A DNA stretch of 61,387 bases from a virus (Duplodnaviria > Caudoviricetes), in the IMG/VR virus record IMGVR_UViG_3300028103_000018, positions 1 through 61,387 of that record; one strand, given 5' to 3'. The translations under genes were made by a program, and so were the position numbers. This document shows positions 1-61,387 of this stretch, in pieces; positions within the stretch are counted from its first letter, which is position 1; each line of letters opens with the position of its first letter. The notes beneath the pieces are model-generated. The model did no database searches, had not been told where the DNA came from, and was given only the letters and a program-made list of their open reading frames with translations.

Positions 1-14
1 GACGGAAGCAGAGT
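1..14. repeat. Terminal overlap identical to 61374-61387 (circular assembly)
   Basis: GACGGAAGCAGAGT occurs at both ends and an ORF continues in frame across the join. Confidence 0.9.
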
Positions 15-181
15 TCCAGGCAAGCATGGTGAAGGGAGGGTATGTCGAGAAGCGGTTCGGCATCCCAATGAAGTGCCAAGCAAACTACTGCGGGGTGGCA
101 CAACAGTGCGACCAGAAGCAGAGCGAGAAGTTGTACCAGATTCTAGGACGAAAGGATCCAGATGACCAATACGGGGACTAG
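1..181 (+). CDS. C-terminal part of PD-(D/E)XK exonuclease that begins at 60625
   Basis: Frame 2 reads TEAEFQASMVKGGYVEKRFGIPMKCQANYCGVAQQCDQ...DQYGD* (TAG 179-181), with a C-terminal Cys cluster typical of Cas4/RecB-like phage nucleases. Confidence 0.8.
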   Translation, partial: TEAEFQASMVKGGYVEKRFGIPMKCQANYCGVAQQCDQKQSEKLYQILGRKDPDDQYGD

Positions 182-857
182 CAATATCACGAAGGCCATC
201 CTCAAGGTGATGAGCGGTGTGTCGTTCGTACAGAAGGCCGGGAAGAACGAGTTCCACGGCTACAAGTATGCGACAGAGGGGGATGCCCTTGCGGCACTGC
301 GCCCTCACCTGATCGAGAACGAGCTTGTCATCATCTCCGATGTGATCGAGCATACTTCTCCTGACGAGTTCGGCAACACGACCGTGAAGGTGCAGTACAG
401 AATCCTGCACTCCAGCGGTGAAGAGATCGTTTGCCACTTCGTTGGGTGCGGCAACGACCGCTCCAGTAAAGGTGCGGTTGGGGACAAGGGCGTATACAAG
501 GCGCTGACCGGAGCGAACAAGTACTTCCTGCTCAAGACGTTCCAGCTTGAGACTGGCGACGACCCCGAGCGGGACGAGATCAGCGCCGACAAGGGCGGGG
601 ATTACGTTGTCCCTCAGCGCCAGAAGAAAGCGCCGGAGCCCAAGCCCCAGGCGCAAGAGCAGGATGCGCCGGGGATTGATGTGGATGCCTTTCTCTCGCA
701 GGTCAAGGAAGAGCTTGAGCACTGCGGGACGAAGGATGAAGTGAAGCAAGTTTGGCGGCGCTATCAGAAAGAGATCGGCGTCATCAAGGTAAGTTTTGCG
801 GACAGGGAGCAAGAGGTAGTCTCCGTGTTCGCCAACGCAAACAAGCAAGCCAAGTAG
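162..857 (+). CDS. erf: ERF-family single-strand annealing recombinase
   Basis: Motifs KAGKNEFHGYKYAT and DKGVYKALTGANKYFLLKTFQLETGDDPE; located next to the exonuclease. Confidence 0.85.
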   Translation: MTNTGTSNITKAILKVMSGVSFVQKAGKNEFHGYKYATEGDALAALRPHLIENELVIISDVIEHTSPDEFGNTTVKVQYRILHSSGEEIVCHFVGCGNDRSSKGAVGDKGVYKALTGANKYFLLKTFQLETGDDPERDEISADKGGDYVVPQRQKKAPEPKPQAQEQDAPGIDVDAFLSQVKEELEHCGTKDEVKQVWRRYQKEIGVIKVSFADREQEVVSVFANANKQAK

Positions 858-869
858 GAGATAACTCAC

Positions 870-1145
870 ATGGAAAAGAACTACACCGACAGTGGCATTC
901 TGTTCGTCAACAAGACACAGAACGACAAGGCCCCTGCCTTCAAGGGTGACATCGAGTTGAGCGCCGAGGTTGTGAAGTACCTCGTGGACAACCTGAAGGG
1001 CGGCAAGCCTGCCAAGCTGGACCTTGCCGGGTGGAACCGGACTAGCACCAAGGGTACGCAGTTCATCAGCCTGAAGGCGTCGAAGCCGTACGTTCGTGAC
1101 GGTGCGCCTGCTAACAGGTCTGCCTCGAAGAACCCTTGGGAATAG
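870..1145 (+). CDS. Small putative ssDNA-binding protein (DUF736-like)
   Basis: GILFVNK..DKAPAFKG and AGWNRTS..G.QFISLKA patterns; follows erf; SD AGGAG. Confidence 0.55.
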   Translation: MEKNYTDSGILFVNKTQNDKAPAFKGDIELSAEVVKYLVDNLKGGKPAKLDLAGWNRTSTKGTQFISLKASKPYVRDGAPANRSASKNPWE

Positions 1146-1195
1146 CGGAGGCATGAACTATGCTGGTCACCCAGCAATACATGGAGGAATAATAT

Positions 1196-2050
1196 ATGCT
1201 GGTGGGAGATGCTTGGGAGATTTACAGGAGAGAATGTAGCGACGACATTCTCTTCTGGAATCGACAGAGACTGGCGCATGAACATCTAAAGGCGCTGGAC
1301 GGGATTGCCATTGAAAGCCTGAAGCCCTCTGTTGTTCGAGAGGCGCTGAAGGGATTGTCGAAGTATTCCAGCAGCACCCTGCGCCGGGATCTTCAGGCAC
1401 TGAATGCGGCAATCAATACCTGCCGGAAGCTGGGGCTGATCACGCATCAGCCCTACATTCCGATGCCAAAGGAGTCAGCGCCACGGAAACAGTTCGCTAC
1501 CTGGGAACAGATGCGAATGATTCTCGACGGCGCTGATCACTACGAACCGTGGATGAAGACACTGGCAATGCTTCTCTGTTACACGGGACAGCGGATGGGG
1601 ATTATCATGCGCCTGACTTGGGGCGAGATCGATCTCCAGAACCAGACGATCTGGTATAGCGCCAAGAGAAGCAGTAGGCAGAAGGGTGCGCTGGATGTCT
1701 CTATGAATGCGGAACTCTATGCGTACCTGTGGAACCTACGGCAACAGCTTGGGTATCCGGCTGACAACAGACTCGTGGTAAGCGACGAGCATGGTCGGCG
1801 TCCTGGGTCACCCAACTATTGGTGGCGCAAGTTGCTCACCTCAGTCGGGCTGGACAAGTCCTTCAGTCCACACATTATGCGGCACTCTGTTGCTACGAAC
1901 TTGGTTCGTGAGGGGGTGCCGTTGATCAAGGTCAGCAAGTTGCTGGGACACTCCAGCACTGCCATAACCGAGCGAGTTTACGCCAAGTTCTCGCCGGGAT
2001 TCACGAGGGATGCAGTCGATGCTATCAGGCCGCGCAGTTCTGGCAATTGA
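1196..2050 (+). CDS. Tyrosine recombinase/integrase (short, no arm-binding domain evident)
   Basis: Catalytic set TGQR, HIMRH, LLGH and terminal VY; SD GGAGG. Confidence 0.9.
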   Translation: MLVGDAWEIYRRECSDDILFWNRQRLAHEHLKALDGIAIESLKPSVVREALKGLSKYSSSTLRRDLQALNAAINTCRKLGLITHQPYIPMPKESAPRKQFATWEQMRMILDGADHYEPWMKTLAMLLCYTGQRMGIIMRLTWGEIDLQNQTIWYSAKRSSRQKGALDVSMNAELYAYLWNLRQQLGYPADNRLVVSDEHGRRPGSPNYWWRKLLTSVGLDKSFSPHIMRHSVATNLVREGVPLIKVSKLLGHSSTAITERVYAKFSPGFTRDAVDAIRPRSSGN

Positions 2051-2501
2051 TCCAGGCCCAGTGCAATCTGCCTACGCCATCATCCGGCGCAAGGACTTGT
2101 ACGTCGAGGACTTTGGGATCCTGGAGAACAAGAAGCTGATCGACACCATGCAGTACATCTGTCAGGATGTCAACATTGACATAGCTGTGGAGATGATTGC
2201 ATCATATGGCATGGCAGTAGGTGCCACAGTGTTTGAGACGTGTGTGTGGATCGGGAGAATACTTCAATCTCTCGATCCTCACAGCCTGAGAAGCACTCGC
2301 GTGTATCGCAAGGACGTGAAGATGAATCTCTGCGGAGCTACGAAAGCCAAGGATGCAAACATCCGGCAGGCCATCATCGACCGATACTCCGCGCTGTACG
2401 GAGAGAACTGTACGAAAAAGAACGGGATGCTGTACAAGGTGTCGAAGGATGCCTGGGCGGCAATAGCCGTAGGATTAACCGCAATCGATAAGGAGATGTG
2501 A
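2010..2501 (+). CDS. RuvC-like Holliday junction resolvase
   Basis: LAIDPG, IAVE and DAWAAIAV RNase H-fold motifs. Confidence 0.75.
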   Translation: MQSMLSGRAVLAIDPGPVQSAYAIIRRKDLYVEDFGILENKKLIDTMQYICQDVNIDIAVEMIASYGMAVGATVFETCVWIGRILQSLDPHSLRSTRVYRKDVKMNLCGATKAKDANIRQAIIDRYSALYGENCTKKNGMLYKVSKDAWAAIAVGLTAIDKEM

Positions 2502-2502
2502 C

Positions 2503-2715
2503 ATGGAGATCATCGCGCTGTGTGCGCCAATTGTTATCGGGGTCCTCGTGCTGAAGTATTACCACAAGATCCCCTCGCGTGAGATGATGTGGCACCGTGG
2601 TGCTGCGTGGTGTGCCGCGAACCGTGACGCCTGTGTTCTCCGCAAGCAGCGGAAGCAGGAGTACCTGAAGATGAACGCGCCGGAGGTGGATGATGCAGCC
2701 AGCGCCAAAGCCTAA
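2503..2715 (+). CDS. Hypothetical protein with N-terminal hydrophobic helix
   Basis: SD AAGGAG; tightly packed in operon. Confidence 0.6.
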   Translation: MEIIALCAPIVIGVLVLKYYHKIPSREMMWHRGAAWCAANRDACVLRKQRKQEYLKMNAPEVDDAASAKA

Positions 2716-3085
2716 CGATACCCAGCCGATCCACGAGCAGGTGATCGAAGACATCAAGCGCCGGGCAGAAGTGGGGAAACAGAACTACGGCACCTATCTC
2801 CAGGTCAACAACGGCAGGGATTCACTGCTGGATGCGTACGAGGAGGCGCAGGACAAGGCGCTATACCTGAAGCAAGCGATCCTGGAGCGAGATGCTCTTG
2901 TTATGGAGCTGGAGGTTGCGCGGGAGGAGTTGCGGCGGCTGACCCAGGCCAACGCCGATCTTCGCAAGGAGCGCGACCGGGCGGTAGCCGAGGCGCAGAG
3001 GCAGGACGGCGTGGCAAAGGGGCTGCGGAAGGAGCGCGACCAACTCGCCGCCGCCATCGACGCGGCAAGGAAGGAGGCGAAGTGA
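2690..3085 (+). CDS. Conserved phage hypothetical protein (alpha-helical, coiled-coil tail)
   Basis: R.EVGKQNYGT.L...DAYEEAQD.ALYLKQA pattern; SD GGAGG. Confidence 0.65.
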   Translation: MMQPAPKPNDTQPIHEQVIEDIKRRAEVGKQNYGTYLQVNNGRDSLLDAYEEAQDKALYLKQAILERDALVMELEVAREELRRLTQANADLRKERDRAVAEAQRQDGVAKGLRKERDQLAAAIDAARKEAK

Positions 3086-3366
3086 CGCAAACTCATTCAC
3101 TGAAAACACTTCCCCAGTACTGGGATGCGGTTAAACGCGGAGACAAAACCTTTGAGGTCCGGCGCGATGATCGCGGCTTTCAAAAGGGCGACATCGTCGA
3201 ACTTGTGCGGACGGAGTATCTTCCAGATCCAAGAAATCCCACATTTGGGAGCAAGGAAATGTCTACGCTCAGGTTCCAAATCGGATACATCCTTACTGGT
3301 GGGCAATGGGGAATTGAGCCGGGGTATGTGGTTCTCGCCCTGCATCCAGTTACGGAGGCCCAATGA
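3082..3366 (+). CDS. ASCH/PUA-like DUF3850 protein
   Basis: HSLKTLPQYWDAVKRGDKTFEVRRDDRGFQKGD signature. Confidence 0.85.
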   Translation: MTQTHSLKTLPQYWDAVKRGDKTFEVRRDDRGFQKGDIVELVRTEYLPDPRNPTFGSKEMSTLRFQIGYILTGGQWGIEPGYVVLALHPVTEAQ

Positions 3367-3731
3367 CCCCCGCAGAGAAGACGCGGATGCTCGCGGAGCG
3401 GGTGATGGGGTGGCGGGTTCACTTCCGCAACACCGCGCTGTATGTGCCGATGGAGCAAGAGCATAGTGCTGGTTCGCTCAAGGTTGCCGCCCGCATATCT
3501 GACTGGTCCCCCCTCACCAACCTCTCCCACGCGGGCGAGGTGCTGGAGGCGATGGCGAAGAACGGGTGGCACGCGGTTATGCTTTGCCCTGCCAACGGAC
3601 GGCACTACTGCGATTTCTACCGTGGCCCAATGACGAATCGCGATGCTCCTCCCAATGGGCACGAGAGTTTATCTGCCGCCATCTGCCACGCCGCGCTGCT
3701 GGCCGAGGGAGTGAAGGAGGAGGAACTGTGA
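3363..3731 (+). CDS. Phage ABA-sandwich domain protein
   Basis: LAERVMGW...WSPLTNLSHAGEVLE...AICHAAL pattern. Confidence 0.65.
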   Translation: MTPAEKTRMLAERVMGWRVHFRNTALYVPMEQEHSAGSLKVAARISDWSPLTNLSHAGEVLEAMAKNGWHAVMLCPANGRHYCDFYRGPMTNRDAPPNGHESLSAAICHAALLAEGVKEEEL

Positions 3732-4060
3732 TGGACAGAAATGAAGTGCTGGCCGCATTAAGCCGGGCTGAGGTGGACTACGTGAGGGTTCAGTCCGAGA
3801 CTAAAACTGTCTGGGAATTTCAAGAGGCTGAATGGAAAGCAAAGGCTCTACGCGCCGCCGCCGAGATCATCCGGGCCAGCGGGTGGAGGCCGATTGTGGA
3901 GGCTCCGGAGAAGAAGCAGCTTTTGGTCGGTGAGTGGGTAGATGAGTATTGGGACACTAGCTTGGTTTATGAAAAGGAGGTGGGTATTTATTGCGGCTAC
4001 ACCCACTACCTGCCCGAGCCCGAGCCGCCCGCGCGGGAGGTGCCCAATGATGGCGAGTGA
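3731..4060 (+). CDS. Hypothetical protein (C-terminal DUF551-like WRPI...THYLPEPEPP)
   Basis: ATG overlaps previous TGA; SD GGAGG. Confidence 0.6.
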   Translation: MDRNEVLAALSRAEVDYVRVQSETKTVWEFQEAEWKAKALRAAAEIIRASGWRPIVEAPEKKQLLVGEWVDEYWDTSLVYEKEVGIYCGYTHYLPEPEPPAREVPNDGE

Positions 4061-4274
4061 GCTGCGGGAGTTGGCTCGCGAAGTGCGCGAGGCTGATTTG
4101 TACAACGACAAGTTCGCCCAAGCCGCCGAGATCATCGAACTGATCGCGTGGGCGGAGGAGAACCATGTTGGAGTTGAGCGTGCTGATGGTTGGAATGTGT
4201 TCTTTTCCGGGAAATGGTATGTAGGCGACACCCTCATCTACACACTACGGCGGGCGAAAGAGGCGAGCAAGTAA
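4047..4274 (+). CDS. Hypothetical protein
   Basis: SD GGAGG; coupled to neighbours. Confidence 0.55.
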   Translation: MMASELRELAREVREADLYNDKFAQAAEIIELIAWAEENHVGVERADGWNVFFSGKWYVGDTLIYTLRRAKEASK

Positions 4275-4651
4275 TGGCCGCGCCTAAAGCAACACACTGC
4301 CGCCACTGCGGGCTGGGCGGAGAACTTTACAAGGGCGCTCACCGCAAGTGCCACGGCGAATACTGCCGCCGAATGGCTGCGACTTCGACGAGTTGCATCA
4401 GGTCGCGCAGATCGCCGCGTGGCGGGCTCCGCTGCATCAGCAGGGATCCGCTGCGAAGCGTGCGATCATCGACCATTGTCGGCGGCAAACCCACAGCCGC
4501 CGCACTCGCGGCATCCCGCACCGCGCGCTGGAGTGGCAGGAGCGGGCTGGCGTCGACCACACCGCGCGGCTGGCCGTGTCGCGGGCGCTTGACCGACTGC
4601 CCGAGCGGCTGCGCGGGAAGAGAGCAAATCCAAGAATGGAGAATGGAATGA
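4274..4651 (+). CDS. Cys/His-rich ORF, probably a truncated zinc-finger gene running into foreign sequence
   Basis: TAATG coupling; HCRHCG..HRKCHGEYC, then a low-complexity tail. Confidence 0.35.
   Translation: MAAPKATHCRHCGLGGELYKGAHRKCHGEYCRRMAATSTSCIRSRRSPRGGLRCISRDPLRSVRSSTIVGGKPTAAALAASRTARWSGRSGLASTTPRGWPCRGRLTDCPSGCAGREQIQEWRME
4363..4614 (+). pseudogene. Sigma-70-family (ECF/FliA-like) sigma factor fragment
   Basis: DFDELHQVAQIAAWRA...AKRAIIDHCRR (region 2-like) and LAVSRALDRLPERLR (start of region 4); in frame with dUTPase, HTH missing. Confidence 0.6.
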
Positions 4652-5100
4652 TCGTCAAACTCAAGACAACAAGTGCATCGGTTAAGATCCCCGTCTACGC
4701 ACACGGGGCTATGGAAGACGCAGGCATGGACCTGTACGCTGACGAGGAGGTGTTCCTGCGCCCCAACGAGCCGCAGGTGGTGAAGACCGGGCTACACATC
4801 GAGCTCCCCCCTGGATGCGAAGCGCAGATCAGAAGCCGCTCTGGTCTGGCTCTGAAGCATGGTATCGTAGTCCTCAACTCTCCCGGCACAATTGATCCGG
4901 CATACCGTGGGGAGGTCGGAGTGATCCTCTGCTGGAATGGATACAAGCAGATCGGAGATCAGCCGTTCGTGATCGAGAAGGGCATGCGGGTTGCCCAGAT
5001 GGTGCTGTCCAAGTACGAGCCTATCGCCTTCGAGCAGGCGCAGAGTTTATCGGAGTCCTCTCGTGGCTCCGGCGGTTTTGGTTCTACCGGAGTCCGGTAG
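4648..5100 (+). CDS. dut: Trimeric dUTPase
   Basis: Motifs AGMDL, RSGLA, GTIDPAYRGEV, AQMV and RGSGGFGSTG. Confidence 0.95.
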   Translation: MIVKLKTTSASVKIPVYAHGAMEDAGMDLYADEEVFLRPNEPQVVKTGLHIELPPGCEAQIRSRSGLALKHGIVVLNSPGTIDPAYRGEVGVILCWNGYKQIGDQPFVIEKGMRVAQMVLSKYEPIAFEQAQSLSESSRGSGGFGSTGVR

Positions 5101-5248
5101 ATCTTTAATGGTCAAGAGACCAAATCTAAATAGAAAGGAGAGAGGAATAGAGAACGCTACGCTAGACATCCACTGAGACTACCCAGGTGACCCCTGGGTT
5201 CACGGGAGGCTAGATGGCATCCTGTGTGCCGAGGGGTTACAATGTATT

Positions 5249-5677
5249 ATGCAAACGATACAGAGAAGCCCAGCGTGGATGGTGTCCAAGAACTTCAAGG
5301 TATCTGAGGTTGCTTGCAAACATTGCGGAAAGAACGGGATGAGCCAGGAGTTCGTAGATCTACTCCAGCAGTTCCGTGATTTCCTTGGAGCGCCAGTTGT
5401 AATTACCAGCGGTTATCGATGTGAGTTGCATCCTGTGGAAGTAACCAAGAAGGGAAGAGTTGGGCGGCACAGGATGGGAGTAGCGGTAGATATCCACAGC
5501 CCTGGCATGAGCCTGAAAGATCTCTACAGAAAGGTGGAGGAGTTCCGGCGCTTCCTTGGAGTTGGTGTGTCTATCGAGGGTGGATTTATACACTGCGACA
5601 AGAGGGAGACTAAAGCGAGATGGAAGTACTTGAACAACAAGGACGTACCGTGGGACGGAAGGTGGGAGACGCTGTAG
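5249..5677 (+). CDS. Endolysin, peptidase M15A family
   Basis: NF..SE.ACKHCG, ITSGYRC, H..G.AVD and FIHCD Zn-peptidase motifs. Confidence 0.85.
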   Translation: MQTIQRSPAWMVSKNFKVSEVACKHCGKNGMSQEFVDLLQQFRDFLGAPVVITSGYRCELHPVEVTKKGRVGRHRMGVAVDIHSPGMSLKDLYRKVEEFRRFLGVGVSIEGGFIHCDKRETKARWKYLNNKDVPWDGRWETL

Positions 5678-6111
5678 AAGAAGGGAAGTCTCTTCCGGCG
5701 CTGCTCAAGCCGATCAGGATTGTGATAAACGATCCGTCGTTTCCTATTACTATGTTCGTGAAGAACGAATCCGGGGACATGCTTCTGAGCAAGACAGCAA
5801 GCAAGGACCTGTATCGAGTGGCGCAGCAGATCTCGAAGCAGATCAAGTTCCTGCCGATAGAGGGAGTATCCCTCAGGGTCGAGTATCACGACCGGAACAA
5901 GCTGAAGGATTACTCTCTGCTGCTTGATTCTGTATTGAGGGTGCTATACCGTGCGTGCATAATCGAGTGCATGTCGAGCAACTCGGTTGAAGATATATCG
6001 GTTAAGCATGTAAGGGGTGATAGGCGCAAGGTTGTCATCAACATTACGCCTACCAGGGTGTCAGCGCCAGAGAAGCAGGCTACCGGAGTCGAAGAGGAAT
6101 CTCCTTCTTGA
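5620..6111 (+). CDS. RusA-like protein with degenerate catalytic residues
   Basis: Pattern LRVEY..R..KDYSLLLDSVLRVL..ACII...VEDISV......VVINITP parallels RusA, but the DxDN/K/DD residues are missing. Confidence 0.45.
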   Translation: MEVLEQQGRTVGRKVGDAVEEGKSLPALLKPIRIVINDPSFPITMFVKNESGDMLLSKTASKDLYRVAQQISKQIKFLPIEGVSLRVEYHDRNKLKDYSLLLDSVLRVLYRACIIECMSSNSVEDISVKHVRGDRRKVVINITPTRVSAPEKQATGVEEESPS

Positions 6112-9100
6112 ACTCCTGAGCTTCTTTCGCGAGAGAGATGATCTGCTGTTGAAGGTCGTTCAGTTCATCTCTCTTTTCACTCGGGGACAGGTCGGGGTCA
6201 GACTGGATCATTCTCTTGGCGCGATTCAGTTCCCTGATCTCTTCGACGATTGGCTTGACCTGTTCCCCAACTTCAGCCAAGGTGTAGAGTTCTTCTTCCT
6301 TCGCCTCGGATAGATCCCTTCCGCTTTCGGAGTATGCCTTCAGCGTGGTCACTGCCATCTTCGCGGCTTCGTCGATCATATACAGATCTTCGACAGCCTT
6401 CTTTCCGTCAGGAGACTTGAACAGGGGGCCAAGGATGGGCAGGAGATACGGCTCAGAGAACCTCAGCCTTTCCGGCGTCGGCGCTCCACTCCCCATGTCC
6501 AGCACCCTGCCAACTACGTCGGCAATATATGCACCATTTGTTCCGAAGTATCCACGGATGAGGTGGTCAACCATCACAGGCGAGACCGGAAGAGGCGTTT
6601 CCGCTGCGGCCTTGCCTGCCAGTTTGGCAACCCCGGTAGTGTATTCGGTGTAGCGATCTTCCGGCAGCAGGCTGGCGAGGTACTGATTCTCAATCGGCCT
6701 CTGGGTGTAGAAGTCGAAGTTCGCCATGGCCTCAACAGCAGGCAGTGCAACCTGCGGGATGGGGTTGAACGATAAGGTATCCAGCACTGCTCTCTTCATC
6801 GCGTCAACCAACTCAGCGCCATCAGAGCGCCCAAGCACCATGGTGACCATTCTCTCTGGCAGCATCTTGCTGACAATGCCGAGTTCCTGGGGGATGGGGA
6901 ACTTGATAGCCGTACCCTCACGGACTCCAGGGACAAAGTCGATTGGCAGGAACAGGTTGGAATCCCGCTCTTCGTCGGTGGCATTGACCCAGGCCGGATG
7001 GTCCGACATGAGCAGGGCATAGATCGAAGACAACCCCATGAAGTACAGGAACCTAGTAACAGCCGCCTTCTTCATCTCGGAGCTAGCTTGGTTCGGCATC
7101 ATCTTCTCGCCCCTCATGGTCCGATAGAAGACATCTAGGCCCTGGATTCTGGCGTTGAAGAACGGGATCAGCGACATAGCAATCTGGAGACCACGGGAAC
7201 TTCCCTTGCGAGAGAAGTTGATGGTTTCCATGGCGGCGAACAGCGCCTCCGCTCGATCACCAGTCTTAGCCAGGACATCCTGATAGACCTTGGTTCTCGT
7301 GCTGGATTCCGAGATCTCAGCGGCACGTTCAAGGGTGTCGTACAACTTAGAGAGGGCGCTCTTCTGCTCCTCCCCGATCTCTTGCCGGATAGCCCTGGCA
7401 ACCTCAGACAAGCTCTTCTTCCTCAGGCCAGAGCTAGAGATGCCAGCCGACTTCAGCGCCCTGAACTCAGGAGAGTTCTTGTATGCCATCTCGATTCCCT
7501 TGAACATCTCTTTAGCCGGGGGCGTGAGATTGTTCCCAAATCGGCCAAGCGTCCATGCCTGGAGGGTGTCTCTAATCGTGTTCCTGATGATGAAGGTCGG
7601 AGACAGGGTTGTGCCTCTACGGAGAGCCTCGGTAGCCAACGCCATGCCCTTGAGAACGTCCTGGACAGGGAAGCCGGATTCAGCCACAGCGTTATACAGA
7701 GACTCATCTCTGACTTCATAGTGCTTCTTGACGCCATTCTCTCGAATGGTTATCACATTGGCACCCTGGGCAGCATCTCCCGGCTTGTCGATTGGCTTCA
7801 TATAGCCAGTCAGCACGCCGTCTCTGGCAACCTTTCTTGCGGAGAAGTTCTTCGCGGCAGTGCCTACCATGTAGTAGGTGTTGGCGACGATGTTCTCAAT
7901 CGCATCATTGACAGAGAGGTCTCGGCCAGTCAGCCCCTTGGGATTCGAGAGGTTGGTGACCTGAGAGTTCATCTTCGGCGCATCGACCTCTCCAGTATCG
8001 ACCGTCCCGTCCTGCGTCTTGATCGTAGGAATACGGTAGAACGGGATGTAGAACGAAGACTTCCAGGCTTTCGCCTCTCCCACAGAGATGAACCCACTCT
8101 TGCGGAGGATATCTACTAGGTTGTCGTTGTACTGCTTGAAGTTCTTGATCTCTGCGTCTATGTCTTTATCGTTGACCCACCTGTCGTATTCACGATTGAC
8201 ATCCTGTTCGGAGATCGTGCCGCCAGGATCCTTGTTAGCGGCCTTTAGATCTCTGTACCTTTTGGCGTAAGCAAAGTTGAAGAACGCATCGAGCTTGCCC
8301 TTCTCTTTCAGGCGCTGGAAGATCTTGAGCGGAGCTATTTCAGGGTTGTCGGCAGCGAGAAGGATACTTCCCTCCAGCTTGAAGCCGCCAGTTTCAAGGC
8401 CAGTCAGCGCCATGTCCTGGGCTTTGTCCATGAACAGGAGAGAGTGATACGAACCTTCTGCGGCGCTAAGGAACCTCTTGTCGCCAGTCTTGGAGTAGGC
8501 TTCAATCGCCATCAAGCGAACTGGATCATACCTGTCCACCATCTTCTGCCTGGAGAGGTTGTCTTTGAAAGTGTCTTTGATCTTGTCAATGATTCCCTTG
8601 GGCTGCTTCTTTACAAAGAACGGGGTGACAGCGCCGGAACCCTGGGGATTGGCGAGGGGATCGTTCTTGACCGCTTGGGATTGAGAGGGTGCGAGTTCTG
8701 CTTTGCCGGGAGTGGCAGTTTTTTCAACTGATTTAGCCGTGGCCTGAGTTACCGGGCCTGCCACGGCGGGAGCAGTAGCGCCAGTCTCGATAGACTTCCT
8801 GGCCTTGTCGGAGATGTAGCGGGACTTGCCAACCCTGACAATATCCCCACTGCTCATCATTCGCTTGATGATCCCATCCACATCTTCCGGCGCGATGTCG
8901 AGATCTTGGATCAGGTACTGCTGGGGGTTCTTGATCGGAGTCTTCCGGTCGAACTTCGAGGCTAGACCAGAGAGCGCCTTCTGATACTTCTCGTCAGCGG
9001 CCTCTTCTTCCTCCCCGTATACCTTGGTCTCTACTTCTACATCCTGCTGCCCGCCAACGCGAGGAGAGACCTCCTTCATGCCAACACGCTTCACCTTACC

Positions 9101-11929
9101 ATCAACCAACTCGAACTCAGAGGTAAAGCCACGCTTGCCGATGTCGCCAGACTTGATCGCAGCCAAAACATCCTCGGCGCTCTTGTATCCAAGGGCAGCA
9201 GTGTTGCGCCCAAAGTCCATGAAGTACCGGACTTTGTTGATCAGCGAAAGAGAGGACGGATCGAGGCGCTTGGGGTCGATGTCGTTCAACTCCTTCGCCT
9301 TCATTGCGACAGCTTCTTCGTCCAGGGCTTCCTTGATCTTCTGATCGTTCATGCCCTGAGACTTGTAAAGCTGCGTGTACTTCTCGCGCTGTTCGTCGTT
9401 CAGTGTGTCTGCATTGAACTTAGTAGTAAGCAGCGCCCATTCAGGATCACTGATCAACCCGGCCTCACGCATGCCGTGAACGATCTCGTGGTCCATCGAC
9501 CCGATCATTTCCTTGACCGAACGAACCTTGCCCTCCGGTGCCACAGAGAGCCTGATCACCCGGTTGAAATACTGGCCGAGGTTGGGAGTGTCTTCGATCT
9601 TCTCAGAGAGGCCAATCGTGAAGAGGTCGCTCAGGTTCCGGCGCTTGAGTGCGTCCCTGATCTCAGGAGCGATTACGCGCTCAGTCTCTTCAAGATTGAA
9701 CGCACGCTGCTGCTGCTCGATGTTCGGGTTGCTGCTGATCGGAAGCTCAAACCTGGGGCCAGGAGCGCCTTCGTTGAGATACTGTTTGCCTTCAATCTCA
9801 ACCACATCACCACGCTCAATCATGTGCTTGAACATCTCTTTCGATGTGGCACGAGTTGGCTTAATGGTGCTTGTGGGGTCTTCAGCGGCAGTCTTTGTGG
9901 CGGCGTAGACGGTATCAGGGCCGACGGGTATCAGCCCACTCTCATCCCTTACGGTAGCGCCGAGTTCCTTCTTTACAGATCTATAATCATCCCTGTTGTA
10001 GAGGGTTTCGCGCGTCTTGAAGTCTTCTTCTTCCGCGATCTCCTCGGGGGTAACGGTCTTCCCTTGGCCGCTCTCGATTAGGGAATTAACTCGTCCCTTG
10101 TTTATATCGGAGAGGTTCTTGTACTGAGTACCGAATCGGGTGTATGCGACTCTGTTCTGAAGTTTGTAGACCGGATCTCCAAACTCAGGCAACCCAACAG
10201 CAGCGGCTTCGACGTTTGCCTGAGTCCTCTCTTGCGCCTTCTTCGCTAGTTCCTGGTTCTGGGATTCGATCTCAGATCTGCGAACATCAATCAGATCGCC
10301 AAGGGCAATAAGCTCAGAGTCCTTCAACTTCCCAAGCGGCTTCTTGAATTCAGACCGCGCCAGATCGGATGCAATGCCGAAGTTCTCATCGACCTTGATC
10401 TTGGCAGAAAGCCTTTGGCGAATGAAGTTGTCGAATCCCTCTTGGGCATATGCGTTCTTGAGGGATGCCTCTTCAGCCGCCTGCTCTTTTGAGATTTCCT
10501 TCGACCGACTCTTATCCACAAAAGACCGAGTCTCTTCCGGGGTCATGTCATCGAAGATCTTGGTTTGCTCTGGAGTCATATCCTGGACATAATTGTTCAG
10601 GATGTTTCGCTGTAACGGAGACCACTCTTCAACAGGCTTCACCGCTGGATCAGGAAGGAACCCAGGATAGTCTGGCAAGGAGTTGATTCGCTCCTCTCTG
10701 TCCGCAAGCCGTTCCTGGCTCCGAGATTCACGGTACTCTTTCCTAATCTGGCCCTGGCGCTCAAGCTCCAACTGTCTGGCGGCTTCCTCTTGGGCGATTC
10801 TGTTGGCTTCCGCTTCTTGGTCGGCTTGGGTGAGCGCCGCTTCAGTAGCGGCCCGCCGCTCTGCCAGTTGATCTTCGCCTTCAACAACGGAGATCTCCCC
10901 ATTGCGAATCTGGACAGCAGTTCTCTTGCCCCGCTCAAGCTCGGGAGAAGCACTGGATGGGCGATTTGCGAGAAGATTTCCGCCAAAAATATTCTTGCGG
11001 ATATAGTGATCCCGGTACAACTGCGCACCGCCCTGAAGGGCAGAACCAGCAATACCTCCAAGCAGCGCAGCCTCGCCAATGCCTTCAAGCGCAGCCTGCT
11101 GCTCGTTGTACTGCTTCTCGATCACATTCTGGAGAACCTGCTGCGCCGCTTCGGTGCCAGCTTCACCCACACCAGTAATGCCAGCCTCGAGCAGTCGCTT
11201 GCCTAGCGTTGTGTCAGCGGCACGGCCAAAAGCCTCAGCCTCAACAGAAGAAGGGATAGCGCCGAGGATTCTCCTCATCGGAGCAAAGCGGCCAAGCGCC
11301 TCGCCAAACGGAACAGCTTCCAGCGCAGCGGTGCCAGCGCCAGCCCCAAGAGCATAGAGTTGACGAAGCGCCGGGTCGATGACTTCACCCTGCGCTTCCT
11401 GCTCCCGCATGCGCTCAACCTGCTCTCCGGCACCCTGGACGCCAGACATGGCGGCAGTCAGGTACGGAGCGGCCTTCACCAACTTGCCAGCGCCACCAAG
11501 AACTTTGGCAGCTACGCCAGGAGTAAAGAAGGAAGCGATACCGCCGATAGTCTGGCCGATCTGAGCGCCTCTGGAAGCAGCCGCCTCTTCGCCTACAGCC
11601 TGCTTCAGCTTCTCCTGAATGTACTCGTTAACAGCAGCGCCAGCTTCTTCTACAGGCTTGATCCCAGTCAAACCACCGATACCTTCAAGCGTGCTGCCTA
11701 CTAAGCCAGACGCAAGGCCAGCAGGAAGACCAGCGATACCAGCAGCAACCTGCATAGGCAGAGACACTTCTGGCTTCTTCTCGGGTTCTTCCGGCGCAAC
11801 AGGTCGCCCCAGAGACGGCATCGACTTCCTCGCCTCTTTGGTAGCGTATTCAGCGAGTTCTCTCCCTGTGAGTTCGGCTGGAACTTCCATGTAGCCGAAC
11901 CCTCGTAGATAGATTGTTTTGGTAGCCAT
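6080..11929 (-). CDS. Large internal virion/ejection polyvalent protein (zincin-like HExxH plus C-terminal LPD38-like domain)
   Basis: 1949 aa; DHEIVH; C-terminal PFFNARIQG...ERDSN...IPQELG...NPIPQ...EAMAN.DFYT.RPI; N-terminal hydrophobic Gly/Ala region. Confidence 0.75.
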   Translation of the reverse strand: MATKTIYLRGFGYMEVPAELTGRELAEYATKEARKSMPSLGRPVAPEEPEKKPEVSLPMQVAAGIAGLPAGLASGLVGSTLEGIGGLTGIKPVEEAGAAVNEYIQEKLKQAVGEEAAASRGAQIGQTIGGIASFFTPGVAAKVLGGAGKLVKAAPYLTAAMSGVQGAGEQVERMREQEAQGEVIDPALRQLYALGAGAGTAALEAVPFGEALGRFAPMRRILGAIPSSVEAEAFGRAADTTLGKRLLEAGITGVGEAGTEAAQQVLQNVIEKQYNEQQAALEGIGEAALLGGIAGSALQGGAQLYRDHYIRKNIFGGNLLANRPSSASPELERGKRTAVQIRNGEISVVEGEDQLAERRAATEAALTQADQEAEANRIAQEEAARQLELERQGQIRKEYRESRSQERLADREERINSLPDYPGFLPDPAVKPVEEWSPLQRNILNNYVQDMTPEQTKIFDDMTPEETRSFVDKSRSKEISKEQAAEEASLKNAYAQEGFDNFIRQRLSAKIKVDENFGIASDLARSEFKKPLGKLKDSELIALGDLIDVRRSEIESQNQELAKKAQERTQANVEAAAVGLPEFGDPVYKLQNRVAYTRFGTQYKNLSDINKGRVNSLIESGQGKTVTPEEIAEEEDFKTRETLYNRDDYRSVKKELGATVRDESGLIPVGPDTVYAATKTAAEDPTSTIKPTRATSKEMFKHMIERGDVVEIEGKQYLNEGAPGPRFELPISSNPNIEQQQRAFNLEETERVIAPEIRDALKRRNLSDLFTIGLSEKIEDTPNLGQYFNRVIRLSVAPEGKVRSVKEMIGSMDHEIVHGMREAGLISDPEWALLTTKFNADTLNDEQREKYTQLYKSQGMNDQKIKEALDEEAVAMKAKELNDIDPKRLDPSSLSLINKVRYFMDFGRNTAALGYKSAEDVLAAIKSGDIGKRGFTSEFELVDGKVKRVGMKEVSPRVGGQQDVEVETKVYGEEEEAADEKYQKALSGLASKFDRKTPIKNPQQYLIQDLDIAPEDVDGIIKRMMSSGDIVRVGKSRYISDKARKSIETGATAPAVAGPVTQATAKSVEKTATPGKAELAPSQSQAVKNDPLANPQGSGAVTPFFVKKQPKGIIDKIKDTFKDNLSRQKMVDRYDPVRLMAIEAYSKTGDKRFLSAAEGSYHSLLFMDKAQDMALTGLETGGFKLEGSILLAADNPEIAPLKIFQRLKEKGKLDAFFNFAYAKRYRDLKAANKDPGGTISEQDVNREYDRWVNDKDIDAEIKNFKQYNDNLVDILRKSGFISVGEAKAWKSSFYIPFYRIPTIKTQDGTVDTGEVDAPKMNSQVTNLSNPKGLTGRDLSVNDAIENIVANTYYMVGTAAKNFSARKVARDGVLTGYMKPIDKPGDAAQGANVITIRENGVKKHYEVRDESLYNAVAESGFPVQDVLKGMALATEALRRGTTLSPTFIIRNTIRDTLQAWTLGRFGNNLTPPAKEMFKGIEMAYKNSPEFRALKSAGISSSGLRKKSLSEVARAIRQEIGEEQKSALSKLYDTLERAAEISESSTRTKVYQDVLAKTGDRAEALFAAMETINFSRKGSSRGLQIAMSLIPFFNARIQGLDVFYRTMRGEKMMPNQASSEMKKAAVTRFLYFMGLSSIYALLMSDHPAWVNATDEERDSNLFLPIDFVPGVREGTAIKFPIPQELGIVSKMLPERMVTMVLGRSDGAELVDAMKRAVLDTLSFNPIPQVALPAVEAMANFDFYTQRPIENQYLASLLPEDRYTEYTTGVAKLAGKAAAETPLPVSPVMVDHLIRGYFGTNGAYIADVVGRVLDMGSGAPTPERLRFSEPYLLPILGPLFKSPDGKKAVEDLYMIDEAAKMAVTTLKAYSESGRDLSEAKEEELYTLAEVGEQVKPIVEEIRELNRAKRMIQSDPDLSPSEKRDELNDLQQQIISLAKEAQEFKKEIPLRLR

Positions 11930-11965
11930 GCGCCTTCCTAAGAGCTATGGTACAGGAAGACGACC

Positions 11966-13300
11966 TCAGTCTTGCCCGACGAGAGGATCGATGGCTTCAA
12001 TGCCAGCCAGATTAGCTATCGCATCCTGAAGATTACTCAATTGAATCGTTGTGGAGCTGATCTGCTCCCTGAGTTTAGCCCTGTCGGCCTCGCCCCTTCT
12101 TCCAGGGGGAAGGCTCTTCATCTGATCGTTGAGGATATTGAGCTTGCCCCTCAGGGAAGCATCTTGAGACTTGAGCGCATTCAACTTGATAACTCTGGGG
12201 TCGGAACTGCCGAGGCCCCTAGCGCCAGCAGAAATCCTGGCAATATCCTTCTGCCCGGCCAGTTGAGCGCCGATCTCACTCATCCTATTTTGATGCTGCA
12301 AGGCGTTGTTAATTTGGTTCTGAATGGCGCTGATCTGGGCGAGTTTAATCTGCAATTCTCTCTGCCGCGACTCTCGCGTTTCGCTTTGCAGATCTTCATT
12401 CATACTCCTCTTGTTTGCCTCAAGGGTTTGAAGCATGGTGAGCAGCTTGCCGCTATCCATCTGCGCCAGATTCATAGCCAACCCAGCCCTTTGCTGCTGC
12501 TCCTCGCGCTTCATCTTGTCGAGAGCAACCTGGGCAAGCATCGCCGTCTGGATGTCCTTCTTCTTCTGCTCTTCGGCTTGGCGATACGACTGAGCGCCAG
12601 CACCAAGTCCCTGCGCCAGAACGCTTGCAAGCCCAACTCTAGGGTCTCGATTGGAGGCCATCGCAGCGCCAGCAGCAATCAAGGCGTCGCCCAGTCGAAC
12701 CTTCCTGGACTTGGCCTCCTCCATCTGGCCCCTGAGGAAGTTCTCGTAAGCAGAGTAGTCGCCTTTCCCATAGAGAGACTCAGCCTGACTCATCAGTTCA
12801 AGAGGACTCTTGCCCTTGTACTGGCGCTCAATGTCAGCCTGAGAGAGAACCAGATCCGGTCTTGCGGTAGATTGAGGGGCCGGGGCAGATAACATCGACG
12901 CATAGATGTCCGACTGCTTCTTCATCAGGTCAGCCACGAACGGGTCAATAGCAGGCTGCGTCGGAGCGGTAACCCTCCCCTTGTCAGCATACCGAGCAAC
13001 ATGACCTCCACCTGCCATACCTACGGCACCCTGCGGCATCGCCTGCATAATGCCCTGGCCCTGCGGTTGAGGCTGCTGTGGCTGCTGAGGCTGACCCTGC
13101 GCCAGATTCTGCGCCACCTGCTGGATTACAGGCGGCTGCTGCTGTTGCTGCGCCTTGGCAAAGCTGGCCCTCAGTTGTTCCCGGCGCTTCATCTCGGCAA
13201 GCACCAGATAAGGAGGGATCGCAACGGGATTCTGCCCAGCCGCCATAAGCTGCTGGTCCGAAAGGTTCTTGAGATCGTCTGCTGCCTTAACGAGATTCAT
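11966..13300 (-). CDS. Putative ejection/internal virion protein
   Basis: 444 aa, helical, Gln-rich; position among podoviral core genes. Confidence 0.65.
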   Translation of the reverse strand: MNLVKAADDLKNLSDQQLMAAGQNPVAIPPYLVLAEMKRREQLRASFAKAQQQQQPPVIQQVAQNLAQGQPQQPQQPQPQGQGIMQAMPQGAVGMAGGGHVARYADKGRVTAPTQPAIDPFVADLMKKQSDIYASMLSAPAPQSTARPDLVLSQADIERQYKGKSPLELMSQAESLYGKGDYSAYENFLRGQMEEAKSRKVRLGDALIAAGAAMASNRDPRVGLASVLAQGLGAGAQSYRQAEEQKKKDIQTAMLAQVALDKMKREEQQQRAGLAMNLAQMDSGKLLTMLQTLEANKRSMNEDLQSETRESRQRELQIKLAQISAIQNQINNALQHQNRMSEIGAQLAGQKDIARISAGARGLGSSDPRVIKLNALKSQDASLRGKLNILNDQMKSLPPGRRGEADRAKLREQISSTTIQLSNLQDAIANLAGIEAIDPLVGQD

Positions 13301-13313
13301 GCTTCACCTAGTG

Positions 13314-16300
13314 TTATTTGTTCAACTGATTCATCAGTAGACCAGCGCCGGAAGTGAGGAGGCCGCTCAGGCCACCGCCAGCGGGACGGGCAAACTGGAC
13401 ACCCTCAACCTGCATGCCAGTCGGCACCCCGCCAAGGATCCCAGACAGGAAGTTCATCTGCTGATACGGGAAGTTCTGCTGATTGATGAAGTCTTGGTAC
13501 TGGAGATCCATAGCCTGACGGGTAAGGGCGTCGATGTACCCACCTCCCTGCTGCATAGCGGCAAGACGCTGAAGCTCAAGCTGCTGTGCCATGCCAGGGA
13601 TGCCCATCAGTGTGCCGCCCATACCAGCCAGACCTTGAGCGCCAGCCTGCGCCTGCTGTAGCGCCGCAAGTTTGTTGCCGAAGGCTTGCTGCCTAGCCTG
13701 CTGTCTTTCCGCCGAAGCCTGCTTGATCGCATCAAGCTGCATCTGGCTGATGCCAAGACCTGCGGCCTGATTAGCCTTCGCGGCTTCCAGCCCAGCCTGG
13801 GTGCCGAGTTGCTGAGTCCCGATAGCAGCGCCAAGATTCGCCTGACCAGCCGTGAGTCCAGCCTGCTGATTGGCCAACTGAGCCTCCAGGTTCGCCCGAA
13901 GGTTTGCCTGCTGGGAGGCGAGAGAAGCAGCCCGGTCGCGTTCAAACTGAGCCTGAGCAGACTCGAATGCACGCTGAGTACCTGCCGCCTCAATATCACC
14001 CAACTGGCGCTGAAGAGCTTCCTCGGCCATGCCTTCCTGAATAGCCTGCCTGGAGCCACCGAAAGCACCCGAGCGCACAGCGGCAGCACTTCGGCCAGCT
14101 TTCTGCATAGCGGCCTGACGTTGGGCCTCTCGCTTCTGGGTTTCAGTGACAGCCCGTTGGTACGGAGACATGTACTGTTCAGCCTGGGGAGTGCCGAACT
14201 CACCGACCTGGGTCCTGCCAGCGGTTACGCCAGTAGGCATCTGCATCTGAGGAGCAGAAAGATTGGAGACAGAGATAGGAGATCCGATCCCCATCTTCGA
14301 GATGTCCCCCATCTTCTCCATCAAATAGCTCTCTTGCTCCTTGGGGGCCGCGCCCATCCCAGTAAGGCCAAGCTGATCGAGGAGGTTTAGGCCAGCGCCA
14401 GCGGAAGTCCCGGCAATATCCGCAGCCCAATTCACATTCGACACGCCCTTGCCGAAGTCAGTGCCAGGAAGAATGCCAGTGTACTCCTGCTTGTCGGCAC
14501 CGATCATTTTCCCGTAGACACTGGGAAGATCGCCAAGGTTGCCAAGAGCGCCGCGAGTAAGGTTGCTGACGGTGTACCCAACTCCAGGGGTGTATTGACC
14601 GAAATCTCCACCCATCGTCAGGTTTCGCTGACCACCGTACACAGGAGGCGCATTGAATATCGAAGTGCCAACCTGAGCGTTCGGATTCACCATGTTCCAG
14701 AACCCAGCAGCCCCACCGGGACCGCCAAAGCCTCCGCTCGTCGGGGTCTGGGCCACGCCAAATCCACCTAGATTCTGGGGAGGGGGAGTCGCTTGGGCCA
14801 TGCCGAACCCACCGCCATCATTCTTCCTGATAGCGCCACCCTTGCGGTAGTTCCTTACCTTGCCGTCATCACCGATGTCGAACCGAGCGAGAGTGCCGCC
14901 GCCAGCGTATCCCTCGGTGTTCTTGCGAACCCACTCATCTTCTTCCTGAGCATTGCGGGCGGTAGTGGCGATTGGATAAGAAAGAGATTGAAGTGCGTAC
15001 TTCTCATCCTCACTGGCCCCACCTCTCTTGTCCGCCTGCGCCATGTAAGCAGGAGATAGACCGCGAACACCAGATACATCAGCCCCGCGTCCAGCGATAG
15101 GTTCGCCAATATCTCCGCTGAAATCAGCTGGAGGATTTTTGGTTCTGTCAAATCCAGAGTCGCCAGCGCCGCCCCTTCGATCAACGGGTGCCGCAACCGA
15201 CGACTGACCCGATGAAGCAGCAGGTCTCCCGATCGGAGATGTCGCAGCGCCGGAGGTATAGGCCTGGGTGTTCTGCTGGATAAGCCTGTCGATCTGAGAA
15301 GTATCCCCACCCCCAGCAGCAATCTCAGCACGAAGCCCAGCAAGAGACTGCGTCATCTCGCTAGGAGTCCTGGCGCGAGATACGCCATCAACAGTGATAT
15401 TCCCCAGAGCCTGCTGCACAAGGCCAGCATTCAACTGAGCGCCATCTCCAAAGTCCAGAATGTTTTGCGGGGGAGGTGCAACTGGACCGACTGGATTCGT
15501 CCTGGAAACTCCAGCACCAAGCAGCGAGGCGAGACCAGCAGCCTGCTGATCAGTAGCGTACTGAGCCGGGTTGTACCCACCAGCGCCCTGGGATTCAGCG
15601 GTAGTCCCGGCAGCGCCAGAAGCAAACTGAGGCAGAACAGCAGCAGAAGAGGAGGTCCCGACAGGGGGAGCGCCGATCACACCTTGAGGCCGAGACGGAG
15701 TGGATGCACCAGGAGTAATCCCAGTAGATCCGGTAGCCCTCGTTGCGCCACGGGATCCAGTGCCAACATTGCTTCCGGCACCAGTCGCAGCAACAGGCCC
15801 ACGGGTCGAGGTGCTAGATCCAGAGTCAGATACGCCGCTAGAGATGTTGGGCTGAGGTTGGTAGGTACTCACGTTGGTGCCAGAGATACCGGGAACGCTC
15901 CAGGTAGAAGCATCTCCACCACCGCCAAGCTCACCAAACGGACCCCTGATAACGGGATTCCTGACAGCGCCAGAGAGAATAGACTTGAGCAGATCATCCT
16001 GGGGCGCTCCAGAATCTTCAACAACTTCACCCTTCAAGGTCTCCGGTGCCTGCGCCCGAATAGCGGCATACTTGTCGATCAACTCGCCAAGGTCACCACC
16101 TCCAGCCATCGCCACAACGGGCTTGTACTTCTCAGGAATGTAGGTGCGGGTCTTCGGATCCCAAACCATGCCCAGGATCTTCGGCATCTGGCCGGAGGCC
16201 ATAGCCAAGGCCTTGGCGATTCCGCTATCCATCTCTTGAGTATCGGTGCGAGTGTCGCCACCGCCAGCAGGAGCGCCACCGCCAGCGCCAGAGGCAGGAG

Positions 16301-16484
16301 GAGGAGCCTGGGGAGGCTGACCCTGCGCCCCACCCGTATACCAAGTGGCACCACGGAAGTTGTTCTCCAGAAACGGCTTGCTGAAGACACTCTGGAAAGC
16401 GGCATTGAGAAGCGCCGAGCGATAGTCCCGGAGATACTCGGGGATATCCTGAACCTGAACTTGAGTCTGAAGCGGATCTGCCAT
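13314..16484 (-). CDS. Putative DNA pilot/ejection protein
   Basis: 1056 aa; QYMSPYQ, AVRSGAFGGSRQAI, Q/A-rich repeats, QDFINQQNFPYQQMNFL. Confidence 0.7.
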   Translation of the reverse strand: MADPLQTQVQVQDIPEYLRDYRSALLNAAFQSVFSKPFLENNFRGATWYTGGAQGQPPQAPPPASGAGGGAPAGGGDTRTDTQEMDSGIAKALAMASGQMPKILGMVWDPKTRTYIPEKYKPVVAMAGGGDLGELIDKYAAIRAQAPETLKGEVVEDSGAPQDDLLKSILSGAVRNPVIRGPFGELGGGGDASTWSVPGISGTNVSTYQPQPNISSGVSDSGSSTSTRGPVAATGAGSNVGTGSRGATRATGSTGITPGASTPSRPQGVIGAPPVGTSSSAAVLPQFASGAAGTTAESQGAGGYNPAQYATDQQAAGLASLLGAGVSRTNPVGPVAPPPQNILDFGDGAQLNAGLVQQALGNITVDGVSRARTPSEMTQSLAGLRAEIAAGGGDTSQIDRLIQQNTQAYTSGAATSPIGRPAASSGQSSVAAPVDRRGGAGDSGFDRTKNPPADFSGDIGEPIAGRGADVSGVRGLSPAYMAQADKRGGASEDEKYALQSLSYPIATTARNAQEEDEWVRKNTEGYAGGGTLARFDIGDDGKVRNYRKGGAIRKNDGGGFGMAQATPPPQNLGGFGVAQTPTSGGFGGPGGAAGFWNMVNPNAQVGTSIFNAPPVYGGQRNLTMGGDFGQYTPGVGYTVSNLTRGALGNLGDLPSVYGKMIGADKQEYTGILPGTDFGKGVSNVNWAADIAGTSAGAGLNLLDQLGLTGMGAAPKEQESYLMEKMGDISKMGIGSPISVSNLSAPQMQMPTGVTAGRTQVGEFGTPQAEQYMSPYQRAVTETQKREAQRQAAMQKAGRSAAAVRSGAFGGSRQAIQEGMAEEALQRQLGDIEAAGTQRAFESAQAQFERDRAASLASQQANLRANLEAQLANQQAGLTAGQANLGAAIGTQQLGTQAGLEAAKANQAAGLGISQMQLDAIKQASAERQQARQQAFGNKLAALQQAQAGAQGLAGMGGTLMGIPGMAQQLELQRLAAMQQGGGYIDALTRQAMDLQYQDFINQQNFPYQQMNFLSGILGGVPTGMQVEGVQFARPAGGGLSGLLTSGAGLLMNQLNK

Positions 16485-16492
16485 CTCTACTC

Positions 16493-17590
16493 CTACGCAG
16501 GGAGAACCCTGCCATCCTTGATCTTTCCAGGCTGCTTGGTCGTGCCTGTTCTGTCTTTACGAACACGATCCATCATCGCGTACAACTTCCTGGCACCAGC
16601 TTCACTGCTACCATCCCCAAGCCCTGACACAACATCAGCAGGTATGATAAACTCGTCATTCGACAGGAGGACTTTCTGACCACCATGCGCCATACGGGCC
16701 GTAGCCATGTCATCCATGCCATTGCCTGGGCCTTTTACCATGCCCTCAGGTGGGTTGTATTCCTCGTCATCCTGCTCTTCGCCTTCCTGCTCCTCTTCGC
16801 CGGACATGCGCTTGTACAGATCCTGAAGCGCCTCCTTCCCGTAGTAAGCGAGGTAGGTGTTAAGAGCAGATTCAGGATCGTCACCCTCGCCGCGAATCGC
16901 ATCCATCGCGTCACGGATAATCTGCTGCGCTTTCTGCTCTTCTGGCTCTAGCTTGCCGCCTTCGGCAACCCGCTGAACATCGTATACCTGTTCGATGCCG
17001 ACAGGGAATCGGCGCTGGGTCATGCTCCCCAAGTCCACGACTCCCATAGGCAGGGCAGCGGAAATCTCGGTAGAGCGAGGCTGCGCCTGTTGATCCTGCC
17101 GTGCGACTGGCGCATAGAAATCAGTCATGAAACGCTGGCGCTTGAGTTCAGGAGCAGAGGTCATTTCCTTCCACTTCTGAGCATCGCTGAGTTGCTGCTG
17201 GTTTTGCTTCTTGGAGTCTGGCGTAGCGGCACCGACAGCTTGAGATGCAGCGGTAGTAGCCAGAATCTTCGGGATGATGCCCTTACCAACGGTGCCGAGG
17301 GTCTGAAAAATTCCACCCAAAGCAGACCCACCGCCAAGCCAAGCCGGGAGCATACCGGCAGCAGCGCCACCCGTAAGAGCAGCAGCAGCGCCGATACCAA
17401 TTGCACCCAGCAACTTCTTCCACGAGAAGGCCTCAGGCAGTCCCGTCTCCGGGTTGATCGTCAGATCCTCTCCCAAGAGAGCGGCGATACCGGCCAACTC
17501 CTCAGGCTGAACATGCAGCAGGGTGGAGTCGCCCTTCCTGCCTTTCGAGGCAACCTGCTCTGCAAGAGCGCCGATACCTTTATTCTTCAT
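16493..17590 (-). CDS. Conserved internal virion protein
   Basis: GR.GD..L.H...E, TINPETGLPE and GPG.GMDD...LS.DEFIIPADVVSGLG.GSS.AGA motifs. Confidence 0.7.
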   Translation of the reverse strand: MKNKGIGALAEQVASKGRKGDSTLLHVQPEELAGIAALLGEDLTINPETGLPEAFSWKKLLGAIGIGAAAALTGGAAAGMLPAWLGGGSALGGIFQTLGTVGKGIIPKILATTAASQAVGAATPDSKKQNQQQLSDAQKWKEMTSAPELKRQRFMTDFYAPVARQDQQAQPRSTEISAALPMGVVDLGSMTQRRFPVGIEQVYDVQRVAEGGKLEPEEQKAQQIIRDAMDAIRGEGDDPESALNTYLAYYGKEALQDLYKRMSGEEEQEGEEQDDEEYNPPEGMVKGPGNGMDDMATARMAHGGQKVLLSNDEFIIPADVVSGLGDGSSEAGARKLYAMMDRVRKDRTGTTKQPGKIKDGRVLPA

Positions 17591-17886
17591 GTGATTGATA
17601 CCGTAACCGTTCCCAGTTTGACACGGAACTGATTGGTTGGCGCGTATGCTTCTCCTGCTCTAACCATTTTCAGAAAGCCGTTCGCGTCAACATACACATC
17701 GCCATTTCTCAGCCCATAGCCTGATTCACTTGGGTTGATCACAGACATCGAGGCACACACCAGATCACCTGGATTCGCATCGTCAGACATGAACAGGTTA
17801 AGCGCCCTAACAACAAGATCCAGGTAGTCTTTCTTGTATTCAGATGGCGCTGTAGGGATGAGTTGCTTGGGTGTCTTCTTGTTCAC
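17587..17886 (-). CDS. Small tail-associated structural protein
   Basis: Coupled to the tail gene; LIPTAPSEY..DY pattern. Confidence 0.65.
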   Translation of the reverse strand: MNKKTPKQLIPTAPSEYKKDYLDLVVRALNLFMSDDANPGDLVCASMSVINPSESGYGLRNGDVYVDANGFLKMVRAGEAYAPTNQFRVKLGTVTVSIT

Positions 17887-19751
17887 TTCAGGCCATCCGG
17901 CTGTATCTGGAATCTATTGGCACCAAGCCTCCAGCCAACCTGAGACCCGTTAGAAGAGACCCTGAAGGCCATCTGCCTGCCGCGAATGCGGATCCCCTTC
18001 TGTGTGTCTCCGTTCTGAACTGTGACCGTAGGACCGTTGGTGAACGACTCCATTGGGTAGTTCCTGTACTTGAAGGACATGCTGATGGCTGGAGTGCCAG
18101 AAGTGCCACGGAACATAACGTCAGGGATCACCCTGCTGACGAATGAGAACTGTTCGCCGTCATCGATGTCGAGATCACTGGATTCAACATACGAAACCAT
18201 GGGGCTACCGTCATCGTCATATCCAGTCTCGTGCTGATAGATGTACCCTGTCGTGTTCGTCTCGGCGCCAGAAGCAGCGATTCGATTCGTGGCAAGGGGG
18301 TATGTGTTATACCCAGAGTCCAGCCAAGCAGTGCGGTTCATAGTGCCGACAGACCACACCTGCTCGTCGTAGTTGTAGATAACGTAGCTGTCGGTGTCCT
18401 CTGAGTTGGCGGACGGGTAGAACCAGATCACCTCGTTGTAGAGAGAGTTGACCCCGGCGAACACCTTATACCGCTGCTCAAGGTTGATGTTCTTGAAGAT
18501 GTAGTCGCGAACTGGACACGGCAGGACCTGAATGGATCCAGCGTATTGGTAGAAATTGTTTACGTCCATCCAGAAGACAATGCTTCGTGCGTCTACGGCA
18601 GCGTTGGGGGAGATGATAGAGGCAGAGTCACTCACCTGATTAACAGAGAACGTATAGGGAGGGCCGCTGTACGCCATGACATGCGTGCTTACGTCAGTCC
18701 ACACCACGATCTGCTGCTGCGTTTCGTGGCACCCAATGATCTCAGACCCGCTGGAGATTCTGAAGTCTCCAGCAGTGTTGTCTGTGCGAGGTTCCCAGTC
18801 GAGGTAGTCCTCTTGGGAAGACCACCGGATCAGGAGAGGATCCTGTGTTGTGCCGAATACAGGGTTAGGGCCGATAGCAATGACATGCCTGTCGATGTCG
18901 CTGACGAGGATCTTGTTGGCAACAGTAGGGCATTCGTTGGCACCAGAGATGGAGGACAGTTCCACGGCGCGAACGGCAGTTGGGTTCCCGCCAGAGGTTG
19001 TCCAGTAGTAGATGCCGCCACCCCGAACATTGGTAATCAGGTCCTCGCCATAGTTGTCCTGGGACCAGAGTCTGATCTGCTGAGAGGGAACGCCAATCGA
19101 ATACCCAGACCCCCATCCACCCCGGCTCCAGGGACCAGCGCCCCAGCCACCGCCAAACACCTGAGAGTCCAGGCCAGTGTTGATCTGGTAGGCAGCGGAT
19201 ACAGAAGCCCCGCCACCAGTCACTCCACCAGCGGAAGCGCCAGAACTAGCGCCACTCACAAGGATCTTGTATTGGTTGGCGCTGACAACTTCCACAACCT
19301 GAAACTCAGCATTAAGAAGCGCCGCAGTGAACACAGTGTCGAATGTAGTAGCGCCAGAGAATGTGACGAAGTCGTTGAGTACTACGCCGTTACTTGTGTC
19401 GCTGACGAGTAGATACTTACTGCCAGCGTCTACGGTGTTGAATGGGTTGGACCCAAGCGTGACCGTTCTGCGAATAGGGGTGATGTCGTAGAGGGTGTTC
19501 CCGGTCTCTACATACAACTTCAGGTTCGTCCCGACTCCAAGGTAGGTCTCCAGGTCGAGAGTGAACCACTGGTGCAGGCTCCTGCAAGTGCCGAGAAATG
19601 TGGAGGTGACGTACTTGACCCAGCCACCGATCTGCTCAGGAAACCCCAGGCGGAACCTGACCTTGTCCGAGTCGTACCAACCACCCTCGTTAGCGTAGTT
19701 CGTAAGATCTCTAACGATCCCCTGTCTTGGCTGAATCTTAATCAGCGGCAC
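17883..19751 (-). CDS. Tail tube/stabilisation (nozzle, P22 gp10-like) protein
   Basis: 622 aa beta-rich; GWYDSDKVRFR.G.P..IGGW and WS.DNYGEDL. Confidence 0.75.
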   Translation of the reverse strand: MPLIKIQPRQGIVRDLTNYANEGGWYDSDKVRFRLGFPEQIGGWVKYVTSTFLGTCRSLHQWFTLDLETYLGVGTNLKLYVETGNTLYDITPIRRTVTLGSNPFNTVDAGSKYLLVSDTSNGVVLNDFVTFSGATTFDTVFTAALLNAEFQVVEVVSANQYKILVSGASSGASAGGVTGGGASVSAAYQINTGLDSQVFGGGWGAGPWSRGGWGSGYSIGVPSQQIRLWSQDNYGEDLITNVRGGGIYYWTTSGGNPTAVRAVELSSISGANECPTVANKILVSDIDRHVIAIGPNPVFGTTQDPLLIRWSSQEDYLDWEPRTDNTAGDFRISSGSEIIGCHETQQQIVVWTDVSTHVMAYSGPPYTFSVNQVSDSASIISPNAAVDARSIVFWMDVNNFYQYAGSIQVLPCPVRDYIFKNINLEQRYKVFAGVNSLYNEVIWFYPSANSEDTDSYVIYNYDEQVWSVGTMNRTAWLDSGYNTYPLATNRIAASGAETNTTGYIYQHETGYDDDGSPMVSYVESSDLDIDDGEQFSFVSRVIPDVMFRGTSGTPAISMSFKYRNYPMESFTNGPTVTVQNGDTQKGIRIRGRQMAFRVSSNGSQVGWRLGANRFQIQPDGLK

Positions 19752-19760
19752 ACAAACTCC

Positions 19761-20081
19761 TTAAAGCGAGTCTTTGGCCTTCATCTGCTGGTAGGCTGCT
19801 TCAACCGCCCTGGCAATGACCTCGACTGGCACGTTCTTCATCTTCTTCTGAGCAGCCTTGATTGCCAGCTCTTTCAGCATCTTACCGGATTCACCCGGTT
19901 CAGAGAGAATGAAGTCCTTAACCCCGATCAGATTGGCGCAGGCGATGATCTCGTCGTCAGCCTTCGTAGGGGTCATGGTGGCAATCAGTTCTACAACAGG
20001 GTACACGGTGCCGACAACACCCTTAACGACAGCCAGCTTCGACGGAGAGAAGATGGACTTGAGTTTCCCGAAGAAAGACAT
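19761..20081 (-). CDS. Hypothetical protein (possibly holin-like)
   Basis: SD AAGGAG; amphipathic N-terminus; TPTKADD motif. Confidence 0.55.
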   Translation of the reverse strand: MSFFGKLKSIFSPSKLAVVKGVVGTVYPVVELIATMTPTKADDEIIACANLIGVKDFILSEPGESGKMLKELAIKAAQKKMKNVPVEVIARAVEAAYQQMKAKDSL

Positions 20082-20089
20082 GGCGCTCC

Positions 20090-20452
20090 TTATGCGAGGT
20101 TTTCGAGCTTGTACTTGGTGCTTGCCAGCAACGTAAGGATGCTGTCGATAGAGTTCTGAATGTGGCTCTCGTCGCCCATCTGGCTGCGGTTCCTGGTGAC
20201 GTACTCGTAGAGTTCAGAGACGAACTTTACAGGATCCTTGGGGCAGACAAACTTTTCGCTAGGGAATGACGTAGGCACACCGTGAACACCGAAGCATTCT
20301 TCAGCAAGAGAGTCGGCGGCATCAGACAGCCCATCGTAGAGAGACCCGAGAGCCTTGTGCCGAGCATAAGCGCCGGGGCCTTTCGTCATCAGGTGCAGCA
20401 TGTGCGCTGCGGTGACTCCGTGCAGGAGCTTGGAAATGAAGTCAGCGTGCAT
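20090..20452 (-). CDS. Ferritin/Dps-like four-helix protein (DUF5856-like)
   Basis: H..HL.T...YARHKALG..YD.L....D..AE...G and IQN.ID.I..L...TKYKL; start re-called at MHADF. Confidence 0.7.
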   Translation of the reverse strand: MHADFISKLLHGVTAAHMLHLMTKGPGAYARHKALGSLYDGLSDAADSLAEECFGVHGVPTSFPSEKFVCPKDPVKFVSELYEYVTRNRSQMGDESHIQNSIDSILTLLASTKYKLENLA

Positions 20453-20456
20453 AGAA

Positions 20457-20798
20457 TTACTGCTGCCACGGGGGCGGCAGGACCTCCACAGGTGGGTTGA
20501 TTTGGTTGTCGATGTCTTTGTCGATACTGGCATCGATAAGGGCAAGCTGCTCAGTGCCGAGAGAAGTCTCCACCCAGCCAATCACCTGATTCTCTGTCAG
20601 TTGATCGTAGGGGGTGAAGTTGTACGGATCCGGAGTGCCGAGGTTGGACATGCCAGAGCGAGACGCATTGTACGTAACGCTGTTGCTGACGCGAGATCCA
20701 AGCCGATCCCAGTAGACTACGATAACGACATCAGTCAAGCTACCCTCGACTGGCTTTACCGTCATGACCTTGATGTTCCAAGAGAAGCTCGTTGGCAT
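20457..20798 (-). CDS. Conserved fibre-associated protein
   Basis: FSWNI..M...DVV..VYW...FTPYDQLTE.QVIGWV...PPW; start re-called at MPTSF. Confidence 0.65.
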   Translation of the reverse strand: MPTSFSWNIKVMTVKPVEGSLTDVVIVVYWDRLGSRVSNSVTYNASRSGMSNLGTPDPYNFTPYDQLTENQVIGWVETSLGTEQLALIDASIDKDIDNQINPPVEVLPPPWQQ

Positions 20799-21991
20799 TA
20801 GAGATCCTTCCACAAAACAGATGGAGATATTTGATAGCAACCCTGAAACGTGTCCGTGTCGGTGTTGTAGATAATCATTCCCTTGATGGCAGTCATGGCA
20901 TTCCGCTGAGTCGTCGTCATGCGGGAGAGAAGAATAGCCCTGGTAGTGCTTTGAAGCTCAATCCCAACACTGGGGCCAGAGGTTTGGTTGCCTAGACCGC
21001 CAGCGACCTGCTGCCCGATAATGAAGCGACCCCCGCCGTCAATCCTGGCTACCTGCTGAAAAGCTACAGACCCAGGAGCGGTGGTGCTAAAAACGATCCC
21101 GGTAGCCGCAGTGGAGTTCGTGTAGTTCTCCTCGGCCTGAATTGCAACCTGACCCAAGTCGCTCGTAGAGTATGCGCTGGTTAGATACCCTCGACCAGTA
21201 AAGGCAGAAAGGAAAGCCGAAGAGAGTACCGCAGACGGAGACGATGCAGTGCCAAGGCAGAGCCTCCCAAGAAACCAACCAGCATTACCAACTCCGTCAA
21301 TGGAGATCCTGGAGCTAGTAGTGATTCCATCGCCAATCAAGTGAATTCCAGTAAAGGAAGGGGCGGATATGGAGTTAGCGCCAGAGACAGAGAATGGCGC
21401 TGTCGGAGCAATGCTTCCCACACCAAACCTGCTGTTCGTGCTGTCGATAGCGGCAATCTGAGTGCCACCAGAAGTCTGGAAGGCAATGGCGGAAGTGGAG
21501 TTCGTCCCAGGCTTTACGGCAAGAGCAGCGGCAGAAGTATATGTTCCGGCGCTGAACTCGGTAGTCTTGAACTTCGTGAATACCTCAGCAACTGCGGCAC
21601 CAGATCCAGCGCCATTGCAATACACGACAGAAGAGTACCCAGCGGCAATAGTGACGCTCCCGCCACTACCCTGTGTGATGATGACGCTCTGGTTCGTGTT
21701 GTTCTGGATGAAGTAGTGCTTCTCGACTTCCGGCGGATCAATGGTAATCGTATGCGTGCCGCTAGGAGATCCGCCCAGGATCAGAATCTTGTTTCTGCCG
21801 TCAGGGCTAGCAGCAGCGCCGGGGGAGATGGTGAGGGTAGTACTTGTCCCAGACAGAGAGATCGAGACAACGCCGTCGATAGCAGTGTCGTACAGGTCGA
21901 AGTTCGTGTTGGTACTCGTTCCCCAAGTACCCGTCTCGTCACCCGTGGCGATCTTCTTGATCTTGTTGTTTGAGGTGTATGTGGGAGGCAT
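20798..21991 (-). CDS. Tail fibre/spike-like structural protein
   Basis: IATGDE.GTWG..TNTN N-terminal anchor; Gly/Ser/Thr-rich; C-terminal RMTT.QR...GMIIYNT. Confidence 0.7.
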   Translation of the reverse strand: MPPTYTSNNKIKKIATGDETGTWGTSTNTNFDLYDTAIDGVVSISLSGTSTTLTISPGAAASPDGRNKILILGGSPSGTHTITIDPPEVEKHYFIQNNTNQSVIITQGSGGSVTIAAGYSSVVYCNGAGSGAAVAEVFTKFKTTEFSAGTYTSAAALAVKPGTNSTSAIAFQTSGGTQIAAIDSTNSRFGVGSIAPTAPFSVSGANSISAPSFTGIHLIGDGITTSSRISIDGVGNAGWFLGRLCLGTASSPSAVLSSAFLSAFTGRGYLTSAYSTSDLGQVAIQAEENYTNSTAATGIVFSTTAPGSVAFQQVARIDGGGRFIIGQQVAGGLGNQTSGPSVGIELQSTTRAILLSRMTTTQRNAMTAIKGMIIYNTDTDTFQGCYQISPSVLWKDL

Positions 21992-22422
21992 CAGTTTGTC
22001 ACCGAGCTAATCACAGCGATTGCGTTGTTCACATCAGCAACAGGGAACTGGATAGAGAACGTGCCGCTGGATACCGTCTTGTCAGTGCCGAAGTCCAGCA
22101 CGAAGATGGACTTGTTGGATTTCGAGGAGTTGTAGACGAGAGCGCCCCGGCAGGTGAATGTGGCGCTAGTCCAGTTCACATCGGCAAAGTCGAGGATGGC
22201 GTAGTTGCCCGTCAGCGTGACAGTGCAGGTCAGAGTCTTTCCGCCAGCAGTGTATCCAGTGCCGGTAATCTCGTTCGTCGTGCTGTAGACAGTCGTCGAA
22301 CTGTCAATCGTAGCGGCGCTTGAGTACAAGGCAATCTTGATGACATCCGTTGAGAAGTCGTGAACAGCAAGCAGAAGCTGCTCTTTGAATGAGTTCGTTA
22401 CATAGCTACCAGTGAATGCCAT
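21991..22422 (-). CDS. Conserved virion structural protein
   Basis: SFKEQLL.A.HDF...KIALY...TT.YS..NE..GTGYTAGG. Confidence 0.7.
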   Translation of the reverse strand: MAFTGSYVTNSFKEQLLLAVHDFSTDVIKIALYSSAATIDSSTTVYSTTNEITGTGYTAGGKTLTCTVTLTGNYAILDFADVNWTSATFTCRGALVYNSSKSNKSIFVLDFGTDKTVSSGTFSIQFPVADVNNAIAVISSVTN

Positions 22423-22424
22423 GT

Positions 22425-23081
22425 TTAGCCAATGTTCCTTTTGCTATCGGGGTTCCGGTAGTTGTCCATCCGCTGTTCGTCCTCAGCGACATTCTTGAGT
22501 TCCATCAGACCAAGCTGATACAGCTTCTCGTACTGCTGCTGCATCTGGGGATCGCCCTTCAGGAACGTGTACGCCTCTACAAGACAGCCGTACAGGAGAG
22601 TCTGCGGGAAGTAGTTGCTGACCCAAGTTGTGTTGCTATCAGCGCCCACAATCGTGTCAGCGGTCTTGTAGTAGTACAAGGTGTACCCCAAAGATGAACT
22701 AGGGGATGGCGCTATGAGAATTGTCGTAGAGCCACCCCCAGCCGACAGGATAGCGTAGTACGCCGGAGATCCGCTGGACCCAGCAGACGAAGCGGTTACG
22801 CCAAAGGCCTCCGTCAAATACGAAGGCTCCTTGAGTAGAAGTCCAGTCTCAATTCCACCGATACTCACAAACAAACTCAGTGGCATCACAAAGTCGCTAG
22901 GCGTGGTGATCGTCTGAGTAGTCGCAGTTCCAGTAGAAGTGCTTCGAGAGTCTGGAGACTTCACATCCCTGTTGATACGCTGCTCTGCAAGCTGGATAAT
23001 GACATCCAGGTTCGCGAGGAACGTGGCTTCCTCGGACTGGACGTAATCCTTGATCTGCTCTTTGAGTTCAGCGTATGTCAT
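22425..23081 (-). CDS. Head-tail adaptor/closure protein
   Basis: MTYAELK..I.DY...I..AEQRI and LLYGCLVEAY.FLKG motifs. Confidence 0.75.
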   Translation of the reverse strand: MTYAELKEQIKDYVQSEEATFLANLDVIIQLAEQRINRDVKSPDSRSTSTGTATTQTITTPSDFVMPLSLFVSIGGIETGLLLKEPSYLTEAFGVTASSAGSSGSPAYYAILSAGGGSTTILIAPSPSSSLGYTLYYYKTADTIVGADSNTTWVSNYFPQTLLYGCLVEAYTFLKGDPQMQQQYEKLYQLGLMELKNVAEDEQRMDNYRNPDSKRNIG

Positions 23082-23111
23082 TTCTGGCCTTCTCCTAGGA
23101 TAGCGCCAGGG

Positions 23112-24158
23112 TTAGTTCATCGGGCCGGTCGGGCGGATCTTCTTCGAGATGCCGTAGCCTTTGCACATGCCGCCGCCAGCGTACTTCGCAGCGCCGCCCT
23201 TAGCGAACTTCTGACCAGTGCTTTGCGGGGTGGGCTTGCCCATCGCCATCTTCTTGTGCTGCGGCATTTCACCAGCAGCCTTGCCCATCTTGTCCGTCTT
23301 GCCACCCTTCGCGTACTTGGGGGTGAGCATGCTGTCCATCGAGTTCTTCGAGTTCCCTTTCATGGAACCTCCTTTGAATTTGCGGATAGCGCCGCCTTCG
23401 CTTTTCTTCGGAGGTTCACCCCCGGAAGACTTCTTCTTGCTCTTCATTATCTCGATCAGCCCAGGCAGCGCCGCCATAATCGGGGCAGCGATCTGACCGC
23501 CCTTGCCACCTTGACCAGCCATAGCGCCGAGAGCAATGAACTTGCCGTACTCCTGCATGAACTTCTTGAGGCCAGCCTTGGTCTTGGGGATCTCGCCTGC
23601 GGCTTTCGCCATATCAGCAGGAGTGCCAGTAGAAGCGGTGGCAGATTCAGAATACTTGCGCCTACCAAAGATGTCAGACAAGTCAATCTGCTTAGGCATG
23701 AAGATCATTTGAGCAGGCGGAGCAGCCGTGGGGCTAGCCACATTGGCTTGAGGCTGAGGAGATGGCTCCGGGAACCTGCTCTTGAATTCATCCATATAGA
23801 GATTGCCAACAGCATCAGGCTTGGGAGAGGCCTTGCCAGATACACCACGACGAGAAGCCGGAGGAGTTGGCTTCGGCATGCTGGCAGTCATTCCTTTAGT
23901 CAGATCCAAGGACCTTCTTCCTGTGGATTCAAGTTGCTTGTTCAGCTTTTCCTGTTCAATCCTTTGAGGAAGATCTGGATCACCACCCATTAGCCCAATA
24001 AGAAACCTACTGGCTCCAGTGATTCCCCTGCCAAGGGCGCCAGCCACTTGCCTCTCGGGGGACTGAACTTCCTGGTCAGGGAATTTCATAGGGGAACTAC
24101 CAGTGAAGGCCCCCGCCTGCGCCCTTACGACTTTCTTTTCTTTCTTGAACTTTGGCAT
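23112..24158 (-). CDS. Basic low-complexity protein with repeated [YF]xxGG motifs (probable capsid-internal protein)
   Basis: Lys/Gly/Met-rich; KFKGG, YAKGG, FAKGG, YAGGG. Confidence 0.6.
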   Translation of the reverse strand: MPKFKKEKKVVRAQAGAFTGSSPMKFPDQEVQSPERQVAGALGRGITGASRFLIGLMGGDPDLPQRIEQEKLNKQLESTGRRSLDLTKGMTASMPKPTPPASRRGVSGKASPKPDAVGNLYMDEFKSRFPEPSPQPQANVASPTAAPPAQMIFMPKQIDLSDIFGRRKYSESATASTGTPADMAKAAGEIPKTKAGLKKFMQEYGKFIALGAMAGQGGKGGQIAAPIMAALPGLIEIMKSKKKSSGGEPPKKSEGGAIRKFKGGSMKGNSKNSMDSMLTPKYAKGGKTDKMGKAAGEMPQHKKMAMGKPTPQSTGQKFAKGGAAKYAGGGMCKGYGISKKIRPTGPMN

Positions 24159-24167
24159 GCCTTCTCC

Positions 24168-24476
24168 CTAGCTGACCGTAATTGTAACCCGCCCTAGAGT
24201 AACGTAGATCTTGTTCGGCAGCACAGGGTTCCAGCCAAAATACTCTCGTGTCGGCGGATTCTGCTGCGAAGCAGTTCTTGGATTCTCCAGCGCAATAGCC
24301 TCGCCTCTGACGTACCTGCCGATCTGAAGCTGAGGATTGTCTATATCGAAGCACTCTTCGCATACAAGAAGACCATTCCATCTCTGGTTGTAGATGTACT
24401 TCTTGAGATTCGTGTACTTCACCTGCCTAGCGCAGATGTCGCACATCGCGATTGCGTGCTTACCGGAAGCGTACAT
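24168..24476 (-). CDS. Zn-binding conserved virion protein
   Basis: YASGKHAIAMCDIC...GLLVCEEC. Confidence 0.7.
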   Translation of the reverse strand: MYASGKHAIAMCDICARQVKYTNLKKYIYNQRWNGLLVCEECFDIDNPQLQIGRYVRGEAIALENPRTASQQNPPTREYFGWNPVLPNKIYVTLGRVTITVS

Positions 24477-25168
24477 TACCAGCCATACCCTCCAGGCACA
24501 AGCATGACCGCAGACCGCTGACGATCTTCGTCCGCAGCCCGTTGGAATTCCTCTTCGTACAGCGCCTTCAGTTCAGGGATCCTGGCGAATGCTTCCGGCC
24601 TCTTGCAAGCAAGCTGGTAGGCCAAGCCCGCAATCAGCGCCGGAACAAACCTGAACGGCACATCCATATTGTTGTTGGCGTTGGTCCCCACATCCTGCTG
24701 CCTGCGGAGGCGGTAGTACACGAACTGCCTGGAGATCGTATCGTCAGGAACCTGCCAGAACGTGATCTGAGGCGTGGTCGTATCCCGTGCAACGTAGAAC
24801 TGGATGGGAGTGCCACGAAGCAACTTGTTGGGCAGGGTGTTGTAGGTGACGAACGATATCCGGGTGATGGCGATGTCGGTCTGCTGATTCGTCTGACCGG
24901 GGTATGTCCTGATCACACCTTCAAGGATGTCAATTGTGTCGTCAGGCAGGTTGTAGGTAGCAGTGCCAGCAGTAAGAGCAAGAGTCCCCTGCTCCACGCA
25001 CCACAGGTTCAGCCCACGGTTCGCCCACTCCATCGACAGAAGGTTCAGGCTTCTGCGGGCGGTCCTGATCTCGTAGCCACCCTTGACCTCAATTCCAACC
25101 CGCTCGTACGCTTCCTCGATAATGTCGAGGATGTTGATGTTCCAAGTTGCCGTGCCTGAAGTAGACAT
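24476..25168 (-). CDS. Head-tail adaptor protein
   Basis: TSGT..WN..I.DIIEEAYER...ARRSLNLL..EWANRG.NLW and VPFRF.P.L.AGLAY. Confidence 0.8.
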   Translation of the reverse strand: MSTSGTATWNINILDIIEEAYERVGIEVKGGYEIRTARRSLNLLSMEWANRGLNLWCVEQGTLALTAGTATYNLPDDTIDILEGVIRTYPGQTNQQTDIAITRISFVTYNTLPNKLLRGTPIQFYVARDTTTPQITFWQVPDDTISRQFVYYRLRRQQDVGTNANNNMDVPFRFVPALIAGLAYQLACKRPEAFARIPELKALYEEEFQRAADEDRQRSAVMLVPGGYGW

Positions 25169-25238
25169 TACCTGAACCTCTTGAAGGTATCAAAATTTCG
25201 ATTGACCGTATTGGTGCGCCAATGCAATAATCCACTCA

Positions 25239-25790
25239 ATGGAACACGAAACGGAAGAGATCTGGGCCGAGATTCAAGGAACCGATGGAAGGTATTCGAT
25301 AAGCAGCCTTGGGAGATTGCGGTCAAACTGGGCAGACATCCCTCAAAAGAACTTAAGGAAAAGGATGAGAATTGAAAAGCAAAAAATACTGAAACCAGTA
25401 ATCCATACAACTGGATACCTGAGAGCATCCCTCGGCAGACAGAGCTCGAAATACATTCATAGACTGGTTGCTCAAGCTTTCGTGCCAAATCCAGAGAACC
25501 TAGCGCAAGTCGATCACATTGACGGAATCCGGACGAACAACTCCGCAAGCAATCTTCGATGGGTGAGCCCGAGAGATAACTCAATATTCGGCGGAGAGAG
25601 GCACGGATGGATTTCTCAGAAAATAGCAAACGCAAAGCGAAGGATTCACGAGGCAAGAAGAAGTGAGTACCAATCCCTTGTTGAGGCTGGATACAGCTAT
25701 CGAAAAATAGCGAAGATGTTTGGCACATCGCATACCTCCATAAGGGCTGGCCTGTCCCCATACAAAGACCCAATAGCCGAAAAAAGCTGA
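25239..25790 (+). CDS. NUMOD4-HNH homing endonuclease, antisense within the structural operon
   Basis: EIW.EI...GRYSISSLGR (NUMOD4); HRLVAQAF...VDHIDG.RTNN.ASNLRW; C-terminal HTH; AT-rich. Confidence 0.9.
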   Translation: MEHETEEIWAEIQGTDGRYSISSLGRLRSNWADIPQKNLRKRMRIEKQKILKPVIHTTGYLRASLGRQSSKYIHRLVAQAFVPNPENLAQVDHIDGIRTNNSASNLRWVSPRDNSIFGGERHGWISQKIANAKRRIHEARRSEYQSLVEAGYSYRKIAKMFGTSHTSIRAGLSPYKDPIAEKS

Positions 25791-25806
25791 GGCTTGGTGT
25801 ATCCCA

Positions 25807-25971
25807 CTAGAAGCCCTTCTTTACCTTCGGCGCTTGGAGCTTGGAGAACTTCCGAGCGACAGTAGGCTTAGAGTACGCGCCCTCTCCGAACTGGGCTTTA
25901 GCAGACTTGGCAGGCTTCCTCTTCATAGAAGGGGTGCCGACCTGCTTCCCCATGCTGAATCGACCGATCAT
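25807..25971 (-). CDS. Small basic protein (54 aa, MIGRFSMGKQVG...), below the ORF track cutoff
   Basis: ATG overlaps upstream TGA; SD GGAGG; ends TAG at 25807. Confidence 0.6.
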   Translation of the reverse strand: MIGRFSMGKQVGTPSMKRKPAKSAKAQFGEGAYSKPTVARKFSKLQAPKVKKGF

Positions 25972-26132
25972 TTCTTAACCCTCCGAGCTTCCGACAGTGC
26001 GATAGCAATGCCCTGCTTCGGGTTCGTGACCTTCTGACCGGAGGAAGACTTGAGCTTCCCGGCCTTGAACTCGTGCATGACCTTGCCAACCTTGCCTTGC
26101 TGCTGCGCCGACATCTTCATTTGGCCCTTCAT
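25968..26132 (-). CDS. DUF6496-like small basic protein (54 aa)
   Basis: KVGKVMHEFKAGKLKSSSGQKVTNPKQGIAIALSEAR. Confidence 0.75.
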   Translation of the reverse strand: MKGQMKMSAQQQGKVGKVMHEFKAGKLKSSSGQKVTNPKQGIAIALSEARRVKK

Positions 26133-26134
26133 GA

Positions 26135-26404
26135 TTACCCCCAGCAGACAGTGATTGCGTCAATATTTGTAGCCGATAGATAGATGTTCGTATCAAAACG
26201 AACTCCGTTACCACCAAGAGGGATGGCTGTCGTTGAGTTGTTTGGAAGCGATATGTCTATCAAGATATCTCCAGCAGCACCACCATCTCTTAACTGAAAT
26301 GAGCCAGCCAGTGCGGTATGGGCGAATATCGTTACAACCCTACCTGGACCGTCAAATACCAGTCCTGCTGCCGTCAGCTTCTTGCACGTCAAGTCGCTAA
26401 TCAT
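26135..26404 (-). CDS. Small conserved structural protein
   Basis: Beta-rich 89 aa ending IP..GV.F...IY; coupled to neighbours. Confidence 0.65.
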   Translation of the reverse strand: MISDLTCKKLTAAGLVFDGPGRVVTIFAHTALAGSFQLRDGGAAGDILIDISLPNNSTTAIPLGGNGVRFDTNIYLSATNIDAITVCWG

Positions 26405-26735
26405 ACTTCTTCACCTTCTGGGAGGCCGGGGGTGCCTTCTTGCTACCTGAAGGCCCAGCCCACAATACCTTGCGAGACCAGTAGTTCGCGGAGAGCTTGG
26501 AGTCCTTGCCTTTGATACCGGCGCTACGAGCCATGTAGCTCTTCCTGGCAGCGGCACTGTAGTTGTGGCCCATAGAAGCGTCACCGAAGTGAACCAGCTT
26601 TACCTGATCGCCTTCTTTCGCCAGCACCATCTTCTTCTTGGCAGGATTGGACGACTTGATAGGCTTGTTGAATCCAGGGAACGTATGCCCACGATATTCA
26701 ATGCCGCCGCCGGATGTACGCTTGAACTTCTGCAT
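26397..26735 (-). CDS. Conserved basic phage protein (DUF5754-like)
   Basis: KKKMVL..VHFGD..M...ARKSY.AR...KLSANYWSRKVLW. Confidence 0.65.
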   Translation of the reverse strand: MQKFKRTSGGGIEYRGHTFPGFNKPIKSSNPAKKKMVLAKEGDQVKLVHFGDASMGHNYSAAARKSYMARSAGIKGKDSKLSANYWSRKVLWAGPSGSKKAPPASQKVKKYD

Positions 26736-26822
26736 TCAGATTCTTCCCGTCTCTAAGGACATGATATTCTCTTTGGCGCTGATATAGAGGATGACTTCCA
26801 ATCGGCGCATCGTTGACCTAGA

Positions 26823-28490
26823 CTACATGTTCGCCCAGGCACCGTTGATCCGGCCCTGCATGGTGTTGGTGGTAGTGTTGTAGATGATCATGCCGTTGAC
26901 TGCGGTTAAAGCATCACGCTGTGCAGTGGTCATCCTTGGTACGATCAGAGCGCCAGTAGTGGAATCGATCTGAAGCGCCGCTGAAGTAGCAACCGTGCTG
27001 GTTCCAAGAGCCAAGCGTCCAGATGTTGACAGGTAGAAGTCGGTGACAAACCCGGTGGTGCCGTCGTTGGTGAATCTGTAGAGGCCAAAGTCATCACCCC
27101 CGTACCCCCAGTAGATCCCTCGCCTGTAACCGGAAGCGTTCGTTACGCCAATAGTGTCAAGCAGGATCGCATTGTTCGACCCCGTCTGAACCCGCATGGC
27201 GCACGCGATGTTGGACCCCTGGTTGGCAAAGCCCTGCGCCCCTGAGACTACAAACTTGCCGATAGTAGAGGAAGCAGTGCCGACAAATGTGTTCCCGCTT
27301 GTATCGATCCTCACCTTCTCAGACTGCGAAGCCGTCCTGAAGATGATGGCATCAGATGTCCCAGCGCCAGAAGTAGATTGAAGGATGAGTGTGGAGGACG
27401 CTGTCGTACCTCCATTCACTATAGGGATTACGGCGCTTGTCGTTATAGTAGGGGTGGCAATCGTAGGGCTAGTGCCGAATACAAGAGACCCTGACCCGGT
27501 CTCGTCAGAGATTACGCCTGCCAGTTGGGCGGAGGTGGTGGCAGCGAACTGAGCCAAAGTCCCGCCCGTAATCGCCATCGTCCCAGCCTGAAGGGTGGTA
27601 TTTCCGTCGGCCAGGGTGACCGTTCGGCTTGCGGTCAAGGTAGTCGGAGTGAGGGTGACCCCAAAAGATCCGGTCCCACCTGCCCTACCCGCCAAAACAA
27701 CAGCGTCCTGCGTTGCCGCCACCCTAGCGGTTATCGACCCGAATACTTCTAGCTTTGTTCCAGGACTAGCCGTGCCTATGCCAACACTCCCAACAGCATG
27801 AAGGTTGCCGCTTGCCAATAGCGCCATATTGTAAGCGCCAGTAGAAATGCCGAACAACAGCTTGCCACCAGTGTTCCTGTAGCAAATGTCTCCTGCGGAA
27901 GCATCAGAGAACCACTGGCCCGAAGCGGCAGCATAGGAAACCCACGGGTTAACGCCAGCGCCACCAGATCCGATGCCAGAGGGTCCGGTCGTAGGAAGGT
28001 TGATCCAGTGCGCGGTGTTCCCGGTAAACCAGGACGCCATCGTCGCCTGCCCGCCAACAACACCTACGGTCAGAGAGGTGGCCGTAGCTACCCCGATATT
28101 GGGCGTGACAAGTGTTGGAGAAGTTGCCAGGACAACAGACCCAGAACCTGTTACGGCGCTGACCTGAGTGCCGTTGATCCTGAGAACATTTCCAGACCCG
28201 GCGGTATCGAACGTCTTGTTCGTGAGGGTGTCTGTCGTAGCCTTGCCGACGAGAGTATCCGTAGCGGAAGGCACTGTAATAGTGCCGGAAGCAATTGCCT
28301 GCGCCTGGAGAGTAGTTGATCCAGACGTAGCGCCGTTAAGCTGTATCGCAGAGAAGGACACAGACCCGGCTGATATCGACGGCACTACAAGAGTTGAAGT
28401 AGTGAAGTCGTATCGGAAGCCACTGTACTCCGTGTACACATGAGGAGAACATACGACAGGTATGGCTCCAATTGTTTCCAGTGGCTTCAC
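26823..28490 (-). CDS. Fibre protein 2 (head or tail fibre)
   Basis: T.TLTNKT, GSGSVVLATSPTL.TP, VGIGTASP repeats; C-terminal PRMTTAQRD...GMIIYNT. Confidence 0.75.
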   Translation of the reverse strand: MKPLETIGAIPVVCSPHVYTEYSGFRYDFTTSTLVVPSISAGSVSFSAIQLNGATSGSTTLQAQAIASGTITVPSATDTLVGKATTDTLTNKTFDTAGSGNVLRINGTQVSAVTGSGSVVLATSPTLVTPNIGVATATSLTVGVVGGQATMASWFTGNTAHWINLPTTGPSGIGSGGAGVNPWVSYAAASGQWFSDASAGDICYRNTGGKLLFGISTGAYNMALLASGNLHAVGSVGIGTASPGTKLEVFGSITARVAATQDAVVLAGRAGGTGSFGVTLTPTTLTASRTVTLADGNTTLQAGTMAITGGTLAQFAATTSAQLAGVISDETGSGSLVFGTSPTIATPTITTSAVIPIVNGGTTASSTLILQSTSGAGTSDAIIFRTASQSEKVRIDTSGNTFVGTASSTIGKFVVSGAQGFANQGSNIACAMRVQTGSNNAILLDTIGVTNASGYRRGIYWGYGGDDFGLYRFTNDGTTGFVTDFYLSTSGRLALGTSTVATSAALQIDSTTGALIVPRMTTAQRDALTAVNGMIIYNTTTNTMQGRINGAWANM

Positions 28491-28502
28491 GTTGCACCTC
28501 TC

Positions 28503-28754
28503 CTAGTTGGGCTTAACCTGCACCCATTCCAGGGTATCGTTATCGAGAGACCAGCCGCACCCTTGAGACCAGCCCTGAAGGGAGTTGTTCTCTTTCTGGA
28601 GATCCTCGACGAGAGTCTTTTCTTTCTCGACAAGGGAGTCAAACTCCGTCTTCAGGGCGTGCTTCTGGTTGGCAATAGCGGCCAGCTTGTACTGCAAGTC
28701 ACGAATCTTCAGCTTTTGCTCTACGGTGATGTCCGTAGGTTTGGTGTTTTCCAT
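28503..28754 (-). CDS. Small coiled-coil protein
   Basis: Heptad pattern; TAACAT 6 nt upstream of ATG. Confidence 0.6.
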   Translation of the reverse strand: MENTKPTDITVEQKLKIRDLQYKLAAIANQKHALKTEFDSLVEKEKTLVEDLQKENNSLQGWSQGCGWSLDNDTLEWVQVKPN

Positions 28755-28777
28755 ACACCTATGTTACATCAGGTGCG

Positions 28778-29170
28778 CTACTTCGGGGGAGCAGCAGGGG
28801 CTTCGATCAGACCGGAGGCCTTGTCGAGAGCGATCTGGTACTCAGCCTGTGCCTTGACGACATTCTCCTGCGCCGCAACAACAGAGGCGGGGGGAGCGTA
28901 GGACACAATCTGCTTGACCTGGAGCAAGATCAGATCGTTCGCGAAGTTCACCGCGATGTCGGTCGGGGTGTCGGTCGGGCTGTTCTGATACTTGTTCCAC
29001 GGCGGGCCGGTAGGATCAAGCGGGTTCGGCTTGGTCTGGGTAATCAGCCAGTTGTAGAGGCTGTCCACGCCATCCTGTGGAACCGTCTTCAGTTCACGGA
29101 CAACGGTCGTGCCGTCGTCCATATAGAAGGTGAGAGAGGGGGTGACTTTCGTCGCGAGAGGGTTTGCCAT
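28778..29170 (-). CDS. Hypothetical protein (possible fibre chaperone)
   Basis: SD AAGGA; follows a fibre gene. Confidence 0.6.
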   Translation of the reverse strand: MANPLATKVTPSLTFYMDDGTTVVRELKTVPQDGVDSLYNWLITQTKPNPLDPTGPPWNKYQNSPTDTPTDIAVNFANDLILLQVKQIVSYAPPASVVAAQENVVKAQAEYQIALDKASGLIEAPAAPPK

Positions 29171-29181
29171 ATTAGTTTCCT

Positions 29182-31125
29182 TTAGAAAGTGGTTAGCGCG
29201 ACACGCTTAATCGTGCCAGCCGCCGTTTGCACATAGATGTAGTTTGCGTCCGCCCAGATCGCCCCGGCGGTTCCGGCGTCGGTGGAGGCGGCGGGGGTGG
29301 TTTGGTCGCTGATAAAGCGGGAGGCTTGCATCTGCGTGTTTGCGCTGTCGTCCGCGAGGCGGGCTTGCAGGATCGCGGAAGAGCGCTTCAAGGAAGGGAA
29401 AGAAGAAGTAGTACCGCCGAGTTGAATGCGAGAAAAGTTCGTTCCGCTGTTATCACGAAGGCGCAACACTCCATCTCCCCCAGTATCCATTACTACACCA
29501 CCTGCATTATTTAGGAGCACATCCCCAGTAGTATGAAATCGCTGTGCGGAATAAAAAGTGCCGATGCTACTGACATACGCCAACGCCGTTCCCGCCGCAT
29601 TCTGCCACTCCGTCAGGTTTGTCGCACCCTGCCCTGCCCCGGCGCGGATAACGGCTTTGGTTACGCCGGTGGTGGGGGTCTGGTTGTAGACAGTAAATGT
29701 GCCAGCCGAGGTGAGGCTTGCCACGCTGTTCTCCGCAGCTCCAACCAAAAACTGAAAAGTGTCTGATCCCGAATTTCCTACCCGCCATGTCTGGGTACTG
29801 CTGTTTTTGAAAAATACTAGAGATGCGTAAGGAGATGCGAGTGCAGACTTTAAGGCCAGGTATGCGCCGTTCCCGAGGAATGTCCCCTGTGAATCTATGC
29901 CATCGTGGGCAACACTCGCCACCACCGTCCCAGCCGAGTTCTGCCACTCTTGGAGGTTTCCCGACTGCCCAGCGCCCGCACGAACGACGAGCTTGGTGGA
30001 GCCAGTAGCGGCGGTCGGATCAAACACCAGCAGGTTCCCATTCGTCCCCTTGTTCGCGGCGTGGAGGCCGTAGCCTAGGTCGGTGGTGGTGCCGATGAGA
30101 AAATTCCCGCTGGTCGCAATACGAGCACGCTCTAAATTATTGGCCCAAAAAGCTGGAAAGTAATTGGTATCCGCAAAGTGTCGGATTTCGCCTGTACTCG
30201 TATTTGCCGTAAGCGCGAAGACTTCCTGCGCCCCAGTGGTCCACAGGATATTGAAACCATCGGTTCCGGTGGTGGACACCGACACGCGCTTGGTCGGACT
30301 CGCCGTACCCACCCCGATCCTTGCCGCCGACAGATACCCATTCGCATTCGCCCCGCCATTCCCTACCTGAAGGACGCCAGCGGAGGCGCGGGAGATGGAG
30401 ACGTCTTTGGTATCAAACCAATTGCTCGTACTCGACCATGCAGCAAGGCCAGTAGATGCTAGATTGAGTCCCGACGTATACCCCGCCGTCTGCGTAGATA
30501 GAGCTGCGGTTGCAATGTCTACTGTAGACAGGATACCGGCGATCAATCCATCGCTACGGAAGAATGATTTGCTAGTTCCGCTCGCATCTTGGATATCTAT
30601 GACCTTATCGCCTGTTACGTTTGCTGCCCCCGCCCGCACGACTACCTTCGTCGTATCCGACACCCCCGACCCGCCGTAGAACCGCGCCGTTCCGGCGCTG
30701 CCCGAAGCAGCTACGTCGAGCTTGTAGTTGGAGTCGGTAGTGGTGCCGATGAGGAGGTTGCCGGTGGTTGACGCAAATCGCCCACGTTCTGCCGAGTTGG
30801 CAAAAAATGCAAGTGCTTGATTTCCAGTGGATGCAAGTCGCCAGGATGAACCAGAGTTATCCAAAGTAAAGGCTGAGATAGATGTGCGCGTGACGGTAAA
30901 TCCAGGTGCAGAACCAGATACCTCTAAAGTCGCACTCGGCGCATTCGTCCCCACCCCCAACCGATTGTTCGCTGCATCCCAGAACAGCGCCGTAGGGTCT
31001 TGATTCAGCGTCCCCGCCGCCGAGACGTAGGGGATAGCGCCGACAGTTGTCAGGTTGGACGCGCCGCCGACTTCGCCGCCAGGAACATCCCCGGTCAGAT
31101 CACCTTGAATCGTAATGTTTCCCAT
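29182..31125 (-). CDS. Fibre protein 3 with internal repeats
   Basis: LFWDAANNRLGVGT..P; repeats N.LIGTTTD and TK.V.RAGAGQ..NL.EWQN.AGT. Confidence 0.75.
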   Translation of the reverse strand: MGNITIQGDLTGDVPGGEVGGASNLTTVGAIPYVSAAGTLNQDPTALFWDAANNRLGVGTNAPSATLEVSGSAPGFTVTRTSISAFTLDNSGSSWRLASTGNQALAFFANSAERGRFASTTGNLLIGTTTDSNYKLDVAASGSAGTARFYGGSGVSDTTKVVVRAGAANVTGDKVIDIQDASGTSKSFFRSDGLIAGILSTVDIATAALSTQTAGYTSGLNLASTGLAAWSSTSNWFDTKDVSISRASAGVLQVGNGGANANGYLSAARIGVGTASPTKRVSVSTTGTDGFNILWTTGAQEVFALTANTSTGEIRHFADTNYFPAFWANNLERARIATSGNFLIGTTTDLGYGLHAANKGTNGNLLVFDPTAATGSTKLVVRAGAGQSGNLQEWQNSAGTVVASVAHDGIDSQGTFLGNGAYLALKSALASPYASLVFFKNSSTQTWRVGNSGSDTFQFLVGAAENSVASLTSAGTFTVYNQTPTTGVTKAVIRAGAGQGATNLTEWQNAAGTALAYVSSIGTFYSAQRFHTTGDVLLNNAGGVVMDTGGDGVLRLRDNSGTNFSRIQLGGTTSSFPSLKRSSAILQARLADDSANTQMQASRFISDQTTPAASTDAGTAGAIWADANYIYVQTAAGTIKRVALTTF

Positions 31126-31128
31126 TGG

Positions 31129-31458
31129 CTACTCCATGTTCCCGGACTGACAGACAAAGAACGTACTTGCCGCCGCGCCGATAGTCTGGTTCAACCTGAC
31201 TGCCGTGACGGGAGAGACAAGCATGACGACCGTGTTCCCGGTCTGAGTGGTGGCATCAGGGTGGTCAATCCAAGTGCCGGATCCAGCACTGTACCCTGAA
31301 GCAAAGACATCGTCCAGTGTGAACTGAATCGTGTAGGTACACCCGGCACCACCATAAACACCGAGCGTCACATTGAACGGAGAGTCCGTCAATGTACTCA
31401 AAGGAACTGGGGCGCTAGTAGCAACCCCAGTCACAGCAATGCGAACGGGCTTACCCAT
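31129..31458 (-). CDS. Small beta-rich structural protein
   Basis: YTIQFTLDD...W..H...PVTAVRL. Confidence 0.65.
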   Translation of the reverse strand: MGKPVRIAVTGVATSAPVPLSTLTDSPFNVTLGVYGGAGCTYTIQFTLDDVFASGYSAGSGTWIDHPDATTQTGNTVVMLVSPVTAVRLNQTIGAAASTFFVCQSGNME

Positions 31459-31478
31459 AGCGCCCCTCCTTCTCTATA

Positions 31479-31976
31479 CTAGAACGTCACGCTTCCCATG
31501 CTGTAGATCGTCACAGCGGCGGTAGTGACATCCGTGAAGTTCAAGAGGAAGTCCTTCTGCGCGTTCTGGGCAATCGTCATCGTGCCGCTCAAGGTCAGGC
31601 CCGTGTTCGTCGTCATCGTGATCGTCTCGGCAGCGTCAGCCGTGTTGCGGATCGTGACGATAAACGAGGTGCCAACGACAGCGCCAGGAACAGCGGCAAG
31701 GAGATCGGCGGCAGTCGGGAAGACATCGCTACGGCCAGCGCCGTTCGGATCGCGGAGGATGAACCCGGTCTTGAGTTGCGCCGGGGTGTAGGTCACAACG
31801 CCAGCCGTGGTCACCGCGGCCGGGTTCGCCTCAAAGAACGGGACACTGGAGGTGTTCAGTACAACACCAGTACCCTGGGCGCTGAGGGTCAAAGAAACAT
31901 TCGCGGAAGCATCGCTGCTGTAGCCCTGGAAACCGTTCTGGCTCCGTACGGGACCGCTAAAGGAAGTGTTAGCCAT
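31479..31976 (-). CDS. Capsid decoration/minor capsid protein
   Basis: N-terminal MANTSFSGPVRSQNGF; first structural gene after MCP; SD AAGGAG. Confidence 0.65.
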   Translation of the reverse strand: MANTSFSGPVRSQNGFQGYSSDASANVSLTLSAQGTGVVLNTSSVPFFEANPAAVTTAGVVTYTPAQLKTGFILRDPNGAGRSDVFPTAADLLAAVPGAVVGTSFIVTIRNTADAAETITMTTNTGLTLSGTMTIAQNAQKDFLLNFTDVTTAAVTIYSMGSVTF

Positions 31977-32964
31977 TGAGATTCTCCTTCTGGGGGAATC
32001 CTCGTTCCGTCTCCCAGAACGTCTGCTGTGCAGTCTGAACGAGGGTGTAGTTGATTGTATCCTCGCACCTGCCGAGATGATGATCGACGAAGTGCTTGGG
32101 TCTGGATATATTGTCCGAGTGTTTCAGGAGCCTGAGGTTCCAAGGAACATGGAGACCACAGACAGTTCTCCCGTCAAGCTGAACAATATGATCTACATCG
32201 AATTGTATACCAGTTTCAAGTTCTAGAAGTTCGGCTTGTGCATGGAGGGATTTGATGTCCTCGCGCATCTGAGAGGTGATCCAGGGAGGGGTGGCGTTGC
32301 GGAGACGGGCGCGGCGGAAGGAGCCAGAAGCTCGGAATACATGAGGATTCTTCTTTTGGTATTCTCTGGCCCTTTGGTTGATGCGCTCCTTGTTTGCTAA
32401 AGCATACCTCTTCATAGAGGCATCCCTTTTGTCCTTATTTTTGTAGTAGTCCTTTCTCTTTCTGGCCAAGACCATGGGCTTCTGCTCTGGCTTCTGCCTG
32501 TTGATCTTGTTGTTTTCAACTTGGCACACATAGCAACCACCAGAGTCGGCGTACCGCTTATTGATATGGCCTCTTTGGCAACTAATTCCATTGAAGTAAA
32601 ACTTTGAACCAGATTCTTTAGCTTTCGCTCTGGTGAACGGGAGATCGAACCCCATAGAGAGCATGATCTCTTTGACGGAATTCAGCCTGTCGGCCTCGAC
32701 AAGATCTTTGATCCGCTTCTTTTCTGCGGCCTCAAGCCTTCGGATAGCATTCTTTTTCTCTCGCAAGACCACCTTCTGATCTTCGGTAAGAGCTTCCCTT
32801 TGAGCGGTTGAAAAAAGAAAACCACACTCCACACAACCAAAAGAGGACACAAAGCGTTGAGCAATGTGTCCTCTTGGGCAGGGCTTGCCTGTGAAGTAGT
32901 GGGTTAGTCCTTGTTCTATAGCCTGGCTTCTGGTGATGACATCCATGACATCATATTGCACCAA
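31969..32964 (-). CDS. HNH homing endonuclease with two CxxGH...CxxC repeats
   Basis: YFTGKPCPRGH..CVEC and YFNGISCQRGH..CYVC; VDHIVQL.G..VCGLHVPWNL; AT-rich; true start may be ATG 32946. Confidence 0.85.
   Translation of the reverse strand: MVQYDVMDVITRSQAIEQGLTHYFTGKPCPRGHIAQRFVSSFGCVECGFLFSTAQREALTEDQKVVLREKKNAIRRLEAAEKKRIKDLVEADRLNSVKEIMLSMGFDLPFTRAKAKESGSKFYFNGISCQRGHINKRYADSGGCYVCQVENNKINRQKPEQKPMVLARKRKDYYKNKDKRDASMKRYALANKERINQRAREYQKKNPHVFRASGSFRRARLRNATPPWITSQMREDIKSLHAQAELLELETGIQFDVDHIVQLDGRTVCGLHVPWNLRLLKHSDNISRPKHFVDHHLGRCEDTINYTLVQTAQQTFWETERGFPQKENLNG
31981..32045 (-). promoter_or_regulatory. Candidate pseudoknotted cis-RNA element overlapping the decoration-gene RBS
   Basis: CCTCGTTC/GAACGAGG stem, inner CTGC-ACA-GCAG hairpin, loop TTCTGGG complementary to downstream CCCAGAA next to the SD. 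Confidence 0.5.
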
Positions 32965-33010
32965 ATTTCCAAGAATGTCAAACCAGGACTAACTCATTTG
33001 TTTTGATGGT

Positions 33011-33922
33011 TTAGGAAGCGCCAGGGCTACCATACACCCCAAGGGGGTCAGAATAACCTACTGAATAGCGCTCGCGTCCCTTGTACCGCATATTGCCCGT
33101 CTCGAAGTCGCCTTCCGCCGAGGTCTTCAGCGCAACACGCTCGAACATCTTCAGGCCGTTCGGCACATCCGTCTTCAGGAACCACGCATTCGTGTCCGTC
33201 AGCCAGTGGTTGACCGTGTAGCCTTCCGGCACCGACGACAGGTTGTAGATCGCGTTGATGTCGTTGTCAGCGGTGCTGGTCCGCAGAACCGACTTCAACA
33301 GGCGCTCCGCAACGAACATCAGAGCGGGCGGGACGATCAGCTTGCGGGGCTTCGCAGCGATCAGCAGGCCACGTTCGTCCGTCCACCCGGCGATCTGGAT
33401 GATCGCAGCCTCAAGCGAGGTTTCGTTGAGGTCAGCGCCAGTCGTCGGACGGTTGGAGTTCGTGCCACCCGTGATGAGCGGGTGATCCGTAGCGCAGAGA
33501 CGCTTGCCGTCACCGCCGGTGTACGAAGCCGAGAACGCATTGTTCAACACGTTCGCGCCCTTCACCTGCTTGGTGTTGGCAAACGCACGCGCCAGAGCCT
33601 TGGTGTACCGCTGGGCAACGGAGACATACAGGTTGTCTTCCATCGCTTCTTCGGTGATCGCAAAGCCGAGAGCAATCGTCTCGTGCGTGTACCGGGAGGT
33701 ATACGCTTCCTGCGCGTTGTCGTAGGCAATCGCGCCACCTTCGGACTTAACCGGGGCAGTGCCAAAGCCAGACAGCTTCACTTCTTCTTCAAAGGCGCGT
33801 TCCGAGCTAGAGATCTCGAAGATCTCCTTATGCTCTTCGCCGTACCGAGCATACTCCAGACCGAACAAGGCGTTCAGGCCAGGGACAAGCTCTTTCAACA
33901 TCTGTGAACGAGTAATCGCCAT
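33011..33922 (-). CDS. Major capsid protein
   Basis: MAITRSQMLKELVPGLNALFGLEY...RERYS.G.SD..G.YGSPG; strong codon bias; SD AAGGAG. Confidence 0.9.
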   Translation of the reverse strand: MAITRSQMLKELVPGLNALFGLEYARYGEEHKEIFEISSSERAFEEEVKLSGFGTAPVKSEGGAIAYDNAQEAYTSRYTHETIALGFAITEEAMEDNLYVSVAQRYTKALARAFANTKQVKGANVLNNAFSASYTGGDGKRLCATDHPLITGGTNSNRPTTGADLNETSLEAAIIQIAGWTDERGLLIAAKPRKLIVPPALMFVAERLLKSVLRTSTADNDINAIYNLSSVPEGYTVNHWLTDTNAWFLKTDVPNGLKMFERVALKTSAEGDFETGNMRYKGRERYSVGYSDPLGVYGSPGAS

Positions 33923-33950
33923 GATTGATTCTCCTTTCCTTGTTCAGTTC

Positions 33951-34547
33951 TTACGCGCCCGTCGCGTTCTGGTAGGCGTGGACGCCCTGGTTCCAGACAA
34001 CGAGACAGTCAGTGTAGGCATCGCCAGCCGTCGAGTACGGCGAGTCCACGAAGCCAATGATCTTCACAGCCAGCGTGTTCGTCGTGGCAATCGAGGCGGC
34101 AAGCAGAGAAGCCGTCGAGTTGCCGCTGACAGTGGAGCCAGAAGTGACAGCGGTGAGCGGAGCATTCTTGCCAAGGTCCGTGGTGGCGACGGTGCCGTTC
34201 GCCTGCACCTTGAGGACAACCCTGGGATCGTCAACAACGTACACATAGATCTTGGTCAGGCCAGCCGTGGTCGCGGTGGCCGGGAGATACTGCGCCCAAG
34301 TGGGACGACCCGTAGCATCGACATACTCGCAGCCGACAAAGATGCCGACAGGGGTATTCGTGTTCCGGGTGGTCGTGGGGGTAGCGCCACACACAGTGAT
34401 GACGCCGGAGTTCAAGCTAACGGGCGATCCAAAGTAGATGGCGTTCGTGTTGTCCGCCCCGATGGGGAACTTCCGAGCAGCGGCACGAAGAGCGCCGCCA
34501 GCCAACTCGTAGGGGATCAGGCCGTAGGGAGTAGCGGTGGAAGCCAT
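33951..34547 (-). CDS. Capsid-associated (cement-like) protein
   Basis: PYGL.P, VG.FVGC.Y and V.DDP...KVQA; directly upstream of MCP. Confidence 0.7.
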   Translation of the reverse strand: MASTATPYGLIPYELAGGALRAAARKFPIGADNTNAIYFGSPVSLNSGVITVCGATPTTTRNTNTPVGIFVGCEYVDATGRPTWAQYLPATATTAGLTKIYVYVVDDPRVVLKVQANGTVATTDLGKNAPLTAVTSGSTVSGNSTASLLAASIATTNTLAVKIIGFVDSPYSTAGDAYTDCLVVWNQGVHAYQNATGA

Positions 34548-34556
34548 GTCTATCCT

Positions 34557-34997
34557 CTAATTTCCTGTTCCGAAGGTGACCTTCGTGCTGCTGTCCTTGA
34601 ACAGCGGCATACGAGAGTCATTCTCCTTCATGAGATTATTGTTTACCGCATCGGCCTGCCTGCGGGTCAAATCCTCGTAATAACGAGTTCTTTGTTCCGC
34701 CATGGACCGAGCAGTTTTACAGAGAATCAGGCCACCGATCTCAATGGTGCCATTCTTCGATTCGTTCATGATGATCTCTGCCATGATCTCAGGATGATCT
34801 TCTGCTCTGGCAACGGTCCAGCCTTCACGGAGGCGCATGGACACGTTCGAGGGGTCAGACTCACCACGAATCGATTTACGAACCCAGCGGAACACCCAGT
34901 CAGAACTGGGGGCGGGGTCAGGCAACAACGAGGGCGGTTTCCAAGTTTCGGTGCGCGACTGAGATTCGCGGGTTTCCAACTCACGGTTCGGCTTCAT
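34557..34997 (-). CDS. Conserved head-module protein
   Basis: WKPPSLLP.P...FRWVR...REGW...IGGLILCK. Confidence 0.75.
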   Translation of the reverse strand: MKPNRELETRESQSRTETWKPPSLLPDPAPSSDWVFRWVRKSIRGESDPSNVSMRLREGWTVARAEDHPEIMAEIIMNESKNGTIEIGGLILCKTARSMAEQRTRYYEDLTRRQADAVNNNLMKENDSRMPLFKDSSTKVTFGTGN

Positions 34998-34998
34998 G

Positions 34999-36003
34999 CT
35001 ATTCCATCTCCTTCTGCTGCTTCAGTAGTTCTTTTGCGTACTGCTGGGGAGTGATACCCAGGCGCTTGGCGACGGCGAGAGCCGACTCGGTAAGCTGGAC
35101 TTTGGTGCGGGTCTGACCACTAGGCGTACGAGACGAGCTAATGACGACTCCGTTCTTGGGCTTTGCTGGTGCTGGGGTGGCAGGCTTCTCTTGCTCCTGC
35201 GTCCCAGGGATGTTGTTCTTGAATTGACTCACAGCGCCGTCGATAGCCTCGTAGTACTGATCAGATTCTGGATCAACTCCAGCGGAAACCAACTTGCTGT
35301 GAATGTCAATCGCGTACCCGGTAAGCGCCATGTCCTGGCCGAACCATGGATTACGCTCCTTCCACAACACAGCCTTGGCTGATACCTGTGGTGCCTGAGG
35401 TTGAGGTGCAGGCTGAGGAGGCACATACGCTTGCTGTGTTTCTTGTGGCTGTAAATAGCTTACACCCTGGCTGGGAGGCGGGGTGTACGATTCAAGCGCA
35501 CGCTTTTCGTTGGCAAGTACGGCGATCTTCTCTTGCGCCGAAGCCATCTTGTCCGTGTCGCCAGCCTCATACGCCTCGCGCAGTTCTTTCTTCGCAGCAT
35601 CCAGGTCGGAAGCCTTTTGCCTGACCGTAGTGTGGATCAACGCACGCTGGCTGGCCTCGTTCTGCTGACGGAACTGCTCGATCTGCTGCTGAAGGGCGGA
35701 AGCATAGTTGAGTGCTTCAAGTTTCTCCCGATCCGCACGCTCTTTCTGGCGGCGCTCCTCATGAAACTCGTACTTCAGGCGCTTGATCCGCTTCTGAACG
35801 CTCTCGGAGTAGTTCTTGAGTTCGTCTTCTTCGTTCTGCGGCGCTGCTTCCCTGGTTTCGTCGCGAGGAGGGCGGCGATCCTCAGGAGGAGTGTCGTCAA
35901 CTACCTCAATATCCAGTTCTTCTTCGGCCTGAGCGGGAGATTCCTTGGATTCATCCTGAGCGCCGGGAAGAATGAGTTCAGATTCCATGTATTCTTCTGG
36001 CAT
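34999..36003 (-). CDS. Capsid scaffolding protein
   Basis: Acidic coiled coil, YSESVQKRI, W..RNPWFG, C-terminal LT....AKRLG.T..QYAK. Confidence 0.8.
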   Translation of the reverse strand: MPEEYMESELILPGAQDESKESPAQAEEELDIEVVDDTPPEDRRPPRDETREAAPQNEEDELKNYSESVQKRIKRLKYEFHEERRQKERADREKLEALNYASALQQQIEQFRQQNEASQRALIHTTVRQKASDLDAAKKELREAYEAGDTDKMASAQEKIAVLANEKRALESYTPPPSQGVSYLQPQETQQAYVPPQPAPQPQAPQVSAKAVLWKERNPWFGQDMALTGYAIDIHSKLVSAGVDPESDQYYEAIDGAVSQFKNNIPGTQEQEKPATPAPAKPKNGVVISSSRTPSGQTRTKVQLTESALAVAKRLGITPQQYAKELLKQQKEME

Positions 36004-36338
36004 CAGACCCTCTCTACACTGTCAGGGTTGGGGACAACAGCCTCGGGCGTGTCGTCGTTGATGAGACGGTACTCATCTCCATCAATCTTCATGCGAGTGC
36101 CGGAATAACTGCGGAGAATGATGTGATCCCCCACAGAACACCACGCACCATTCGGGAATCTGACCGGATCTTTGTAGCAATCAGACCCGATAGCGAGTAC
36201 CTGAGCAACAAGGGAGGCGGTATTCTCGTCCTGCTTGGTCTGGTCAGGAAGGTACAGCCCGCTTTTGGTCTTTTCCTCGACAACTTTACGCATCTTGACG
36301 AGGATCTTGTAGCCAACCGGGGTTGGGAGTGTATTCAT
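36003..36338 (-). CDS. GroES-like co-chaperonin
   Basis: P.GYKILV...EEKTKSGLYLPD...G.DCY.D...WC.VGD...YSG....DG.EYRLINDD. Confidence 0.85.
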   Translation of the reverse strand: MNTLPTPVGYKILVKMRKVVEEKTKSGLYLPDQTKQDENTASLVAQVLAIGSDCYKDPVRFPNGAWCSVGDHIILRSYSGTRMKIDGDEYRLINDDTPEAVVPNPDSVERV

Positions 36339-36370
36339 GTTGTCCTTTTTGCGCTAGAGCAGCGTTTGCG

Positions 36371-36568
36371 TCAGTCCTCTTCGGCTTGTTGCACCAGTTT
36401 GTCCCAGATTTCCTGGAATTCCTGGCGTGCCTGCTGGAGTCCTGCGAGTTTGCCAACCATCATTTTGTATTCGGCGTAGTCACCGCACGAACCAGAGACG
36501 AGATGAGTGGCGTTTGTCTCTGAAAGCTCGTCAATCCTCTTGAAGAACCTAGATCGTAGGTCCAACAT
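36371..36568 (-). CDS. Small conserved portal-adjacent protein
   Basis: G...DYAEYK..VG...GL motif. Confidence 0.7.
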   Translation of the reverse strand: MLDLRSRFFKRIDELSETNATHLVSGSCGDYAEYKMMVGKLAGLQQARQEFQEIWDKLVQQAEED

Positions 36569-39122
36569 TGCCTCCCATGGAGTCCATCCTGGCTAAGATC
36601 TCCGCAATCTTGGCCTTTGCCATGTCGTTTTCGGTCTGAATCCGCTGCATTTCGGCCTGGATCCTGGCCTCAGACTCCTGGCGCTCCTTCTGGAGACGCT
36701 GAACGTCGAGTTGCAGCTTCTGATTCTCTAGCGCCAGTTCACTTTGGGTCTGCTGTGCGCGCTGTGCAGCGGCCTGCTGGGCAACCTGAGCCTGAGATTG
36801 AATCCTAGCGCTCTCCAATTGAGCCTTCGTCTGGTTCTTGACGATCTCAAGCTGGGCTTTCTGCTGCGATTCCTGCGCCTTCTGCTGCAACTCAGCCTGC
36901 TTGATCTGCAACTCAGCCTGCTGAAGCTGCATAACGGGGTCCTGAGCCTGCTGCTGGAACTGCTGTTGCTGCTGTTGAGCCTGCGCCTGCTGCAAGAGCA
37001 TCTGCGAAGCATCGGCAATAGCCTTGGAGAGATTGGATTCAATATCCCCAGGCATGGGTTCTCCCGGCGCGGGAAGCGGGATACCCAGCTTCTGCTCGAT
37101 CTGGGCGCGATATGCAAAGCCTACATGCTCTGCAATGTGCGCCATGAACGAAGCAAAGATAGCGTTTGCCTGAGGATTCTGTCCCAACTGCTGTTGGACG
37201 GAAGGATTCTGCACATACGCCATGTGCGCCTTGATGTGCGACTCGTGATCCTGCACCTGATAAGCCTTCGCAGGCTTCATGTTGGTGAGGTTCAGGTTCT
37301 CTGAGATTGGATCGAGGAGTGGGGCATCCATCTTCTCAGGGATAATCTTCTTCACATCCTTAACACCCAGGACTTCCAGCATCTTCCGATGCAACTCAGG
37401 CAGGTCGTAGAACTGCGGCGCTTGCGCGGCGAGTTGGATTGCAGCCTGATACTGCATCACCCGCTGCGACATCGTGGCCGCATTCGGATCAGAGACAGGG
37501 ATCACATCGATACGGTCGTCAAAGTCAGACCGCTTATCCCCATTCATCTTCCCGAAGTCAATCTTGTAGCGGCTGGAACCGCTGTCACGGATAACCCGAA
37601 CGAGAATAGCGAACTCGTCCTGGAGAGAAGCGTGAAGTCGAGCCTGAATGGCGCTCATGACCTTCAGCGCCCGCTCCATAATCGCCAGAGTTGTGCCTAC
37701 TGGCGCTTGCGAATTGACATCCCCAATCTCAGCGTCCGCGATAGAAGCGAGTCTGCGGCCATCCTCCACCACGTTTCCGAGGAGTTGGAACAGTGTCTGC
37801 GATGGCTCTTTATAAGGAAGAGGGTAAAGCGACCTCGCAATGTCCCCGTTAGCGACATCAACGTCTCTCCATTCACCCGGTTGGATCGGAGAATCGTCTC
37901 CGGCAACCCGCATCCCCTTTGCCTTCAGCCCGCCAGGAAGATTCGAGAGAGTGCCGGAATCAATCAACTGGCGCAGAATGGCAGTCGAAGCCTTCGCATT
38001 AGCGCCGATCAGATGGATCAACCCGTAGCCGTACGCCCCAATCCCAGGGACATAGTTGTAGGAGGAGAACCAGATCAGCTTGTTCTTCTTGGGATCTTCT
38101 TCGTCCCAGTTCTTGTAGACAGAAAGGACCTTGCCGGAAGACTTGTCTACAGTGACGACATAAGGTAATGCAATGCCAGTAGGGCTACCATCATCGTCAG
38201 TATGCTCCAGGCCAGGAATATCGAGATCGATATGAGCCTCAAGAAGAGTAACGGATTCCTCGTCGCCCTGCTTGTACTCGTAGCTAACCTTGTCAATCTT
38301 GTCCTGAAGCTGAGAGTTGGATTCGTAGTCAGGCTGGATGTCAACATCGCGATAGAACCCAGTGTACTGTAGCTTCTTGACTTCGTTGATGTTCTTTGTA
38401 AGGACATGGATATACCTGCTGGCCGTCTTGAGAGACGTAGCGCCATACGGCATAATGAAGTCCTGCGCCGGAACATACTTTACCTCAGGCATGTCCGTCA
38501 GGGGATCGAAACAGATCTTCTTGAAAGCAGACCCACACAGCGCCAGACCGAAGAGCATGCGCTCGGTCTCTGGGCGGTAGTCCTTCAACTCCTGGGTCAG
38601 CAGATAGTTGAGATCCGTCTGGATGCGCAGCGCCTGATCTTCCTTCTCGTCAGTGACCTCGCCAATGATCTGAGTCTTTACCGGGCCAGATGCCGGGAAG
38701 ATCTCCATGATGGCGTTGGACTGGAAGCGGACAGCCGCCTCCATGATCATGTTGTGGTACAGCCCACAAGCGCCAGCCCAAGGCTTGTTCCTGTCCTCGG
38801 TCTTTACCCCGAGGTAATCGAGGCCATCCTTATATGCACGCTCCCAGTCCTGCCGGGAGTTCAGGTCCTCTTGAAAGACATCCTGGATCTTGCGACCGAT
38901 AGAGGCAAGCTCAGAGTCGTCGATATGCTCTGCGAGGTTCGCGGAGTGGGGGAGGTCGCCCAGTGACTCTCCCCCTTCCTCCGGCGGTCCGAATTCGATG
39001 ATCATGCCACCGTCTTCGGTTTCGATAGACACAGCCTCTGGATTTAGAACACCGATTTCAATCTCGGCGCTCTCTTCAACTTCAGGACCGAAGTCCATTT
39101 CATCAAGAGGCTTGTCAATCAT
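36549..39122 (-). CDS. Portal protein (P22-like, long C-terminal coiled coil)
   Basis: H.ANLAE, SR.DWE, PW.GACG..H, LRQLID.GTLSNLP.G.K; Q-rich barrel. Confidence 0.9.
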   Translation of the reverse strand: MIDKPLDEMDFGPEVEESAEIEIGVLNPEAVSIETEDGGMIIEFGPPEEGGESLGDLPHSANLAEHIDDSELASIGRKIQDVFQEDLNSRQDWERAYKDGLDYLGVKTEDRNKPWAGACGLYHNMIMEAAVRFQSNAIMEIFPASGPVKTQIIGEVTDEKEDQALRIQTDLNYLLTQELKDYRPETERMLFGLALCGSAFKKICFDPLTDMPEVKYVPAQDFIMPYGATSLKTASRYIHVLTKNINEVKKLQYTGFYRDVDIQPDYESNSQLQDKIDKVSYEYKQGDEESVTLLEAHIDLDIPGLEHTDDDGSPTGIALPYVVTVDKSSGKVLSVYKNWDEEDPKKNKLIWFSSYNYVPGIGAYGYGLIHLIGANAKASTAILRQLIDSGTLSNLPGGLKAKGMRVAGDDSPIQPGEWRDVDVANGDIARSLYPLPYKEPSQTLFQLLGNVVEDGRRLASIADAEIGDVNSQAPVGTTLAIMERALKVMSAIQARLHASLQDEFAILVRVIRDSGSSRYKIDFGKMNGDKRSDFDDRIDVIPVSDPNAATMSQRVMQYQAAIQLAAQAPQFYDLPELHRKMLEVLGVKDVKKIIPEKMDAPLLDPISENLNLTNMKPAKAYQVQDHESHIKAHMAYVQNPSVQQQLGQNPQANAIFASFMAHIAEHVGFAYRAQIEQKLGIPLPAPGEPMPGDIESNLSKAIADASQMLLQQAQAQQQQQQFQQQAQDPVMQLQQAELQIKQAELQQKAQESQQKAQLEIVKNQTKAQLESARIQSQAQVAQQAAAQRAQQTQSELALENQKLQLDVQRLQKERQESEARIQAEMQRIQTENDMAKAKIAEILARMDSMGGNVGPTI

Positions 39123-39127
39123 TTCGG

Positions 39128-39418
39128 TTACTCTTCTTCTTTAGGGGCGGTGGCGACAGCGTCAGCCTGAAGCATGACCTGCCAAGTGTTCGGGTTATTT
39201 TCGATGGTAACCCGAATCAGGCCCACGTTATGACCAGTGGAGCCATTGTTGTACGTCAGGCAATACTGACGGGCTTCACCATCGCTGGGTTCAGGAAACG
39301 GGCCGCTCCACTCGGGAATGTAGATGGCAGCAACACCATTGCCAATGTTGGCAGCATTCAGTTGAGCGACAGTCTCATCGACTTGCGCCATGGTAGTCAG
39401 TTGGTTCGGATTGAACAT
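39128..39418 (-). CDS. Hypothetical protein between TerL and portal
   Basis: Fills the gap exactly; resembles an internal segment of the 1056-aa protein. Confidence 0.65.
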   Translation of the reverse strand: MFNPNQLTTMAQVDETVAQLNAANIGNGVAAIYIPEWSGPFPEPSDGEARQYCLTYNNGSTGHNVGLIRVTIENNPNTWQVMLQADAVATAPKEEE

Positions 39419-39420
39419 GG

Positions 39421-41949
39421 TCAGTAGTAGTCTGCTTTCTTTCTCGAAATAGGCTCTTCATCTTCATCAGACTGCGTTGAGATAAAACCGCCCTGTCTAA
39501 ATCTCAACAGAGCCTGAGTAGAACTGTCAACAAGATCATCGTGGTCAGAGTTTGGAAAAGAAGCAAACTGCTCGATAACCTCTTCCGCCCATCGCAACGG
39601 AGGAGCATAGACAAAGCCAGAAGCAAATATGTCGCTTACGGCATTAACACGAGCAATCTTGTCATTCCCTCGTGATGGAGTGTAATCCTGTATCGGTATG
39701 CCCATGCGGCGCATTTCAAAGACAAGGGGAGCGCCAGCAGCTTTTGCTTCGATGATGCAAGAGTCTGGCTTCCAATACCTGTACTCCTCCAGTGCCTTCT
39801 GCTTCAACTCTGGGAACTCTAGCTTGTCCTGGAATGCGTTCAGCAGGATGATGTTCGTCCGCTTCTTCCCGTCAGAGTCGCTGTCGTAGAAGACGCCCCA
39901 GGTCGTGCAGGCAGAGTAGTCCGAGCGGGTTCCCTTGGTCAGCGCCGTGTCCCAGCTTTGGATGATGTATTCGCAGTTTGGCGGGTCGTCCCTGTCCCAG
40001 ATCTTCCACCAGTCCCTCTTTATAAGCGCACCTTCTTCTGAGGTGGGATTCTGCTGGTACTGGGCAGACCACTTTGAAACAGGAAGTTCGGCACGGATCT
40101 TGGAGAGTTCGTCCAGAGACCAGAATTCAGGCCAGAGCGGCTGGCCGGAGGGCATGATGGCCGGGAACTCGATGACTTCCCACTCGTCCACGCCATCTCT
40201 CTGCGCTGCTGCTTTCAATATTTGCCCACAGAGATCACGCTTGCTCCAGCGCGTCATGACGACCACGATGGCACCTCCAGGCTGAAGACGCTGCCTGGGG
40301 CCTGATGTGTACCACTCATACACACCATCGTAGATTGCTGGATTTGTTGCAGCCAGAGTAGCTTCCTGTTCGGAGTTGTGGGTAACGACATACCCCCTGC
40401 CAGCCAGGAAGAGTCCATCTGGCCTATTCACGGTGATGCACTGAACGTCTCCCCGCAGGTCGGTCTTCTCGATCTTATAGGACCTCTGCCTCTTGTCGGT
40501 TGGAGTCCTGGTTCTCTCTCTCTTTCGCGGGAGCCTACAGCACCCGAACAACTTGAAGTTGACCCTATAGACAGTGGACTCGCTATACCCCTTGGCTTCG
40601 TATTGCTTGACCGACGCCTTGACCCCAAGGCTATGCACGAGTTCCCTCAGGCCAGAAGAGAGGAGGCGGTTCGTGTTGTTGAAGGAACACTGCCCGTCGA
40701 TGGTCACATTGCCATCAGAATCCATCAACCCCTGAATCAAGGAGAGGCGCTGCTCAACGGAAGATGTGAAATATTCCTCTGGGATGTGCTTGTTGTTGAG
40801 AACCCCGATGTCCCTCAACTTCACCATCAGCTTTAGAGCGCCAAAGGAGTACGGGTCAGCGTGATCTGTAGTCTCATACCCCGCAAGTTCAAACTGAGAA
40901 CGGATGAACTGAATATCGATGGTGTCGGCGCTTATCCTGCCCAAACTGGAAGTGCCGTTGCCAAGCCAGTAGCCGAGGACGTATGGGTCAATCGGCAGGT
41001 CCTTGTGCGGGTATTGAACCTCGTGGTGCCGAGGAAGGCATGGCCTGTTTGGCTTCGACCATTCCGCAAGCTCCCTGGCTGTCGCGTTCTTGACCTTGGC
41101 CTTCTTGATATTCGTGTCGGACATGTAGGGCCAGAGATGCCCGCCATCACACATGATGGATTCCCCATCATCCGTCGTCAGGCGATAGAGTTCCCTGTCC
41201 TTCCAGACCTCAGACTTCGCCAGCACCTCAACCGGAAGACCGTCAGGGCCGTACACAAAGTCGCCAACACGAAGCTCCTCGACAGTCTTGAAGCCATTTG
41301 GTGTTGGTATGCATTCAGTGGTAAGGAGTGCATGAGGGTCATCAATAATTAAAAGGTCACTCCCTTTACCACTTACAGATCCCCCGACGCCAATGGCAAA
41401 GTACTCACCCTGCTTACTGGTGTTCCACCTTCCTGCTGCTTTGGAATCTGATGACAAGGCGACTCCAGGGAATACTGTTTGGTAATGACTGCTACCCACT
41501 AGATTCCTGACCTTTCTACCGAACCCAACGGCCAATTCGGCTGTGTGAGAGGTTTGGATGATCTTTCGATCAGGATACTTCCCCAAGTACCATGCAGGCA
41601 AAAGATATGAACTGAATTCGCTTTTTGAGTGACGAGGCGCCATGTTGATGATGAGACGCTTACATTTGCCTTCAGCCACCCTCTCGAATGCGTCTGCCAT
41701 GATCGCATGGTGCCGACCAGGAATGAACGCAGGCCACATCTCCTTGACGAAGTCTATGAACTTGGTCTGGCACGCCTGGACCTTCAACTGCTTCTCATAC
41801 GCTTCCAGCAGGCTCATCAACTCCACCTGCTCGTGGTACGGCAGCTTCTTCGCGTTCTGGATGATGGTGTCGATCTGCTGCGGAGTGTACTTCCCCGCAA
41901 GGACATTCCTTATATTCACACCACCATCATCTCCCACCCAGTGCCACAA
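39421..41949 (-). CDS. terL: Terminase large subunit with intein
   Basis: MAPRHSKS (Walker A), LLIIDDPH (Walker B), QSWDTA and HDDLVDS nuclease motifs; likely start GTG 41919. Confidence 0.95.
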   Translation of the reverse strand: MWHWVGDDGGVNIRNVLAGKYTPQQIDTIIQNAKKLPYHEQVELMSLLEAYEKQLKVQACQTKFIDFVKEMWPAFIPGRHHAIMADAFERVAEGKCKRLIINMAPRHSKSEFSSYLLPAWYLGKYPDRKIIQTSHTAELAVGFGRKVRNLVGSSHYQTVFPGVALSSDSKAAGRWNTSKQGEYFAIGVGGSVSGKGSDLLIIDDPHALLTTECIPTPNGFKTVEELRVGDFVYGPDGLPVEVLAKSEVWKDRELYRLTTDDGESIMCDGGHLWPYMSDTNIKKAKVKNATARELAEWSKPNRPCLPRHHEVQYPHKDLPIDPYVLGYWLGNGTSSLGRISADTIDIQFIRSQFELAGYETTDHADPYSFGALKLMVKLRDIGVLNNKHIPEEYFTSSVEQRLSLIQGLMDSDGNVTIDGQCSFNNTNRLLSSGLRELVHSLGVKASVKQYEAKGYSESTVYRVNFKLFGCCRLPRKRERTRTPTDKRQRSYKIEKTDLRGDVQCITVNRPDGLFLAGRGYVVTHNSEQEATLAATNPAIYDGVYEWYTSGPRQRLQPGGAIVVVMTRWSKRDLCGQILKAAAQRDGVDEWEVIEFPAIMPSGQPLWPEFWSLDELSKIRAELPVSKWSAQYQQNPTSEEGALIKRDWWKIWDRDDPPNCEYIIQSWDTALTKGTRSDYSACTTWGVFYDSDSDGKKRTNIILLNAFQDKLEFPELKQKALEEYRYWKPDSCIIEAKAAGAPLVFEMRRMGIPIQDYTPSRGNDKIARVNAVSDIFASGFVYAPPLRWAEEVIEQFASFPNSDHDDLVDSSTQALLRFRQGGFISTQSDEDEEPISRKKADYY
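40375..41331 (-). mobile_element. Class 3 intein (319 aa) with LAGLIDADG domain, inserted after Walker B
   Basis: Begins ALLTT (Ala1), block B GGHLW, block F VQCITV, ends VTHN/S; LGYWLGNG and GLMDSDG motifs. Confidence 0.9.
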
Positions 41950-41980
41950 CGGTAGAATCTATACGAGGGGAAAAGGCTGA

Positions 41981-42265
41981 ATGGAAACTTCTTGGATCTC
42001 CATTGGGATCACCGCTTTGGTTCTGATCGTGCAACTCACGAACAGATACAACAAAGACGGAGCGGCTTCCGAGATCAACATCCGAAGCCTTGAGAATTCA
42101 ATCACCCAAGAGATGGCGAAGATCCAGGTCCAGATCGCCAAGCTACCCGACGACCTGATGACAAGAGTCGGGCAGATCTACGTTACCAGCGACAGGTACA
42201 TCGCTGAACTCGAAGGCATTCGCGCTAGGCTCCGCAACGTAGAGCAGTCGATCAACAATCAATAG
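41981..42265 (+). CDS. Membrane-anchored coiled-coil protein (holin/spanin-like?)
   Basis: Single N-terminal TM helix then heptads. Confidence 0.55.
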   Translation: METSWISIGITALVLIVQLTNRYNKDGAASEINIRSLENSITQEMAKIQVQIAKLPDDLMTRVGQIYVTSDRYIAELEGIRARLRNVEQSINNQ

Positions 42266-42271
42266 CGCCAG

Positions 42272-42305
42272 AAAAAAGGGCTTGCCCAATTCGTTGACAA
42301 GCCCT
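42272..42305 (-). terminator. Rho-independent terminator
   Basis: AGGGCTTG/CAAGCCCT stem followed by a T-run on the minus strand. Confidence 0.7.
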
Positions 42306-42356
42306 GTACACCAAACCGATAGGAGACTTTCGGAGCGCCCAGCCGTCAGACTGGAC
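42272..42356 (-). ncRNA. Candidate ~85-nt sRNA with anti-SD loop
   Basis: Extended -10 TGA-TAGGAT (42371-42363), two hairpins, loop AAGUCUCCUA, terminator. Confidence 0.5.
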
Positions 42357-42374
42357 AGACCCATCCTATCACAC

Positions 42375-42635
42375 TCATCTGCTTCCATAAACCCTGATCT
42401 CGTAGACCCCGTCCACGATCTTCATACCGTACTCTGAATCCTCTCCAGGCTCCACCAAGCAAGACTCAACCCAACTCATAACCTCAGTTCTTTCGTACCG
42501 GACAACCCTACCCTTGTACTTGAGATACGAAGGCCCGTAGCCTATACTGCGCCAGTGCTTCAGGCATGGGATTGAGATCCTTGTGTACTCAGACAACTCC
42601 TGTTCTGTCATGAGCATAGTGGCGTCTGGATTCAT
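42375..42635 (-). CDS. AlpA/excisionase-like HTH protein
   Basis: LMTEQELSEY..IS...LK.WR..G.GP.Y.K....VRY...V..W. Confidence 0.8.
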   Translation of the reverse strand: MNPDATMLMTEQELSEYTRISIPCLKHWRSIGYGPSYLKYKGRVVRYERTEVMSWVESCLVEPGEDSEYGMKIVDGVYEIRVYGSR

Positions 42636-42647
42636 AGACCGAGAATA

Positions 42648-42908
42648 TCAATACTCGATCTTGAAAGTCCTTCTGCCGTCCTTAAACCCCACATAGTTGG
42701 ACAGGAACGGCTTTCCTCCATTGAAGAGCTTGACGGTGTCAGCGAGGTGTTCCACCCACTCCTCTCCTTCCTTTACCTTCTGCTCTTCCCTGGCGATCTC
42801 TTCTGCCAGCGCCGAATCAATCTGAGTACTCGTCAGCTTGCCCATGCTCTTCGCCTTGCGCCGTAGAACTCTTTCGGCTTCTTGTTGAATCAGCTTGTCT
42901 CTTTCCAC
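42648..42908 (-). CDS. Hypothetical protein
   Basis: GTG start after SD GAGGAG; helical composition. Confidence 0.55.
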   Translation of the reverse strand: MERDKLIQQEAERVLRRKAKSMGKLTSTQIDSALAEEIAREEQKVKEGEEWVEHLADTVKLFNGGKPFLSNYVGFKDGRRTFKIEY

Positions 42909-43209
42909 CTTTGCTCCTCTTTGTGATCTTCCATCCCCCAGGCGGCATGCCGTACATGTACTCGGCGCACATGACGAGGTGGTCTCCCCAAGGCGAGGCG
43001 CAAGTCTGTCGCATAGCGGCACGCCCTTCCTTCAGGAACAGTTCCCACTTCGTCGGCTCCTTGCGCATGATGATCTTGCGCTTGAGTTCTGGGAACTCCC
43101 CGATAATCTCAGCCGCATCCCGATAGGGATTAGCGCCGGAATACAGGTCCTCTTGGTTCGCAATGAACTCCGACAGGCTCAGGGAGTTCAGCCACTCCTG
43201 GTATAGCAT
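42817..43209 (-). CDS. Hypothetical protein
   Basis: TACACT 6 nt upstream of ATG 43209. Confidence 0.5.
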   Translation of the reverse strand: MLYQEWLNSLSLSEFIANQEDLYSGANPYRDAAEIIGEFPELKRKIIMRKEPTKWELFLKEGRAAMRQTCASPWGDHLVMCAEYMYGMPPGGWKITKRSKGGKRQADSTRSRKSSTAQGEEHGQADEYSD

Positions 43210-43340
43210 GAACACAGTGTACTACTGTGGTTCATGCCGTGCAATAGGGGCTACTCGGAGGCGGATGAGATACCTCGGGGAAACCCCTATTGCACAATGG
43301 TTACCCCAGTCAAGGGTGAGCCTTGATTGTATCATTTTTA

Positions 43341-43368
43341 TTGACCAGAATCCCAACGCTGGTAGAAT
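43341..43368 (+). promoter_or_regulatory. Sigma70-type promoter facing the non-coding region
   Basis: TTGACC-N16-TAGAAT with TGn extension and an AT-rich upstream tract. Confidence 0.7.
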
Positions 43369-43374
43369 GGAATT

Positions 43375-43990
43375 GAGAGTCTGCTCGAAACTGCGGCTTG
43401 CCGCTGAGAACAAAAGGCAAACTTTTCATGCCGGTTACAACCAGTCCCGGTGTTGGTGCGAGGGGTTGCGGTGAGAGATGAGACCGATCCGCGTAGTAAA
43501 CTCATCAGCCAGCTCGGTTCAGACGCCCCGCAGTGAATCTGGGTGAGCCAGTAAGGGGTCTAACGGTCCACCGAAAGGTGTCCCAGGCGCAAGAGTCTGG
43601 ATGAGGTTGCTACGGAGGCATGGCCCCGATAGATTGTCCCGCTTCGTGGACTTGAGATAAGGGCGCAGGTGAAACTCCAGATCCGTAGCCGAGAGGACAG
43701 GTTGGTGCCACACCAGATAAGGCACCTGTGAAGTAGCGACGGTGGCTCCATACCGGATAGCCTAGTTCACAACGAGAGGGAGGTTACCTCTCGTGTGTCC
43801 ACGCTCTGGTTCACCACCCGGATAGAGGGGTCGGGTTGGTGCTTGAGAAAAAGGGGGGTGGGTCCCCGGGAGGGGGGAAGTCCCCCTCCCGTTATTGTCG
43901 CGCTCATGATCAAGCAGTCCGGCCCTCGTCCCTGAGGGTCGAGACAAGCGCGACGAATAACCAAGCGGGAAAGAGGCAAGCTGAACCTCA
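43375..43990 (+). ncRNA. Candidate large structured ncRNA (~600 nt)
   Basis: No credible ORF; about ten helices including long-range ones; GAAA and CUUG tetraloops; G-U pairs favour the + strand. Confidence 0.6.
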
Positions 43991-44007
43991 AAGACCCTCA
44001 AAGAAAA

Positions 44008-44085
44008 AACACTGTACGGATGATCCGCGCTAACGGAAACCGGGCTACAGGATCACTCTCAATCAACACTGTACGGATGATCCGC
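44008..44085. repeat. Two identical 21-bp direct repeats AACACTGTACGGATGATCCGC
   Basis: At 44008-44028 and 44065-44085; internal dyad CGGAT-G-ATCCG. Confidence 0.9.
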
Positions 44086-44195
44086 CCTGGCTCTAACCGT
44101 GCTACCGAATGCGAAAACCAAGTACATGCACTCGGGATCTAAGGCGAGTACCGTCCATTCTCCTAGATCAATACTTCTGGCGCTAAACTATACCT

Positions 44196-44474
44196 GTGCA
44201 AGAGACACAAGAGAAGAGAAAGCATCTCCTGCTAGACACAGAGGTTGCAGAGATCCTGGGCGCTTCTATATCCAGCGTGAGGAAGTGGAGACTCCAAGGG
44301 AGAGGGCCACGCTTTGTTCGTCTTGGTGGCGCTGTAAGGTACAGAGAATCCGATGTACTTGAGTATGTCGAATCTGGTAGACTGTATACTGAAACAGGCA
44401 TAGGCCGCACAAGGAGCAACCGTGGACACCTCGTTGAACAAAGACGCAATCGAGAGTCTTCTGAGAGAGAATGA
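44196..44474 (+). CDS. AlpA/excisionase-like HTH protein
   Basis: LLDTEVAEILG.S..SVRKWR..G.GP.FVRLGGAVRYR. Confidence 0.85.
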   Translation: MQETQEKRKHLLLDTEVAEILGASISSVRKWRLQGRGPRFVRLGGAVRYRESDVLEYVESGRLYTETGIGRTRSNRGHLVEQRRNRESSERE

Positions 44475-44697
44475 AGTAGCCAAGATCCTAAACATATCTG
44501 TTGTAAAGGTCAGGCTACTCAGAAGGTTTGGTGGAGGTCCAGAGTTCATCAGGATCGGTAAGGCAGTACGCTACCGAAGGGATGACATCCGGCGCTTCAT
44601 CGACAGTGCCACCTCATTCGAGACCATCTCCGGCAAGGTTGCTCCCAAGCGTGAGCCTATTACCCTGAGCGAAATCTTCTCCAAGGAAAGCGAGTAA
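44422..44697 (+). CDS. AlpA/excisionase-like HTH protein
   Basis: LLRENEVAKIL.IS......R..GGGPEFIRIGKAVRYRRDDI. Confidence 0.85.
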   Translation: MDTSLNKDAIESLLRENEVAKILNISVVKVRLLRRFGGGPEFIRIGKAVRYRRDDIRRFIDSATSFETISGKVAPKREPITLSEIFSKESE

Positions 44698-44701
44698 CGA
44701 C

Positions 44702-44902
44702 ATGGAAATTGGTCTGGCTAAGATCTCTGAGGCTGCTGCCTTCTTGAATCTCTCGAAGGCGATGGTGAACAAGATGCTGCGTGACGGGCGCATCCCGTCC
44801 AAGCGGTTTGGTAAGGTGTACCGGATCCCGTGGTCCTGGCTGCACGGTGAAGTGAACGGCACTCCGGTTGCCAAGCCCAATACGGACGAAGCTGCCGCCT
44901 AA
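44702..44902 (+). CDS. Excisionase-family HTH protein
   Basis: ISEAAAFL.LSK..V..M..DG.IPS.RFG..YRIP. Confidence 0.85.
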   Translation: MEIGLAKISEAAAFLNLSKAMVNKMLRDGRIPSKRFGKVYRIPWSWLHGEVNGTPVAKPNTDEAAA

Positions 44903-44916
44903 GCCGCTCCTCACAA

Positions 44917-44949
44917 ACAAGAAGCCCACCTTTCGGTGGGCTTTCTTGT
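44917..44949. terminator. Bidirectional terminator between convergent units
   Basis: AAGCCCACC-TTTC-GGTGGGCTT with A- and T-rich flanks. Confidence 0.8.
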
Positions 44950-45032
44950 GCGACTGCCCTGTTTCCAGAGCATTGTGCCACGTTTCCGTGGCGAGTGGTG
45001 GGTACTTCTATTGTACAGCATCCACCTGATTC

Positions 45033-45108
45033 TGGCGCTCCCGGCAGGATTCAAACCTGCGACCTACTTCTTAGGAGGAAGTCGTTCTATTCGCTGAACT
45101 ACGGGAGC
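45033..45108 (-). tRNA. tRNA-Arg(CCU), CCA encoded
   Basis: 76-nt cloverleaf: acceptor GCTCCCG/CGGGAGC, anticodon arm ACTTC-CTCCTAA-GAAGT, T arm GCAGG-TTTGAAT-CCTGC. Confidence 0.92.
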
Positions 45109-45114
45109 TTGGCA

Positions 45115-45936
45115 CTACAGAATATCCGCAACTTCCTCGACGATGTGCCGGAACTGAACCCAGCCCTGGAAGTTCCCCTTCTGCACATCCTTGCTCGTCA
45201 GGGGACGCGCCACATGCTCGAAGGGAGACAGGTGCGGCGGCATCGCGTTCTTCAGCTTCTTGAAGAGGTCCATGTCCTTCTGTACGCTGTATGTGCCGTC
45301 GTGATTCAGGTAGGACACACGGGCGCACCGGGCAACAGACATCGCCATACAGGTGAACTTCGGCACGGAGGTCAGTTCTTCGGGCTGAATGTAGGGCAGG
45401 TGGAAGTCCCCTTCGGCCAGATGCAACGGCACGCTAGCGTCAATCGCATCGCGCATGACCCGCGCCAGTTGTCTGATCTCCGGCTGGGCATCGTGATTCA
45501 GGCGCTGCGAGAAGAAGTTCTCCCACTCCGTCGCGGAGATGATGGCCTTGTGCCAGAGAAAAGGCTCCAGCAGTCTGTTCACAACTTCCTTATGAATCCC
45601 GGCGCTTGCCATAATCCTGGCAGAGTACACTGCATTGGCGGCAGCAGATTTCCAGGCATTCTCTGCCGCCCACTTCTGCTGCACGGACACCTGCGGCCCT
45701 GACTGCATCCCAGGTTGGTTAGCGCCGAGGTAGATAGGGATGTACGGATCCTCCTCTACTTCTTGCAGGCGCTTGTGAATTGGGATGGCGCGAGAGGAAG
45801 CGGAGTTCCTGGAGAAGTCACGGTGTGTGTTGACTTGCGCCAGGATGAACCTTGGGAACTGGCACTCCATTGTGATAAGCCTAACGCCCTTAGGCGATAC
45901 AGAGTCTGCTACTACCTTTGCAGAGATTTGCTTCAA
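45115..45936 (-). CDS. thyX: FAD-dependent thymidylate synthase (ThyX/Thy1)
   Basis: NTHR.FSRNSASSRAIP, NRLLEPF, SVARCARVSY, HLSPFEHVA; TTG start after AAGGAG. Confidence 0.9.
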   Translation of the reverse strand: MKQISAKVVADSVSPKGVRLITMECQFPRFILAQVNTHRDFSRNSASSRAIPIHKRLQEVEEDPYIPIYLGANQPGMQSGPQVSVQQKWAAENAWKSAAANAVYSARIMASAGIHKEVVNRLLEPFLWHKAIISATEWENFFSQRLNHDAQPEIRQLARVMRDAIDASVPLHLAEGDFHLPYIQPEELTSVPKFTCMAMSVARCARVSYLNHDGTYSVQKDMDLFKKLKNAMPPHLSPFEHVARPLTSKDVQKGNFQGWVQFRHIVEEVADIL

Positions 45937-46166
45937 GTGTTTGATTCTCCTTGTGTTTTGAAAGCGCCTGATATACATCCTAGCACTCTTATGGCATGTT
46001 CGGCTTCGACTGCGGTGGTGTCTGCGTAGGTTTCGGGGCTGAAATTATCGCCCGGCATGATGAAGTAGTCCTGAAGTTCGTCGTTGTGAATGACGTACAA
46101 ATTCTCTCCCCCCTCAAAGATCCACGACCTTATCTCGTCAAACTCTTTCCCTCTAAACGCAGGCAC
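45933..46166 (-). CDS. Paralogue array member 9
   Basis: IRSWIF...TTAVEAEHAIRVL. Confidence 0.65.
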   Translation of the reverse strand: MPAFRGKEFDEIRSWIFEGGENLYVIHNDELQDYFIMPGDNFSPETYADTTAVEAEHAIRVLGCISGAFKTQGESNT

Positions 46167-46374
46167 AGTCGGAGGCCTCCAGTTTTAGAATCCGCTTGGC
46201 GTGGTTGTACTCTTCTTCTGTGATATTGCAGGACTGGTCAGCCTGCTCCCATGTCCTTGGCGATATGCATGGAGGAATTCCTGCATTAGAACCAGGACAT
46301 AGCCACACGCCCTCCCCGCCATCAAACATGTACGCCCTGATCCTCTCGGCATTTGGTCCTTCAAACGTAGGCAT
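46153..46374 (-). CDS. Paralogue array member 8
   Basis: IRAYMF...ITEEEYNHAKRIL. Confidence 0.65.
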   Translation of the reverse strand: MPTFEGPNAERIRAYMFDGGEGVWLCPGSNAGIPPCISPRTWEQADQSCNITEEEYNHAKRILKLEASDCACV

Positions 46375-46648
46375 GTTCCCTCGCAAGCGCCTCTAGTACC
46401 GTCTTGGCGTACACACCTTCCTTGTCCCGGCACACAACGCCCAGGTGATCCCGGTTCGGCCCGTGCAGGGTGAAGTGATCTGAGTGCCGCATTCCCTTTG
46501 CCCAGATCCTGTGGCACCCGTGCCAAGTGCCGTGGATGAGCAGCATGTCAGATGGTTGCGGGCAGAAGTAGGCTGTGATCTTCAGTGCCACAAGCCTTTC
46601 CGGCGCTGGACCAAACAAGGGCCTACGACTTTGAGGCAGTGTACTCAT
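46361..46648 (-). CDS. Paralogue array member 7
   Basis: ITAYF...CRDKEGVYAKTVL; SD AAGGAG. Confidence 0.6.
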   Translation of the reverse strand: MSTLPQSRRPLFGPAPERLVALKITAYFCPQPSDMLLIHGTWHGCHRIWAKGMRHSDHFTLHGPNRDHLGVVCRDKEGVYAKTVLEALAREHAYV

Positions 46649-46832
46649 ATCCGAACCATGCTCCTTCTGTGGACATTATCTTCGCTGCGTGGGTCCATTC
46701 GTCTCCGTACATGGGGGCCTCGTTAAAGGAATCGAACATTCCAGCGGAGTCCATGTAGAAGGTATTGGCTTCGGAGTCAGGCCCCCACATCAAGCGGGTA
46801 GCGGTCTTTACGATAGCGCCGGAGTACTTCAA
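46623..46832 (-). CDS. Paralogue array member 6
   Basis: ATRLMW...MYGDEWTHAAKIM. Confidence 0.6.
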   Translation of the reverse strand: MKYSGAIVKTATRLMWGPDSEANTFYMDSAGMFDSFNEAPMYGDEWTHAAKIMSTEGAWFGYEYTASKS

Positions 46833-47044
46833 GCTACTTCAACTCCATGCCTGTTTATGGCGTCGAATAGGGCGTTGATGTAGCCACGTTCTTTGGTTGT
46901 GATGCTGATAAACCCAGGGTGCAGATGCCTACGAGACGTACTGCATCGGTGGTCGTACCAGTTCGGCATATCATAGTAGAGCCTGCGGATCTTCTCAGAC
47001 TCCACAAAGTCGTAGATCTCATCGTCGTAGATCTCATCCGCCAT
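46829..47044 (-). CDS. Paralogue array member 5
   Basis: IRRLYY...ITTKERGYINALF; SD GGAGG. Confidence 0.65.
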   Translation of the reverse strand: MADEIYDDEIYDFVESEKIRRLYYDMPNWYDHRCSTSRRHLHPGFISITTKERGYINALFDAINRHGVEVA

Positions 47045-47321
47045 CGTTGTCCTCCGTGTAGCGCCAGTGTTTGAAGACGTTGAATATGTACCGATGTTCC
47101 CTTGGGGTCAGTTCGATTGCATCCCACGAGAGGTCCAGCCAGGGTGGAAGGGATGTTACGTCAGGCGTGAACCCGGTGCCTTCCTCCCTCTCTCCAGCGC
47201 CATAGAGACAGATGATGTAGTCGTCTGCTGATATCATAAAGTCGTCCAGTAGCTCGATGTCCTCCGCAGTCATAAGCCTTGCGAGGCGAGAGTTGGTGGC
47301 GCGGTCCAGCGGCTTAATCAT
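47034..47321 (-). CDS. Paralogue array member 4
   Basis: LARLM...LTPREHRYIFNVF. Confidence 0.65.
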   Translation of the reverse strand: MIKPLDRATNSRLARLMTAEDIELLDDFMISADDYIICLYGAGEREEGTGFTPDVTSLPPWLDLSWDAIELTPREHRYIFNVFKHWRYTEDNDGG

Positions 47322-47523
47322 TCTCTCTCTCCAGCGCCAGGAAGATTCGGCAGGAGTGATCCATCTCCCTATCCCCCACAAGCTCGTCGCTCATTACATC
47401 GTGCATTCCGGGGATAATCTTGTCGGCCAGCATCATTGCGGCGGCTCTCTTGAAGTACCCATCGGGGTGGGAAAAGAAGTACTGGATGGTCACATCGCTC
47501 CAATCTATTTGTTTGTGGGTCAA
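47314..47523 (-). CDS. Paralogue array member 3
   Basis: IQYFF...VGDREMDHSCRIF; SD AAGGAG. Confidence 0.65.
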   Translation of the reverse strand: MTHKQIDWSDVTIQYFFSHPDGYFKRAAAMMLADKIIPGMHDVMSDELVGDREMDHSCRIFLALEREND

Positions 47524-47786
47524 TGACTTAGCTCCTTCGGTAGTCCATCCTCGTTCATAGCGCGGATCAGCTTGACAGCATACTTTACTTCAGGCACTGT
47601 GGCTTCGTGTAGGCTCATGTAGGTGCTGTCGATCCAGGCATACTTCTCGCTTGCGTATGCCAACAGCTTGTCTCTCGTGTACCTGCCTTCCGTGAAGCCT
47701 TCTTTATCCGGCATCTGGCAGAAGAGGTGTGACAGTACGGCAGAGTCTGGAATGCTCTGTAGCGCCGCTTTGATTTCTCGGGGCAT
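47520..47786 (-). CDS. Paralogue array member 2
   Basis: LSHLF...ATVPEVKYAVKLI; SD AAAGGA. Confidence 0.65.
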   Translation of the reverse strand: MPREIKAALQSIPDSAVLSHLFCQMPDKEGFTEGRYTRDKLLAYASEKYAWIDSTYMSLHEATVPEVKYAVKLIRAMNEDGLPKELSH

Positions 47787-47787
47787 G

Positions 47788-48051
47788 TCAGATTCCTTTC
47801 GGCAGGCCGTTGGAGTTGATCTTTCCGATGAGCAGGCAGGTGTGCCGGAATTCACTGGCGCTGATGGTGATGCCAATCTCAGTCCAGTCGGGACTGTACA
47901 GGTAGAAGGACTCGCTGCCAAGGTACTCTACCCTCTCAACCCCAACAGCATCATAAAGGCGACTGCCCTGGTATCCGCCAGCGCATGCGCTAAACAGCCT
48001 GCCTATCCGGTAAGAATCTCCTTCGTACTTTAGGCGTGCCAATCTCTGCAT
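47788..48051 (-). CDS. Paralogue array member 1 (leaderless)
   Basis: IGRLF...ISASEFRHTCLLI. Confidence 0.6.
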   Translation of the reverse strand: MQRLARLKYEGDSYRIGRLFSACAGGYQGSRLYDAVGVERVEYLGSESFYLYSPDWTEIGITISASEFRHTCLLIGKINSNGLPKGI

Positions 48052-48057
48052 GCACAC

Positions 48058-48086
48058 AGTATACAGAGGTGTGGCGCTGTGTGCAA
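48058..48086 (-). promoter_or_regulatory. Promoter for the paralogue array/thyX/tRNA unit
   Basis: TTGCAC-N17-TATACT-N6-ATG. Confidence 0.65.
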
Positions 48087-48320
48087 GGGGGTGGTGTGTG
48101 GACAGAAAAAGGGGCGGCGGACGAGGGGACCGCTTGCTGTCGGGAGCATGTTGTAAGAATGTGCCGTGTGTGCAAGGGACCCTGAGATGAAGGGGGTGGT
48201 GTTCTGTGTTCAGGGTCCCGGTGGGTGGAAGGGGCTAGGGAGAAAGGGGTGGGGGGTGTGTTTTTAGGAGGTGATGGAATGAGTGGAATGCTATGCATAG
48301 CACAGCACAGCGCACCCGGC

Positions 48321-48923
48321 CTACTCCCCCTCCCCGCCCCCGGTGGGGGTCTCCGTATCCCCCATATCGCTTGAGGGTAGCTGGGTGCATTCGGTGTCCA
48401 AAGTTGGACCGCTGGAGTCTTCAGCGCCTACGATAGGCGATGAAAGCCCTAGCAAAGATTGGAGTCTTGCCGCAAGGGTATCCACCATCGCGCCGGATAG
48501 CGCGGTATTCACCTCATTTGCTTGTGGCTCTTCGAACACGGAAGCATATCGCGTGCGACCAACCAGTTCTAAGGCTTTCAGTCGGGTGATGTCTGATTCA
48601 GTCTCACTGGCGGTTCGTGTCAATCCATCCATGACGAATGTTTGTAGCTTCTGTTTGTTCTCCCACCAGCGCGCAGTTCTCTCCGCCTCCATTGCATCCA
48701 TTGCTAGTTTGACGCTAGTCGCCTGCGAAGTCTTTACCGCGTTCGTTTGTAGCCCCTTCAAACTACTACCCTTGTAGTTGTAAGCCTGTCTGTAAGCCTC
48801 AGCTTTGCTCAACCCACCATAGACCAACCCCTCGGCAAACTTGCGCTGTTTAGGCGTCAACCGCGCCAATATCTCATTCACCTTCAATCGCTTACCGTCC
48901 GCATGTACTCTCGTTTGCGCCAT
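48321..48923 (-). CDS. terS: Terminase small subunit
   Basis: LTPKQRKFA.G...G....EAYRQAY HTH and D..RLKALEL.G motif. Confidence 0.7.
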   Translation of the reverse strand: MAQTRVHADGKRLKVNEILARLTPKQRKFAEGLVYGGLSKAEAYRQAYNYKGSSLKGLQTNAVKTSQATSVKLAMDAMEAERTARWWENKQKLQTFVMDGLTRTASETESDITRLKALELVGRTRYASVFEEPQANEVNTALSGAMVDTLAARLQSLLGLSSPIVGAEDSSGPTLDTECTQLPSSDMGDTETPTGGGEGE

Positions 48924-49038
48924 ACGTCTATTCTACCCCTACACGTGCATATGCACTCATCCCCCATTCCCGTTCCTATCAAATTGCGTGCGCACGCACA
49001 CACATTCTATTTTCCACCCGTAAACCGTTGATTCTACA

Positions 49039-49054
49039 TGTCCAAATTTGGACA
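49039..49054. promoter_or_regulatory. Perfect 16-bp palindrome TGTCCAAATTTGGACA, copy 1
   Basis: Also at 49808, 50095, 51038 and 54449; variants at 50216 and 48395. Confidence 0.85.
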
Positions 49055-49086
49055 AAAAATAAATCAGAAAATATCGCATCAACCCA

Positions 49087-49116
49087 TTGACACCATAAAC
49101 CACTATCGCTTACCAT
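49087..49116 (+). promoter_or_regulatory. Early sigma70 promoter
   Basis: TTGACA-N18-TACCAT. Confidence 0.6.
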
Positions 49117-49166
49117 GGGTTTGTTGGCACACGGTGCTACATCAAACCAAACCAAGGACACTCACA

Positions 49167-49793
49167 ATGAACACCAATTACCTGCTCACCTCTACCCCCC
49201 CTTCCGCCAAGGAGAATTACGAAATCATTCGGTCTAAGCAGGCCGAAAAAGCCGCGAACTTCATTGATTGCGCTATTGCGGTCTTTTGGATCAGAGAACT
49301 AAAGCAGTATGAGCAGTTGGGGTTCACGCGCCTTGAAGTCTTCCTCGCGTCACAAGGAATAGAAATGAGCAAGGCCGATTATCACAATAAGGCCAATCTT
49401 GGCGAGATGTTGCGTTGGATTAACGCAACCCGCGAAGAGTTGGTAGATTGCGGCCCTTCCGCACTTCAGGAAATTTCCCGCCTAGCCAAAGGCAAAGGCA
49501 TGGCGGAAAAGAACAGGGCCGCTATTTGCCGCCTAATCAATGGAAAGGCGAAGGGGCTGCTAGATGTAGATCAGGTCAAAGAACAGGTTCGGGCGATCTT
49601 GGGCGGCGACAAAAAACAGGCGGATTCCACCCCCAAGCCCCCCGCCGCCCCGGCCCCCGTCGAAACCGAAGACAACACCGACGAAACCGCGCCCACCTCT
49701 ACCGATTGGCGCACCAAGTACCGCGCCATGCTGGGACGCGCGGCCGACGAGGCCGACTTCCTCGCGATGTTGGCCGACCTGCGGGGGGAGTAA
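49167..49793 (+). CDS. Putative DNA-binding protein (DUF3102-like)
   Basis: IRELKQYEQLGF..LE.FL...GI.MS....Y pattern; Pro/Thr-rich tail; flanked by palindromes. Confidence 0.5.
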   Translation: MNTNYLLTSTPPSAKENYEIIRSKQAEKAANFIDCAIAVFWIRELKQYEQLGFTRLEVFLASQGIEMSKADYHNKANLGEMLRWINATREELVDCGPSALQEISRLAKGKGMAEKNRAAICRLINGKAKGLLDVDQVKEQVRAILGGDKKQADSTPKPPAAPAPVETEDNTDETAPTSTDWRTKYRAMLGRAADEADFLAMLADLRGE

Positions 49794-49807
49794 CTCCCCC
49801 CTTCAAG

Positions 49808-49823
49808 TGTCCAAATTTGGACA
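49808..49823. promoter_or_regulatory. 16-bp palindrome, copy 2
   Basis: TGTCCAAATTTGGACA just upstream of an RBS. Confidence 0.85.
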
Positions 49824-49836
49824 AACAGGAGACAAG

Positions 49837-50028
49837 ATGAGACTAGAAAAAGCGGAAAAGATCAAACAACTGGCCCTCGAAGTCCACAAGACAGTGGCAA
49901 GGATGTCTGCACTCGAAGGCGCAGAATGCAGGAGTAAGGCGTCCGCAGAGAGGGCAGAAGAGCGCCTCATGGAGCTAGAGCGCAAGCTGAATGAAGCTAT
50001 GCGCCAACTACACTCTATGACGTACTAG
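49837..50028 (+). CDS. Small coiled-coil protein
   Basis: SD AGGAG. Confidence 0.65.
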   Translation: MRLEKAEKIKQLALEVHKTVARMSALEGAECRSKASAERAEERLMELERKLNEAMRQLHSMTY

Positions 50029-50091
50029 TCGAAACGCGGGCTATGCCCGCTTCTACGGGAATTAGCCTACCCGTACTGATGAGACAGGCTA
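50028..50091 (+). ncRNA. Type II hammerhead ribozyme 1 with pseudoknot
   Basis: GTC-GAAA-stem III-TTC, stem I TACGGG/CCCGTA, CTGATGA, GAC; loop TAGCCT pairs with 3' AGGCTA; predicted cut after 50053. Confidence 0.85.
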
Positions 50092-50094
50092 GAG

Positions 50095-50110
50095 TGTCCA
50101 AATTTGGACA
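50095..50110. promoter_or_regulatory. 16-bp palindrome, copy 3
   Basis: TGTCCAAATTTGGACA. Confidence 0.85.
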
Positions 50111-50145
50111 AACATGGTAGGGCGTGAACAAACTCCATGCCCTAC

Positions 50146-50175
50146 TTGACAAATAAACTATCAGTGTGTTACACT
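50146..50175 (+). promoter_or_regulatory. Early sigma70 promoter
   Basis: TTGACA-N18-TACACT with TGn; palindrome variant TGTCCAAAATTGGACA at 50216-50231. Confidence 0.7.
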
Positions 50176-50249
50176 GTAGTTAACAGTGGCACAGACCGCT
50201 GAACAACAAGCTGAGTGTCCAAAATTGGACACGCGATAGGAGACAAGTT

Positions 50250-50981
50250 ATGAAGTACACCGCTGGATTCAGCAAATTGCTGACCTATGGCACGGCGAAG
50301 ATCGACAAGTCCCGCGCCAACTCAAACGTGTGGGAGGGCGTGGTTTACATGTCCCCTGCGGACGAGTCTGTCCCGTACGGTGGCGCGAATATGTGCGCCA
50401 ACGCTACGGTGGGTTGCAAGTCCCTGTGCCTGGGCAAGTATGCGGGACGCATGCATATGCCCAATGCCATGCGGGCGCGGCTCAATCGCACGTTCCTGTA
50501 CTTGCGGGAACGCGACAGATTCTATGCCCAGCTGGGCAAAGAGATCGACGCGCACGTCCGGCGCTGCCGCCGGAAGGGTATGCGTCCCGCCATCCGGCCT
50601 AACGGGGCGCAGGATCTGCGAGGACTAGGCGCGTGGGTGGCGCGGTACTGCGCGAAAAAGTACGGGAACGAGGTCGCGGTTTACGATTACACAAAGATCG
50701 CGCCGTCCCAGATCGACGGCTACCACCTCACCTACAGCCACTCCGAGCGCCCGGAATCCTTGCGCGTGTCCCTCGATTGGCTGGCGCGTGGCGGTAGCGT
50801 GGCGGTAGTTTTCGCCGTCCGCAAGGGCCAACCGCTACCAGAATCCTGGCACGGATACCCTGTCATCGACGGGGACAAGTCGGACGCGAGGTTTATGGAC
50901 GCGCCCGGTTCCGTAGTCGGTCTGCGGATCAAGGGGAGCTTCAAGAAGGCCATCGGCAACCCGTTTGTGGTTCTAGCGTAG
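50250..50981 (+). CDS. Gp88-family Cys-rich protein
   Basis: C.NAT.GC..LCL, RPNG..D, YDYTK, YHLT.S, VIDGD.SD.RF.D..G.VVGL. Confidence 0.75.
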   Translation: MKYTAGFSKLLTYGTAKIDKSRANSNVWEGVVYMSPADESVPYGGANMCANATVGCKSLCLGKYAGRMHMPNAMRARLNRTFLYLRERDRFYAQLGKEIDAHVRRCRRKGMRPAIRPNGAQDLRGLGAWVARYCAKKYGNEVAVYDYTKIAPSQIDGYHLTYSHSERPESLRVSLDWLARGGSVAVVFAVRKGQPLPESWHGYPVIDGDKSDARFMDAPGSVVGLRIKGSFKKAIGNPFVVLA

Positions 50982-51037
50982 CGCCGGATGTATAGGGTAG
51001 GCGCGTGCCTACCCTTACCAGAGTGTCCAATCGAAGA

Positions 51038-51053
51038 TGTCCAAATTTGGACA
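51038..51053. promoter_or_regulatory. 16-bp palindrome, copy 4 (extra half-site at 51024)
   Basis: TGTCCAAATTTGGACA upstream of an RBS. Confidence 0.85.
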
Positions 51054-51075
51054 AACCAAACCTCAGGAGAATACC

Positions 51076-51354
51076 ATGCCTACCCTCACCCCTTCCCTCG
51101 AAACGCCAATGCGGCGCGCCATCAACAAAAACCTTCTCAAGTCTATCGCCGGGCAGCTGATCTTCTGCCCCGTCTGTAGCGACATTATGGACTACCGCCG
51201 CACCGTGGCCGTGTCATTCATGCGCGGGGACAACCCCGTGGCAACTAAGGGTTGCTGCGGCAGCTGTTTTGATGACGTGATGCGCGGCAATGCCGAACGC
51301 ATCGCGCAGGAACATAACCTGACCCTCGATATCGTCGACGGGCGCGCCAAGTAA
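51076..51354 (+). CDS. Zn-ribbon hypothetical protein
   Basis: CPVC...CCGSC; SD AGGAG. Confidence 0.7.
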   Translation: MPTLTPSLETPMRRAINKNLLKSIAGQLIFCPVCSDIMDYRRTVAVSFMRGDNPVATKGCCGSCFDDVMRGNAERIAQEHNLTLDIVDGRAK

Positions 51355-51381
51355 CAGAACCAAACCAAACCAGGAGTGTAT

Positions 51382-51705
51382 ATGTACATCATCATCTCGC
51401 GGCACCCTGCCGCTATCGAGTTCATCCGCGCCAACGATGCGCGATTTCTGGCGGCACCCGTCATCACGGGCAACGCCACGCCCGACGATGTGCGGGGCAA
51501 GGTCGTAGCGGGTAATATCCCGCTATCCCTCGCATCAATGGCGGATGAGGTGGTAGCCGTCGAGTTTGACGGCGCGCCTCCGCGCGGGGCGGAGTACACC
51601 GCCGCCGACATGGTCGCCGCTGGTGCGCGTCTGGAAGCGTATGTGGTCAAGCGCAGCATCGCGTTCGACTACTGCGTGACGCACTCTCGCAGCGATGGGT
51701 ACTAG
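51382..51705 (+). CDS. Csx16 (Cas_VVA1548)-like protein, putative cOA ring nuclease
   Basis: ISRHPAAIEF...GKVVAGNIPLSLA...PRGAEYTA.DM...GARLEAYVV matches the Csx16 pattern SRH.GA.EW...G.LP..LA...RG.EL......GARL..Y.V as recalled. Confidence 0.75.
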   Translation: MYIIISRHPAAIEFIRANDARFLAAPVITGNATPDDVRGKVVAGNIPLSLASMADEVVAVEFDGAPPRGAEYTAADMVAAGARLEAYVVKRSIAFDYCVTHSRSDGY

Positions 51706-51768
51706 GTCGAAACACGGGGGTTCCCGTGTCTGTGAGGGATAGCCTCCTCACACTGAAGAGACAGGCTA
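51706..51768 (+). ncRNA. Type II hammerhead ribozyme 2 with pseudoknot
   Basis: GTC-GAAA-CACGGG/CCCGTG-TC, stem I TGTGAGG/CCTCACA, CTGAAGA, GAC; pseudoknot TAGCCT/AGGCTA; GUC site, cut after 51730. Confidence 0.92.
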
Positions 51769-51778
51769 GGAGGGTTGC

Positions 51779-51940
51779 ATGAAAGCCAAACCGTGGAGAG
51801 TTATCTCCACTGCCGATCAGGACGGCAGAAACCACACCATCAGCATCTTGGGGCCTGGAGAACTGACCCCTGACGATGCGTTCGTTATGTTCCAGTGCGA
51901 CACCCTCGAGGACGCCATCCTCGCCATGGAGGAGGAGTAA
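51779..51940 (+). CDS. Small acidic hypothetical protein (53 aa)
   Basis: SD GGAGG immediately after the ribozyme. Confidence 0.6.
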   Translation: MKAKPWRVISTADQDGRNHTISILGPGELTPDDAFVMFQCDTLEDAILAMEEE

Positions 51941-52120
51941 ATGTATCGCTTGCAGATGAAATCAGGTGTCAAGCGCGACACCTGGAAAGACAGTAGCGGG
52001 TCGGGGTCTATCAGCAGTCTGAAAGACATTTGCACCGTTTGTCGGATGGACTACCGGATCATCGACGGTAGAGGAAAAGTGGTATGGGCCGATCTGTGGC
52101 CTAAAAAGGGGAGAAAATAA
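51941..52120 (+). CDS. Small hypothetical protein (59 aa)
   Basis: SD GGAGGAG; abuts both neighbours. Confidence 0.6.
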   Translation: MYRLQMKSGVKRDTWKDSSGSGSISSLKDICTVCRMDYRIIDGRGKVVWADLWPKKGRK

Positions 52121-52371
52121 TGTACATCAAAACTTTCGACGGCGCTGCCGTCATCTTCTGCGAAGAGCAGGACCGCACCTGCTCTCACCCGGACGGTCAC
52201 GAGTTGAACCAAGACCGGGGCGCTCTCAACGGGGAGTACGGAAGCTACTGCATCCACTGCTCCCACTATGTCGGGCGGGTCGAGTACTTCAGCGCGGCCA
52301 ACGGTGCCGAAGAGGCCCAGGCCTACGCCCAGGTCATGCTGGGCGCTACCGGACCTGTTGAGGTGCGGTAA
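52120..52371 (+). CDS. Cys/His-rich hypothetical protein
   Basis: TAATG coupling; CSHPDGH..CIHC. Confidence 0.6.
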   Translation: MYIKTFDGAAVIFCEEQDRTCSHPDGHELNQDRGALNGEYGSYCIHCSHYVGRVEYFSAANGAEEAQAYAQVMLGATGPVEVR

Positions 52372-52401
52372 GCGTCCAGCATTACTGGGAGTAAATCTAT
52401 T

Positions 52402-52596
52402 ATGTACATGACACAAGCGGAGCTGGCTTTAGCAGAGCGTACAGCCAATATCCTCGCAGAACTCATTAGCTCTATCGAGTCTCGTGATCCCGGGCACAGG
52501 GAGATCGCCGTCCTAAAAGATGCATACGGGAGTATTACACACGCCGCAGTGCGCGGCATTCCCCGAGTCAACGTGGAAGAGGTGCGCCATGCGTAA
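52402..52596 (+). CDS. Hypothetical protein
   Basis: SD GGAG; operon context. Confidence 0.55.
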   Translation: MYMTQAELALAERTANILAELISSIESRDPGHREIAVLKDAYGSITHAAVRGIPRVNVEEVRHA

Positions 52597-52801
52597 TCCA
52601 CCTCTCGACGCTGAAGTCTGCCGCGAGATCGTGCGCGAGATCCTCGACGAAGAGGGTCCGCTCACGGTCGGGCAGCTTGCCATCCGCATGGGGCGCGTGT
52701 TCCAGGTGAACACCGCTTACCTTGCGATGACACTGTGCAAGAAGCGCAGTGGGTTCGTGATCGACAACGGCATCGTATATGCCACGCGCCGGGGAAAGTA
52801 A
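52589..52801 (+). CDS. Small winged-helix-like protein
   Basis: IVREILDEEGPLTVGQLA pattern; SD GAGG. Confidence 0.55.
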   Translation: MRNPPLDAEVCREIVREILDEEGPLTVGQLAIRMGRVFQVNTAYLAMTLCKKRSGFVIDNGIVYATRRGK

Positions 52802-52811
52802 AGGAGAACAA

Positions 52812-52985
52812 GTGACCAGGAAGAATGCGCGATTCAGCATCTCCGAGATCGAGGATGCAGATGGAAACATAACAGAGTGGATCGTGTCCGACAGTGAGAA
52901 CGATTACGACCCGGTGTCTTTCGGCTCAGAGCAAGAGGCGCTGGATGAGGTAGAAACGCTAATGGAATCGGAGGGTATCAAATGA
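52812..52985 (+). CDS. Small acidic protein
   Basis: GTG start after AAGGAG; D/E-rich. Confidence 0.6.
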   Translation: MTRKNARFSISEIEDADGNITEWIVSDSENDYDPVSFGSEQEALDEVETLMESEGIK

Positions 52986-53101
52986 AGTGCCGTGTGTTCA
53001 AAACGATGGAGCGGTACGACTCTGTCGTAAAAGATGTGTTAGGGTATACGTTGTGGGCGCTGCTGTTCGCAGCAGTGATCTACATGAGTTTCAAGGCATA
53101 G
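52982..53101 (+). CDS. Small membrane protein (39 aa)
   Basis: ATGA overlap; hydrophobic VLGYTLWALLFAAVIYMSF. Confidence 0.45.
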   Translation: MKCRVFKTMERYDSVVKDVLGYTLWALLFAAVIYMSFKA

Positions 53102-53110
53102 GAGAGTACG

Positions 53111-53326
53111 GTGAAACGAGTCAGCATCACGATTCAATCCTGTGGGCGCTGCCCACACTACGGGGAGACGTATATCCCCTACCCCAACGGGCGCGGACAC
53201 CTAGCAGAGTGCCGCAACTTCCCCGCCCCTGTCCTGATCCAGCGGCCCGACGAAGAACACGGGCCGTTCCCCGAGTGGTGTCCGCTGGACGCTGCGCCAG
53301 AGGCTTCGCTGAAGAGCGCCGAGTAA
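53111..53326 (+). CDS. Cys-containing hypothetical protein
   Basis: I.SC..CP.Y...C...FPEWCPL motif; SD AGGAG. Confidence 0.65.
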   Translation: MKRVSITIQSCGRCPHYGETYIPYPNGRGHLAECRNFPAPVLIQRPDEEHGPFPEWCPLDAAPEASLKSAE

Positions 53327-53336
53327 AGGAGGCAAC

Positions 53337-53660
53337 ATGACCTACAGCATGATCATTTCCACTGAAGACGTTTACGGGAACAGCAACCCCAAGATCCCGT
53401 CTGGCTACGTGAAGACCGGGGAGTTTCGACCGCCTCGCACTGGCGACTTCTTCCTGAACTCCACCGAAACTTCTGCCATGCGGGCCTCGCACAACCACTC
53501 GACCGGGAACCCGCGCATTATCCTGCGAAAGCTCGACGAGAAAGAGTTGTTCATCCAACAGGCGCTCTCGTTCCTGAAATCACTGCCTCTCAATGGGGGC
53601 CGCTACTCTCAGGATCACTGGGATCTGATCCTTAAAGCGGAGGAACTGCTCGATGTTTAA
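53337..53660 (+). CDS. Hypothetical protein
   Basis: SD AAGGAGG; TGEFRPP..GD.FL...PRIIL motif. Confidence 0.7.
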   Translation: MTYSMIISTEDVYGNSNPKIPSGYVKTGEFRPPRTGDFFLNSTETSAMRASHNHSTGNPRIILRKLDEKELFIQQALSFLKSLPLNGGRYSQDHWDLILKAEELLDV

Positions 53661-53976
53661 CCCTACCGAACTCTTCGGCGCGATCAGCGCAATCGCCCTG
53701 CGCGATGGCTTTACCCAGCTATCCGCACTCCGCAAGCGCCTGGAAGATCAGCCAAGCTTGGCTTCTCAGGATTGCTACATCATCCTGAACGAGTTCGAGT
53801 CCGACATCTTCCCGGTCACTGACTGCGAAGCCAAGTACACGGCTACGGTGAAGCCGTTCTTCATGAGCTTCGCGAAGAAGCACCAGACCTACTTGTACAA
53901 GTCCCAGGAGGAGTCCATCGATACGGTTGAGCGTGAAACCATGGTCAACCAGATTATCGACGGCGCGAAGTTCTAA
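53653..53976 (+). CDS. Hypothetical protein
   Basis: SD GGAGG; coupled to neighbours. Confidence 0.65.
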   Translation: MFNPTELFGAISAIALRDGFTQLSALRKRLEDQPSLASQDCYIILNEFESDIFPVTDCEAKYTATVKPFFMSFAKKHQTYLYKSQEESIDTVERETMVNQIIDGAKF

Positions 53977-54383
53977 TGCGCCTAGTGATCGACGATGCCG
54001 GGAGATCCGCATCCCGGCACCCTCAAGAACAGAACGACTGCTCCGTCCGCGCTATCGCAAAGTGCCTGGGTATCCCCTACGACAAGGCATACTCCATGCT
54101 AGTCCGGCAAGGCAGGGAGCAGGACAAGCCGTTCCATGTAGTCGCGTATCTCAAGCGTCACCGCAAGTTCGACGGCGCTCAACACAAGGTCAAGTACGGG
54201 TATCGAATCATCAAGCTGCATCAGTTTGCCGAGGACAACCCCGAAGGCTCGTATGTAGTCCTGGTCAATCGGCACGTCACAGCGTGCATAGACGGGATCA
54301 TATACGACGATCATACACTGGCACCCTATCGCAGAGTGTATGCATCCTGGAAGCTCAAACAACACAAGGTAGCCACAACTTGA
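53976..54383 (+). CDS. Putative Cys-His papain-like fold protein
   Basis: NDCSVRAIA...G.YVV....HVTA.IDG.IYD. Confidence 0.6.
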   Translation: MRLVIDDAGRSASRHPQEQNDCSVRAIAKCLGIPYDKAYSMLVRQGREQDKPFHVVAYLKRHRKFDGAQHKVKYGYRIIKLHQFAEDNPEGSYVVLVNRHVTACIDGIIYDDHTLAPYRRVYASWKLKQHKVATT

Positions 54384-54409
54384 CAACATACTTGTCAGTG
54401 TGTTATCCT
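54380..54409 (+). promoter_or_regulatory. Early sigma70 promoter
   Basis: TTGACA-N18-TATCCT; spacer TCAGTGTGT shared with the 50146 promoter. Confidence 0.7.
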
Positions 54410-54448
54410 ATAAACAAGTGGGCATAAGTCCACTGCAACCCAACAAGA

Positions 54449-54464
54449 TGTCCAAATTTGGACA
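54449..54464. promoter_or_regulatory. 16-bp palindrome, copy 5
   Basis: TGTCCAAATTTGGACA between promoter and RBS. Confidence 0.85.
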
Positions 54465-54484
54465 CAAACCCAGGAGACAATCAC

Positions 54485-55513
54485 ATGTTCGCCACTCAAT
54501 TCAAGAAGGCTCTTCAGTACGCCATCAATGCTCAGGTCCCCCTGTGGGTCTGGGGTCAAGCGGGTATCGGCAAGTCTGCCATCATCCGCACCGTCACCGC
54601 CGCCCTGCGCCGGGAGCATATCGACGTGCGCCCTACTCAGATGGACCCCGTTGACATGGGCATCCCCTACGTCAAGGACGGTGTCTGTTTCCGCGCCATC
54701 CCCAACTGGCTCCCCAAGGACGGCAAAACCCTGATCGCCGTCGAGGAACTGCCGGATGCCCCCATGTCCGTGCAGTGCGCCCTCTACCAGTTGGTCCTGG
54801 AGCGCCGCCTGGGCGACTACCAGCTTCCTGACGGCGCGTACATCTGCGCCACGGGCAACCGGGCCAAGGACGGCGGCAATTTTAACCAGCCCCCGGCACC
54901 CTTGATGAACCGATTCCTGCACCTCGAGCTTGAGTCGGGCTACGACTCCTGGCTGGAGTGGGCAGCGGGTGGATACAGCAACGACGAGGTGGAGATCATC
55001 GCCCCTCGCCCGATCACCCCGCACATTCGCCCCGAGATCCGCGCCTTCTTTGGCTACCGCAAGGATCTCCTCGTGCAGCAGCCGCACAAGAACGACTACG
55101 CCTTCTGCACCCCGCGCTCTGTCGAGTTCCTCTCCCGCATCCTTGACCAGCAGCCGAGCGAGGACGTGGTTGGCGAGATGATCCGTGGCACCATCGGCAG
55201 TGGCACCGGGTACGAGTTCCTGGGCTTCCTGAAGACGTGGCAGAGCCTGCCGCAACTGAGCGCCATAATCCGCGATCCCGAGTCCGTCCCCGTGCCGAAG
55301 GATCTGTCGGCCAACTACGCGACTGCGATCTACTTGTCCTCCAACTGGGACAAGCAGAACTCGAAGCCGCTCTGCACCTACATCCAGCGCCTCTCGCCGG
55401 AGTACGGATGCCTCTTCCTCAAGGACGTGTGCAAGCGGGACAAAGCTGCACCCACGTCTCGCCCGATCATCGAGATGATCTCTCGCCCCGAATACTCGCA
55501 GTTGATGTTCTAA
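54485..55513 (+). CDS. MoxR-like AAA+ ATPase
   Basis: WGQAGIGKS (Walker A), IAVEEL (Walker B), ATGN, LMNRF, TPRS. Confidence 0.85.
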   Translation: MFATQFKKALQYAINAQVPLWVWGQAGIGKSAIIRTVTAALRREHIDVRPTQMDPVDMGIPYVKDGVCFRAIPNWLPKDGKTLIAVEELPDAPMSVQCALYQLVLERRLGDYQLPDGAYICATGNRAKDGGNFNQPPAPLMNRFLHLELESGYDSWLEWAAGGYSNDEVEIIAPRPITPHIRPEIRAFFGYRKDLLVQQPHKNDYAFCTPRSVEFLSRILDQQPSEDVVGEMIRGTIGSGTGYEFLGFLKTWQSLPQLSAIIRDPESVPVPKDLSANYATAIYLSSNWDKQNSKPLCTYIQRLSPEYGCLFLKDVCKRDKAAPTSRPIIEMISRPEYSQLMF

Positions 55514-55537
55514 CACCAGGAGATACAGGAGAATACC

Positions 55538-56449
55538 ATGCTCAACAACAATGCAGTCCTCGTTCGCTTCGCCGTCAGCCAGTGGACGGCCAGGAAGTTC
55601 GACAAGAAGGCGACCTCTGAGGTTGAAGCCATTCACAGCGCCAATCGTCCGGTCTATCGATCCGTACCGATAGCCGTTGACTCGCTCGGGCGCTTCAACA
55701 AGCAGCTTGCTGCGAAGAAGTACCTCCAGGAACTCTCGAGCAACATTGCCCTGGCGCGTAAGTTCCACTACGAGCAGACCCTGCCCTGGCTTGACGCGGA
55801 TGGCGTCCGCATCCTGCCCACGGCCAACTTCAATGCCTACCAGGAGGGCATGTCTGCCTTCCACTCGAAACATCAGGCGGCGCTTGACCGATTCGTGGCA
55901 AGCTACCCCGATGTAATCGACGAGGCGCGGTATCGTCTTAACGGATTGTTCGATCCGACCGAGTTCCCGCACGTCACCGAGATTCGCGGCAAGTTCGACT
56001 GGTCGGTCAGCTTCTCTCCGGTGCCTGAGGCCGGGGACTTCCGGGTGGATCTCCAGCAGTCCATCCTTGATCAGATGGAGCGGGACATGCAGCAGCGCCT
56101 GTCTGCCAACTACGACAGCGCCGTGCTGGATCTCTTCGAGCGCATCTACGTCCAGACTTCGCACGTTGCCGAGCGCCTGGAGAACTACACGGGTACTCGT
56201 GAGGGCTGCTTCCGCGACAGTCTGATCGAGAACACCGTCGAGCTTGCCTCCCTCTTGCCCCGGCTGAACGTCACGGGCAACCGGAAGCTCAACGATCTGG
56301 CGCGGCGCATCGACGAGGAACTGTGCCAGTACAAGCCTGATGTCCTGCGAGAGAATGACGCTGCTCGTATCGATGTTGCTGCTCAGGCGAAGTCGATTGC
56401 CGAGGACGCTGCCGCTATCGCGAAGAGCATGGGGGCGCTGTTCGCCTAA
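55538..56449 (+). CDS. DUF3150-like protein
   Basis: W.ARK.DK..T, TLPW...G.RILP, L.GLF..EFP; lies between MoxR and VWA genes. Confidence 0.65.
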   Translation: MLNNNAVLVRFAVSQWTARKFDKKATSEVEAIHSANRPVYRSVPIAVDSLGRFNKQLAAKKYLQELSSNIALARKFHYEQTLPWLDADGVRILPTANFNAYQEGMSAFHSKHQAALDRFVASYPDVIDEARYRLNGLFDPTEFPHVTEIRGKFDWSVSFSPVPEAGDFRVDLQQSILDQMERDMQQRLSANYDSAVLDLFERIYVQTSHVAERLENYTGTREGCFRDSLIENTVELASLLPRLNVTGNRKLNDLARRIDEELCQYKPDVLRENDAARIDVAAQAKSIAEDAAAIAKSMGALFA

Positions 56450-56472
56450 CCAAACTACACAAGGAGAAACAT

Positions 56473-57657
56473 ATGAACATCACGATGTACACCCCGTCTA
56501 CCGATCAGCAGCGCGAAGCTGCCGCCAAGATCATCCGTCAGAACGTACGCATGGCAATCGGCAACGAACCCTTCTTCGGTTCCATCGCCCTGCGCCTGCC
56601 GTGGGTTGCCGACGACACCTGCCCCACCATGGCGACCGATGGCAAGTGCGTGATCTACAACCCCGCCTTCGTCCTGGAGATGAGCGCCGAGGAAGTCAAG
56701 GCTGTTGCGATTCACGAGATCATGCACGTTGCCCTGCTCCATCCCCTCCGGCTGAACGGGCGCGACCCGATGCGCGCCAACATGGCGATGGACTACGCTA
56801 TCAACCTCTTGCTGGCTGATGCTGGGTACAAGCTGCCGCAGGGTGCGTTGATCGACCGGACGTATGCCGATATGTCCTGGGAGCAGATCTACGATCTCCT
56901 TCCGGCGCAACCGAAGGGCAAGGGCAAGAGCAGCGGTGACGGCTCCGGCTCCGGTCGCGACTACAGCAACGGCGATGTCCTCGACCCCAAGGGTACTGTC
57001 GAAGAGCGCCAGAAGATGGAGGAGGAGATCAAGACCATCACGACCCAGGCTGAGTCCAACGCCCAGGCGGCTGGCAAGATGCCGGGTAACCTGCGCGATG
57101 TTCTTCTCAAGTCCCGCGAACCCGAGGAGGACTACCGCCACCTCTTCGAGAAGTTCGTGGCACCGATCTACCCTCGCGATTACACTTGGCAGCGCCCCTC
57201 TCGCCGCTTTATCGGGCAGGACATGTACCTGCCGAGCGTCCTCAAGGATGGCGTGGGTGAGTTGATGGTCGCCGTCGATACCTCCGGCTCTATCTCGCAT
57301 GACGTGCTGGAGAACTTCGTCGGCATGATCAACCACTTCCTGACCCGCGTGAAGCCTGAGAAGCTCCACGTTGTGTACTGTGATGCCTCCGTCTACAAGC
57401 ATGACCAGTTCGAGCCGGGAGCGCCGATGGAACTGGACGGGTGCAAGGTGCAGTCTGGCGGCACTCGCTTCTCTCCGGTGTTCAAGTACGCCCAGGATAA
57501 CGAGATCAAGCCCAAGTGCTGCGTGTACCTGACGGACCTGGAGTGCTACGACTTCGGGCCGGAGCCGGAGTACCCGGTGCTGTGGATGCAGTACGGCGGA
57601 TTTAGGGGCGAGGTTCCCTTCGGGCAGATTGTGAAGATCAAGACCGTCAAAGCCTAA
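56473..57657 (+). CDS. DUF2201-type metallopeptidase plus VWA domain protein
   Basis: TMATDG, HEIMH, N.AMD.AIN; MIDAS DTSGS; GGT.F; YLTD. Confidence 0.85.
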   Translation: MNITMYTPSTDQQREAAAKIIRQNVRMAIGNEPFFGSIALRLPWVADDTCPTMATDGKCVIYNPAFVLEMSAEEVKAVAIHEIMHVALLHPLRLNGRDPMRANMAMDYAINLLLADAGYKLPQGALIDRTYADMSWEQIYDLLPAQPKGKGKSSGDGSGSGRDYSNGDVLDPKGTVEERQKMEEEIKTITTQAESNAQAAGKMPGNLRDVLLKSREPEEDYRHLFEKFVAPIYPRDYTWQRPSRRFIGQDMYLPSVLKDGVGELMVAVDTSGSISHDVLENFVGMINHFLTRVKPEKLHVVYCDASVYKHDQFEPGAPMELDGCKVQSGGTRFSPVFKYAQDNEIKPKCCVYLTDLECYDFGPEPEYPVLWMQYGGFRGEVPFGQIVKIKTVKA

Positions 57658-57688
57658 CGACAAACATCAGGAGACTTCAGGAGACTTT

Positions 57689-58648
57689 ATGATTACCGAC
57701 TACACTGCACTGCTATCCATGGGGAAGGCGGAGATCCTTCTCCATGACGGGACCACTGTCGAGAAAGACATTATCTGGAACAAGGACTGTGCCATCGACA
57801 TCCAGGGAAAGCGAGGGGAGTTCTCGTACCAGAGGATTCGCTGGGACGGAGAGAGGTGGAGGGCGGTTGAAATCTATGTGCGGGGTAACGAGGACAGGGC
57901 TATATCCCGGCTGCTGGTCGAAAGGTTTCTCCAAGTTGTTCCCTGCTCTTCCCCTCGCAATCGGCTGAAAGAGTTGGCCTTATTCCTTGGGCAATCGGTT
58001 CGCAGTCTGTCTGCGGCGAACCATGTTCTTGAACTGGTCAATCGCAGGCTGCTGAAACTGGAAAGAGAACCCAAGGCTTTCGGCAGGCCAGCCTACACTG
58101 GCTACTACTCGCATAACGTATTTATCAAACGAGAGGATAAGTACACCGACAGGCAGCGGGATGTAAGAAGGTTGTCATCTAAGCGCAACTCCGATCTCAA
58201 AGCCCTGGTCTCCTCGTGCGTGAACGCTTACAGCAATTTCTGCGCCGACTTCAACTACGGCTCCAGCATGGCGCTGGCCGACAGGAGAAGGGGGTGGACC
58301 CTGCGGTTTCGGGACATGAAAGTGGTTGCCTACAACGATGACGGCAACATCAAGAGGGAGGTGGACCTCTCTCCCTTCGACCTTACTTCTCCCTCTTTTG
58401 TGGCGCTCTTTGGAATCCGCAATGCGTTCTGCGCCAGTATCGTAGAGGAAACAGGTGATACTGTATGCCTCCAGGTGTACAGCAAGAACTCAAAGCCCAA
58501 GGGATATATTTGCGCCGACAAGAACAGCAAGGGGCATATCTTCAACCAGAAGGACCCTGGCAGGTGGATCAGCCTGTACAAGTACTCGCTTGATGATATC
58601 GGAGCCAGCAAGGCAGAGGCGTATGCCAGAATGCTTGCCAAGTCCTGA
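57689..58648 (+). CDS. Hypothetical protein
   Basis: 319-aa ORF with duplicated SD AGGAG. Confidence 0.7.
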   Translation: MITDYTALLSMGKAEILLHDGTTVEKDIIWNKDCAIDIQGKRGEFSYQRIRWDGERWRAVEIYVRGNEDRAISRLLVERFLQVVPCSSPRNRLKELALFLGQSVRSLSAANHVLELVNRRLLKLEREPKAFGRPAYTGYYSHNVFIKREDKYTDRQRDVRRLSSKRNSDLKALVSSCVNAYSNFCADFNYGSSMALADRRRGWTLRFRDMKVVAYNDDGNIKREVDLSPFDLTSPSFVALFGIRNAFCASIVEETGDTVCLQVYSKNSKPKGYICADKNSKGHIFNQKDPGRWISLYKYSLDDIGASKAEAYARMLAKS

Positions 58649-58652
58649 AGAC

Positions 58653-60449
58653 CTACATGTAGTCGGGGTCGCTGTCATCGCCAAACATTTCCGCCACCGA
58701 AGGCGATTGGTTCAGGCTAGGCAGTTCGTAGTAGGTACTCGTGGGGATGTCGTACTTCAATCGCGCCATCCCTTGCTTTCCTACCCACTTGAAGCGGCAC
58801 TTCCAGGAATGGATCTCAACGTACCCATCCATGTCTCGGCGCTGTACAGTGATCCCGCAGTCGGTCTTGTTGTACCAGTGGGCTGACCCGCTGATGTCGT
58901 ATCCAGTCGGCACTGGGATCTTGCCGCCCTCTCGCATCATTTTGGCCGGGTGCGCCACGAACCAGACGTGTACCTGATACGTCTTGGCAAACGCAGACAC
59001 GCGGGATAGCATGCTGGACACCGCTTCAGTCTCGTTTGAATCCTTACTACGCTGAACCTCGATGCAGTTGTAGGGATCTATAACCAACCCCTTGATACCG
59101 AATCTAATCACGGCAGCGTATGCTCTATCCAGCAAGCTGTCGAGTGTAGGCAGATCCTTCGAGGATGCAAAGTCCAGGAAGACGAAGTGATCCTGGCACC
59201 ACCTGTGCGCCCTCTTCGCCTCATCAATCGTCATGCACCCAGGCCAACCCTGGAAGAAAGGCTTCTTCATGTACATCTCGGACAGCTTCGCCAGATGTTT
59301 GGCGGGTTCGTTCTCCATGCTGGCTACAGCGAACTTCCACTCGTTACGCTGCGCCAGATTCACCATGATCTGGTCGAGGAAGTTGCTCTTGCCGGAGGAG
59401 GGGACGCCAGTCACTACGGTCATCTGCCCCGGCGCTACAGTATAGATCTCGTCCACGTTGGCAAACCCTGTACTCTCACCCTTACCATCGCCCTTCAGGA
59501 ACAAGTCCATGACCTGCTCGTAGTAGTGGTCAGCGGTGTTCAGCGCCGTCAATGGAAGGGGCTTGGCGTTGTCGAGGATGTTCTGTAGTGCATCCCTGCC
59601 GTGCTTCATCAGCACATCGTTCAGGTCTTTGCAGTTGTTCGGGTAGTCCAGGGTCAGGCACTTCGAGCGCCCGAATCTGCGGGTCAGTTCTTCTTGCAGG
59701 GCTTTGCCGGGTCCATCGTTGTCGGTCGCCAGGACGTAGGTCTTGAACCGCTCCAGGAAGTCCTGCAACTCCGAGAACCACGAGAACCTCTGGCTTGTGT
59801 TCTTCTCTCCCTTCGCTGGCGCTCCAGCAGGGACAGACACCCAGTTGGAAGCGCCAACCTCAGCCACACTCAGGGCATCCATCTCGCCCTCGCAAATCAC
59901 AAGCGGCAGTTCGTAGTCGAACTTCTGCTGCAATCCAAACAACAACCCTCCAGCGCCAGGATCTTGTGTGAACTTCTTCTCTCTCACCGAGCGATACTTG
60001 GAGGAAATGAGAGTGCCGGATAGATCGTAGTAGGGGAAGGCGATGCACCGTGTCTCCCCTCCCTCACGGAAGAACTTAGTCACACTGAAGAGCTTCGCTT
60101 CGGTCGCTGTCCTGAGCGAGATCCCACGCATCTTCAGGTACTCCATGTGATCAAGCTCTACTCGCACTTCACCCAGCACTGGTTGTGGCGCTGGCTCCGG
60201 CTCGTCCGCAAATAAAGAATCGAGGTCTTCAATGTTCATATCGTCGTCTCCCATGTCTCCAATCACTCCCGAGATAGAGCAGTGGTGGCAGCAGTACACT
60301 GCCCCCTTGTCTCCGTGCGACCAGGACAGCACTGGCTCTGTCGAGTTCCTGCGGTTCGGGCTGCATGCAGGACACGGTGTTCTCCATGACCCACGGTTGC
60401 TCTCCATGAACTGCTCTGCCAGTCTTCGTAGTTCGGGCGTCTCCATCAC
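58653..60449 (-). CDS. Primase-helicase (T7 gp4/Twinkle-like)
   Basis: CPAC..CHHC Zn finger; TOPRIM EGEMD and DND..G; GVPSSGKS, VIDPYN, VAHPAK, DISGSA. Confidence 0.92.
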   Translation of the reverse strand: MMETPELRRLAEQFMESNRGSWRTPCPACSPNRRNSTEPVLSWSHGDKGAVYCCHHCSISGVIGDMGDDDMNIEDLDSLFADEPEPAPQPVLGEVRVELDHMEYLKMRGISLRTATEAKLFSVTKFFREGGETRCIAFPYYDLSGTLISSKYRSVREKKFTQDPGAGGLLFGLQQKFDYELPLVICEGEMDALSVAEVGASNWVSVPAGAPAKGEKNTSQRFSWFSELQDFLERFKTYVLATDNDGPGKALQEELTRRFGRSKCLTLDYPNNCKDLNDVLMKHGRDALQNILDNAKPLPLTALNTADHYYEQVMDLFLKGDGKGESTGFANVDEIYTVAPGQMTVVTGVPSSGKSNFLDQIMVNLAQRNEWKFAVASMENEPAKHLAKLSEMYMKKPFFQGWPGCMTIDEAKRAHRWCQDHFVFLDFASSKDLPTLDSLLDRAYAAVIRFGIKGLVIDPYNCIEVQRSKDSNETEAVSSMLSRVSAFAKTYQVHVWFVAHPAKMMREGGKIPVPTGYDISGSAHWYNKTDCGITVQRRDMDGYVEIHSWKCRFKWVGKQGMARLKYDIPTSTYYELPSLNQSPSVAEMFGDDSDPDYM

Positions 60450-60492
60450 TCAAGGGTACATCAGGAACCCGAAAAAAGGAACACATTTGCGC

Positions 60493-60521
60493 TTGTCAGC
60501 ATTCGCGCATTCCTGTATCCT
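60493..60521 (+). promoter_or_regulatory. Sigma70 promoter, leaderless start
   Basis: TTGTCA-N17-TATCCT-N6-ATG. Confidence 0.7.
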
Positions 60522-60527
60522 GTCTTC

Positions 60528-60782
60528 ATGGCGCGGCTCACAGTTGAGATCCCCGACAAGCTGCATCGGGATTTAAAAGTAGCAGCGATTGAAAGGGAAA
60601 CCACGGTCAAGAGACTAGCAACAGATGCCCTATACAACGAGATCCTTCGGGAACAGACACGACCTACCGGAGCCAGTGTGCGCGGTGCTGACGGCGGACA
60701 CCTACGACCGGGGCAATGCAAACATATCGGTCACGGGCCTGATCCAATCCCCACGGGTTCGGATCCTGAGCAAGAGTGGTAA
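60528..60782 (+). CDS. Ribbon-helix-helix regulator (ParG/Arc-like)
   Basis: RLTVEIPDKLHRDLKVAAIERETTVKRL..DAL. Confidence 0.75.
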   Translation: MARLTVEIPDKLHRDLKVAAIERETTVKRLATDALYNEILREQTRPTGASVRGADGGHLRPGQCKHIGHGPDPIPTGSDPEQEW

Positions 60783-61387
60783 CCGCTTCGACGTAGCAGA
60801 CATGGTCTGGCCTTCGTTTGGGACGGCATGGCACTCACATGCCCAGGCCGCACTTCAGGACTACAATCCCGATTGGATCGTCGAGGAGCGGTACTTCGTC
60901 GATGTCAACGGCTGGGTTGTCTCCGGTCAGGCGGACCTCCAGACTACCAAAGATGACGGCACGATTCACCTCTGGGACTGGAAGGTTACGACCACCTCAA
61001 AGATTGCCAAGGGCTTGGCGGCAGAGTGGGAGCAGCAGTTGAATTGCTACGCCTATCTGATCCGGCGCTCTACGGGAAAGATCGTCACCAGCGCCACGGT
61101 TCTGGCAATCATGCGAGACTACAGGCGGAACCTCTTCAAGCGCCAGGGTAACGGTGAGTGTGCGGTGAAAGTGATTGAGATCAATCTGTGGCCGAAAGAG
61201 CAGCAGGAGTCGTACATCAAGCAACGTGTGGCGCTGCACCAGGAGGCAGAGATGTCTCAGGCGATGGGCGAAAGGCTGATATACTGCACCGGACTGGAGC
61301 AGTGGAGGGGTCCTGACTCCTTCGCGGTGATGGTCGAGGGCAAGAGCCGTGCCAAGATGATCTGCGAAACCGAGACGGAAGCAGAGT
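60625..61387 (+). CDS. PD-(D/E)XK exonuclease, N-terminal part (continues at position 1)
   Basis: Absent from the ORF track because it has no stop in the window; ISVTGLI.SPR, FGTAWH, EER, SGQADL, DWKVT, QQLNCYAYL. Confidence 0.85.
   Translation, partial: MPYTTRSFGNRHDLPEPVCAVLTADTYDRGNANISVTGLIQSPRVRILSKSGNRFDVADMVWPSFGTAWHSHAQAALQDYNPDWIVEERYFVDVNGWVVSGQADLQTTKDDGTIHLWDWKVTTTSKIAKGLAAEWEQQLNCYAYLIRRSTGKIVTSATVLAIMRDYRRNLFKRQGNGECAVKVIEINLWPKEQQESYIKQRVALHQEAEMSQAMGERLIYCTGLEQWRGPDSFAVMVEGKSRAKMICETETEAE

Follow-up and report, generated by a model that had tools for sequence, protein, structure and literature searches.

Few phage small RNAs (sRNAs) have known targets to our knowledge, and almost all of them come from model coliphages. 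The C4 RNA of P1 and P7 (immI) is processed out of the transcript that also carries its target, and its action is confined to one operon; P22 sar and lambda OOP are cis-antisense RNAs that overlap their targets. The CI RNA of P4 works by premature termination and replaces a protein repressor. On bacterial chromosomes, MicL and DapZ are Hfq-dependent sRNAs that are embedded in 3' untranslated regions (UTRs) and have an internal promoter, and bacterial RNAs of the RsaE/RoxS type use a C-rich anti-Shine-Dalgarno (SD) motif in hairpin loops to pair with many SD sequences. In T4, the protein RegA binds the ribosome-binding site (RBS) of early mRNAs and the protein RegB cuts GGAG. The C4 antisense RNA is described as controlling Ant (PMC8201110), and in a lambda study, PreS, LPR2 and 6S are phage Hfq-bound sRNAs, of which PreS targets host dnaN and alaS (10.1101/2024.10.31.621285).

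The candidate sRNA described here would resemble C4 as a phage RNA of ~80 nt that pairs around the ribosome-binding region of mRNAs of its own phage and lies in a regulatory or immunity region. Unlike C4, it seemingly is transcribed from a promoter of its own and is the mirror of a leader common to many genes, and it had no match to C4 at E≤10 if C4 is among the families of Rfam release 15. With sar, OOP and P4 CI it would share a short phage RNA made by an own promoter or by processing, a terminator, and antisense silencing of phage genes; it differs from these three, with which it was compared through Rfam only, in that it is complementary in trans, and imperfectly, to leader and SD. The likeness to lambda PreS, LPR2 and 6S is that all are phage-encoded, end at terminators and belong to early or late operon contexts; PreS, unlike the RNA proposed here, acts on host genes. 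The layout also recalls MicL and DapZ, with a promoter at the end of the upstream coding sequence, a terminator shared with the mRNA and a seed between 5' hairpin and terminator. With the RsaE type and with T4 RegA and RegB it would have in common, respectively, a C/U-rich anti-SD motif and the silencing of a whole early class at the RBS, as we propose. In contrast to both, the anti-SD motif is joined to a stretch antisense to a CA-rich leader, from which class selectivity would follow.

The window analysed here is a complete IMG/VR virus record of 61,387 bp, in which the element occupies a 109-bp gap between two convergent genes. Upstream on the minus strand lies a gene for an 86-aa HTH_17 (excisionase/AlpA-like) protein (42375..42635, minus strand; Pfam PF12728, 29.2 bits; phrog_66), which is 71-73% identical in relatives and whose stop codon is 3 nt ahead of the TG of the -10 element. 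Three HTH_17 ORFs are found near the element, and PHROG adds a fourth small HTH ORF. On the other side, a plus-strand gene for a 94-aa protein with an N-terminal hydrophobic stretch (41981..42265) ends 6 nt from the terminator U run. Its product had no match in Pfam or PHROG. When compared to three relatives, 44/78, 44/66 and 45/83 of its substitutions fell in the third codon position and, judged by this bias, 41981..42265 is a real gene. Downstream on the minus strand follow the large terminase gene TerL, with a LAGLIDADG intein (39421..41949, minus strand; start near 41919-41949), and then a 36-kb structural block. We also considered a minus-strand ORF at 42388..42143 as coding and rejected it because it runs through the terminator.

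The sequence-only reading had proposed a minus-strand -10 element, two hairpins and a terminator, all of which are present in the sequence. The extended -10-like element TGaTAGGAT is located at 42371-42363 (hexamer TAGGAT, 42368-42363) and predicts a transcription start near 42356 on the minus strand. From this base, folding gives a 5' hairpin, H1, of the form GUCCAGUC-UGAC-GGCUGGGC (42356-42337), followed by the 31-nt seed GCUCCGAAAGUCUCCUAUCGGUUUGGUGUAC (42306..42336, minus strand), which contains CUCCU at 42325-42321 and GGUUUGG at 42317-42311. Sequence and fold place a weak hairpin, CCGA-AAGUCUCCUA-UCGG, at 42333-42316. They also place an intrinsic terminator with the stem GGGCUUGUC/GGGCAAGCCC at 42304-42278, a stem-loop of 9-10 bp directly 5' of a run of six U residues (42277-42272, minus strand). 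A terminator scan missed it because the loop has 9 nt and the scan was limited to 8, and a consensus promoter scan did not call the -10 element at 42363-42371. An 89-nt RNA that starts at 42356 is predicted to fold into three hairpins, H1, CCGA..UCGG and the terminator, at -34.2 kcal/mol (z = -3.27), which was equalled by 1 of 200 shuffled sequences. Rfam 15 gave no match to the element at the gathering threshold; at E≤10, one spurious 14-bit microRNA match was returned.

A search with the HTH_17 protein identified three related phage contigs (G1, G2 and G3), each of which carries the element directly after the HTH_17 stop codon. A covariance model, R1, was built from four lineages and run against the DNA upstream of 80 terminase relatives. 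Matches at E≤1 were obtained in 7 of 81 sources, namely the window, three training lineages and the loci L048 (E = 5e-10), L052 (2e-8) and L047 (0.13). At default filters, none of the other 69 TerL loci gave a match at E≤1. With the filters off, a search that covered 14 loci returned weak matches at the same place in L050, L051, L053 and L054 (E 0.35-1.5), where the element layout was confirmed by eye and by folding; 11 of the 16 weak matches lay elsewhere and were treated as noise. The element is thus present and syntenic in eight lineages, and all 10 loci with a TerL at least 79% identical and sufficient upstream DNA carry it. Among metagenome contigs, a pattern scan turned up 16 stretches; by their context, five of these have the element and 11 are chance, and the scan added near-identical strains only. 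The same kind of scan over GTDB genome contigs gave eight stretches, none with the element, and therefore no prophage or host lead from GTDB. By blastn, neither 41950-43300 nor 43283-44175 had a match in the phage collection. Scanning with the HTH_17 alignment found one more locus, 32% identical and followed by unrelated sequence, and scanning with the 94-aa protein found G2 only.

Comparison of these loci revealed which parts of the element are constrained. Positions T1, A2 and T6 of the hexamer are kept in all 10 sequences from the eight lineages (as TAGGAT, TAAGAT, TAGTAT, TATGAT, TACACT or TATACT/TATATT), and the next 6 nt are variable. TGn precedes the hexamer in seven of the eight lineages, so that the signature of a sigma-70 extended -10 promoter, TGn with T1, A2 and T6 conserved in relatives, is found here. 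We looked for a conserved -35 element across the eight lineages and found none. A 5' hairpin of 7-8 bp starts at or near the seventh nucleotide after the hexamer, and in five of the eight lineages the folded hairpin begins exactly at this predicted first base of the transcript. One-sided changes in G1 leave the pairing of H1 intact, and the quite different sequences at this place in G2, G5, G6 and G7 still form 7-bp hairpins. The G.U pairs of H1 are compatible with the minus strand only; a near-identical strain (L012) has a C.A mismatch within it. All eight lineages have a C/U-rich motif (UCUCCU, UCCUCCU or UCCCCCU) followed after 0-4 nt by UGGUU(U)G, and all eight have a terminator with a U run, whose stem cells are 97% paired over four lineages. 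The CCGA..UCGG hairpin is extended to 8 bp in G7. The 31-nt seed is 90-97% identical in G1-G3, compared to 68-78% for the flanking coding sequence. In the folds, most of it is either free or only weakly bound, and such a stretch, more conserved than its surroundings and open, is what is expected of an sRNA seed. Covariation over four sequences was modest, with 37 of 500 shuffles as high. On this comparative sequence evidence, the element is more than chance as a conserved RNA-like unit. Its unpaired conserved core, variable yet paired hairpins and promoter-like invariant positions match the profile of an sRNA gene and not that of a plain 3' end, and architecture and conservation together probably describe a separate small RNA gene of ~87 nt in the eight lineages.

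The same stretch could instead belong to the 3' UTR of the HTH_17 operon transcript, with no separate RNA, a protective compound hairpin and a terminator shared by the convergent units. The element begins 3 nt after the HTH_17 stop codon, the promoter scan called nothing at it, and an assembled RNA contig (X3, below) reaches 42382, upstream of the proposed start. In a transcript that starts upstream of the -10 element, and in such a transcript only, the minimum free energy fold contains an additional minus-strand helix, H0, between the 5' arm UGAUAGGA (42364..42371) and its partner UCCUAUCG (42317-42324), in which the -10 element itself (GAUAGGA) pairs with the seed 'loop' (UCCUAUC). This long form, with H0 and H1, folds at -42.7 kcal/mol, and G3 has one compensatory change in H0 from G-C to A-U; G2 and G7 have changes that keep pairing as G.U, with one mismatch each. 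However, the long fold reaches a z of only -2.09, with 9 of 200 shuffles as good, and H0 is absent in G5 and G6. The most conserved part of the element is the unpaired stretch and not the stems, the T, A and T of the hexamer are invariant with changes confined to its free positions, and a 3' end would leave the likeness to leaders described next unexplained. We therefore regard an exclusive role as a 3' UTR as unlikely.

The plus-strand replication-type ('early') genes at 49-58 kb, which include GP88-family, AAA and DUF2201/VWA genes, have a common leader. In it, a palindrome (for example GTCCAAATTTGGAC) is followed by a CA-rich element (for example ACCAAACC) and, after 0-3 nt, by AGGAGA(C). 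Reverse-complemented, the seed becomes ACACCAAACC-GAT-AGGAGAC and has the same layout. The sequence-only reading had pointed to single plus-strand sites, all of which are present as quoted. These are CGATAGGAGAC at 50234..50244, which lies 6 nt upstream of the start codon of the GP88-family gene (50250..50981; ATG at 50250), the tandem AGGAGACTT (57669) and AGGAGACTTT (57679-57688) before 57689..58648, and AGGAGAC at 49827 and 54472. The tandem site gave the best duplex among the 81 translation-initiation regions tested. Two more candidate targets on the plus strand are leaders of the family type, TTTGGACAAACCAAACCTCAGGAGAA before 51076..51354 (51046..51075) and AACCAAACCAAACCAGGAG before 51382..51705 (51352..51381). 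Taken one at a time, the quoted matches carry little information. The 11-nt and 10-nt RBS matches are at the level that chance gives a 31-mer with CUCCU, and the 11-nt match before gp88 is lost in G1, which has AAAACAGGAGAAG instead and a seed identical to that of the window in 30 of 31 positions; individual sites are therefore not evidence. At the place of the tandem site, 57669..57688, G1 carries ATAGGAGAC. The RBS of the major head protein gene (33011..33922, phrog_371) does read AGGAGAA, as had been stated, but the proposed discrimination between AGGAGAC and AGGAGAA does not hold; what discriminates is the shared CA-rich element of the leader.

We quantified the complementarity over 81 initiation regions of the 82 genes called by a self-trained codon model. 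Duplex energies were computed without accessibility, and the gene calls come from a simple home-made caller. A first duplex test against plain dinucleotide shuffles was set aside because shuffling destroys CUCCU; the controls used here held CUCCU in place and shuffled its flanks by mononucleotide or dinucleotide. Against these, the best ungapped match of the window seed over the 81 regions was unremarkable (402 of 1000 controls as good), and so were its minimum, top-5 and top-10 duplex energies (control fractions 0.43-0.57). In a naive genome-wide ranking G-rich coding stretches lead, and two of the 25 best duplexes are translation-initiation regions. The seed pairs with the 17 early leaders better than with the remaining 64 initiation regions, by -3.6 kcal/mol; of the controls, none of 300 with mononucleotide shuffling and one of 300 with dinucleotide shuffling attained this preference. 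The 'early' class behind this comparison was set by gene order and function after the leader motif had been seen.

Similar preferences for early leaders were obtained with the seeds of G1 (-2.6 kcal/mol; 0/300 and 2/300 controls) and G4 (-4.9 kcal/mol; 0/300 controls). The G5 seed showed no significant selectivity, with 59 of 300 controls as low, and no leader match of note came from G2, G6 and G7, which are partial contigs. As a second control, we used natural 31-nt stretches of each genome with CUCCU at the same offset. Nine of 174 such stretches in the window reached the value of the seed, and all nine are the true antisense of early leaders, compared to none of the 161 others that are not. 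Likewise, seven of 204 did so in G4, all of them antisense to early leaders, and none of 190 others. The G4 seed has an 18-nt perfect complement, CCCAAACCAACAGGAGGA, that spans CA-rich element and SD and ends 5 nt before the ATG of 15209..15496. The product of this gene has 95 aa, and the window, G1 and G5 lack a homolog of it. The G5 hairpin matches a structural gene over 14 nt. As to whether seed and targets change together in relatives, the picture is mixed: the window and G4 seeds each match the leaders of their own genome best, and the G5 seed does not. G3, the sole variant of the window type with a changed seed, is a 4.2-kb fragment without early genes. For the window, G1 and G4, these comparisons support a seed that is selectively complementary to the shared early-leader class; in the window, this does not extend to single sites.

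Our best explanation, which we hold tentatively and at somewhat less than an even chance, is an sRNA of ~87 nt that is transcribed from its own promoter and blocks early mRNAs by pairing with leader and SD, its seed being hidden by H0 in read-through RNA. The sRNA gene would run from 42356 to ~42270 on the minus strand, nested where the HTH_17 gene ends. Transcription would begin at the extended -10 promoter right after the HTH_17 stop codon, with the start site placed by prediction, and would be ended by the shared intrinsic terminator. The predicted RNA consists of the 5' hairpin, a mostly open stretch (CUCC...GUCUCCU-AUC-GGUUUGGUGUAC), and the terminator hairpin with its U tail. The open stretch would serve as an antisense copy of the leader module common to the early genes, and by pairing with several early mRNAs over both the CA-rich element and the SD it may block ribosome loading. 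In read-through RNA from the HTH_17 gene, H0 would sequester the seed with the -10 region, and activity would then be confined to the short RNA. We infer the separate transcript, its pairing in vivo, the repression and its timing. The trans-acting sRNA put forward by the sequence-only reading is supported in part, by its gene architecture, its conservation in eight lineages and its class-level complementarity, but G5 gives no signal for it.

That G5 lacks a leader signal, and that the single matches in the window are at chance, would also be consistent with a real sRNA that has its own promoter and acts mainly on host mRNAs or on the mRNA of the convergent 94-aa gene, in which case the likeness to leaders would only show that it arose from a leader module copied in inverted orientation. 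Such an RNA would have a gene-like architecture equal to that of our best explanation. Precedent is offered by PreS, a lambda sRNA that acts on host dnaN and alaS (10.1101/2024.10.31.621285). The element also overlaps the 3' end of the 94-aa gene mRNA in antisense, and its terminator abuts the stop codon. On the other hand, a mere relic would hardly be expected to keep a seed that is 90-97% identical and that, in the window, G1 and G4, still resembles the leaders; the 18-nt perfect match in G4 also speaks against one. Nothing in this analysis speaks positively for host targets. We consider host mRNAs or the convergent mRNA as main targets to be fairly unlikely.

The complementarity could, in principle, also mean that the conserved stretch acts as DNA or on the plus strand, as a protein-binding, packaging or recombination site, or as a leader, relic or active, of a lost or unseen gene. 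Read on the plus strand it is a hairpin followed by ACACCAAACC-GAT-AGGAGAC, like the early intercistronic modules. TerL is close by, and the 18-nt repeat in G4 is at the same time an inverted DNA repeat with copies 2 kb apart. In the window, however, the SD has no start codon after it, and the G.U pairs in H1, in H0 and in the terminator as well as the U run fit a minus-strand RNA. The hairpins vary in sequence and stay paired, which is a property of an RNA and not of a protein-binding site. We regard such a DNA or plus-strand function as highly improbable.

To relate the element to transcripts, we examined four river metatranscriptomes, in the form of contigs, among the 19 runs that contain part of the window. 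They come under four study codes but from the same year and habitat, and may belong to one campaign. Contigs covered the locus at 41942-42382 (X3), 41976-42332 (X1) and 41983-42268 (X9), so that the locus is present in RNA libraries as contigs that carry no strand, no ends and no species under 100 nt. The X3 contig extends 26 nt past the predicted start at 42356, which fits read-through RNA or a plus-strand mRNA. X3 and X9 showed no cover in 41000-41935 (TerL) and in 42404-42637 (most of HTH_17), and these uncovered parts are not interpretable. In X1, we observed adapter sequence directly behind 42332. This adapter could be the sign of a minus-strand 5' end within the seed, if the orientation of the library is as we judged it from the ends at 43391 and 44405 in other runs. 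By far the highest contig word depth in the four metatranscriptomes was found for a neighbouring structured RNA of ~450 nt at 43377-43828.

The X1 and X3 contigs bridge the terminator, down to 41942-41976, as would be expected if the element were the short terminated leader of the late structural operon. In that case, a constitutive promoter would be read through into the late genes only upon override of the terminator, as with lambda 6S RNA at tR'. The element is indeed the last minus-strand unit before TerL and the 36-kb structural block, and lambda 6S RNA is listed among Hfq-bound sRNAs in the lambda study (10.1101/2024.10.31.621285). Yet the bridging may come from plus-strand mRNA, since the contigs have no strand, and the 285 nt that separate terminator and TerL are taken up by a real gene on the plus strand. 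A genome-wide search for Phage_antitermQ (PF06530), the sole antiterminator family searched, gave no match. We rate a late-operon leader as improbable.

The preferred reading, an sRNA directed at early mRNAs, touches on how the phage might be kept silent. A match to Phage_integrase, the tyrosine integrase family, is found at 1502-1987 (80.9 bits), and HTH_3 (PF01381) and Peptidase_S24 (PF00717), by which a CI-type repressor would be recognised, had no match in the genome. This agrees with an earlier remark that the RNA might stand in for a missing repressor, and with an integrase-family gene and neither HTH_3 nor S24, a share of the RNA in immunity is conceivable. Going further, we can picture a temperate freshwater clade in which early genes are silenced by RNA only, where the sRNA and the 43377-43828 RNA constitute immunity or shut-off and the -10 element doubles as an anti-seed; we put this forward as a speculation that is quite doubtful at present.

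In conclusion, the element is probably a new phage sRNA family, to which we assign a target and a role by inference from sequence. It adds a candidate family from uncultivated river and lake phages whose gene anatomy is clear and whose proposed target class can be tested, and the 18-nt perfect sRNA-RBS pair of G4 is suited to reporter tests. Even if the proposed target is wrong, the element family and the strongly covered structured neighbour RNA would be new entries for the catalogue of RNA families. If it is right, the sRNA would be an RNA counterpart of the protein-based early-gene shut-off by RegA and RegB in T4, and might be part of an RNA-only immunity region.

We identified a structured RNA of ~450 nt on the plus strand (43377-43828) in an ORF-free region of the window. 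Its promoter, at 43341-43368 (+), reads TTGACC-16-TGgTAGAAT and is kept in G7 and G5, two of the related phage contigs. Contigs from four river metatranscriptomes, which are available without strand, cover the RNA from 43384/43391/43404 to 43695/43731/43739, and in three runs adapters stand immediately at both ends. The mean word depths of these contigs were 390.6, 238.8, 186.8 and 61.1, compared to 2-18 for other contigs on 41000-44300, contig word depth being a poor gauge of expression. Folding of five sequences with RNAalifold gave 116 pairs, 25 of which show two-sided compensatory change. The plain fold z-score was not significant and the RNA had no Rfam match at E<=10. A homolog search recovered it in G5-like and G7 contigs only; in the related phages G1, G2 and G4, another module occupies the corresponding position.

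Three ORFs of the HTH_17 type lie in the surrounding 42.4-44.9 kb, together with a further small HTH ORF. Here we also observed contig starts at 44404-44406 (+) in three runs, with adapter immediately in front, suggestive of transcription initiating there, 17 nt upstream of the HTH_17 gene 44422..44697. HTH_3, Peptidase_S24 and Resolvase had no match anywhere in the window genome, and a tyrosine recombinase gene (Phage_integrase match, 80.9 bits) lies at 1196-2050 (+). A tRNA-Arg (CCT) at 45033-45108 (-) adjoins the ThyX-like gene 45115..45936, and the large terminase gene contains a LAGLIDADG/Hom_end intein at ~40372-41332 (-). The G1 and G2 terminases are without intein, and their homology to the window skips exactly this stretch. 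Comparison with G1 further shows that the window ends, 1 and 61387, neighbour each other there (G1 24858/24870), which indicates that the window record either is a circular permutation or was opened at an arbitrary position. The G4 record is complete and carries direct terminal repeats.

Immediately 5' of the early-gene leaders, the CA-rich elements and SDs of the plus-strand replication-type block, we observed 6-7 copies of the palindrome GTCCAAATTTGGAC (window 48396-54463), one of which reads GTCCAAAATTGGAC. The same palindrome occurs once in G1 and several times in G4, and G5 (L130-L132) has another, CTGTCTCACAGTGAGACA, at the equivalent kind of place. These palindromes could be lineage-specific hairpins or operators. 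One GTCCAAATTTGGAC copy adjoins an Rfam match to the Hammerhead_II ribozyme at 50027-50093 (+; 38.8 bits; gathering score 37), located between gene 49837..50028 and the GP88-family gene.

The leaders may also bear on the origin of the locus encoding the candidate ~87-nt minus-strand sRNA. In G4, the sRNA seed is perfectly complementary over 18 nt to the leader and SD of gene 15209..15496, and the 8-mer CGAACAAT lies beside this match at both places (L127, ~13040-13080 and 15170-15204). Since CGAACAAT flanks the 18-nt repeat on opposite sides in the sRNA locus and the target leader, this arrangement hints that the sRNA locus was derived from rearranged leader modules.

What the first reader, a model, noticed from the sequence alone, without database searches (positions are those of the whole stretch)
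43341..43990. Candidate novel large structured ncRNA (~600 nt) with its own strong promoter
This is the longest stretch without a credible gene, and it starts just after TTGACC-N16-TAGAAT. Helices seen: GCGG-CUUG-CCGC (43393), CACC-GAAA-GGUG (43569), CCAGGC/GUCUGG (43583), long-range GCUACGGA/UCCGUAGC (43609/43682), GGUGCC/GGCACC (43704/43721), ACGAGAGG/CCUCUCGU (43772/43787), CGGGAGGGGG/CCCCCUCCCG (43867/43882), and UUAUU-GUCGCGCU/AGCGCGAC-G-AAUAA (43892/43947) enclosing GGCCCUC/GAGGGUC. Stable tetraloops and G-U wobbles all favour the + strand. It is comparable in scale to phage GOLLD/ROOL RNAs, but I recognise no known family. A structured replication origin or primer RNA is the alternative.
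Basis: partly seen in the sequence, partly recalled or inferred. Interest (0 to 1): 0.88.

Follow-up and report, generated by a model that had tools for sequence, protein, structure and literature searches.

The report
New large structured phage RNA
A freshwater phage carries, next to its DNA-packaging genes, a self-contained gene for a roughly 455-base, intricately folded, non-coding RNA that matches no known RNA family; its job is unknown.

Summary
Window 43375-43831 (+) is a conserved non-coding RNA of about 455 nt behind a conserved sigma-70-type promoter (43341-43368). No Rfam family matches it or its relatives. I found it on 12 contigs in four lineages that are 65-77% identical, plus one distant copy (L097) in an unrelated phage.

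- **Structure:** 93 curated pairs are 98.1% paired. 35 pairs changed on both sides, against 1-6 in slid controls. They include a pseudoknot, which is also compensated in L097.
- **Strand:** 87 G-U cells point to the + strand.
- **Coding:** no reading frame is kept across lineages.
- **Expression:** contigs from four river metatranscriptome runs cover 43384-43827.

- The conserved unit ends at 43831.
- The three 3' helices (43867-43961) are window-specific and terminator-like.
- CCAGGC/GUCUGG is replaced by a long-range helix.
- The core folds no better than shuffles (z = -0.05).

The RNA is dispensable cargo. The closest relative (80-98% protein identity) has a DUF559 endonuclease-like gene in the same slot. 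In 5 of 5 lineages the RNA faces away from the terminase genes.

Function is unknown. My best guess is a stable, trans-acting folded RNA acting as a scaffold or decoy.

The parts
43341..43368 (+). Sigma-70-type promoter: TTGACC, 16 nt, TG-n-TAGAAT
   Evidence: 10 of 12 matches, and the only such site in 43150-44300; the TGnTAnAAT element is invariant in position in 5 of 5 aligned lineages.
43375..43831 (+). Conserved core of the non-coding RNA (about 455 nt)
   Evidence: homologous on 12 contigs in four lineages, 65-77% identical between lineages. L070 is 94% identical over 43359-43831 only; covariation. RNA-library contigs cover 43384-43827.
43378..43423 (+). 5' stem-loop: H1 (43378-85 with 43416-23) enclosing H2 (43391-96 with 43401-06), which has an invariant CUUG loop
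   Evidence: H1 has 6 of 7 pairs, and H2 3 of 6 pairs, changed on both sides. Coordinates.
43426..43623 (+). Central domain closed by H3 (43426-32 with 43617-23) and H4 (43438-42 with 43605-09). It holds the long arm H5 (43447-43517) and the branched arm H6 (43518-24 with 43595-601; inner helix GCCCC 43525 with GGGGU 43555; hairpins at 43539-51 and 43569-80).
   Evidence: pairs changed on both sides are H3 4 of 7, H4 2 of 5, H5 7 of 22, H6 5 of 7; the inner H6 helix and both hairpins re-form in each lineage with different letters.
43610..43688 (+). Pseudoknot: CUACGGA (43610-16) pairs with UCCGUAG (43682-88), crossing H3. The variable hairpin H8 (43623-64) lies between the two strands.
   Evidence: 5 of 7 pairs changed on both sides, 100% of cells paired. 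L097 has a different, perfectly complementary 7-mer pair in the same register.
43668..43815 (+). 3' domain, the most sequence-conserved part: H9 (GGUGAA 43668 with UUCACC 43810), H10 hairpin (43704-26), H11 (43738-49 with 43755-806), H12 hairpin (43777-93)
   Evidence: H10, H11 and H12 each have one pair changed on both sides. H9 never varies, so it is predicted only.
43708..43825 (+). Three copies of a loop motif CCA-y-ACC-r-GAUA, at 43708, 43748 and 43814
   Evidence: all three are present in every lineage. The central letters of the second and third copies change together (CCGG, CGGG, AGGG).
43867..43891 (+). G+C-rich hairpin followed by UUAUUG: terminator-like and specific to this phage
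   Evidence: Not conserved. Other lineages have unrelated stable hairpins within 40-110 nt of the core.
43892..43961 (+).
   Evidence: it folds in the window. No counterpart appears in relatives.
43283..44175 (.). Variable cargo slot: the whole stretch is replaced in the closest relatives
   Evidence: L003 and L004 match only 43200-43282 and from about 44170 on; their slot holds a DUF559 endonuclease-like ORF.
44008..44110 (+). Two 46-nt direct repeats (80% alike), each with an internal palindrome, inside the cargo slot and upstream of the HTH gene
   Evidence: family D1. Not followed up.
39421..43215 (-). Divergent neighbours: small ORFs (132 aa at 42817-43215; HTH_17 at 42375-42635) and the terminase large subunit with an intein (39421-41949)
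   Evidence: Searches show the same layout in relatives.
44196..44697 (+). Downstream neighbours: two HTH_17 (excisionase/AlpA-like) genes
   Evidence: HTH_17 genes also lie downstream in L068 and L009.

Best explanation
Window 43375-43831 (+) encodes a stand-alone, stable, highly folded non-coding RNA of a previously undescribed family.

**Shown**
- It has its own conserved host-type promoter.
- It has about 17 helices and at least one pseudoknot, kept by compensatory changes.
- It is present in RNA libraries from river water.
- It sits in a replaceable cargo slot, so it is an accessory gene, not part of the phage's core machinery.

**Inferred**
- It acts in trans as a folded particle, a scaffold or decoy. 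It would work through its conserved unpaired stretches and three repeated CCA-y-ACC-r-GAUA loops, binding a protein or RNA partner or other copies of itself.
- It gives the phage a conditional advantage during infection or lysogeny, plausibly in phage-host or phage-phage conflict.
For: - **Homologues:** 12 contigs in four lineages, 65-77% identical between lineages.
- **Covariation:** 93 pairs on 9 distinct rows, with 98.1% of cells paired.
  - 35 pairs changed on both sides. The shuffle mean is 19, and 0 of 500 shuffles reach 35. Slid controls give 1-6.
  - Covariation score is 0.384, against 0.07-0.09 when slid.
  - The pseudoknot has 5 of 7 pairs compensated.
- **Strand:** 87 of 826 cells are G-U, so pairing falls to 87.5% on the other strand.
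- **Non-coding:** no frame is open in all lineages.
- **Promoter:** conserved in 5 of 5 lineages.
- **Expression:** in 4 of 4 metatranscriptome runs laid, from 4 coded studies, separate contigs cover 43384-43827. Their mean word depth is 25.7-390.6, against 2.1-39.1 for contigs on the flanking genes in the same runs. The tool warns that contig depth is a poor measure of expression.
- **Accessory:** model R1 is absent from G001 and G002, and G001 shares most proteins at 80-98% identity. Their slot holds a DUF559 ORF.
- **Distant copy L097:** three sequence blocks at the right spacing, found by two independent patterns. By my estimate the joint chance expectation is about 6e-4. A re-compensated pseudoknot sits in register, and the terminase context is the same in a phage with no detectable protein similarity.
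- **No known family, no reverse transcriptase:**
Against: - The core folds no better than shuffles (z = -0.05; 45 of 100 shuffles fold as well).
- Only four close lineages and one distant copy are known. They are related, so the shuffle control is not a probability, and no R-scape test could be run.
- H9 and much of the 3' domain never vary, so those helices are predictions only.
- Model R1 does not score L097, with or without filters, and blastn does not link it to the family. Its homology rests on blocks, the pseudoknot and context.
- The RNA evidence comes from assembled contigs. They show no strand, no true ends and no reliable level, and DNA carry-over cannot be excluded for presence alone.
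- No partner, target or phenotype is known. The scaffold/decoy mechanism is inference from anatomy and from the accessory position.
- The constant position beside the terminase genes is not explained by this reading.
Confidence: 0.55

Rival explanations
1. It is a new ribozyme: a compact pseudoknotted catalytic core with peripheral arms, processing itself or another RNA.
For: - The pseudoknot strand lies directly between the 3' strands of H4 and H3 with no linker. This recalls, from memory, the P7/P3 arrangement of group I introns.
- Unpaired stretches are invariant even in the distant copy L097: GAGGAC, GGUGGCUCCAUAC, GGUUCACCACC, CGCAGU.
- The same phage carries a type II hammerhead.
- RNA contigs of two runs end at 43738 and 43739. 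This is a weak hint of a processing site, and one of them has adapter sequence as a loose end.
Against: - No match to any ribozyme family in Rfam at E up to 10.
- The topology differs from group I: H6 lies inside H4.
- There are no flanking exons, and it has its own promoter.
- No joints or circular forms appear in the contigs (table 5).
Confidence: 0.15
2. It works with the DNA-packaging module: an accessory RNA of the terminase/portal machinery, loosely like phi29 pRNA, or a regulator of the divergent late operon.
For: - In 5 of 5 lineages with enough flank, the RNA lies within about 1.5 kb of the terminase large-subunit gene and is transcribed away from it.
- This includes L097, whose proteins show no tblastn similarity to the window's and where the direct neighbour is an Sf6-type small terminase.
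Against: - G001 has terminase and portal 89-95% identical to the window's but lacks the RNA. The RNA therefore cannot be required for packaging.
- No match to the pRNA family.
- Four of the five lineages are related phages, so their shared gene order is inherited. Only L097 is independent.
Confidence: 0.12
3. It is a cis-acting leader (antitermination, attenuation or ligand sensing) that controls the downstream HTH_17 genes.
For: [quoted passage not shown]
- HTH_17 genes follow it in L068 and L009 as well.
- Stable hairpins follow the core in every lineage and could act as regulated terminators.
Against: - Relatives G001 and G002 keep the same HTH gene (82-86% identity) without the RNA.
- L097 has different downstream ORFs.
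- About 365 nt, including two hairpins and two repeats, separate the core from the gene.
- A 455-nt pseudoknotted fold is far larger than known leaders.
Confidence: 0.1
4. It is a DNA-level element (replication origin, primer-RNA site, cos/pac site) or chance structure, not a functional RNA.
For:
- It lies next to the packaging genes, where cos/pac sites often sit.
- The folding energy of the core is no better than shuffles.
Against: - Compensatory changes, with 87 G-U cells valid on one strand only.
- It is absent from the closest relative, which must still replicate and package.
- The promoter is conserved.
- It is present in RNA libraries.
Confidence: 0.03

Closest known systems
ROOL RNA (Rfam RF03087)
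   Same: A large phage or prophage RNA of several hundred nt, with many helices and pseudoknots, no known protein partner, and high abundance reported in one strain. These properties come from passages of PMC12286853 read.
   Different: - No match to the ROOL model.
- About 455 nt, against 659 nt for the ROOL solved by cryo-EM.
- Not near tRNA islands: one tRNA 1.2 kb away in the window, and none in 10 other loci.
- Lies beside the terminase genes instead.
- Self-assembly is untested.
GOLLD RNA (Rfam RF01998)
   Same: A large ornate RNA of phages and prophages, first seen in lake metagenomes, with unknown function (PMC12286853 passages). The present family also comes from lake and river samples.
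   Different: - No match to the GOLLD model.
- About half the size; many GOLLD members exceed 800 nt.
- Different fold.
- No tRNA arrays nearby.
phi29 packaging RNA (pRNA, Rfam RF00044)
   Same: A phage-encoded structured RNA whose gene lies beside the packaging genes. That it forms rings by loop-loop contacts is recalled, not from a call.
   Different: - pRNA is about 170 nt (recalled) and essential for packaging.
- This RNA is about 455 nt, matches no pRNA model, and is dispensable.
Group I intron core (Rfam RF00028)
   Same: One strand of a pseudoknot helix abuts the 3' strand of an enclosing helix, followed by a hairpin and then the other pseudoknot strand. This resembles P7-P3-P8-P7' (recalled).
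   Different: - No model match.
- It interrupts no gene and has its own promoter.
- H6 is nested inside H4, unlike P4-P6.
- No splice-site features were identified.
Bacterial RNase P RNA (Rfam RF00010/RF00011)
   Same: A similar size class, pseudoknotted, abundant and stable. A few short conserved words looked similar to me from memory.
   Different: No RNase P model matches at E up to 10 in any of the six sequences tested. The helix order does not correspond.

Membership tests
ROOL (RF03087) | Match to the family covariance model | tested here: not met
   cmscan at the gathering threshold on the whole window. cmscan at E up to 10 on 43100-44300, on four relatives' loci and on L097. No ROOL hit in any.
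ROOL / GOLLD | Often encoded near tRNA islands in phages and prophages (PMC12286853) | tested here: not met
   The window has one tRNA-Arg, 1.2 kb away on the other strand. There are 0 tRNAs in 10 of 10 other loci scanned, including the 53-kb record G003.
ROOL / GOLLD | RNA-only homo-oligomeric cage | not testable with these tools
   Needs native gels, mass photometry or cryo-EM of the transcript.
GOLLD (RF01998) | Match to the family covariance model | tested here: not met
   no hit.
phi29 pRNA (RF00044) | Model match, and indispensable for DNA packaging | tested here: not met
   No model hit. The closest relative G001 lacks the RNA while keeping terminase and portal at 89-95% identity. G001 is only 78% complete, but the slot itself is present and holds other cargo.
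Group I intron (RF00028) | Model match; inserted in a host gene with exons on both sides | tested here: not met
   No hit. The element starts at its own conserved promoter in an intergenic cargo slot.
RNase P RNA / tmRNA | Model match (Rfam); tmRNA tag and tRNA-like ends (ARAGORN) | tested here: not met
   No Rfam hit. ARAGORN finds only tRNA-Arg in the window.
Retron, DRT, DGR or group II intron RNAs | A reverse transcriptase gene in the same element | tested here: not met
   PF00078 has 0 matches in the complete 61-kb record. The control genomes ring in 3.
Cis-regulatory leader (riboswitch or antiterminator) | Constant linkage to the regulated downstream gene | tested here: not met
   The same HTH gene occurs without the RNA in G001 and G002. 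The RNA occurs with other downstream ORFs in L097.
New family proposed here | Conserved fold with compensatory changes, one coding-free strand, conserved promoter | tested here: met

The most novel reading that the evidence does not exclude
This is the founding member of a new class of large phage RNA machines tied to the head of the packaging operon. It could be a new ribozyme, or an RNA that self-assembles or captures a host factor, such as a tRNA or an RNA-binding defence protein. Phages would swap it in and out of a conflict-gene slot. Its survival in two phage groups with no detectable protein similarity, at the same position and with a re-compensated pseudoknot, would then reflect horizontal spread of a functional RNA module.
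Probability: 0.2. Interest if true: 0.95.

Novelty: new variant of a known kind. Interest (0 to 1): 0.8.

Why it matters
New classes of bacterial or phage RNAs above 400 nt with complex, conserved folds are rare. Past examples (RNase P, group I and II introns, OLE, GOLLD, ROOL) turned out to be ribozymes or unexpected assemblies.

This one offers:
- a defined promoter and sharp boundaries;
- a testable secondary structure with a pseudoknot;
- evidence of expression in nature;
- natural "knock-out" relatives that differ mainly by this cassette.

That makes its function directly approachable. It also shows that accessory slots in phage genomes can carry RNA cargo as well as protein genes. Folding-energy screens would have missed it.

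Tried and rejected
- **Folding energy.** The z-scores do not separate strands, and z is nil for the core. I rejected this as a criterion.
- **Known-family searches.** Rfam finds nothing at either threshold.
- **Cultured phages.** blastn of the window RNA, the L068 copy and the L097 copy against 50,697 phage records gives no match.
- **Two cultured relatives by portal.** Model R1 with filters off on 25.8 kb of phage 023Pt_psg01 and 22.1 kb of DSL-LC04 gives nothing above noise. Only parts of those genomes were searched.
- **Genome contigs pattern scan.** 9 stretches, and none scored by R1. No prophage copy was found, and the host remains unknown.
- **Chance hits set aside after R1, blastn or reading the sequence:**
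  - 43 of 45 stretches;
  - 12 of 21, including seven near-identical contigs (L058 group) that share the 18-mer only;
  - 57 of 62;
  - L156, which lies in coding sequence.
- **Tertiary partners of the repeated loops**. There are too few lineages to tell. A possible second pseudoknot (alignment A3 columns 304-307 with 440-443) is unverified.
- **Resemblances recalled from memory.** These were CsrA sites, T-loops and RNase P conserved regions. No test supported them, and no RNase P model matches.
- **The roughly 580 nt after the DUF559 gene in L004.** z = -0.75 and no promoter-like site. What it is remains open.
- **Parts of the laid stretch without RNA-contig cover**. These are 43305-43383 (the promoter region) and most of 43858-44375.
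- **Supplements.** Those of PMC10690425 (IMG/VR candidate RNAs, 29-151 nt) are closed. A fragment of this RNA could be listed there.
- **In print.** My searches and passages of PMC12286853, PMC10690425 and bioRxiv 10.64898/2026.10.21.760802 show no description of this family.

Full report
**Setting.** The window is a complete 61,387-bp virus record. It is a temperate-looking tailed phage.
- It carries an integrase (1196-2050), Erf, dUTPase, ThyX and a primase-helicase, plus a long minus-strand structural block.
- That block ends with the portal (36549-39122), a terminase large subunit that contains an intein (39421-41949) and a few small ORFs up to 43215.
- By portal protein, its nearest cultured relatives are pelagiphages HTVC023P/027P, phage 023Pt_psg01, DSL-LC04 and Planktothrix phage Pag-Yong1, at 33-44% identity.
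- The finding lies where the minus-strand packaging block meets a short plus-strand unit of two HTH_17 genes (44196-44697).

**Observation.** The promoter TTGACC-16-TG-n-TAGAAT (43341-43368) is the only sigma-70-like site in 43150-44300. Folding energy says little:
- 43371-43990 gives z = -2.08 on the + strand and -2.82 on the - strand.
- The conserved core alone gives z = -0.05, with 45 of 100 shuffles folding as well.

It is outweighed by the comparative and expression evidence below.

**Relatives.** Flanking proteins led to five related viral loci. Two of them (L005, L006) carry a homologue of 43362-43831. Pattern scans added more:
- Metagenome copies L070 (94% identical), L057, and a near-identical group: L053-L056, L060, L066, L068.
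- Viral-collection copies of that group: L083 = L056, L085 = L068, and L084, which contains L053.

A covariance model of the 3' domain (R1) scored 12 of 79 sources at E below 1e-43, including the window. Nothing else scored better than E = 0.24. Together these are 12 contigs in four lineages, 65-77% identical between lineages. Identity with L070 stops at 43831. Each lineage has its own stable hairpins after the core, and the window's is terminator-like.

**Structure.** I curated 93 pairs in 17 helix segments from RNAalifold and by eye, then counted them on alignment A3, which has 9 distinct rows.
- 98.1% of cells are paired.
- 35 pairs changed on both sides. The shuffle mean is 19, and 0 of 500 shuffles reach 35. 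Slid controls give 1-6.
- The covariation score is 0.384, against 0.07-0.09 when slid.

The architecture in window coordinates is:
- a 5' stem-loop, H1/H2, with an invariant CUUG loop;
- a central domain closed by H3 and H4, with a long arm H5 and a branched arm H6;
- a pseudoknot, CUACGGA 43610 with UCCGUAG 43682 (5 of 7 pairs compensated), whose 5' strand lies directly between the 3' strands of H4 and H3;
- a variable hairpin H8;
- a highly conserved 3' domain, H9-H12.

Folding each lineage separately shows that the inner H6 helix (GCC-N-C with G-N-GGU, N compensated), two H6 hairpins and H8 re-form with different letters. H9 never varies and is only predicted. A loop motif, CCA-y-ACC-r-GAUA, occurs three times. 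The central letters of copies 2 and 3 change together between lineages. I could not find a partner for them.

**Strand, coding and promoter.** 87 of 826 cells are G-U, so only 87.5% would pair on the other strand. Every frame has stops in most lineages, and none is open in all. The extended -10 element is invariant in position in 5 of 5 lineages.

**Expression.** Six river metatranscriptome runs hold part of 42600-44800. I laid four, from four coded studies. Each has a separate contig on the RNA:

| Run | Contig | Mean word depth |
|---|---|---|
| X18 | 43384-43827 | 25.7 |
| X16 | 43391-43739 | 238.8 |
| X15 | 43404-43738 | 390.6 |
| X19 | 43419-43639 | 113.5 |

Contigs on the neighbouring genes in the same runs have depths of 2.1-39.1. 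The tool warns that contig depth is flat and a poor measure, and that contigs show neither strand nor true ends. I take this as evidence that the RNA exists and is probably abundant, not as a measurement.

**Accessory nature and context.**
- G001, the record behind L004, shares most proteins with the window at 80-98% identity. It has no R1 match. Between the same flanks (43282 and about 44170) it holds a DUF559 endonuclease-like ORF and about 580 nt of unassigned sequence. G002 is the same.
- G003 carries the RNA but is a more distant phage (40-85% protein identity).
- The RNA is therefore dispensable cargo in a variable slot.
- In all 5 lineages with enough flank, the RNA is transcribed away from small ORFs and the terminase large subunit.
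- tRNAs are not a constant neighbour: 0 in 10 other loci.
- The phage has no reverse transcriptase.

**A distant copy.** Two gapped patterns that share one block both hit L097.
- By my estimate, the joint chance expectation for the three blocks at these spacings in the collection is about 6e-4.
- L097 has TGAGGTCGC, GAGGAC, GGTGGCTCCATAC, CAGGTTCACCACC, CGCAGT and GTAAGAG in the family's order.
- In the exact register of the family's pseudoknot it has a different, perfectly complementary pair, CCAUGUU 6113 with AACAUGG 6225.
- It lacks H10 and probably H5.
- Its proteins show no tblastn similarity to the window's, yet the layout is the same: portal, terminase large, Sf6-type terminase small, then the RNA on the other strand.
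- Against this, R1 and blastn do not detect it, and its fold has local alternatives.

I rate it a probable homologue.

**Comparison with known families.** No Rfam family reaches E = 10 on the RNA core in six sequences. The only hit in the window stretch is a 15-bit match to the 3' hairpin.
- ROOL and GOLLD are the nearest in kind: large, ornate, phage-borne, function unknown, and one ROOL is very abundant (PMC12286853 passages). They differ in model, size, fold and tRNA context.
- phi29 pRNA shares only the packaging-gene neighbourhood.
- The group I intron core shares a local pseudoknot arrangement (recalled) but not the topology or the genomic setting.
- A 2023 IMG/VR screen reported candidates of 29-151 nt only (PMC10690425 passages). 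Its supplements are closed, so a fragment of this RNA could be listed there.

**Mechanism.** The following are shown: a promoter-driven, conserved, pseudoknotted, non-coding + strand RNA that is present in RNA libraries, dispensable, and sited in a cargo slot beside the terminase genes. I infer, at about 0.55 for the whole statement, that it acts in trans as a stable folded particle. It would work through its invariant unpaired stretches and repeated loops, as a scaffold or decoy or by self-association, and would give a conditional advantage. The alternative cargo in the same slot, a nuclease-like gene, fits a conflict role. The rivals are:
- a new ribozyme (0.15);
- an accessory RNA or regulator of the packaging or late module (0.12);
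- a cis leader for the HTH genes (0.10);
- a DNA-level element (0.03).

**Limits.**
- There are few lineages, and no R-scape test could be run.
- The RNA data are contigs only.
- The host is unknown.

Noticed in passing
window 50027-50093 (+): Type II hammerhead ribozyme match just above the Rfam gathering score (38.8 against 37 bits, E = 2.3e-4). It lies in an intergenic gap between plus-strand ORFs.
   Followed up: no
window 39421-41949 (-): The terminase large subunit (842 aa) carries a homing-endonuclease/LAGLIDADG insert at residues 389-464, that is, an intein. Relatives have terminases of 470-675 aa.
   Followed up: partly
window 44008-44053 and 44065-44110 (+): Two 46-nt direct repeats (80% alike), each starting with AACACTGTACGGATGATCCGC, which holds a palindrome. 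They lie inside the cargo slot and upstream of the HTH_17 gene, and may be operators.
   Followed up: no
window 43239-43295: Inverted repeat with 23-nt arms (83% complementary) between the first late-operon ORF and the RNA promoter. The left boundary of the cargo slot (43282/43283) falls inside its right arm.
   Followed up: partly
L004 2923-3980 (same slot in the RNA-less relatives G001/G002): A DUF559 / restriction-endonuclease-like ORF (159 aa) followed by about 580 nt with no convincing ORF or Pfam hit. It could be other non-coding cargo.
   Followed up: partly
window 44403-44414: In all four metatranscriptome runs a contig begins here and runs beyond 44800. In X16 adapter sequence lies just before 44405. 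This may be a transcript boundary inside the overlap of the two HTH_17 ORFs, or the end of the minus-strand tRNA/thyX transcript.
   Followed up: no
window 45033-45108 (-): A single tRNA-Arg (CCU) directly downstream of thyX (45115-45978). G001 and G002 have a tRNA at the matching place.
   Followed up: no
L058, L061, L062, L065, L067, L071, L073 (metagenome): Seven near-identical contigs share the 18-mer AGAGGACAGGTTGGTACCA with the RNA but nothing else, and R1 does not score them. This is probably coincidence. The surrounding sequence is conserved among them.
   Followed up: partly

Follow-up and report, generated by a model that had tools for sequence, protein, structure and literature searches.

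The window analyzed here, a whole stretch of 61,387 nucleotides, is a complete temperate phage of 61 kb from a river (CheckV estimate, 100%). It carries the phage hallmarks terminase, portal and integrase, and the call of a temperate phage was based on the integrase (1196–2047). The nearest relatives of the terminase, matched in two pieces at 52–54%, were an uncultured phage, Pelagibacter phages and a gammaproteobacterial phage, followed by cyanophages at 44%; the ATPase matches pointed to mixed Gram-negative hosts. A host assignment from these two proteins was dropped. The region 49000–55500 gave zero megablast matches to GenBank phages.

A csx16-like gene encoding 107 amino acids occupies positions 51382–51705 on the plus strand, with its ATG at 51382 and its TAG stop codon at 51703–51705. 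An AGGAG ribosome-binding site, read from the sequence (51372–51376, plus strand), precedes the ATG by 5 nt. These coordinates agreed with a preliminary description of this DNA, which had also reported that the gene stands without cas genes or a CRISPR array. The same was found here: no CRISPR-like repeat array was detected in the window, a profile search returned no Cas10 palm domain from it, and the 46 of its open reading frames (ORFs) that were scanned with Pfam or PHROGs yielded no cas family other than the Csx16 match itself. The gene is placed in a rightward block together with small ORFs and replication genes, away from the integrase. An antisense ORF of 155 amino acids (51192–51659) overlaps it.

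The two-gene unit and its hammerhead ribozyme

Directly upstream of the csx16-like gene lies a 92-aa ORF (51076–51354, plus strand) with cysteines in the arrangement CxxC...CCxxC, and the two are probably co-transcribed. The 92-aa ORF matched no family, and none of the four close relatives showed a homologue at its locus. At the head of this two-gene unit, 11 nt ahead of the AGGAG of the 92-aa ORF, is a perfect 16-nt palindrome, TGTCCAAATTTGGACA (51038–51053). Other exact copies were found at 49039–49054, where the rightward gene block starts, and at 49808–49823, 50095–50110 and 54449–54464, and inexact ones at 50216–50231 (one mismatch) and 48395–48410 (two mismatches). The five exact and two near copies were all confined to 48395–54464, which gives seven sites against 0.01 expected, and the same 16-mer occurred three to six times in each of the related loci L002–L005. 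A sigma-70-like promoter match, TTGACA-18-TACACT, was located at 50146–50175 (plus strand), with similar ones at 49087–49116 and 54380–54409. If these matches are used, the palindromes would lie in 5′ leaders. The early timing of the unit is presumed from its position and from the promoter-like matches, the count of which was not significant (6 vs. 3.1 ± 1.8 expected); the palindrome may control the operon.

A type II hammerhead ribozyme, HH2 (51705–51770, plus strand; Rfam RF02276, 40.2 bits against a gathering threshold of 37, E = 1e-5), begins on the last base of the csx16 stop codon, and its predicted cut lies between 51730 and 51731. The features of RF02276 were present, namely a score above gathering, the core of CUGANGA, GAAA and a GUC cleavage triplet, closed stems I and III, and a pseudoknot, in which the loop at 51740–51744 pairs with the tail at 51764–51768. 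This 3′ tail abuts GGAGG (51769–51773), the ribosome-binding site of the next gene, a 53-aa ORF (51779–51940, plus strand) that matched no family. A second type II hammerhead, HH1 (50027–50093, plus strand; 38.8 bits against a threshold of 37), has its predicted cut between 50053 and 50054, and the palindrome copy at 50095–50110 follows HH1 after one base. Across eight copies of the hammerhead, 92.3% of the cells were paired vs. 33–46% when the pairing was slid, and compensatory changes occurred in 9 of 21 pairs, including two of the five pseudoknot pairs. The palindromes and the ribozyme had both been described before, and this anatomy was borne out.

The window stretch was present at ≥99% identity in all four metatranscriptome runs, and the bin 51471–51737, which holds most of csx16, was covered in three of the four; the contigs of these RNA libraries may include carried-over DNA and say nothing on timing, their depth cannot rank genes, and uncovered parts are uninformative. 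An RNA contig started at 51747 in all four runs, 16 nt beyond the predicted HH2 cut in the 3′ direction. This is a weak hint of self-cleavage; a break in the de Bruijn graph at the boundary of the shared cassette, 51777 minus 30, would look alike.

Among the 32 loci surveyed with an ad hoc scanner, a hammerhead directly 3′ of csx16 was found only in the window and four close relatives, and the coupling of ribozyme and csx16 is therefore lineage-specific. The same scanner placed a hammerhead 469 nt downstream of csx16 in locus L045. Matches in L040 and L054 were weak and distant and were discounted, and in L006 a Twister-P5 match on the 3′ side of the homologue stayed below gathering (36.1 vs. 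37.6 bits). The Csx16 proteins of the four close relatives were 90–94% identical and the neighboring proteins 30–67%; at the DNA level, the 400-nt block of csx16 plus hammerhead was 84–89% identical, against flanks of 66–76% or undetectable similarity. Type II hammerheads with a pseudoknot between loop I and the 3′ tail were reported to flank single genes or short blocks in prophages and were proposed to process long transcripts (Perreault et al., 2011; PMC3088659). The hammerhead arrangement in the window is the same. It differs from those cassettes in that the ribozyme travels with one identifiable cargo gene, in a 400-nt block conserved above its flanks.

The Csx16-like protein

The protein matched Pfam PF09652 (Cas_VVA1548) with 32.9 bits against a gathering threshold of 25 (E = 7.6e-8), over residues 4–89 and model positions 2–90 of 91, and a six-frame search of the whole record returned this ORF as the only PF09652 match. 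Cellular Csx16 examples scored 82–139 bits on the same model. The stricter NCBIfam model TIGR02620 (Csx16) gave 16.8 bits, below its cut-off of 46.35. In a profile comparison with 15 CRISPR-linked Csx16 proteins (hhalign), the probability was 98.9% and the E-value 2.6e-17 over 96 columns, at about 28% identity to the cellular proteins. No PHROGs family was matched. At E ≤ 10, Pfam yielded Cas_VVA1548 and a weak SMC_hinge match and none to DUF1874, in line with the earlier view that the protein is distinct from AcrIII-1. A total of 152 homologues were found at E ≤ 0.001, and PF09652 was present in 119 of the 120 listed. Pairwise dN/dS between the gene and three close relatives was 0.10–0.14 (six pairs among four sequences; L031, of different length, was excluded), which indicated a coding gene under selection.

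The blocks common to phage and cellular Csx16 are SRH, G-x-[LI]-P-[LV]-x-LA, RG-x-E and ARLE-Y. The first of these was already noted in the preliminary description as part of a Csx16/VVA1548 pattern, which the profile search and the presence of S6-R7-H8 corroborated. These three residues were invariant in all 26 aligned relatives, and so were R68 and E71. Five residues invariant in 15 cellular sequences, W17, D26, H31, D41 and C56 (L010 numbering), were lost in the phage clade. Three of the losses are replacements of polar residues: D26 by A or P, H31 by N, S or A, and D41 by K or R. The phage clade has further invariant polar residues of its own, N45 and Y72. In the presumed cOA site, the R-H of SRH, the G..P and the RG were kept, and D26, H31 and D41 were replaced.

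The AF2 model of the protein, with a pLDDT of 89.6, alternates strands and helices. A homodimer was predicted with an ipSAE of 0.59 vs. 0.00 for the best control; of the proteins solved as one-chain pairs, 20 of 30 attained the mark used, as did 1 of 23 single-chain structures, counts that hold only roughly here because our own alignment was used and AMP was included. The dimer runs agreed on at least 89% of contacts, with a partner pLDDT of at least 87. The predicted interface is symmetric and consists of residues 47–52, 56–61 and 85–94, adjoining the conserved G-N-x-P loop. Foldseek searches with the model returned 301 matches in the PDB and 329 in BFVD, none of them at E ≤ 0.001, so that neither database gave a CARF or ring-nuclease structure at this threshold; sequence and fold searches found no Csx16 structure in the PDB. 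A likeness in fold is accordingly presumed from the sequence. A sequence profile search of the PDB gave 193 matches headed by designed ankyrin repeat proteins, over a stretch of 27 residues. The string DV.G..V.GN.PLHLAA in the profile resembles the ankyrin consensus. An ankyrin relationship was rejected as convergence at the motif level, because the modeled fold is strand-helix and not ankyrin.

Csx16 in mobile elements and in cells

A phylogenetic tree separated 27 of 28 viral rows and one plasmid row from 15 cellular rows with support of 100/98, the cellular set being drawn from a single phylum, the Pseudomonadota. The cellular side of the split also held L058 and the archaeal virus Drs3. 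Reciprocal HMM searches gave the same picture: 26 of the 28 viral rows scored 85–182 bits on the viral profile, and the cellular rows no more than 47. At E ≤ 1e-10 this profile retrieved 880 clusters among 1.84 billion representatives, so that at least 880 clusters (50% identity) score above any of the 15 cellular Csx16. No member of the mobile-element clade was found in 401 sampled Pseudomonadota genomes. Among 50,697 GenBank phage records there was no clear member either, and one weak match (36% identity over 57% of the query, E = 4e-3).

A pattern-based scan of genome contigs with the viral-clade alignment gave 33 pattern matches, of which one was a relative. It came from an alphaproteobacterial metagenome-assembled genome, covered only query residues 27–91, was apparently frame-broken, and this genome had no PF09652 match. 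The converse scan, of viral contigs with the cellular-type alignment, gave five pattern matches and no relative. Because both scans were pattern-based, absence in them is weak evidence.

The genomic settings of the two groups also differed. No Cas10 was found in any of the 32 viral records carrying csx16 (the window and 31 related ones), 10 of which are at least 90% complete, whereas 11 of 18 cellular csx16 genes have a strong Cas10 palm match on their own contig, at a distance of 3–13.5 kb. The neighbors of cellular csx16 encoded Card1, Csx1-CARF, Cas_APE2256, Cas_NE0113 or Cas6 domains in nine of ten cases. In the window, a complete phage record, the gene has a setting typical of anti-CRISPRs, on a mobile element and apart from cas genes. 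Within ±6 kb, csx16 was the only real gene common to all 32 loci, and the only other cluster present in more than six of them was its antisense ORF. In some relatives the Csx16 domain was fused to a recurrent C-terminal domain of ~130 aa, to HTH_17, or to an RNA polymerase alpha C-terminal domain, and it was also found within a plasmid protein of 671 aa.

Judged by its sequence, the csx16-like gene is a member of a divergent and old clade that mobile elements carry. It had been regarded as a captured ring nuclease; given the 100/98 split, it is not a fresh capture from a cell. No published name or description of the viral clade was found. Under the label “CRISPR-associated protein Csx16,” which the NCBI annotation gives to phage genes of this sort, their context is misstated.

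The resemblance to cellular Csx16 lies in the Pfam family, the length of ~100 aa and the succession of motifs (SRH following strand 1, then G-x-[LI]-P, RG-x-E and ARLE-Y), and a dimer, predicted here for the phage protein, was also modeled in PMC12409355. The differences are the low identity with a score below the TIGR02620 cut-off, the separate clade, the altered polar residues and the setting without Cas10. According to that study, Csx16 occurs in 68 type III loci and in 2 of 28,114 phage genomes, and one cellular Csx16 fully degraded cyclic tetra-adenylate (cA4) in vitro while leaving cA3 and cA6 intact (Hoikkala et al., 2025; PMC12409355). The idea of a phage ring nuclease of the Csx16 family is therefore not new. 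Methanobacterium virus Drs3 (MH674343.1/NC_062738.1), whose genome likewise carries Cas_VVA1548 as a stand-alone gene, is probably behind the published “Csx16 in two [phage] genomes” (PMC12409355); however, its copy groups with the cellular side of the tree and the gene of the window with the mobile-element clade.

In its proposed role, that of a small dimeric phage enzyme destroying cA4 against type III CRISPR, the protein would resemble AcrIII-1/Crn2. It differs from them in sequence family, with neither a DUF1874 match nor a ring-nuclease match in Foldseek at E ≤ 0.001, and a review credits Makarova et al. (2020) with the observation of partial similarity between Csx16 and DUF1874 (PMC8284326). 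Among viral families, AcrIII-1 and AcrIII-2 are described as characterized, and AcrIII-3 and Crn4b as proposed from mobile-element homologues, in the literature consulted. With AcrIII-2 (viral SAVED), the proposed AcrIII-3 (viral Csx15) and the phage and plasmid Crn4b, mobile elements have put cOA-binding folds of cells to new use, as would be the case here. The gene of the window nevertheless belongs to a different family from all three.

Proposed function and alternatives

Type III is the type of CRISPR that signals via cyclic oligoadenylates, and anti-CRISPRs that are viral ring nucleases form an established class. On balance, the csx16-like gene probably encodes an anti-type III CRISPR ring nuclease from the divergent phage and plasmid branch of Csx16, acting on cA4 as a functional analogue of AcrIII-1 from another fold family. 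The gene would be expressed from a rightward, probably early, transcription unit of the temperate phage. Once a type III complex of the host recognizes phage RNA and Cas10 produces cA4, the dimer would bind cA4 and open its ring to linear products, and the cA4-dependent CARF effectors (Card1/Can2, Csx1/Csm6 and the like) would therefore never be switched on. HH2 probably cuts the polycistronic RNA. The message of the 92-aa ORF and csx16 would then terminate with the hairpin of stem III, and the following gene would acquire a separate 5′ end. We infer cA4 binding and cleavage, protection of the phage, and cleavage by the ribozyme in vivo.

An alternative, which we consider unlikely, is that the protein is a sponge that binds cA4 or another cyclic oligoadenylate and hardly cleaves it. 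The replacement in the phage clade of three polar residues invariant in cellular Csx16 is in line with this, and PMC13148439 presents Csx15 as a good cA4 sponge and very slow ring nuclease and cites sponges by which phages capture other cyclic nucleotides. However, the same study argues that sponging “could be a fruitless approach” in view of the quantity of signal that type III systems produce, and the invariance of S-R-H, R68 and E71, with N45 and Y72 added by the clade itself, fits chemistry as well as binding. Similarly unlikely is a nuclease or binder for cA3, cA6 or a CBASS-type cyclic oligonucleotide, which would counter another defense than cA4-type III CRISPR. The deep split from the cA4-specific cellular enzymes and the altered presumed site leave room for it; so does Crn4, which demonstrates that broad ring-nuclease specificity is possible and which has Crn4b homologues on phages as well as plasmids (PMC12830947). 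Against this stand the core motifs common with cellular Csx16 and the cA4 specificity of the tested enzyme even at ten-fold more enzyme (PMC12409355). No direct evidence for a different ligand was found in this analysis, and nothing supported the anti-CBASS role that the preliminary description had offered as an option.

It is rather improbable that the gene has no part in lytic counter-defense and serves the prophage and its lysogen, perhaps by keeping type III self-targeting of transcripts from the prophage in check, or binds a nucleotide unrelated to immunity. The phage is temperate, and the varied fusion partners of the Csx16 domain would agree with such roles. However, the gene shares its block with replication genes and is not beside the integrase, and damping the type III signal in a lysogen would be the same biochemical mechanism. 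Its scatter as a single gene over unrelated phages, a pattern typical of anti-defense genes, also fits a counter-defense function better. A chance ORF or a decayed, functionless remnant is hardly credible: long ORFs arise easily in a GC-rich stretch such as this one, where the antisense ORF overlaps the gene, but the dN/dS values, the many homologues with PF09652 and the confident model all argue against it. The candidate anti-type III ring nuclease thus remains the preferred reading.

Beyond this single gene, a broader proposal is put forward tentatively, with somewhat less than an even chance of holding as a whole. The clade may be an ancient Csx16 lineage specific to mobile elements, with a remodeled active site. 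Among viral ring nucleases directed against type III CRISPR it may constitute the fourth sequence family, perhaps commoner than AcrIII-1 in uncultivated phages. In one phage lineage the gene may move as a self-contained cassette, the 3′ hammerhead cutting its message from the early transcript. What is new is the virus-borne branch of Csx16, so far undescribed; viral enzymes of such a kind were already known.

Viral enzymes that destroy the type III signal decide the winner of an infection. If the clade is active, it would add an abundant family that has so far been confined to metagenomes, and one fold could be compared in two roles, cellular “reset” and viral “sabotage,” that go with different residues at three otherwise invariant positions. 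The viral profile would then separate both kinds in annotation. The tight tie to a self-cleaving ribozyme would also provide a tractable case for the purpose of phage hammerheads.

Genome Organization and the csx16 Region

The phage sequence spanned the full 61,387 bp of an IMG/VR virus record whose ends are classed as linear; its completeness was estimated at 100% (CheckV), and its GC content was 55.5%. A leftward block at about 6.1–48.9 kb encoded the virion and the packaging machinery, with terminase, portal, and structural proteins, and a rightward block ran from a divergent region near 49.0 kb past the record end into the first 6 kb. The latter contained small ORFs, a MoxR-like ATPase, an HNH protein, a PD-(D/E)XK nuclease, ERF, an integrase, and a dUTPase; the primase-helicase (58656–60449) was encoded on the strand opposite to it. 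This gene content, the integrase included, indicated a temperate phage. The large terminase (39424–41949, minus strand, 842 aa) aligned with its relatives as two pieces covering about 60% of the protein, its residues 389–464 matched homing-endonuclease and LAGLIDADG domains, and it probably contains an intein. Residues 1645–1809 of a 1,949-aa protein (6083–11929, minus strand) formed an LPD38 "large polyvalent protein" domain, and the C-terminal 740 aa of this protein matched PHROGs families without an assigned function. The single tRNA gene, tRNA-Arg (CCT), was located at 45033–45108 on the minus strand.

The csx16-like ORF (51382–51705, plus strand) encoded 107 aa and was preceded by AGGAG 5 nt upstream of its ATG. 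A GP88-family protein (50250–50981, plus strand; PF17338, 94.8 bits; phrog_1617) lay between the first of two type II hammerhead ribozymes (HH1) and the unit formed by csx16 and the 92-aa ORF directly upstream of it.

The preliminary description placed csx16 in a palindrome-controlled early operon. The palindrome, a perfect 16-nt sequence (TGTCCAAATTTGGACA), was indeed present, with five exact and two near copies (seven sites against 0.01 expected), all within 48395–54464. It also occurred in all four loci of close relatives (L002–L005) despite diverged flanking DNA. Four copies were found 3–11 nt upstream of an AGGAGA ribosome-binding site, and others followed HH1 or lay near promoter-like TTGACA-18-TAnnnT matches. 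Several rightward genes carried the palindrome in their presumed 5′ leaders, where it gave rise to spurious "MSKFGQ" ORF starts. It would be a candidate for control of the operon, which may be early, and could be either an operator in the DNA or a hairpin in the RNA.

Family Membership and the Mobile-Element Lineage

The Pfam model Cas_VVA1548 matched the phage protein over the whole domain with 32.9 bits (gathering score 25; E 7.6e-8), and the stricter NCBIfam Csx16 model gave 16.8 bits, under its cut-off of 46.35. No family was assigned in PHROGs. Cellular comparators were taken from 401 genomes of a single phylum, Pseudomonadota, in which the Pfam model had 19 matches, 18 of them above the cut-off (82–139 bits). 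Eleven of these 18 genes had a strong Cas10 palm match 3–13.5 kb away on the same contig, three had one on another contig, and four, in fragmented assemblies, had a weak match or none. Card1, Csx1-CARF, Cas_APE2256, Cas_NE0113, or Cas6 domains were found in nine of the ten scanned neighbours of cellular csx16.

An alignment of the phage protein with 25 relatives matched an alignment of 15 cellular Csx16 proteins in a profile–profile comparison (98.9% probability, E 2.6e-17). The common blocks were SRH after strand 1, G-x-[LI]-P-[LV]-x-LA, RG-x-E, and ARLE-Y. Based on the Pfam match, the alignment match, and these shared blocks, membership in the Csx16 family at the Pfam level was considered secure, in agreement with the original assignment of the ORF to Csx16/VVA1548 with an SRH motif. 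However, an active site equivalent to that of cellular Csx16 is not secure: W17, D26, H31, D41, and C56, three of them polar, were invariant in the cellular set and lost in the phage set, which had its own invariant residues N45, E71, and Y72.

A word-indexed protein search with the phage protein yielded 152 relatives at E ≤ 0.001 from 164 candidates, and PF09652 was present in 119 of 120 among the matches listed. Pattern-based scanning of IMG/VR with the phage alignment recovered 31 distinct viral loci from 49 pattern matches, on contigs of 4.7–119 kb. The same kind of scan of 185,579 species, one genome each, gave a single relative from 33 pattern matches, covering query residues 27–91 only and apparently frame-broken. 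The cellular-type alignment found no relatives in IMG/VR by the pattern-based scan. Among 50,697 GenBank phage records, a cellular Csx16 matched only Methanobacterium virus Drs3 (two records, one virus), and the phage protein had one weak match only.

A maximum-likelihood tree was built from 45 rows (28 viral, 15 cellular, and two others), omitting L037 and L042 (wrong-frame ORF) and the exact duplicates L036 and L053. A branch with support 100/98 separated 27 viral rows and a plasmid protein of Allomeiothermus silvanus from all 15 cellular rows, viral L058, and Drs3. In reciprocal HMM searches, the viral profile scored 85–182 bits for 26 of 28 viral rows and at most 47 for cellular rows, and the cellular profile scored at least 134 bits for cellular rows and at most 68 for viral rows. 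In a set of 1.84 billion cluster representatives, matches to the viral profile numbered 1,836 at E ≤ 1e-3, of which 880 passed E ≤ 1e-10 and 235 passed E ≤ 1e-30; the best cellular row would reach only E 2.4e-7 at that database size. No Cas10 palm domain was detected in the 32 viral records, 10 of which were at least 90% complete. The stand-alone phage Csx16-like gene noted in the preliminary description was a sound observation, but its recent capture from a cellular genome was contradicted by the 100/98 split, which placed the protein in a deep mobile-element clade. The csx16 gene of this phage appears to fall in a deep and large branch of the family that is carried by mobile elements and has an altered set of invariant residues.

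The plasmid homologue (L059; 11998–14013 of NC_014214.1, plasmid pMESIL02) was a 671-aa fusion annotated as Csx16, with the domain confined to the N-terminal 85 residues (71 bits, Pfam). Roughly 14 kb of sequence to each side contained no cas gene. It adjoined a preceding ankyrin-repeat gene, and the small plasmid genes around it included ParB, Rad52, and RNase H. A recurrent two-domain form (P0122, P0123, P0130, P0135, and L038 at 7992–8672) joined Csx16 to a conserved C-terminal domain of ~130 aa without a precomputed Pfam family. Other fusions involved HTH_17 (P0137), the RNA polymerase alpha C-terminal domain (P0078), and PF24875 (P0131).

Hammerhead Ribozymes Coupled to csx16

Both hammerheads exceeded the Rfam gathering score of 37: HH1 (50027–50093) with 38.8 bits and HH2 (51705–51770) with 40.2 bits, the latter detected by a local scan and missed by the whole-window scan. 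The final base of the csx16 stop codon is the first of HH2, in line with the ribozyme cap originally proposed. The predicted cut of HH2 lies between 51730 and 51731, and in the predicted structure its 3′ tail forms the pseudoknot strand and ends next to the GGAGG that precedes the following ORF. Pairing was possible in 92.3% of cells across eight hammerhead copies, which came from five phages, compared with 33–46% when the partners were slid, and 9 of 21 pairs showed compensatory change. A hammerhead directly downstream of csx16 was present in this phage and its four close relatives and absent from the other 27 loci. In L005, hammerheads at 3656–3721 (42 bits) and 4059–4109 bracketed csx16, with a palindrome copy at 3640 immediately upstream of the first. 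A Twister-P5 match (36.1 bits, below the gathering score of 37.6) was located directly downstream of a distant csx16 homologue in L006 (6428–6507; contig shared with L042); in that unrelated phage, a second ribozyme class would occupy the place that the hammerhead takes here.

The only real gene common to all 32 loci within ±6 kb was csx16, and the only other cluster in more than six loci was its antisense ORF. Among L002–L005, Csx16 identity was 90–94%, against 30–67% for neighbouring proteins. DNA identity was 84–89% over the 400-nt block of csx16 and hammerhead, whereas the flanks were 66–76% identical or undetectable; dN/dS of csx16 was 0.10–0.14. These values point to either unusually strong constraint on the block or its exchange among this phage and its close relatives. 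The gene is welded to a hammerhead in this phage lineage. Hammerhead-flanked prophage cassettes were described in 2011, with a proposed role in processing long transcripts, and the csx16–hammerhead block corresponds to such a cassette as described there (PMC3088659).

The stretch also occurred in riverine metagenome runs, six of which were RNA libraries. All four RNA runs compared had contigs of at least 99% identity across the region, and the bin with most of csx16 (51471–51737) was covered in three. In all four, a contig started exactly at 51747 without a loose end, 16 nt downstream of the predicted HH2 cut, which weakly hints at an RNA end. Alternatively, the start may mark where the assembly graph broke, at the border of a cassette common to co-occurring phages: 51747 equals the shared-cassette end (about 51777) minus 30, as a 31-mer graph would give if related phages co-occur. 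The RNA-library contigs may also reflect DNA carry-over.

Predicted Structure and Possible Function

The AlphaFold2 model, built with the phage alignment, had a pLDDT of 89.6 and a pTM of 0.80, with alternating strands and helices. Foldseek returned no match at E ≤ 0.001 in PDB or BFVD, and for PDB this is consistent with sequence and fold searches, which found no Csx16 structure there. A two-copy model with two AMP reached an ipSAE of 0.59 (runs 0.63, 0.57, and 0.59), against 0.00 for the best control. Among proteins of solved structure, 20 of 30 pairs of one chain and 1 of 23 single chains attained this value; the counts are only a rough guide for this dimer, which was modelled with a custom alignment and a ligand. 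At least 89% of contacts agreed between runs, and partner pLDDT was at least 87. The modelled interface was symmetric, with strand 85–94 packed against itself together with 47–52 and 56–61, and the conserved G-N-x-P loop adjoined the two-fold axis. In CARF dimers, the shared ligand site lies next to this axis, and the loop would be placed where that site is held. The stretch "DDVRGK.V.GN.PLHLAA" of viral Csx16 resembled the ankyrin-repeat consensus, and designed ankyrin repeat proteins matched the phage profile in PDB sequences at E about 1e-8; this likeness could lead to false annotation of the clade.

Csx16 was predicted to be a ring nuclease by Makarova et al. (2020), as reported in PMC8284326. 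According to PMC12409355, it degrades cA4 specifically and occurs in 68 type III loci, and among 28,114 phage genomes AcrIII-1 was present in 36, Csx20 in four, and Csx16 in two. Homology and context make an anti-type III CRISPR ring nuclease, as originally proposed, the most likely reading of the phage protein, with moderate confidence. It may instead be a sponge, act on another ligand, or serve a role in the lysogen.

Viral ring nucleases against type III CRISPR are a known kind, and later papers named AcrIII-2 (a viral SAVED protein) and proposed AcrIII-3 (viral Csx15). In the literature covered on Csx16, anti-CRISPRs, and viral ring nucleases, no description of the viral Csx16 clade was found. 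What is new here is the deep mobile-element lineage to which this Csx16 appears to belong, and its coupling to a hammerhead in this phage lineage.
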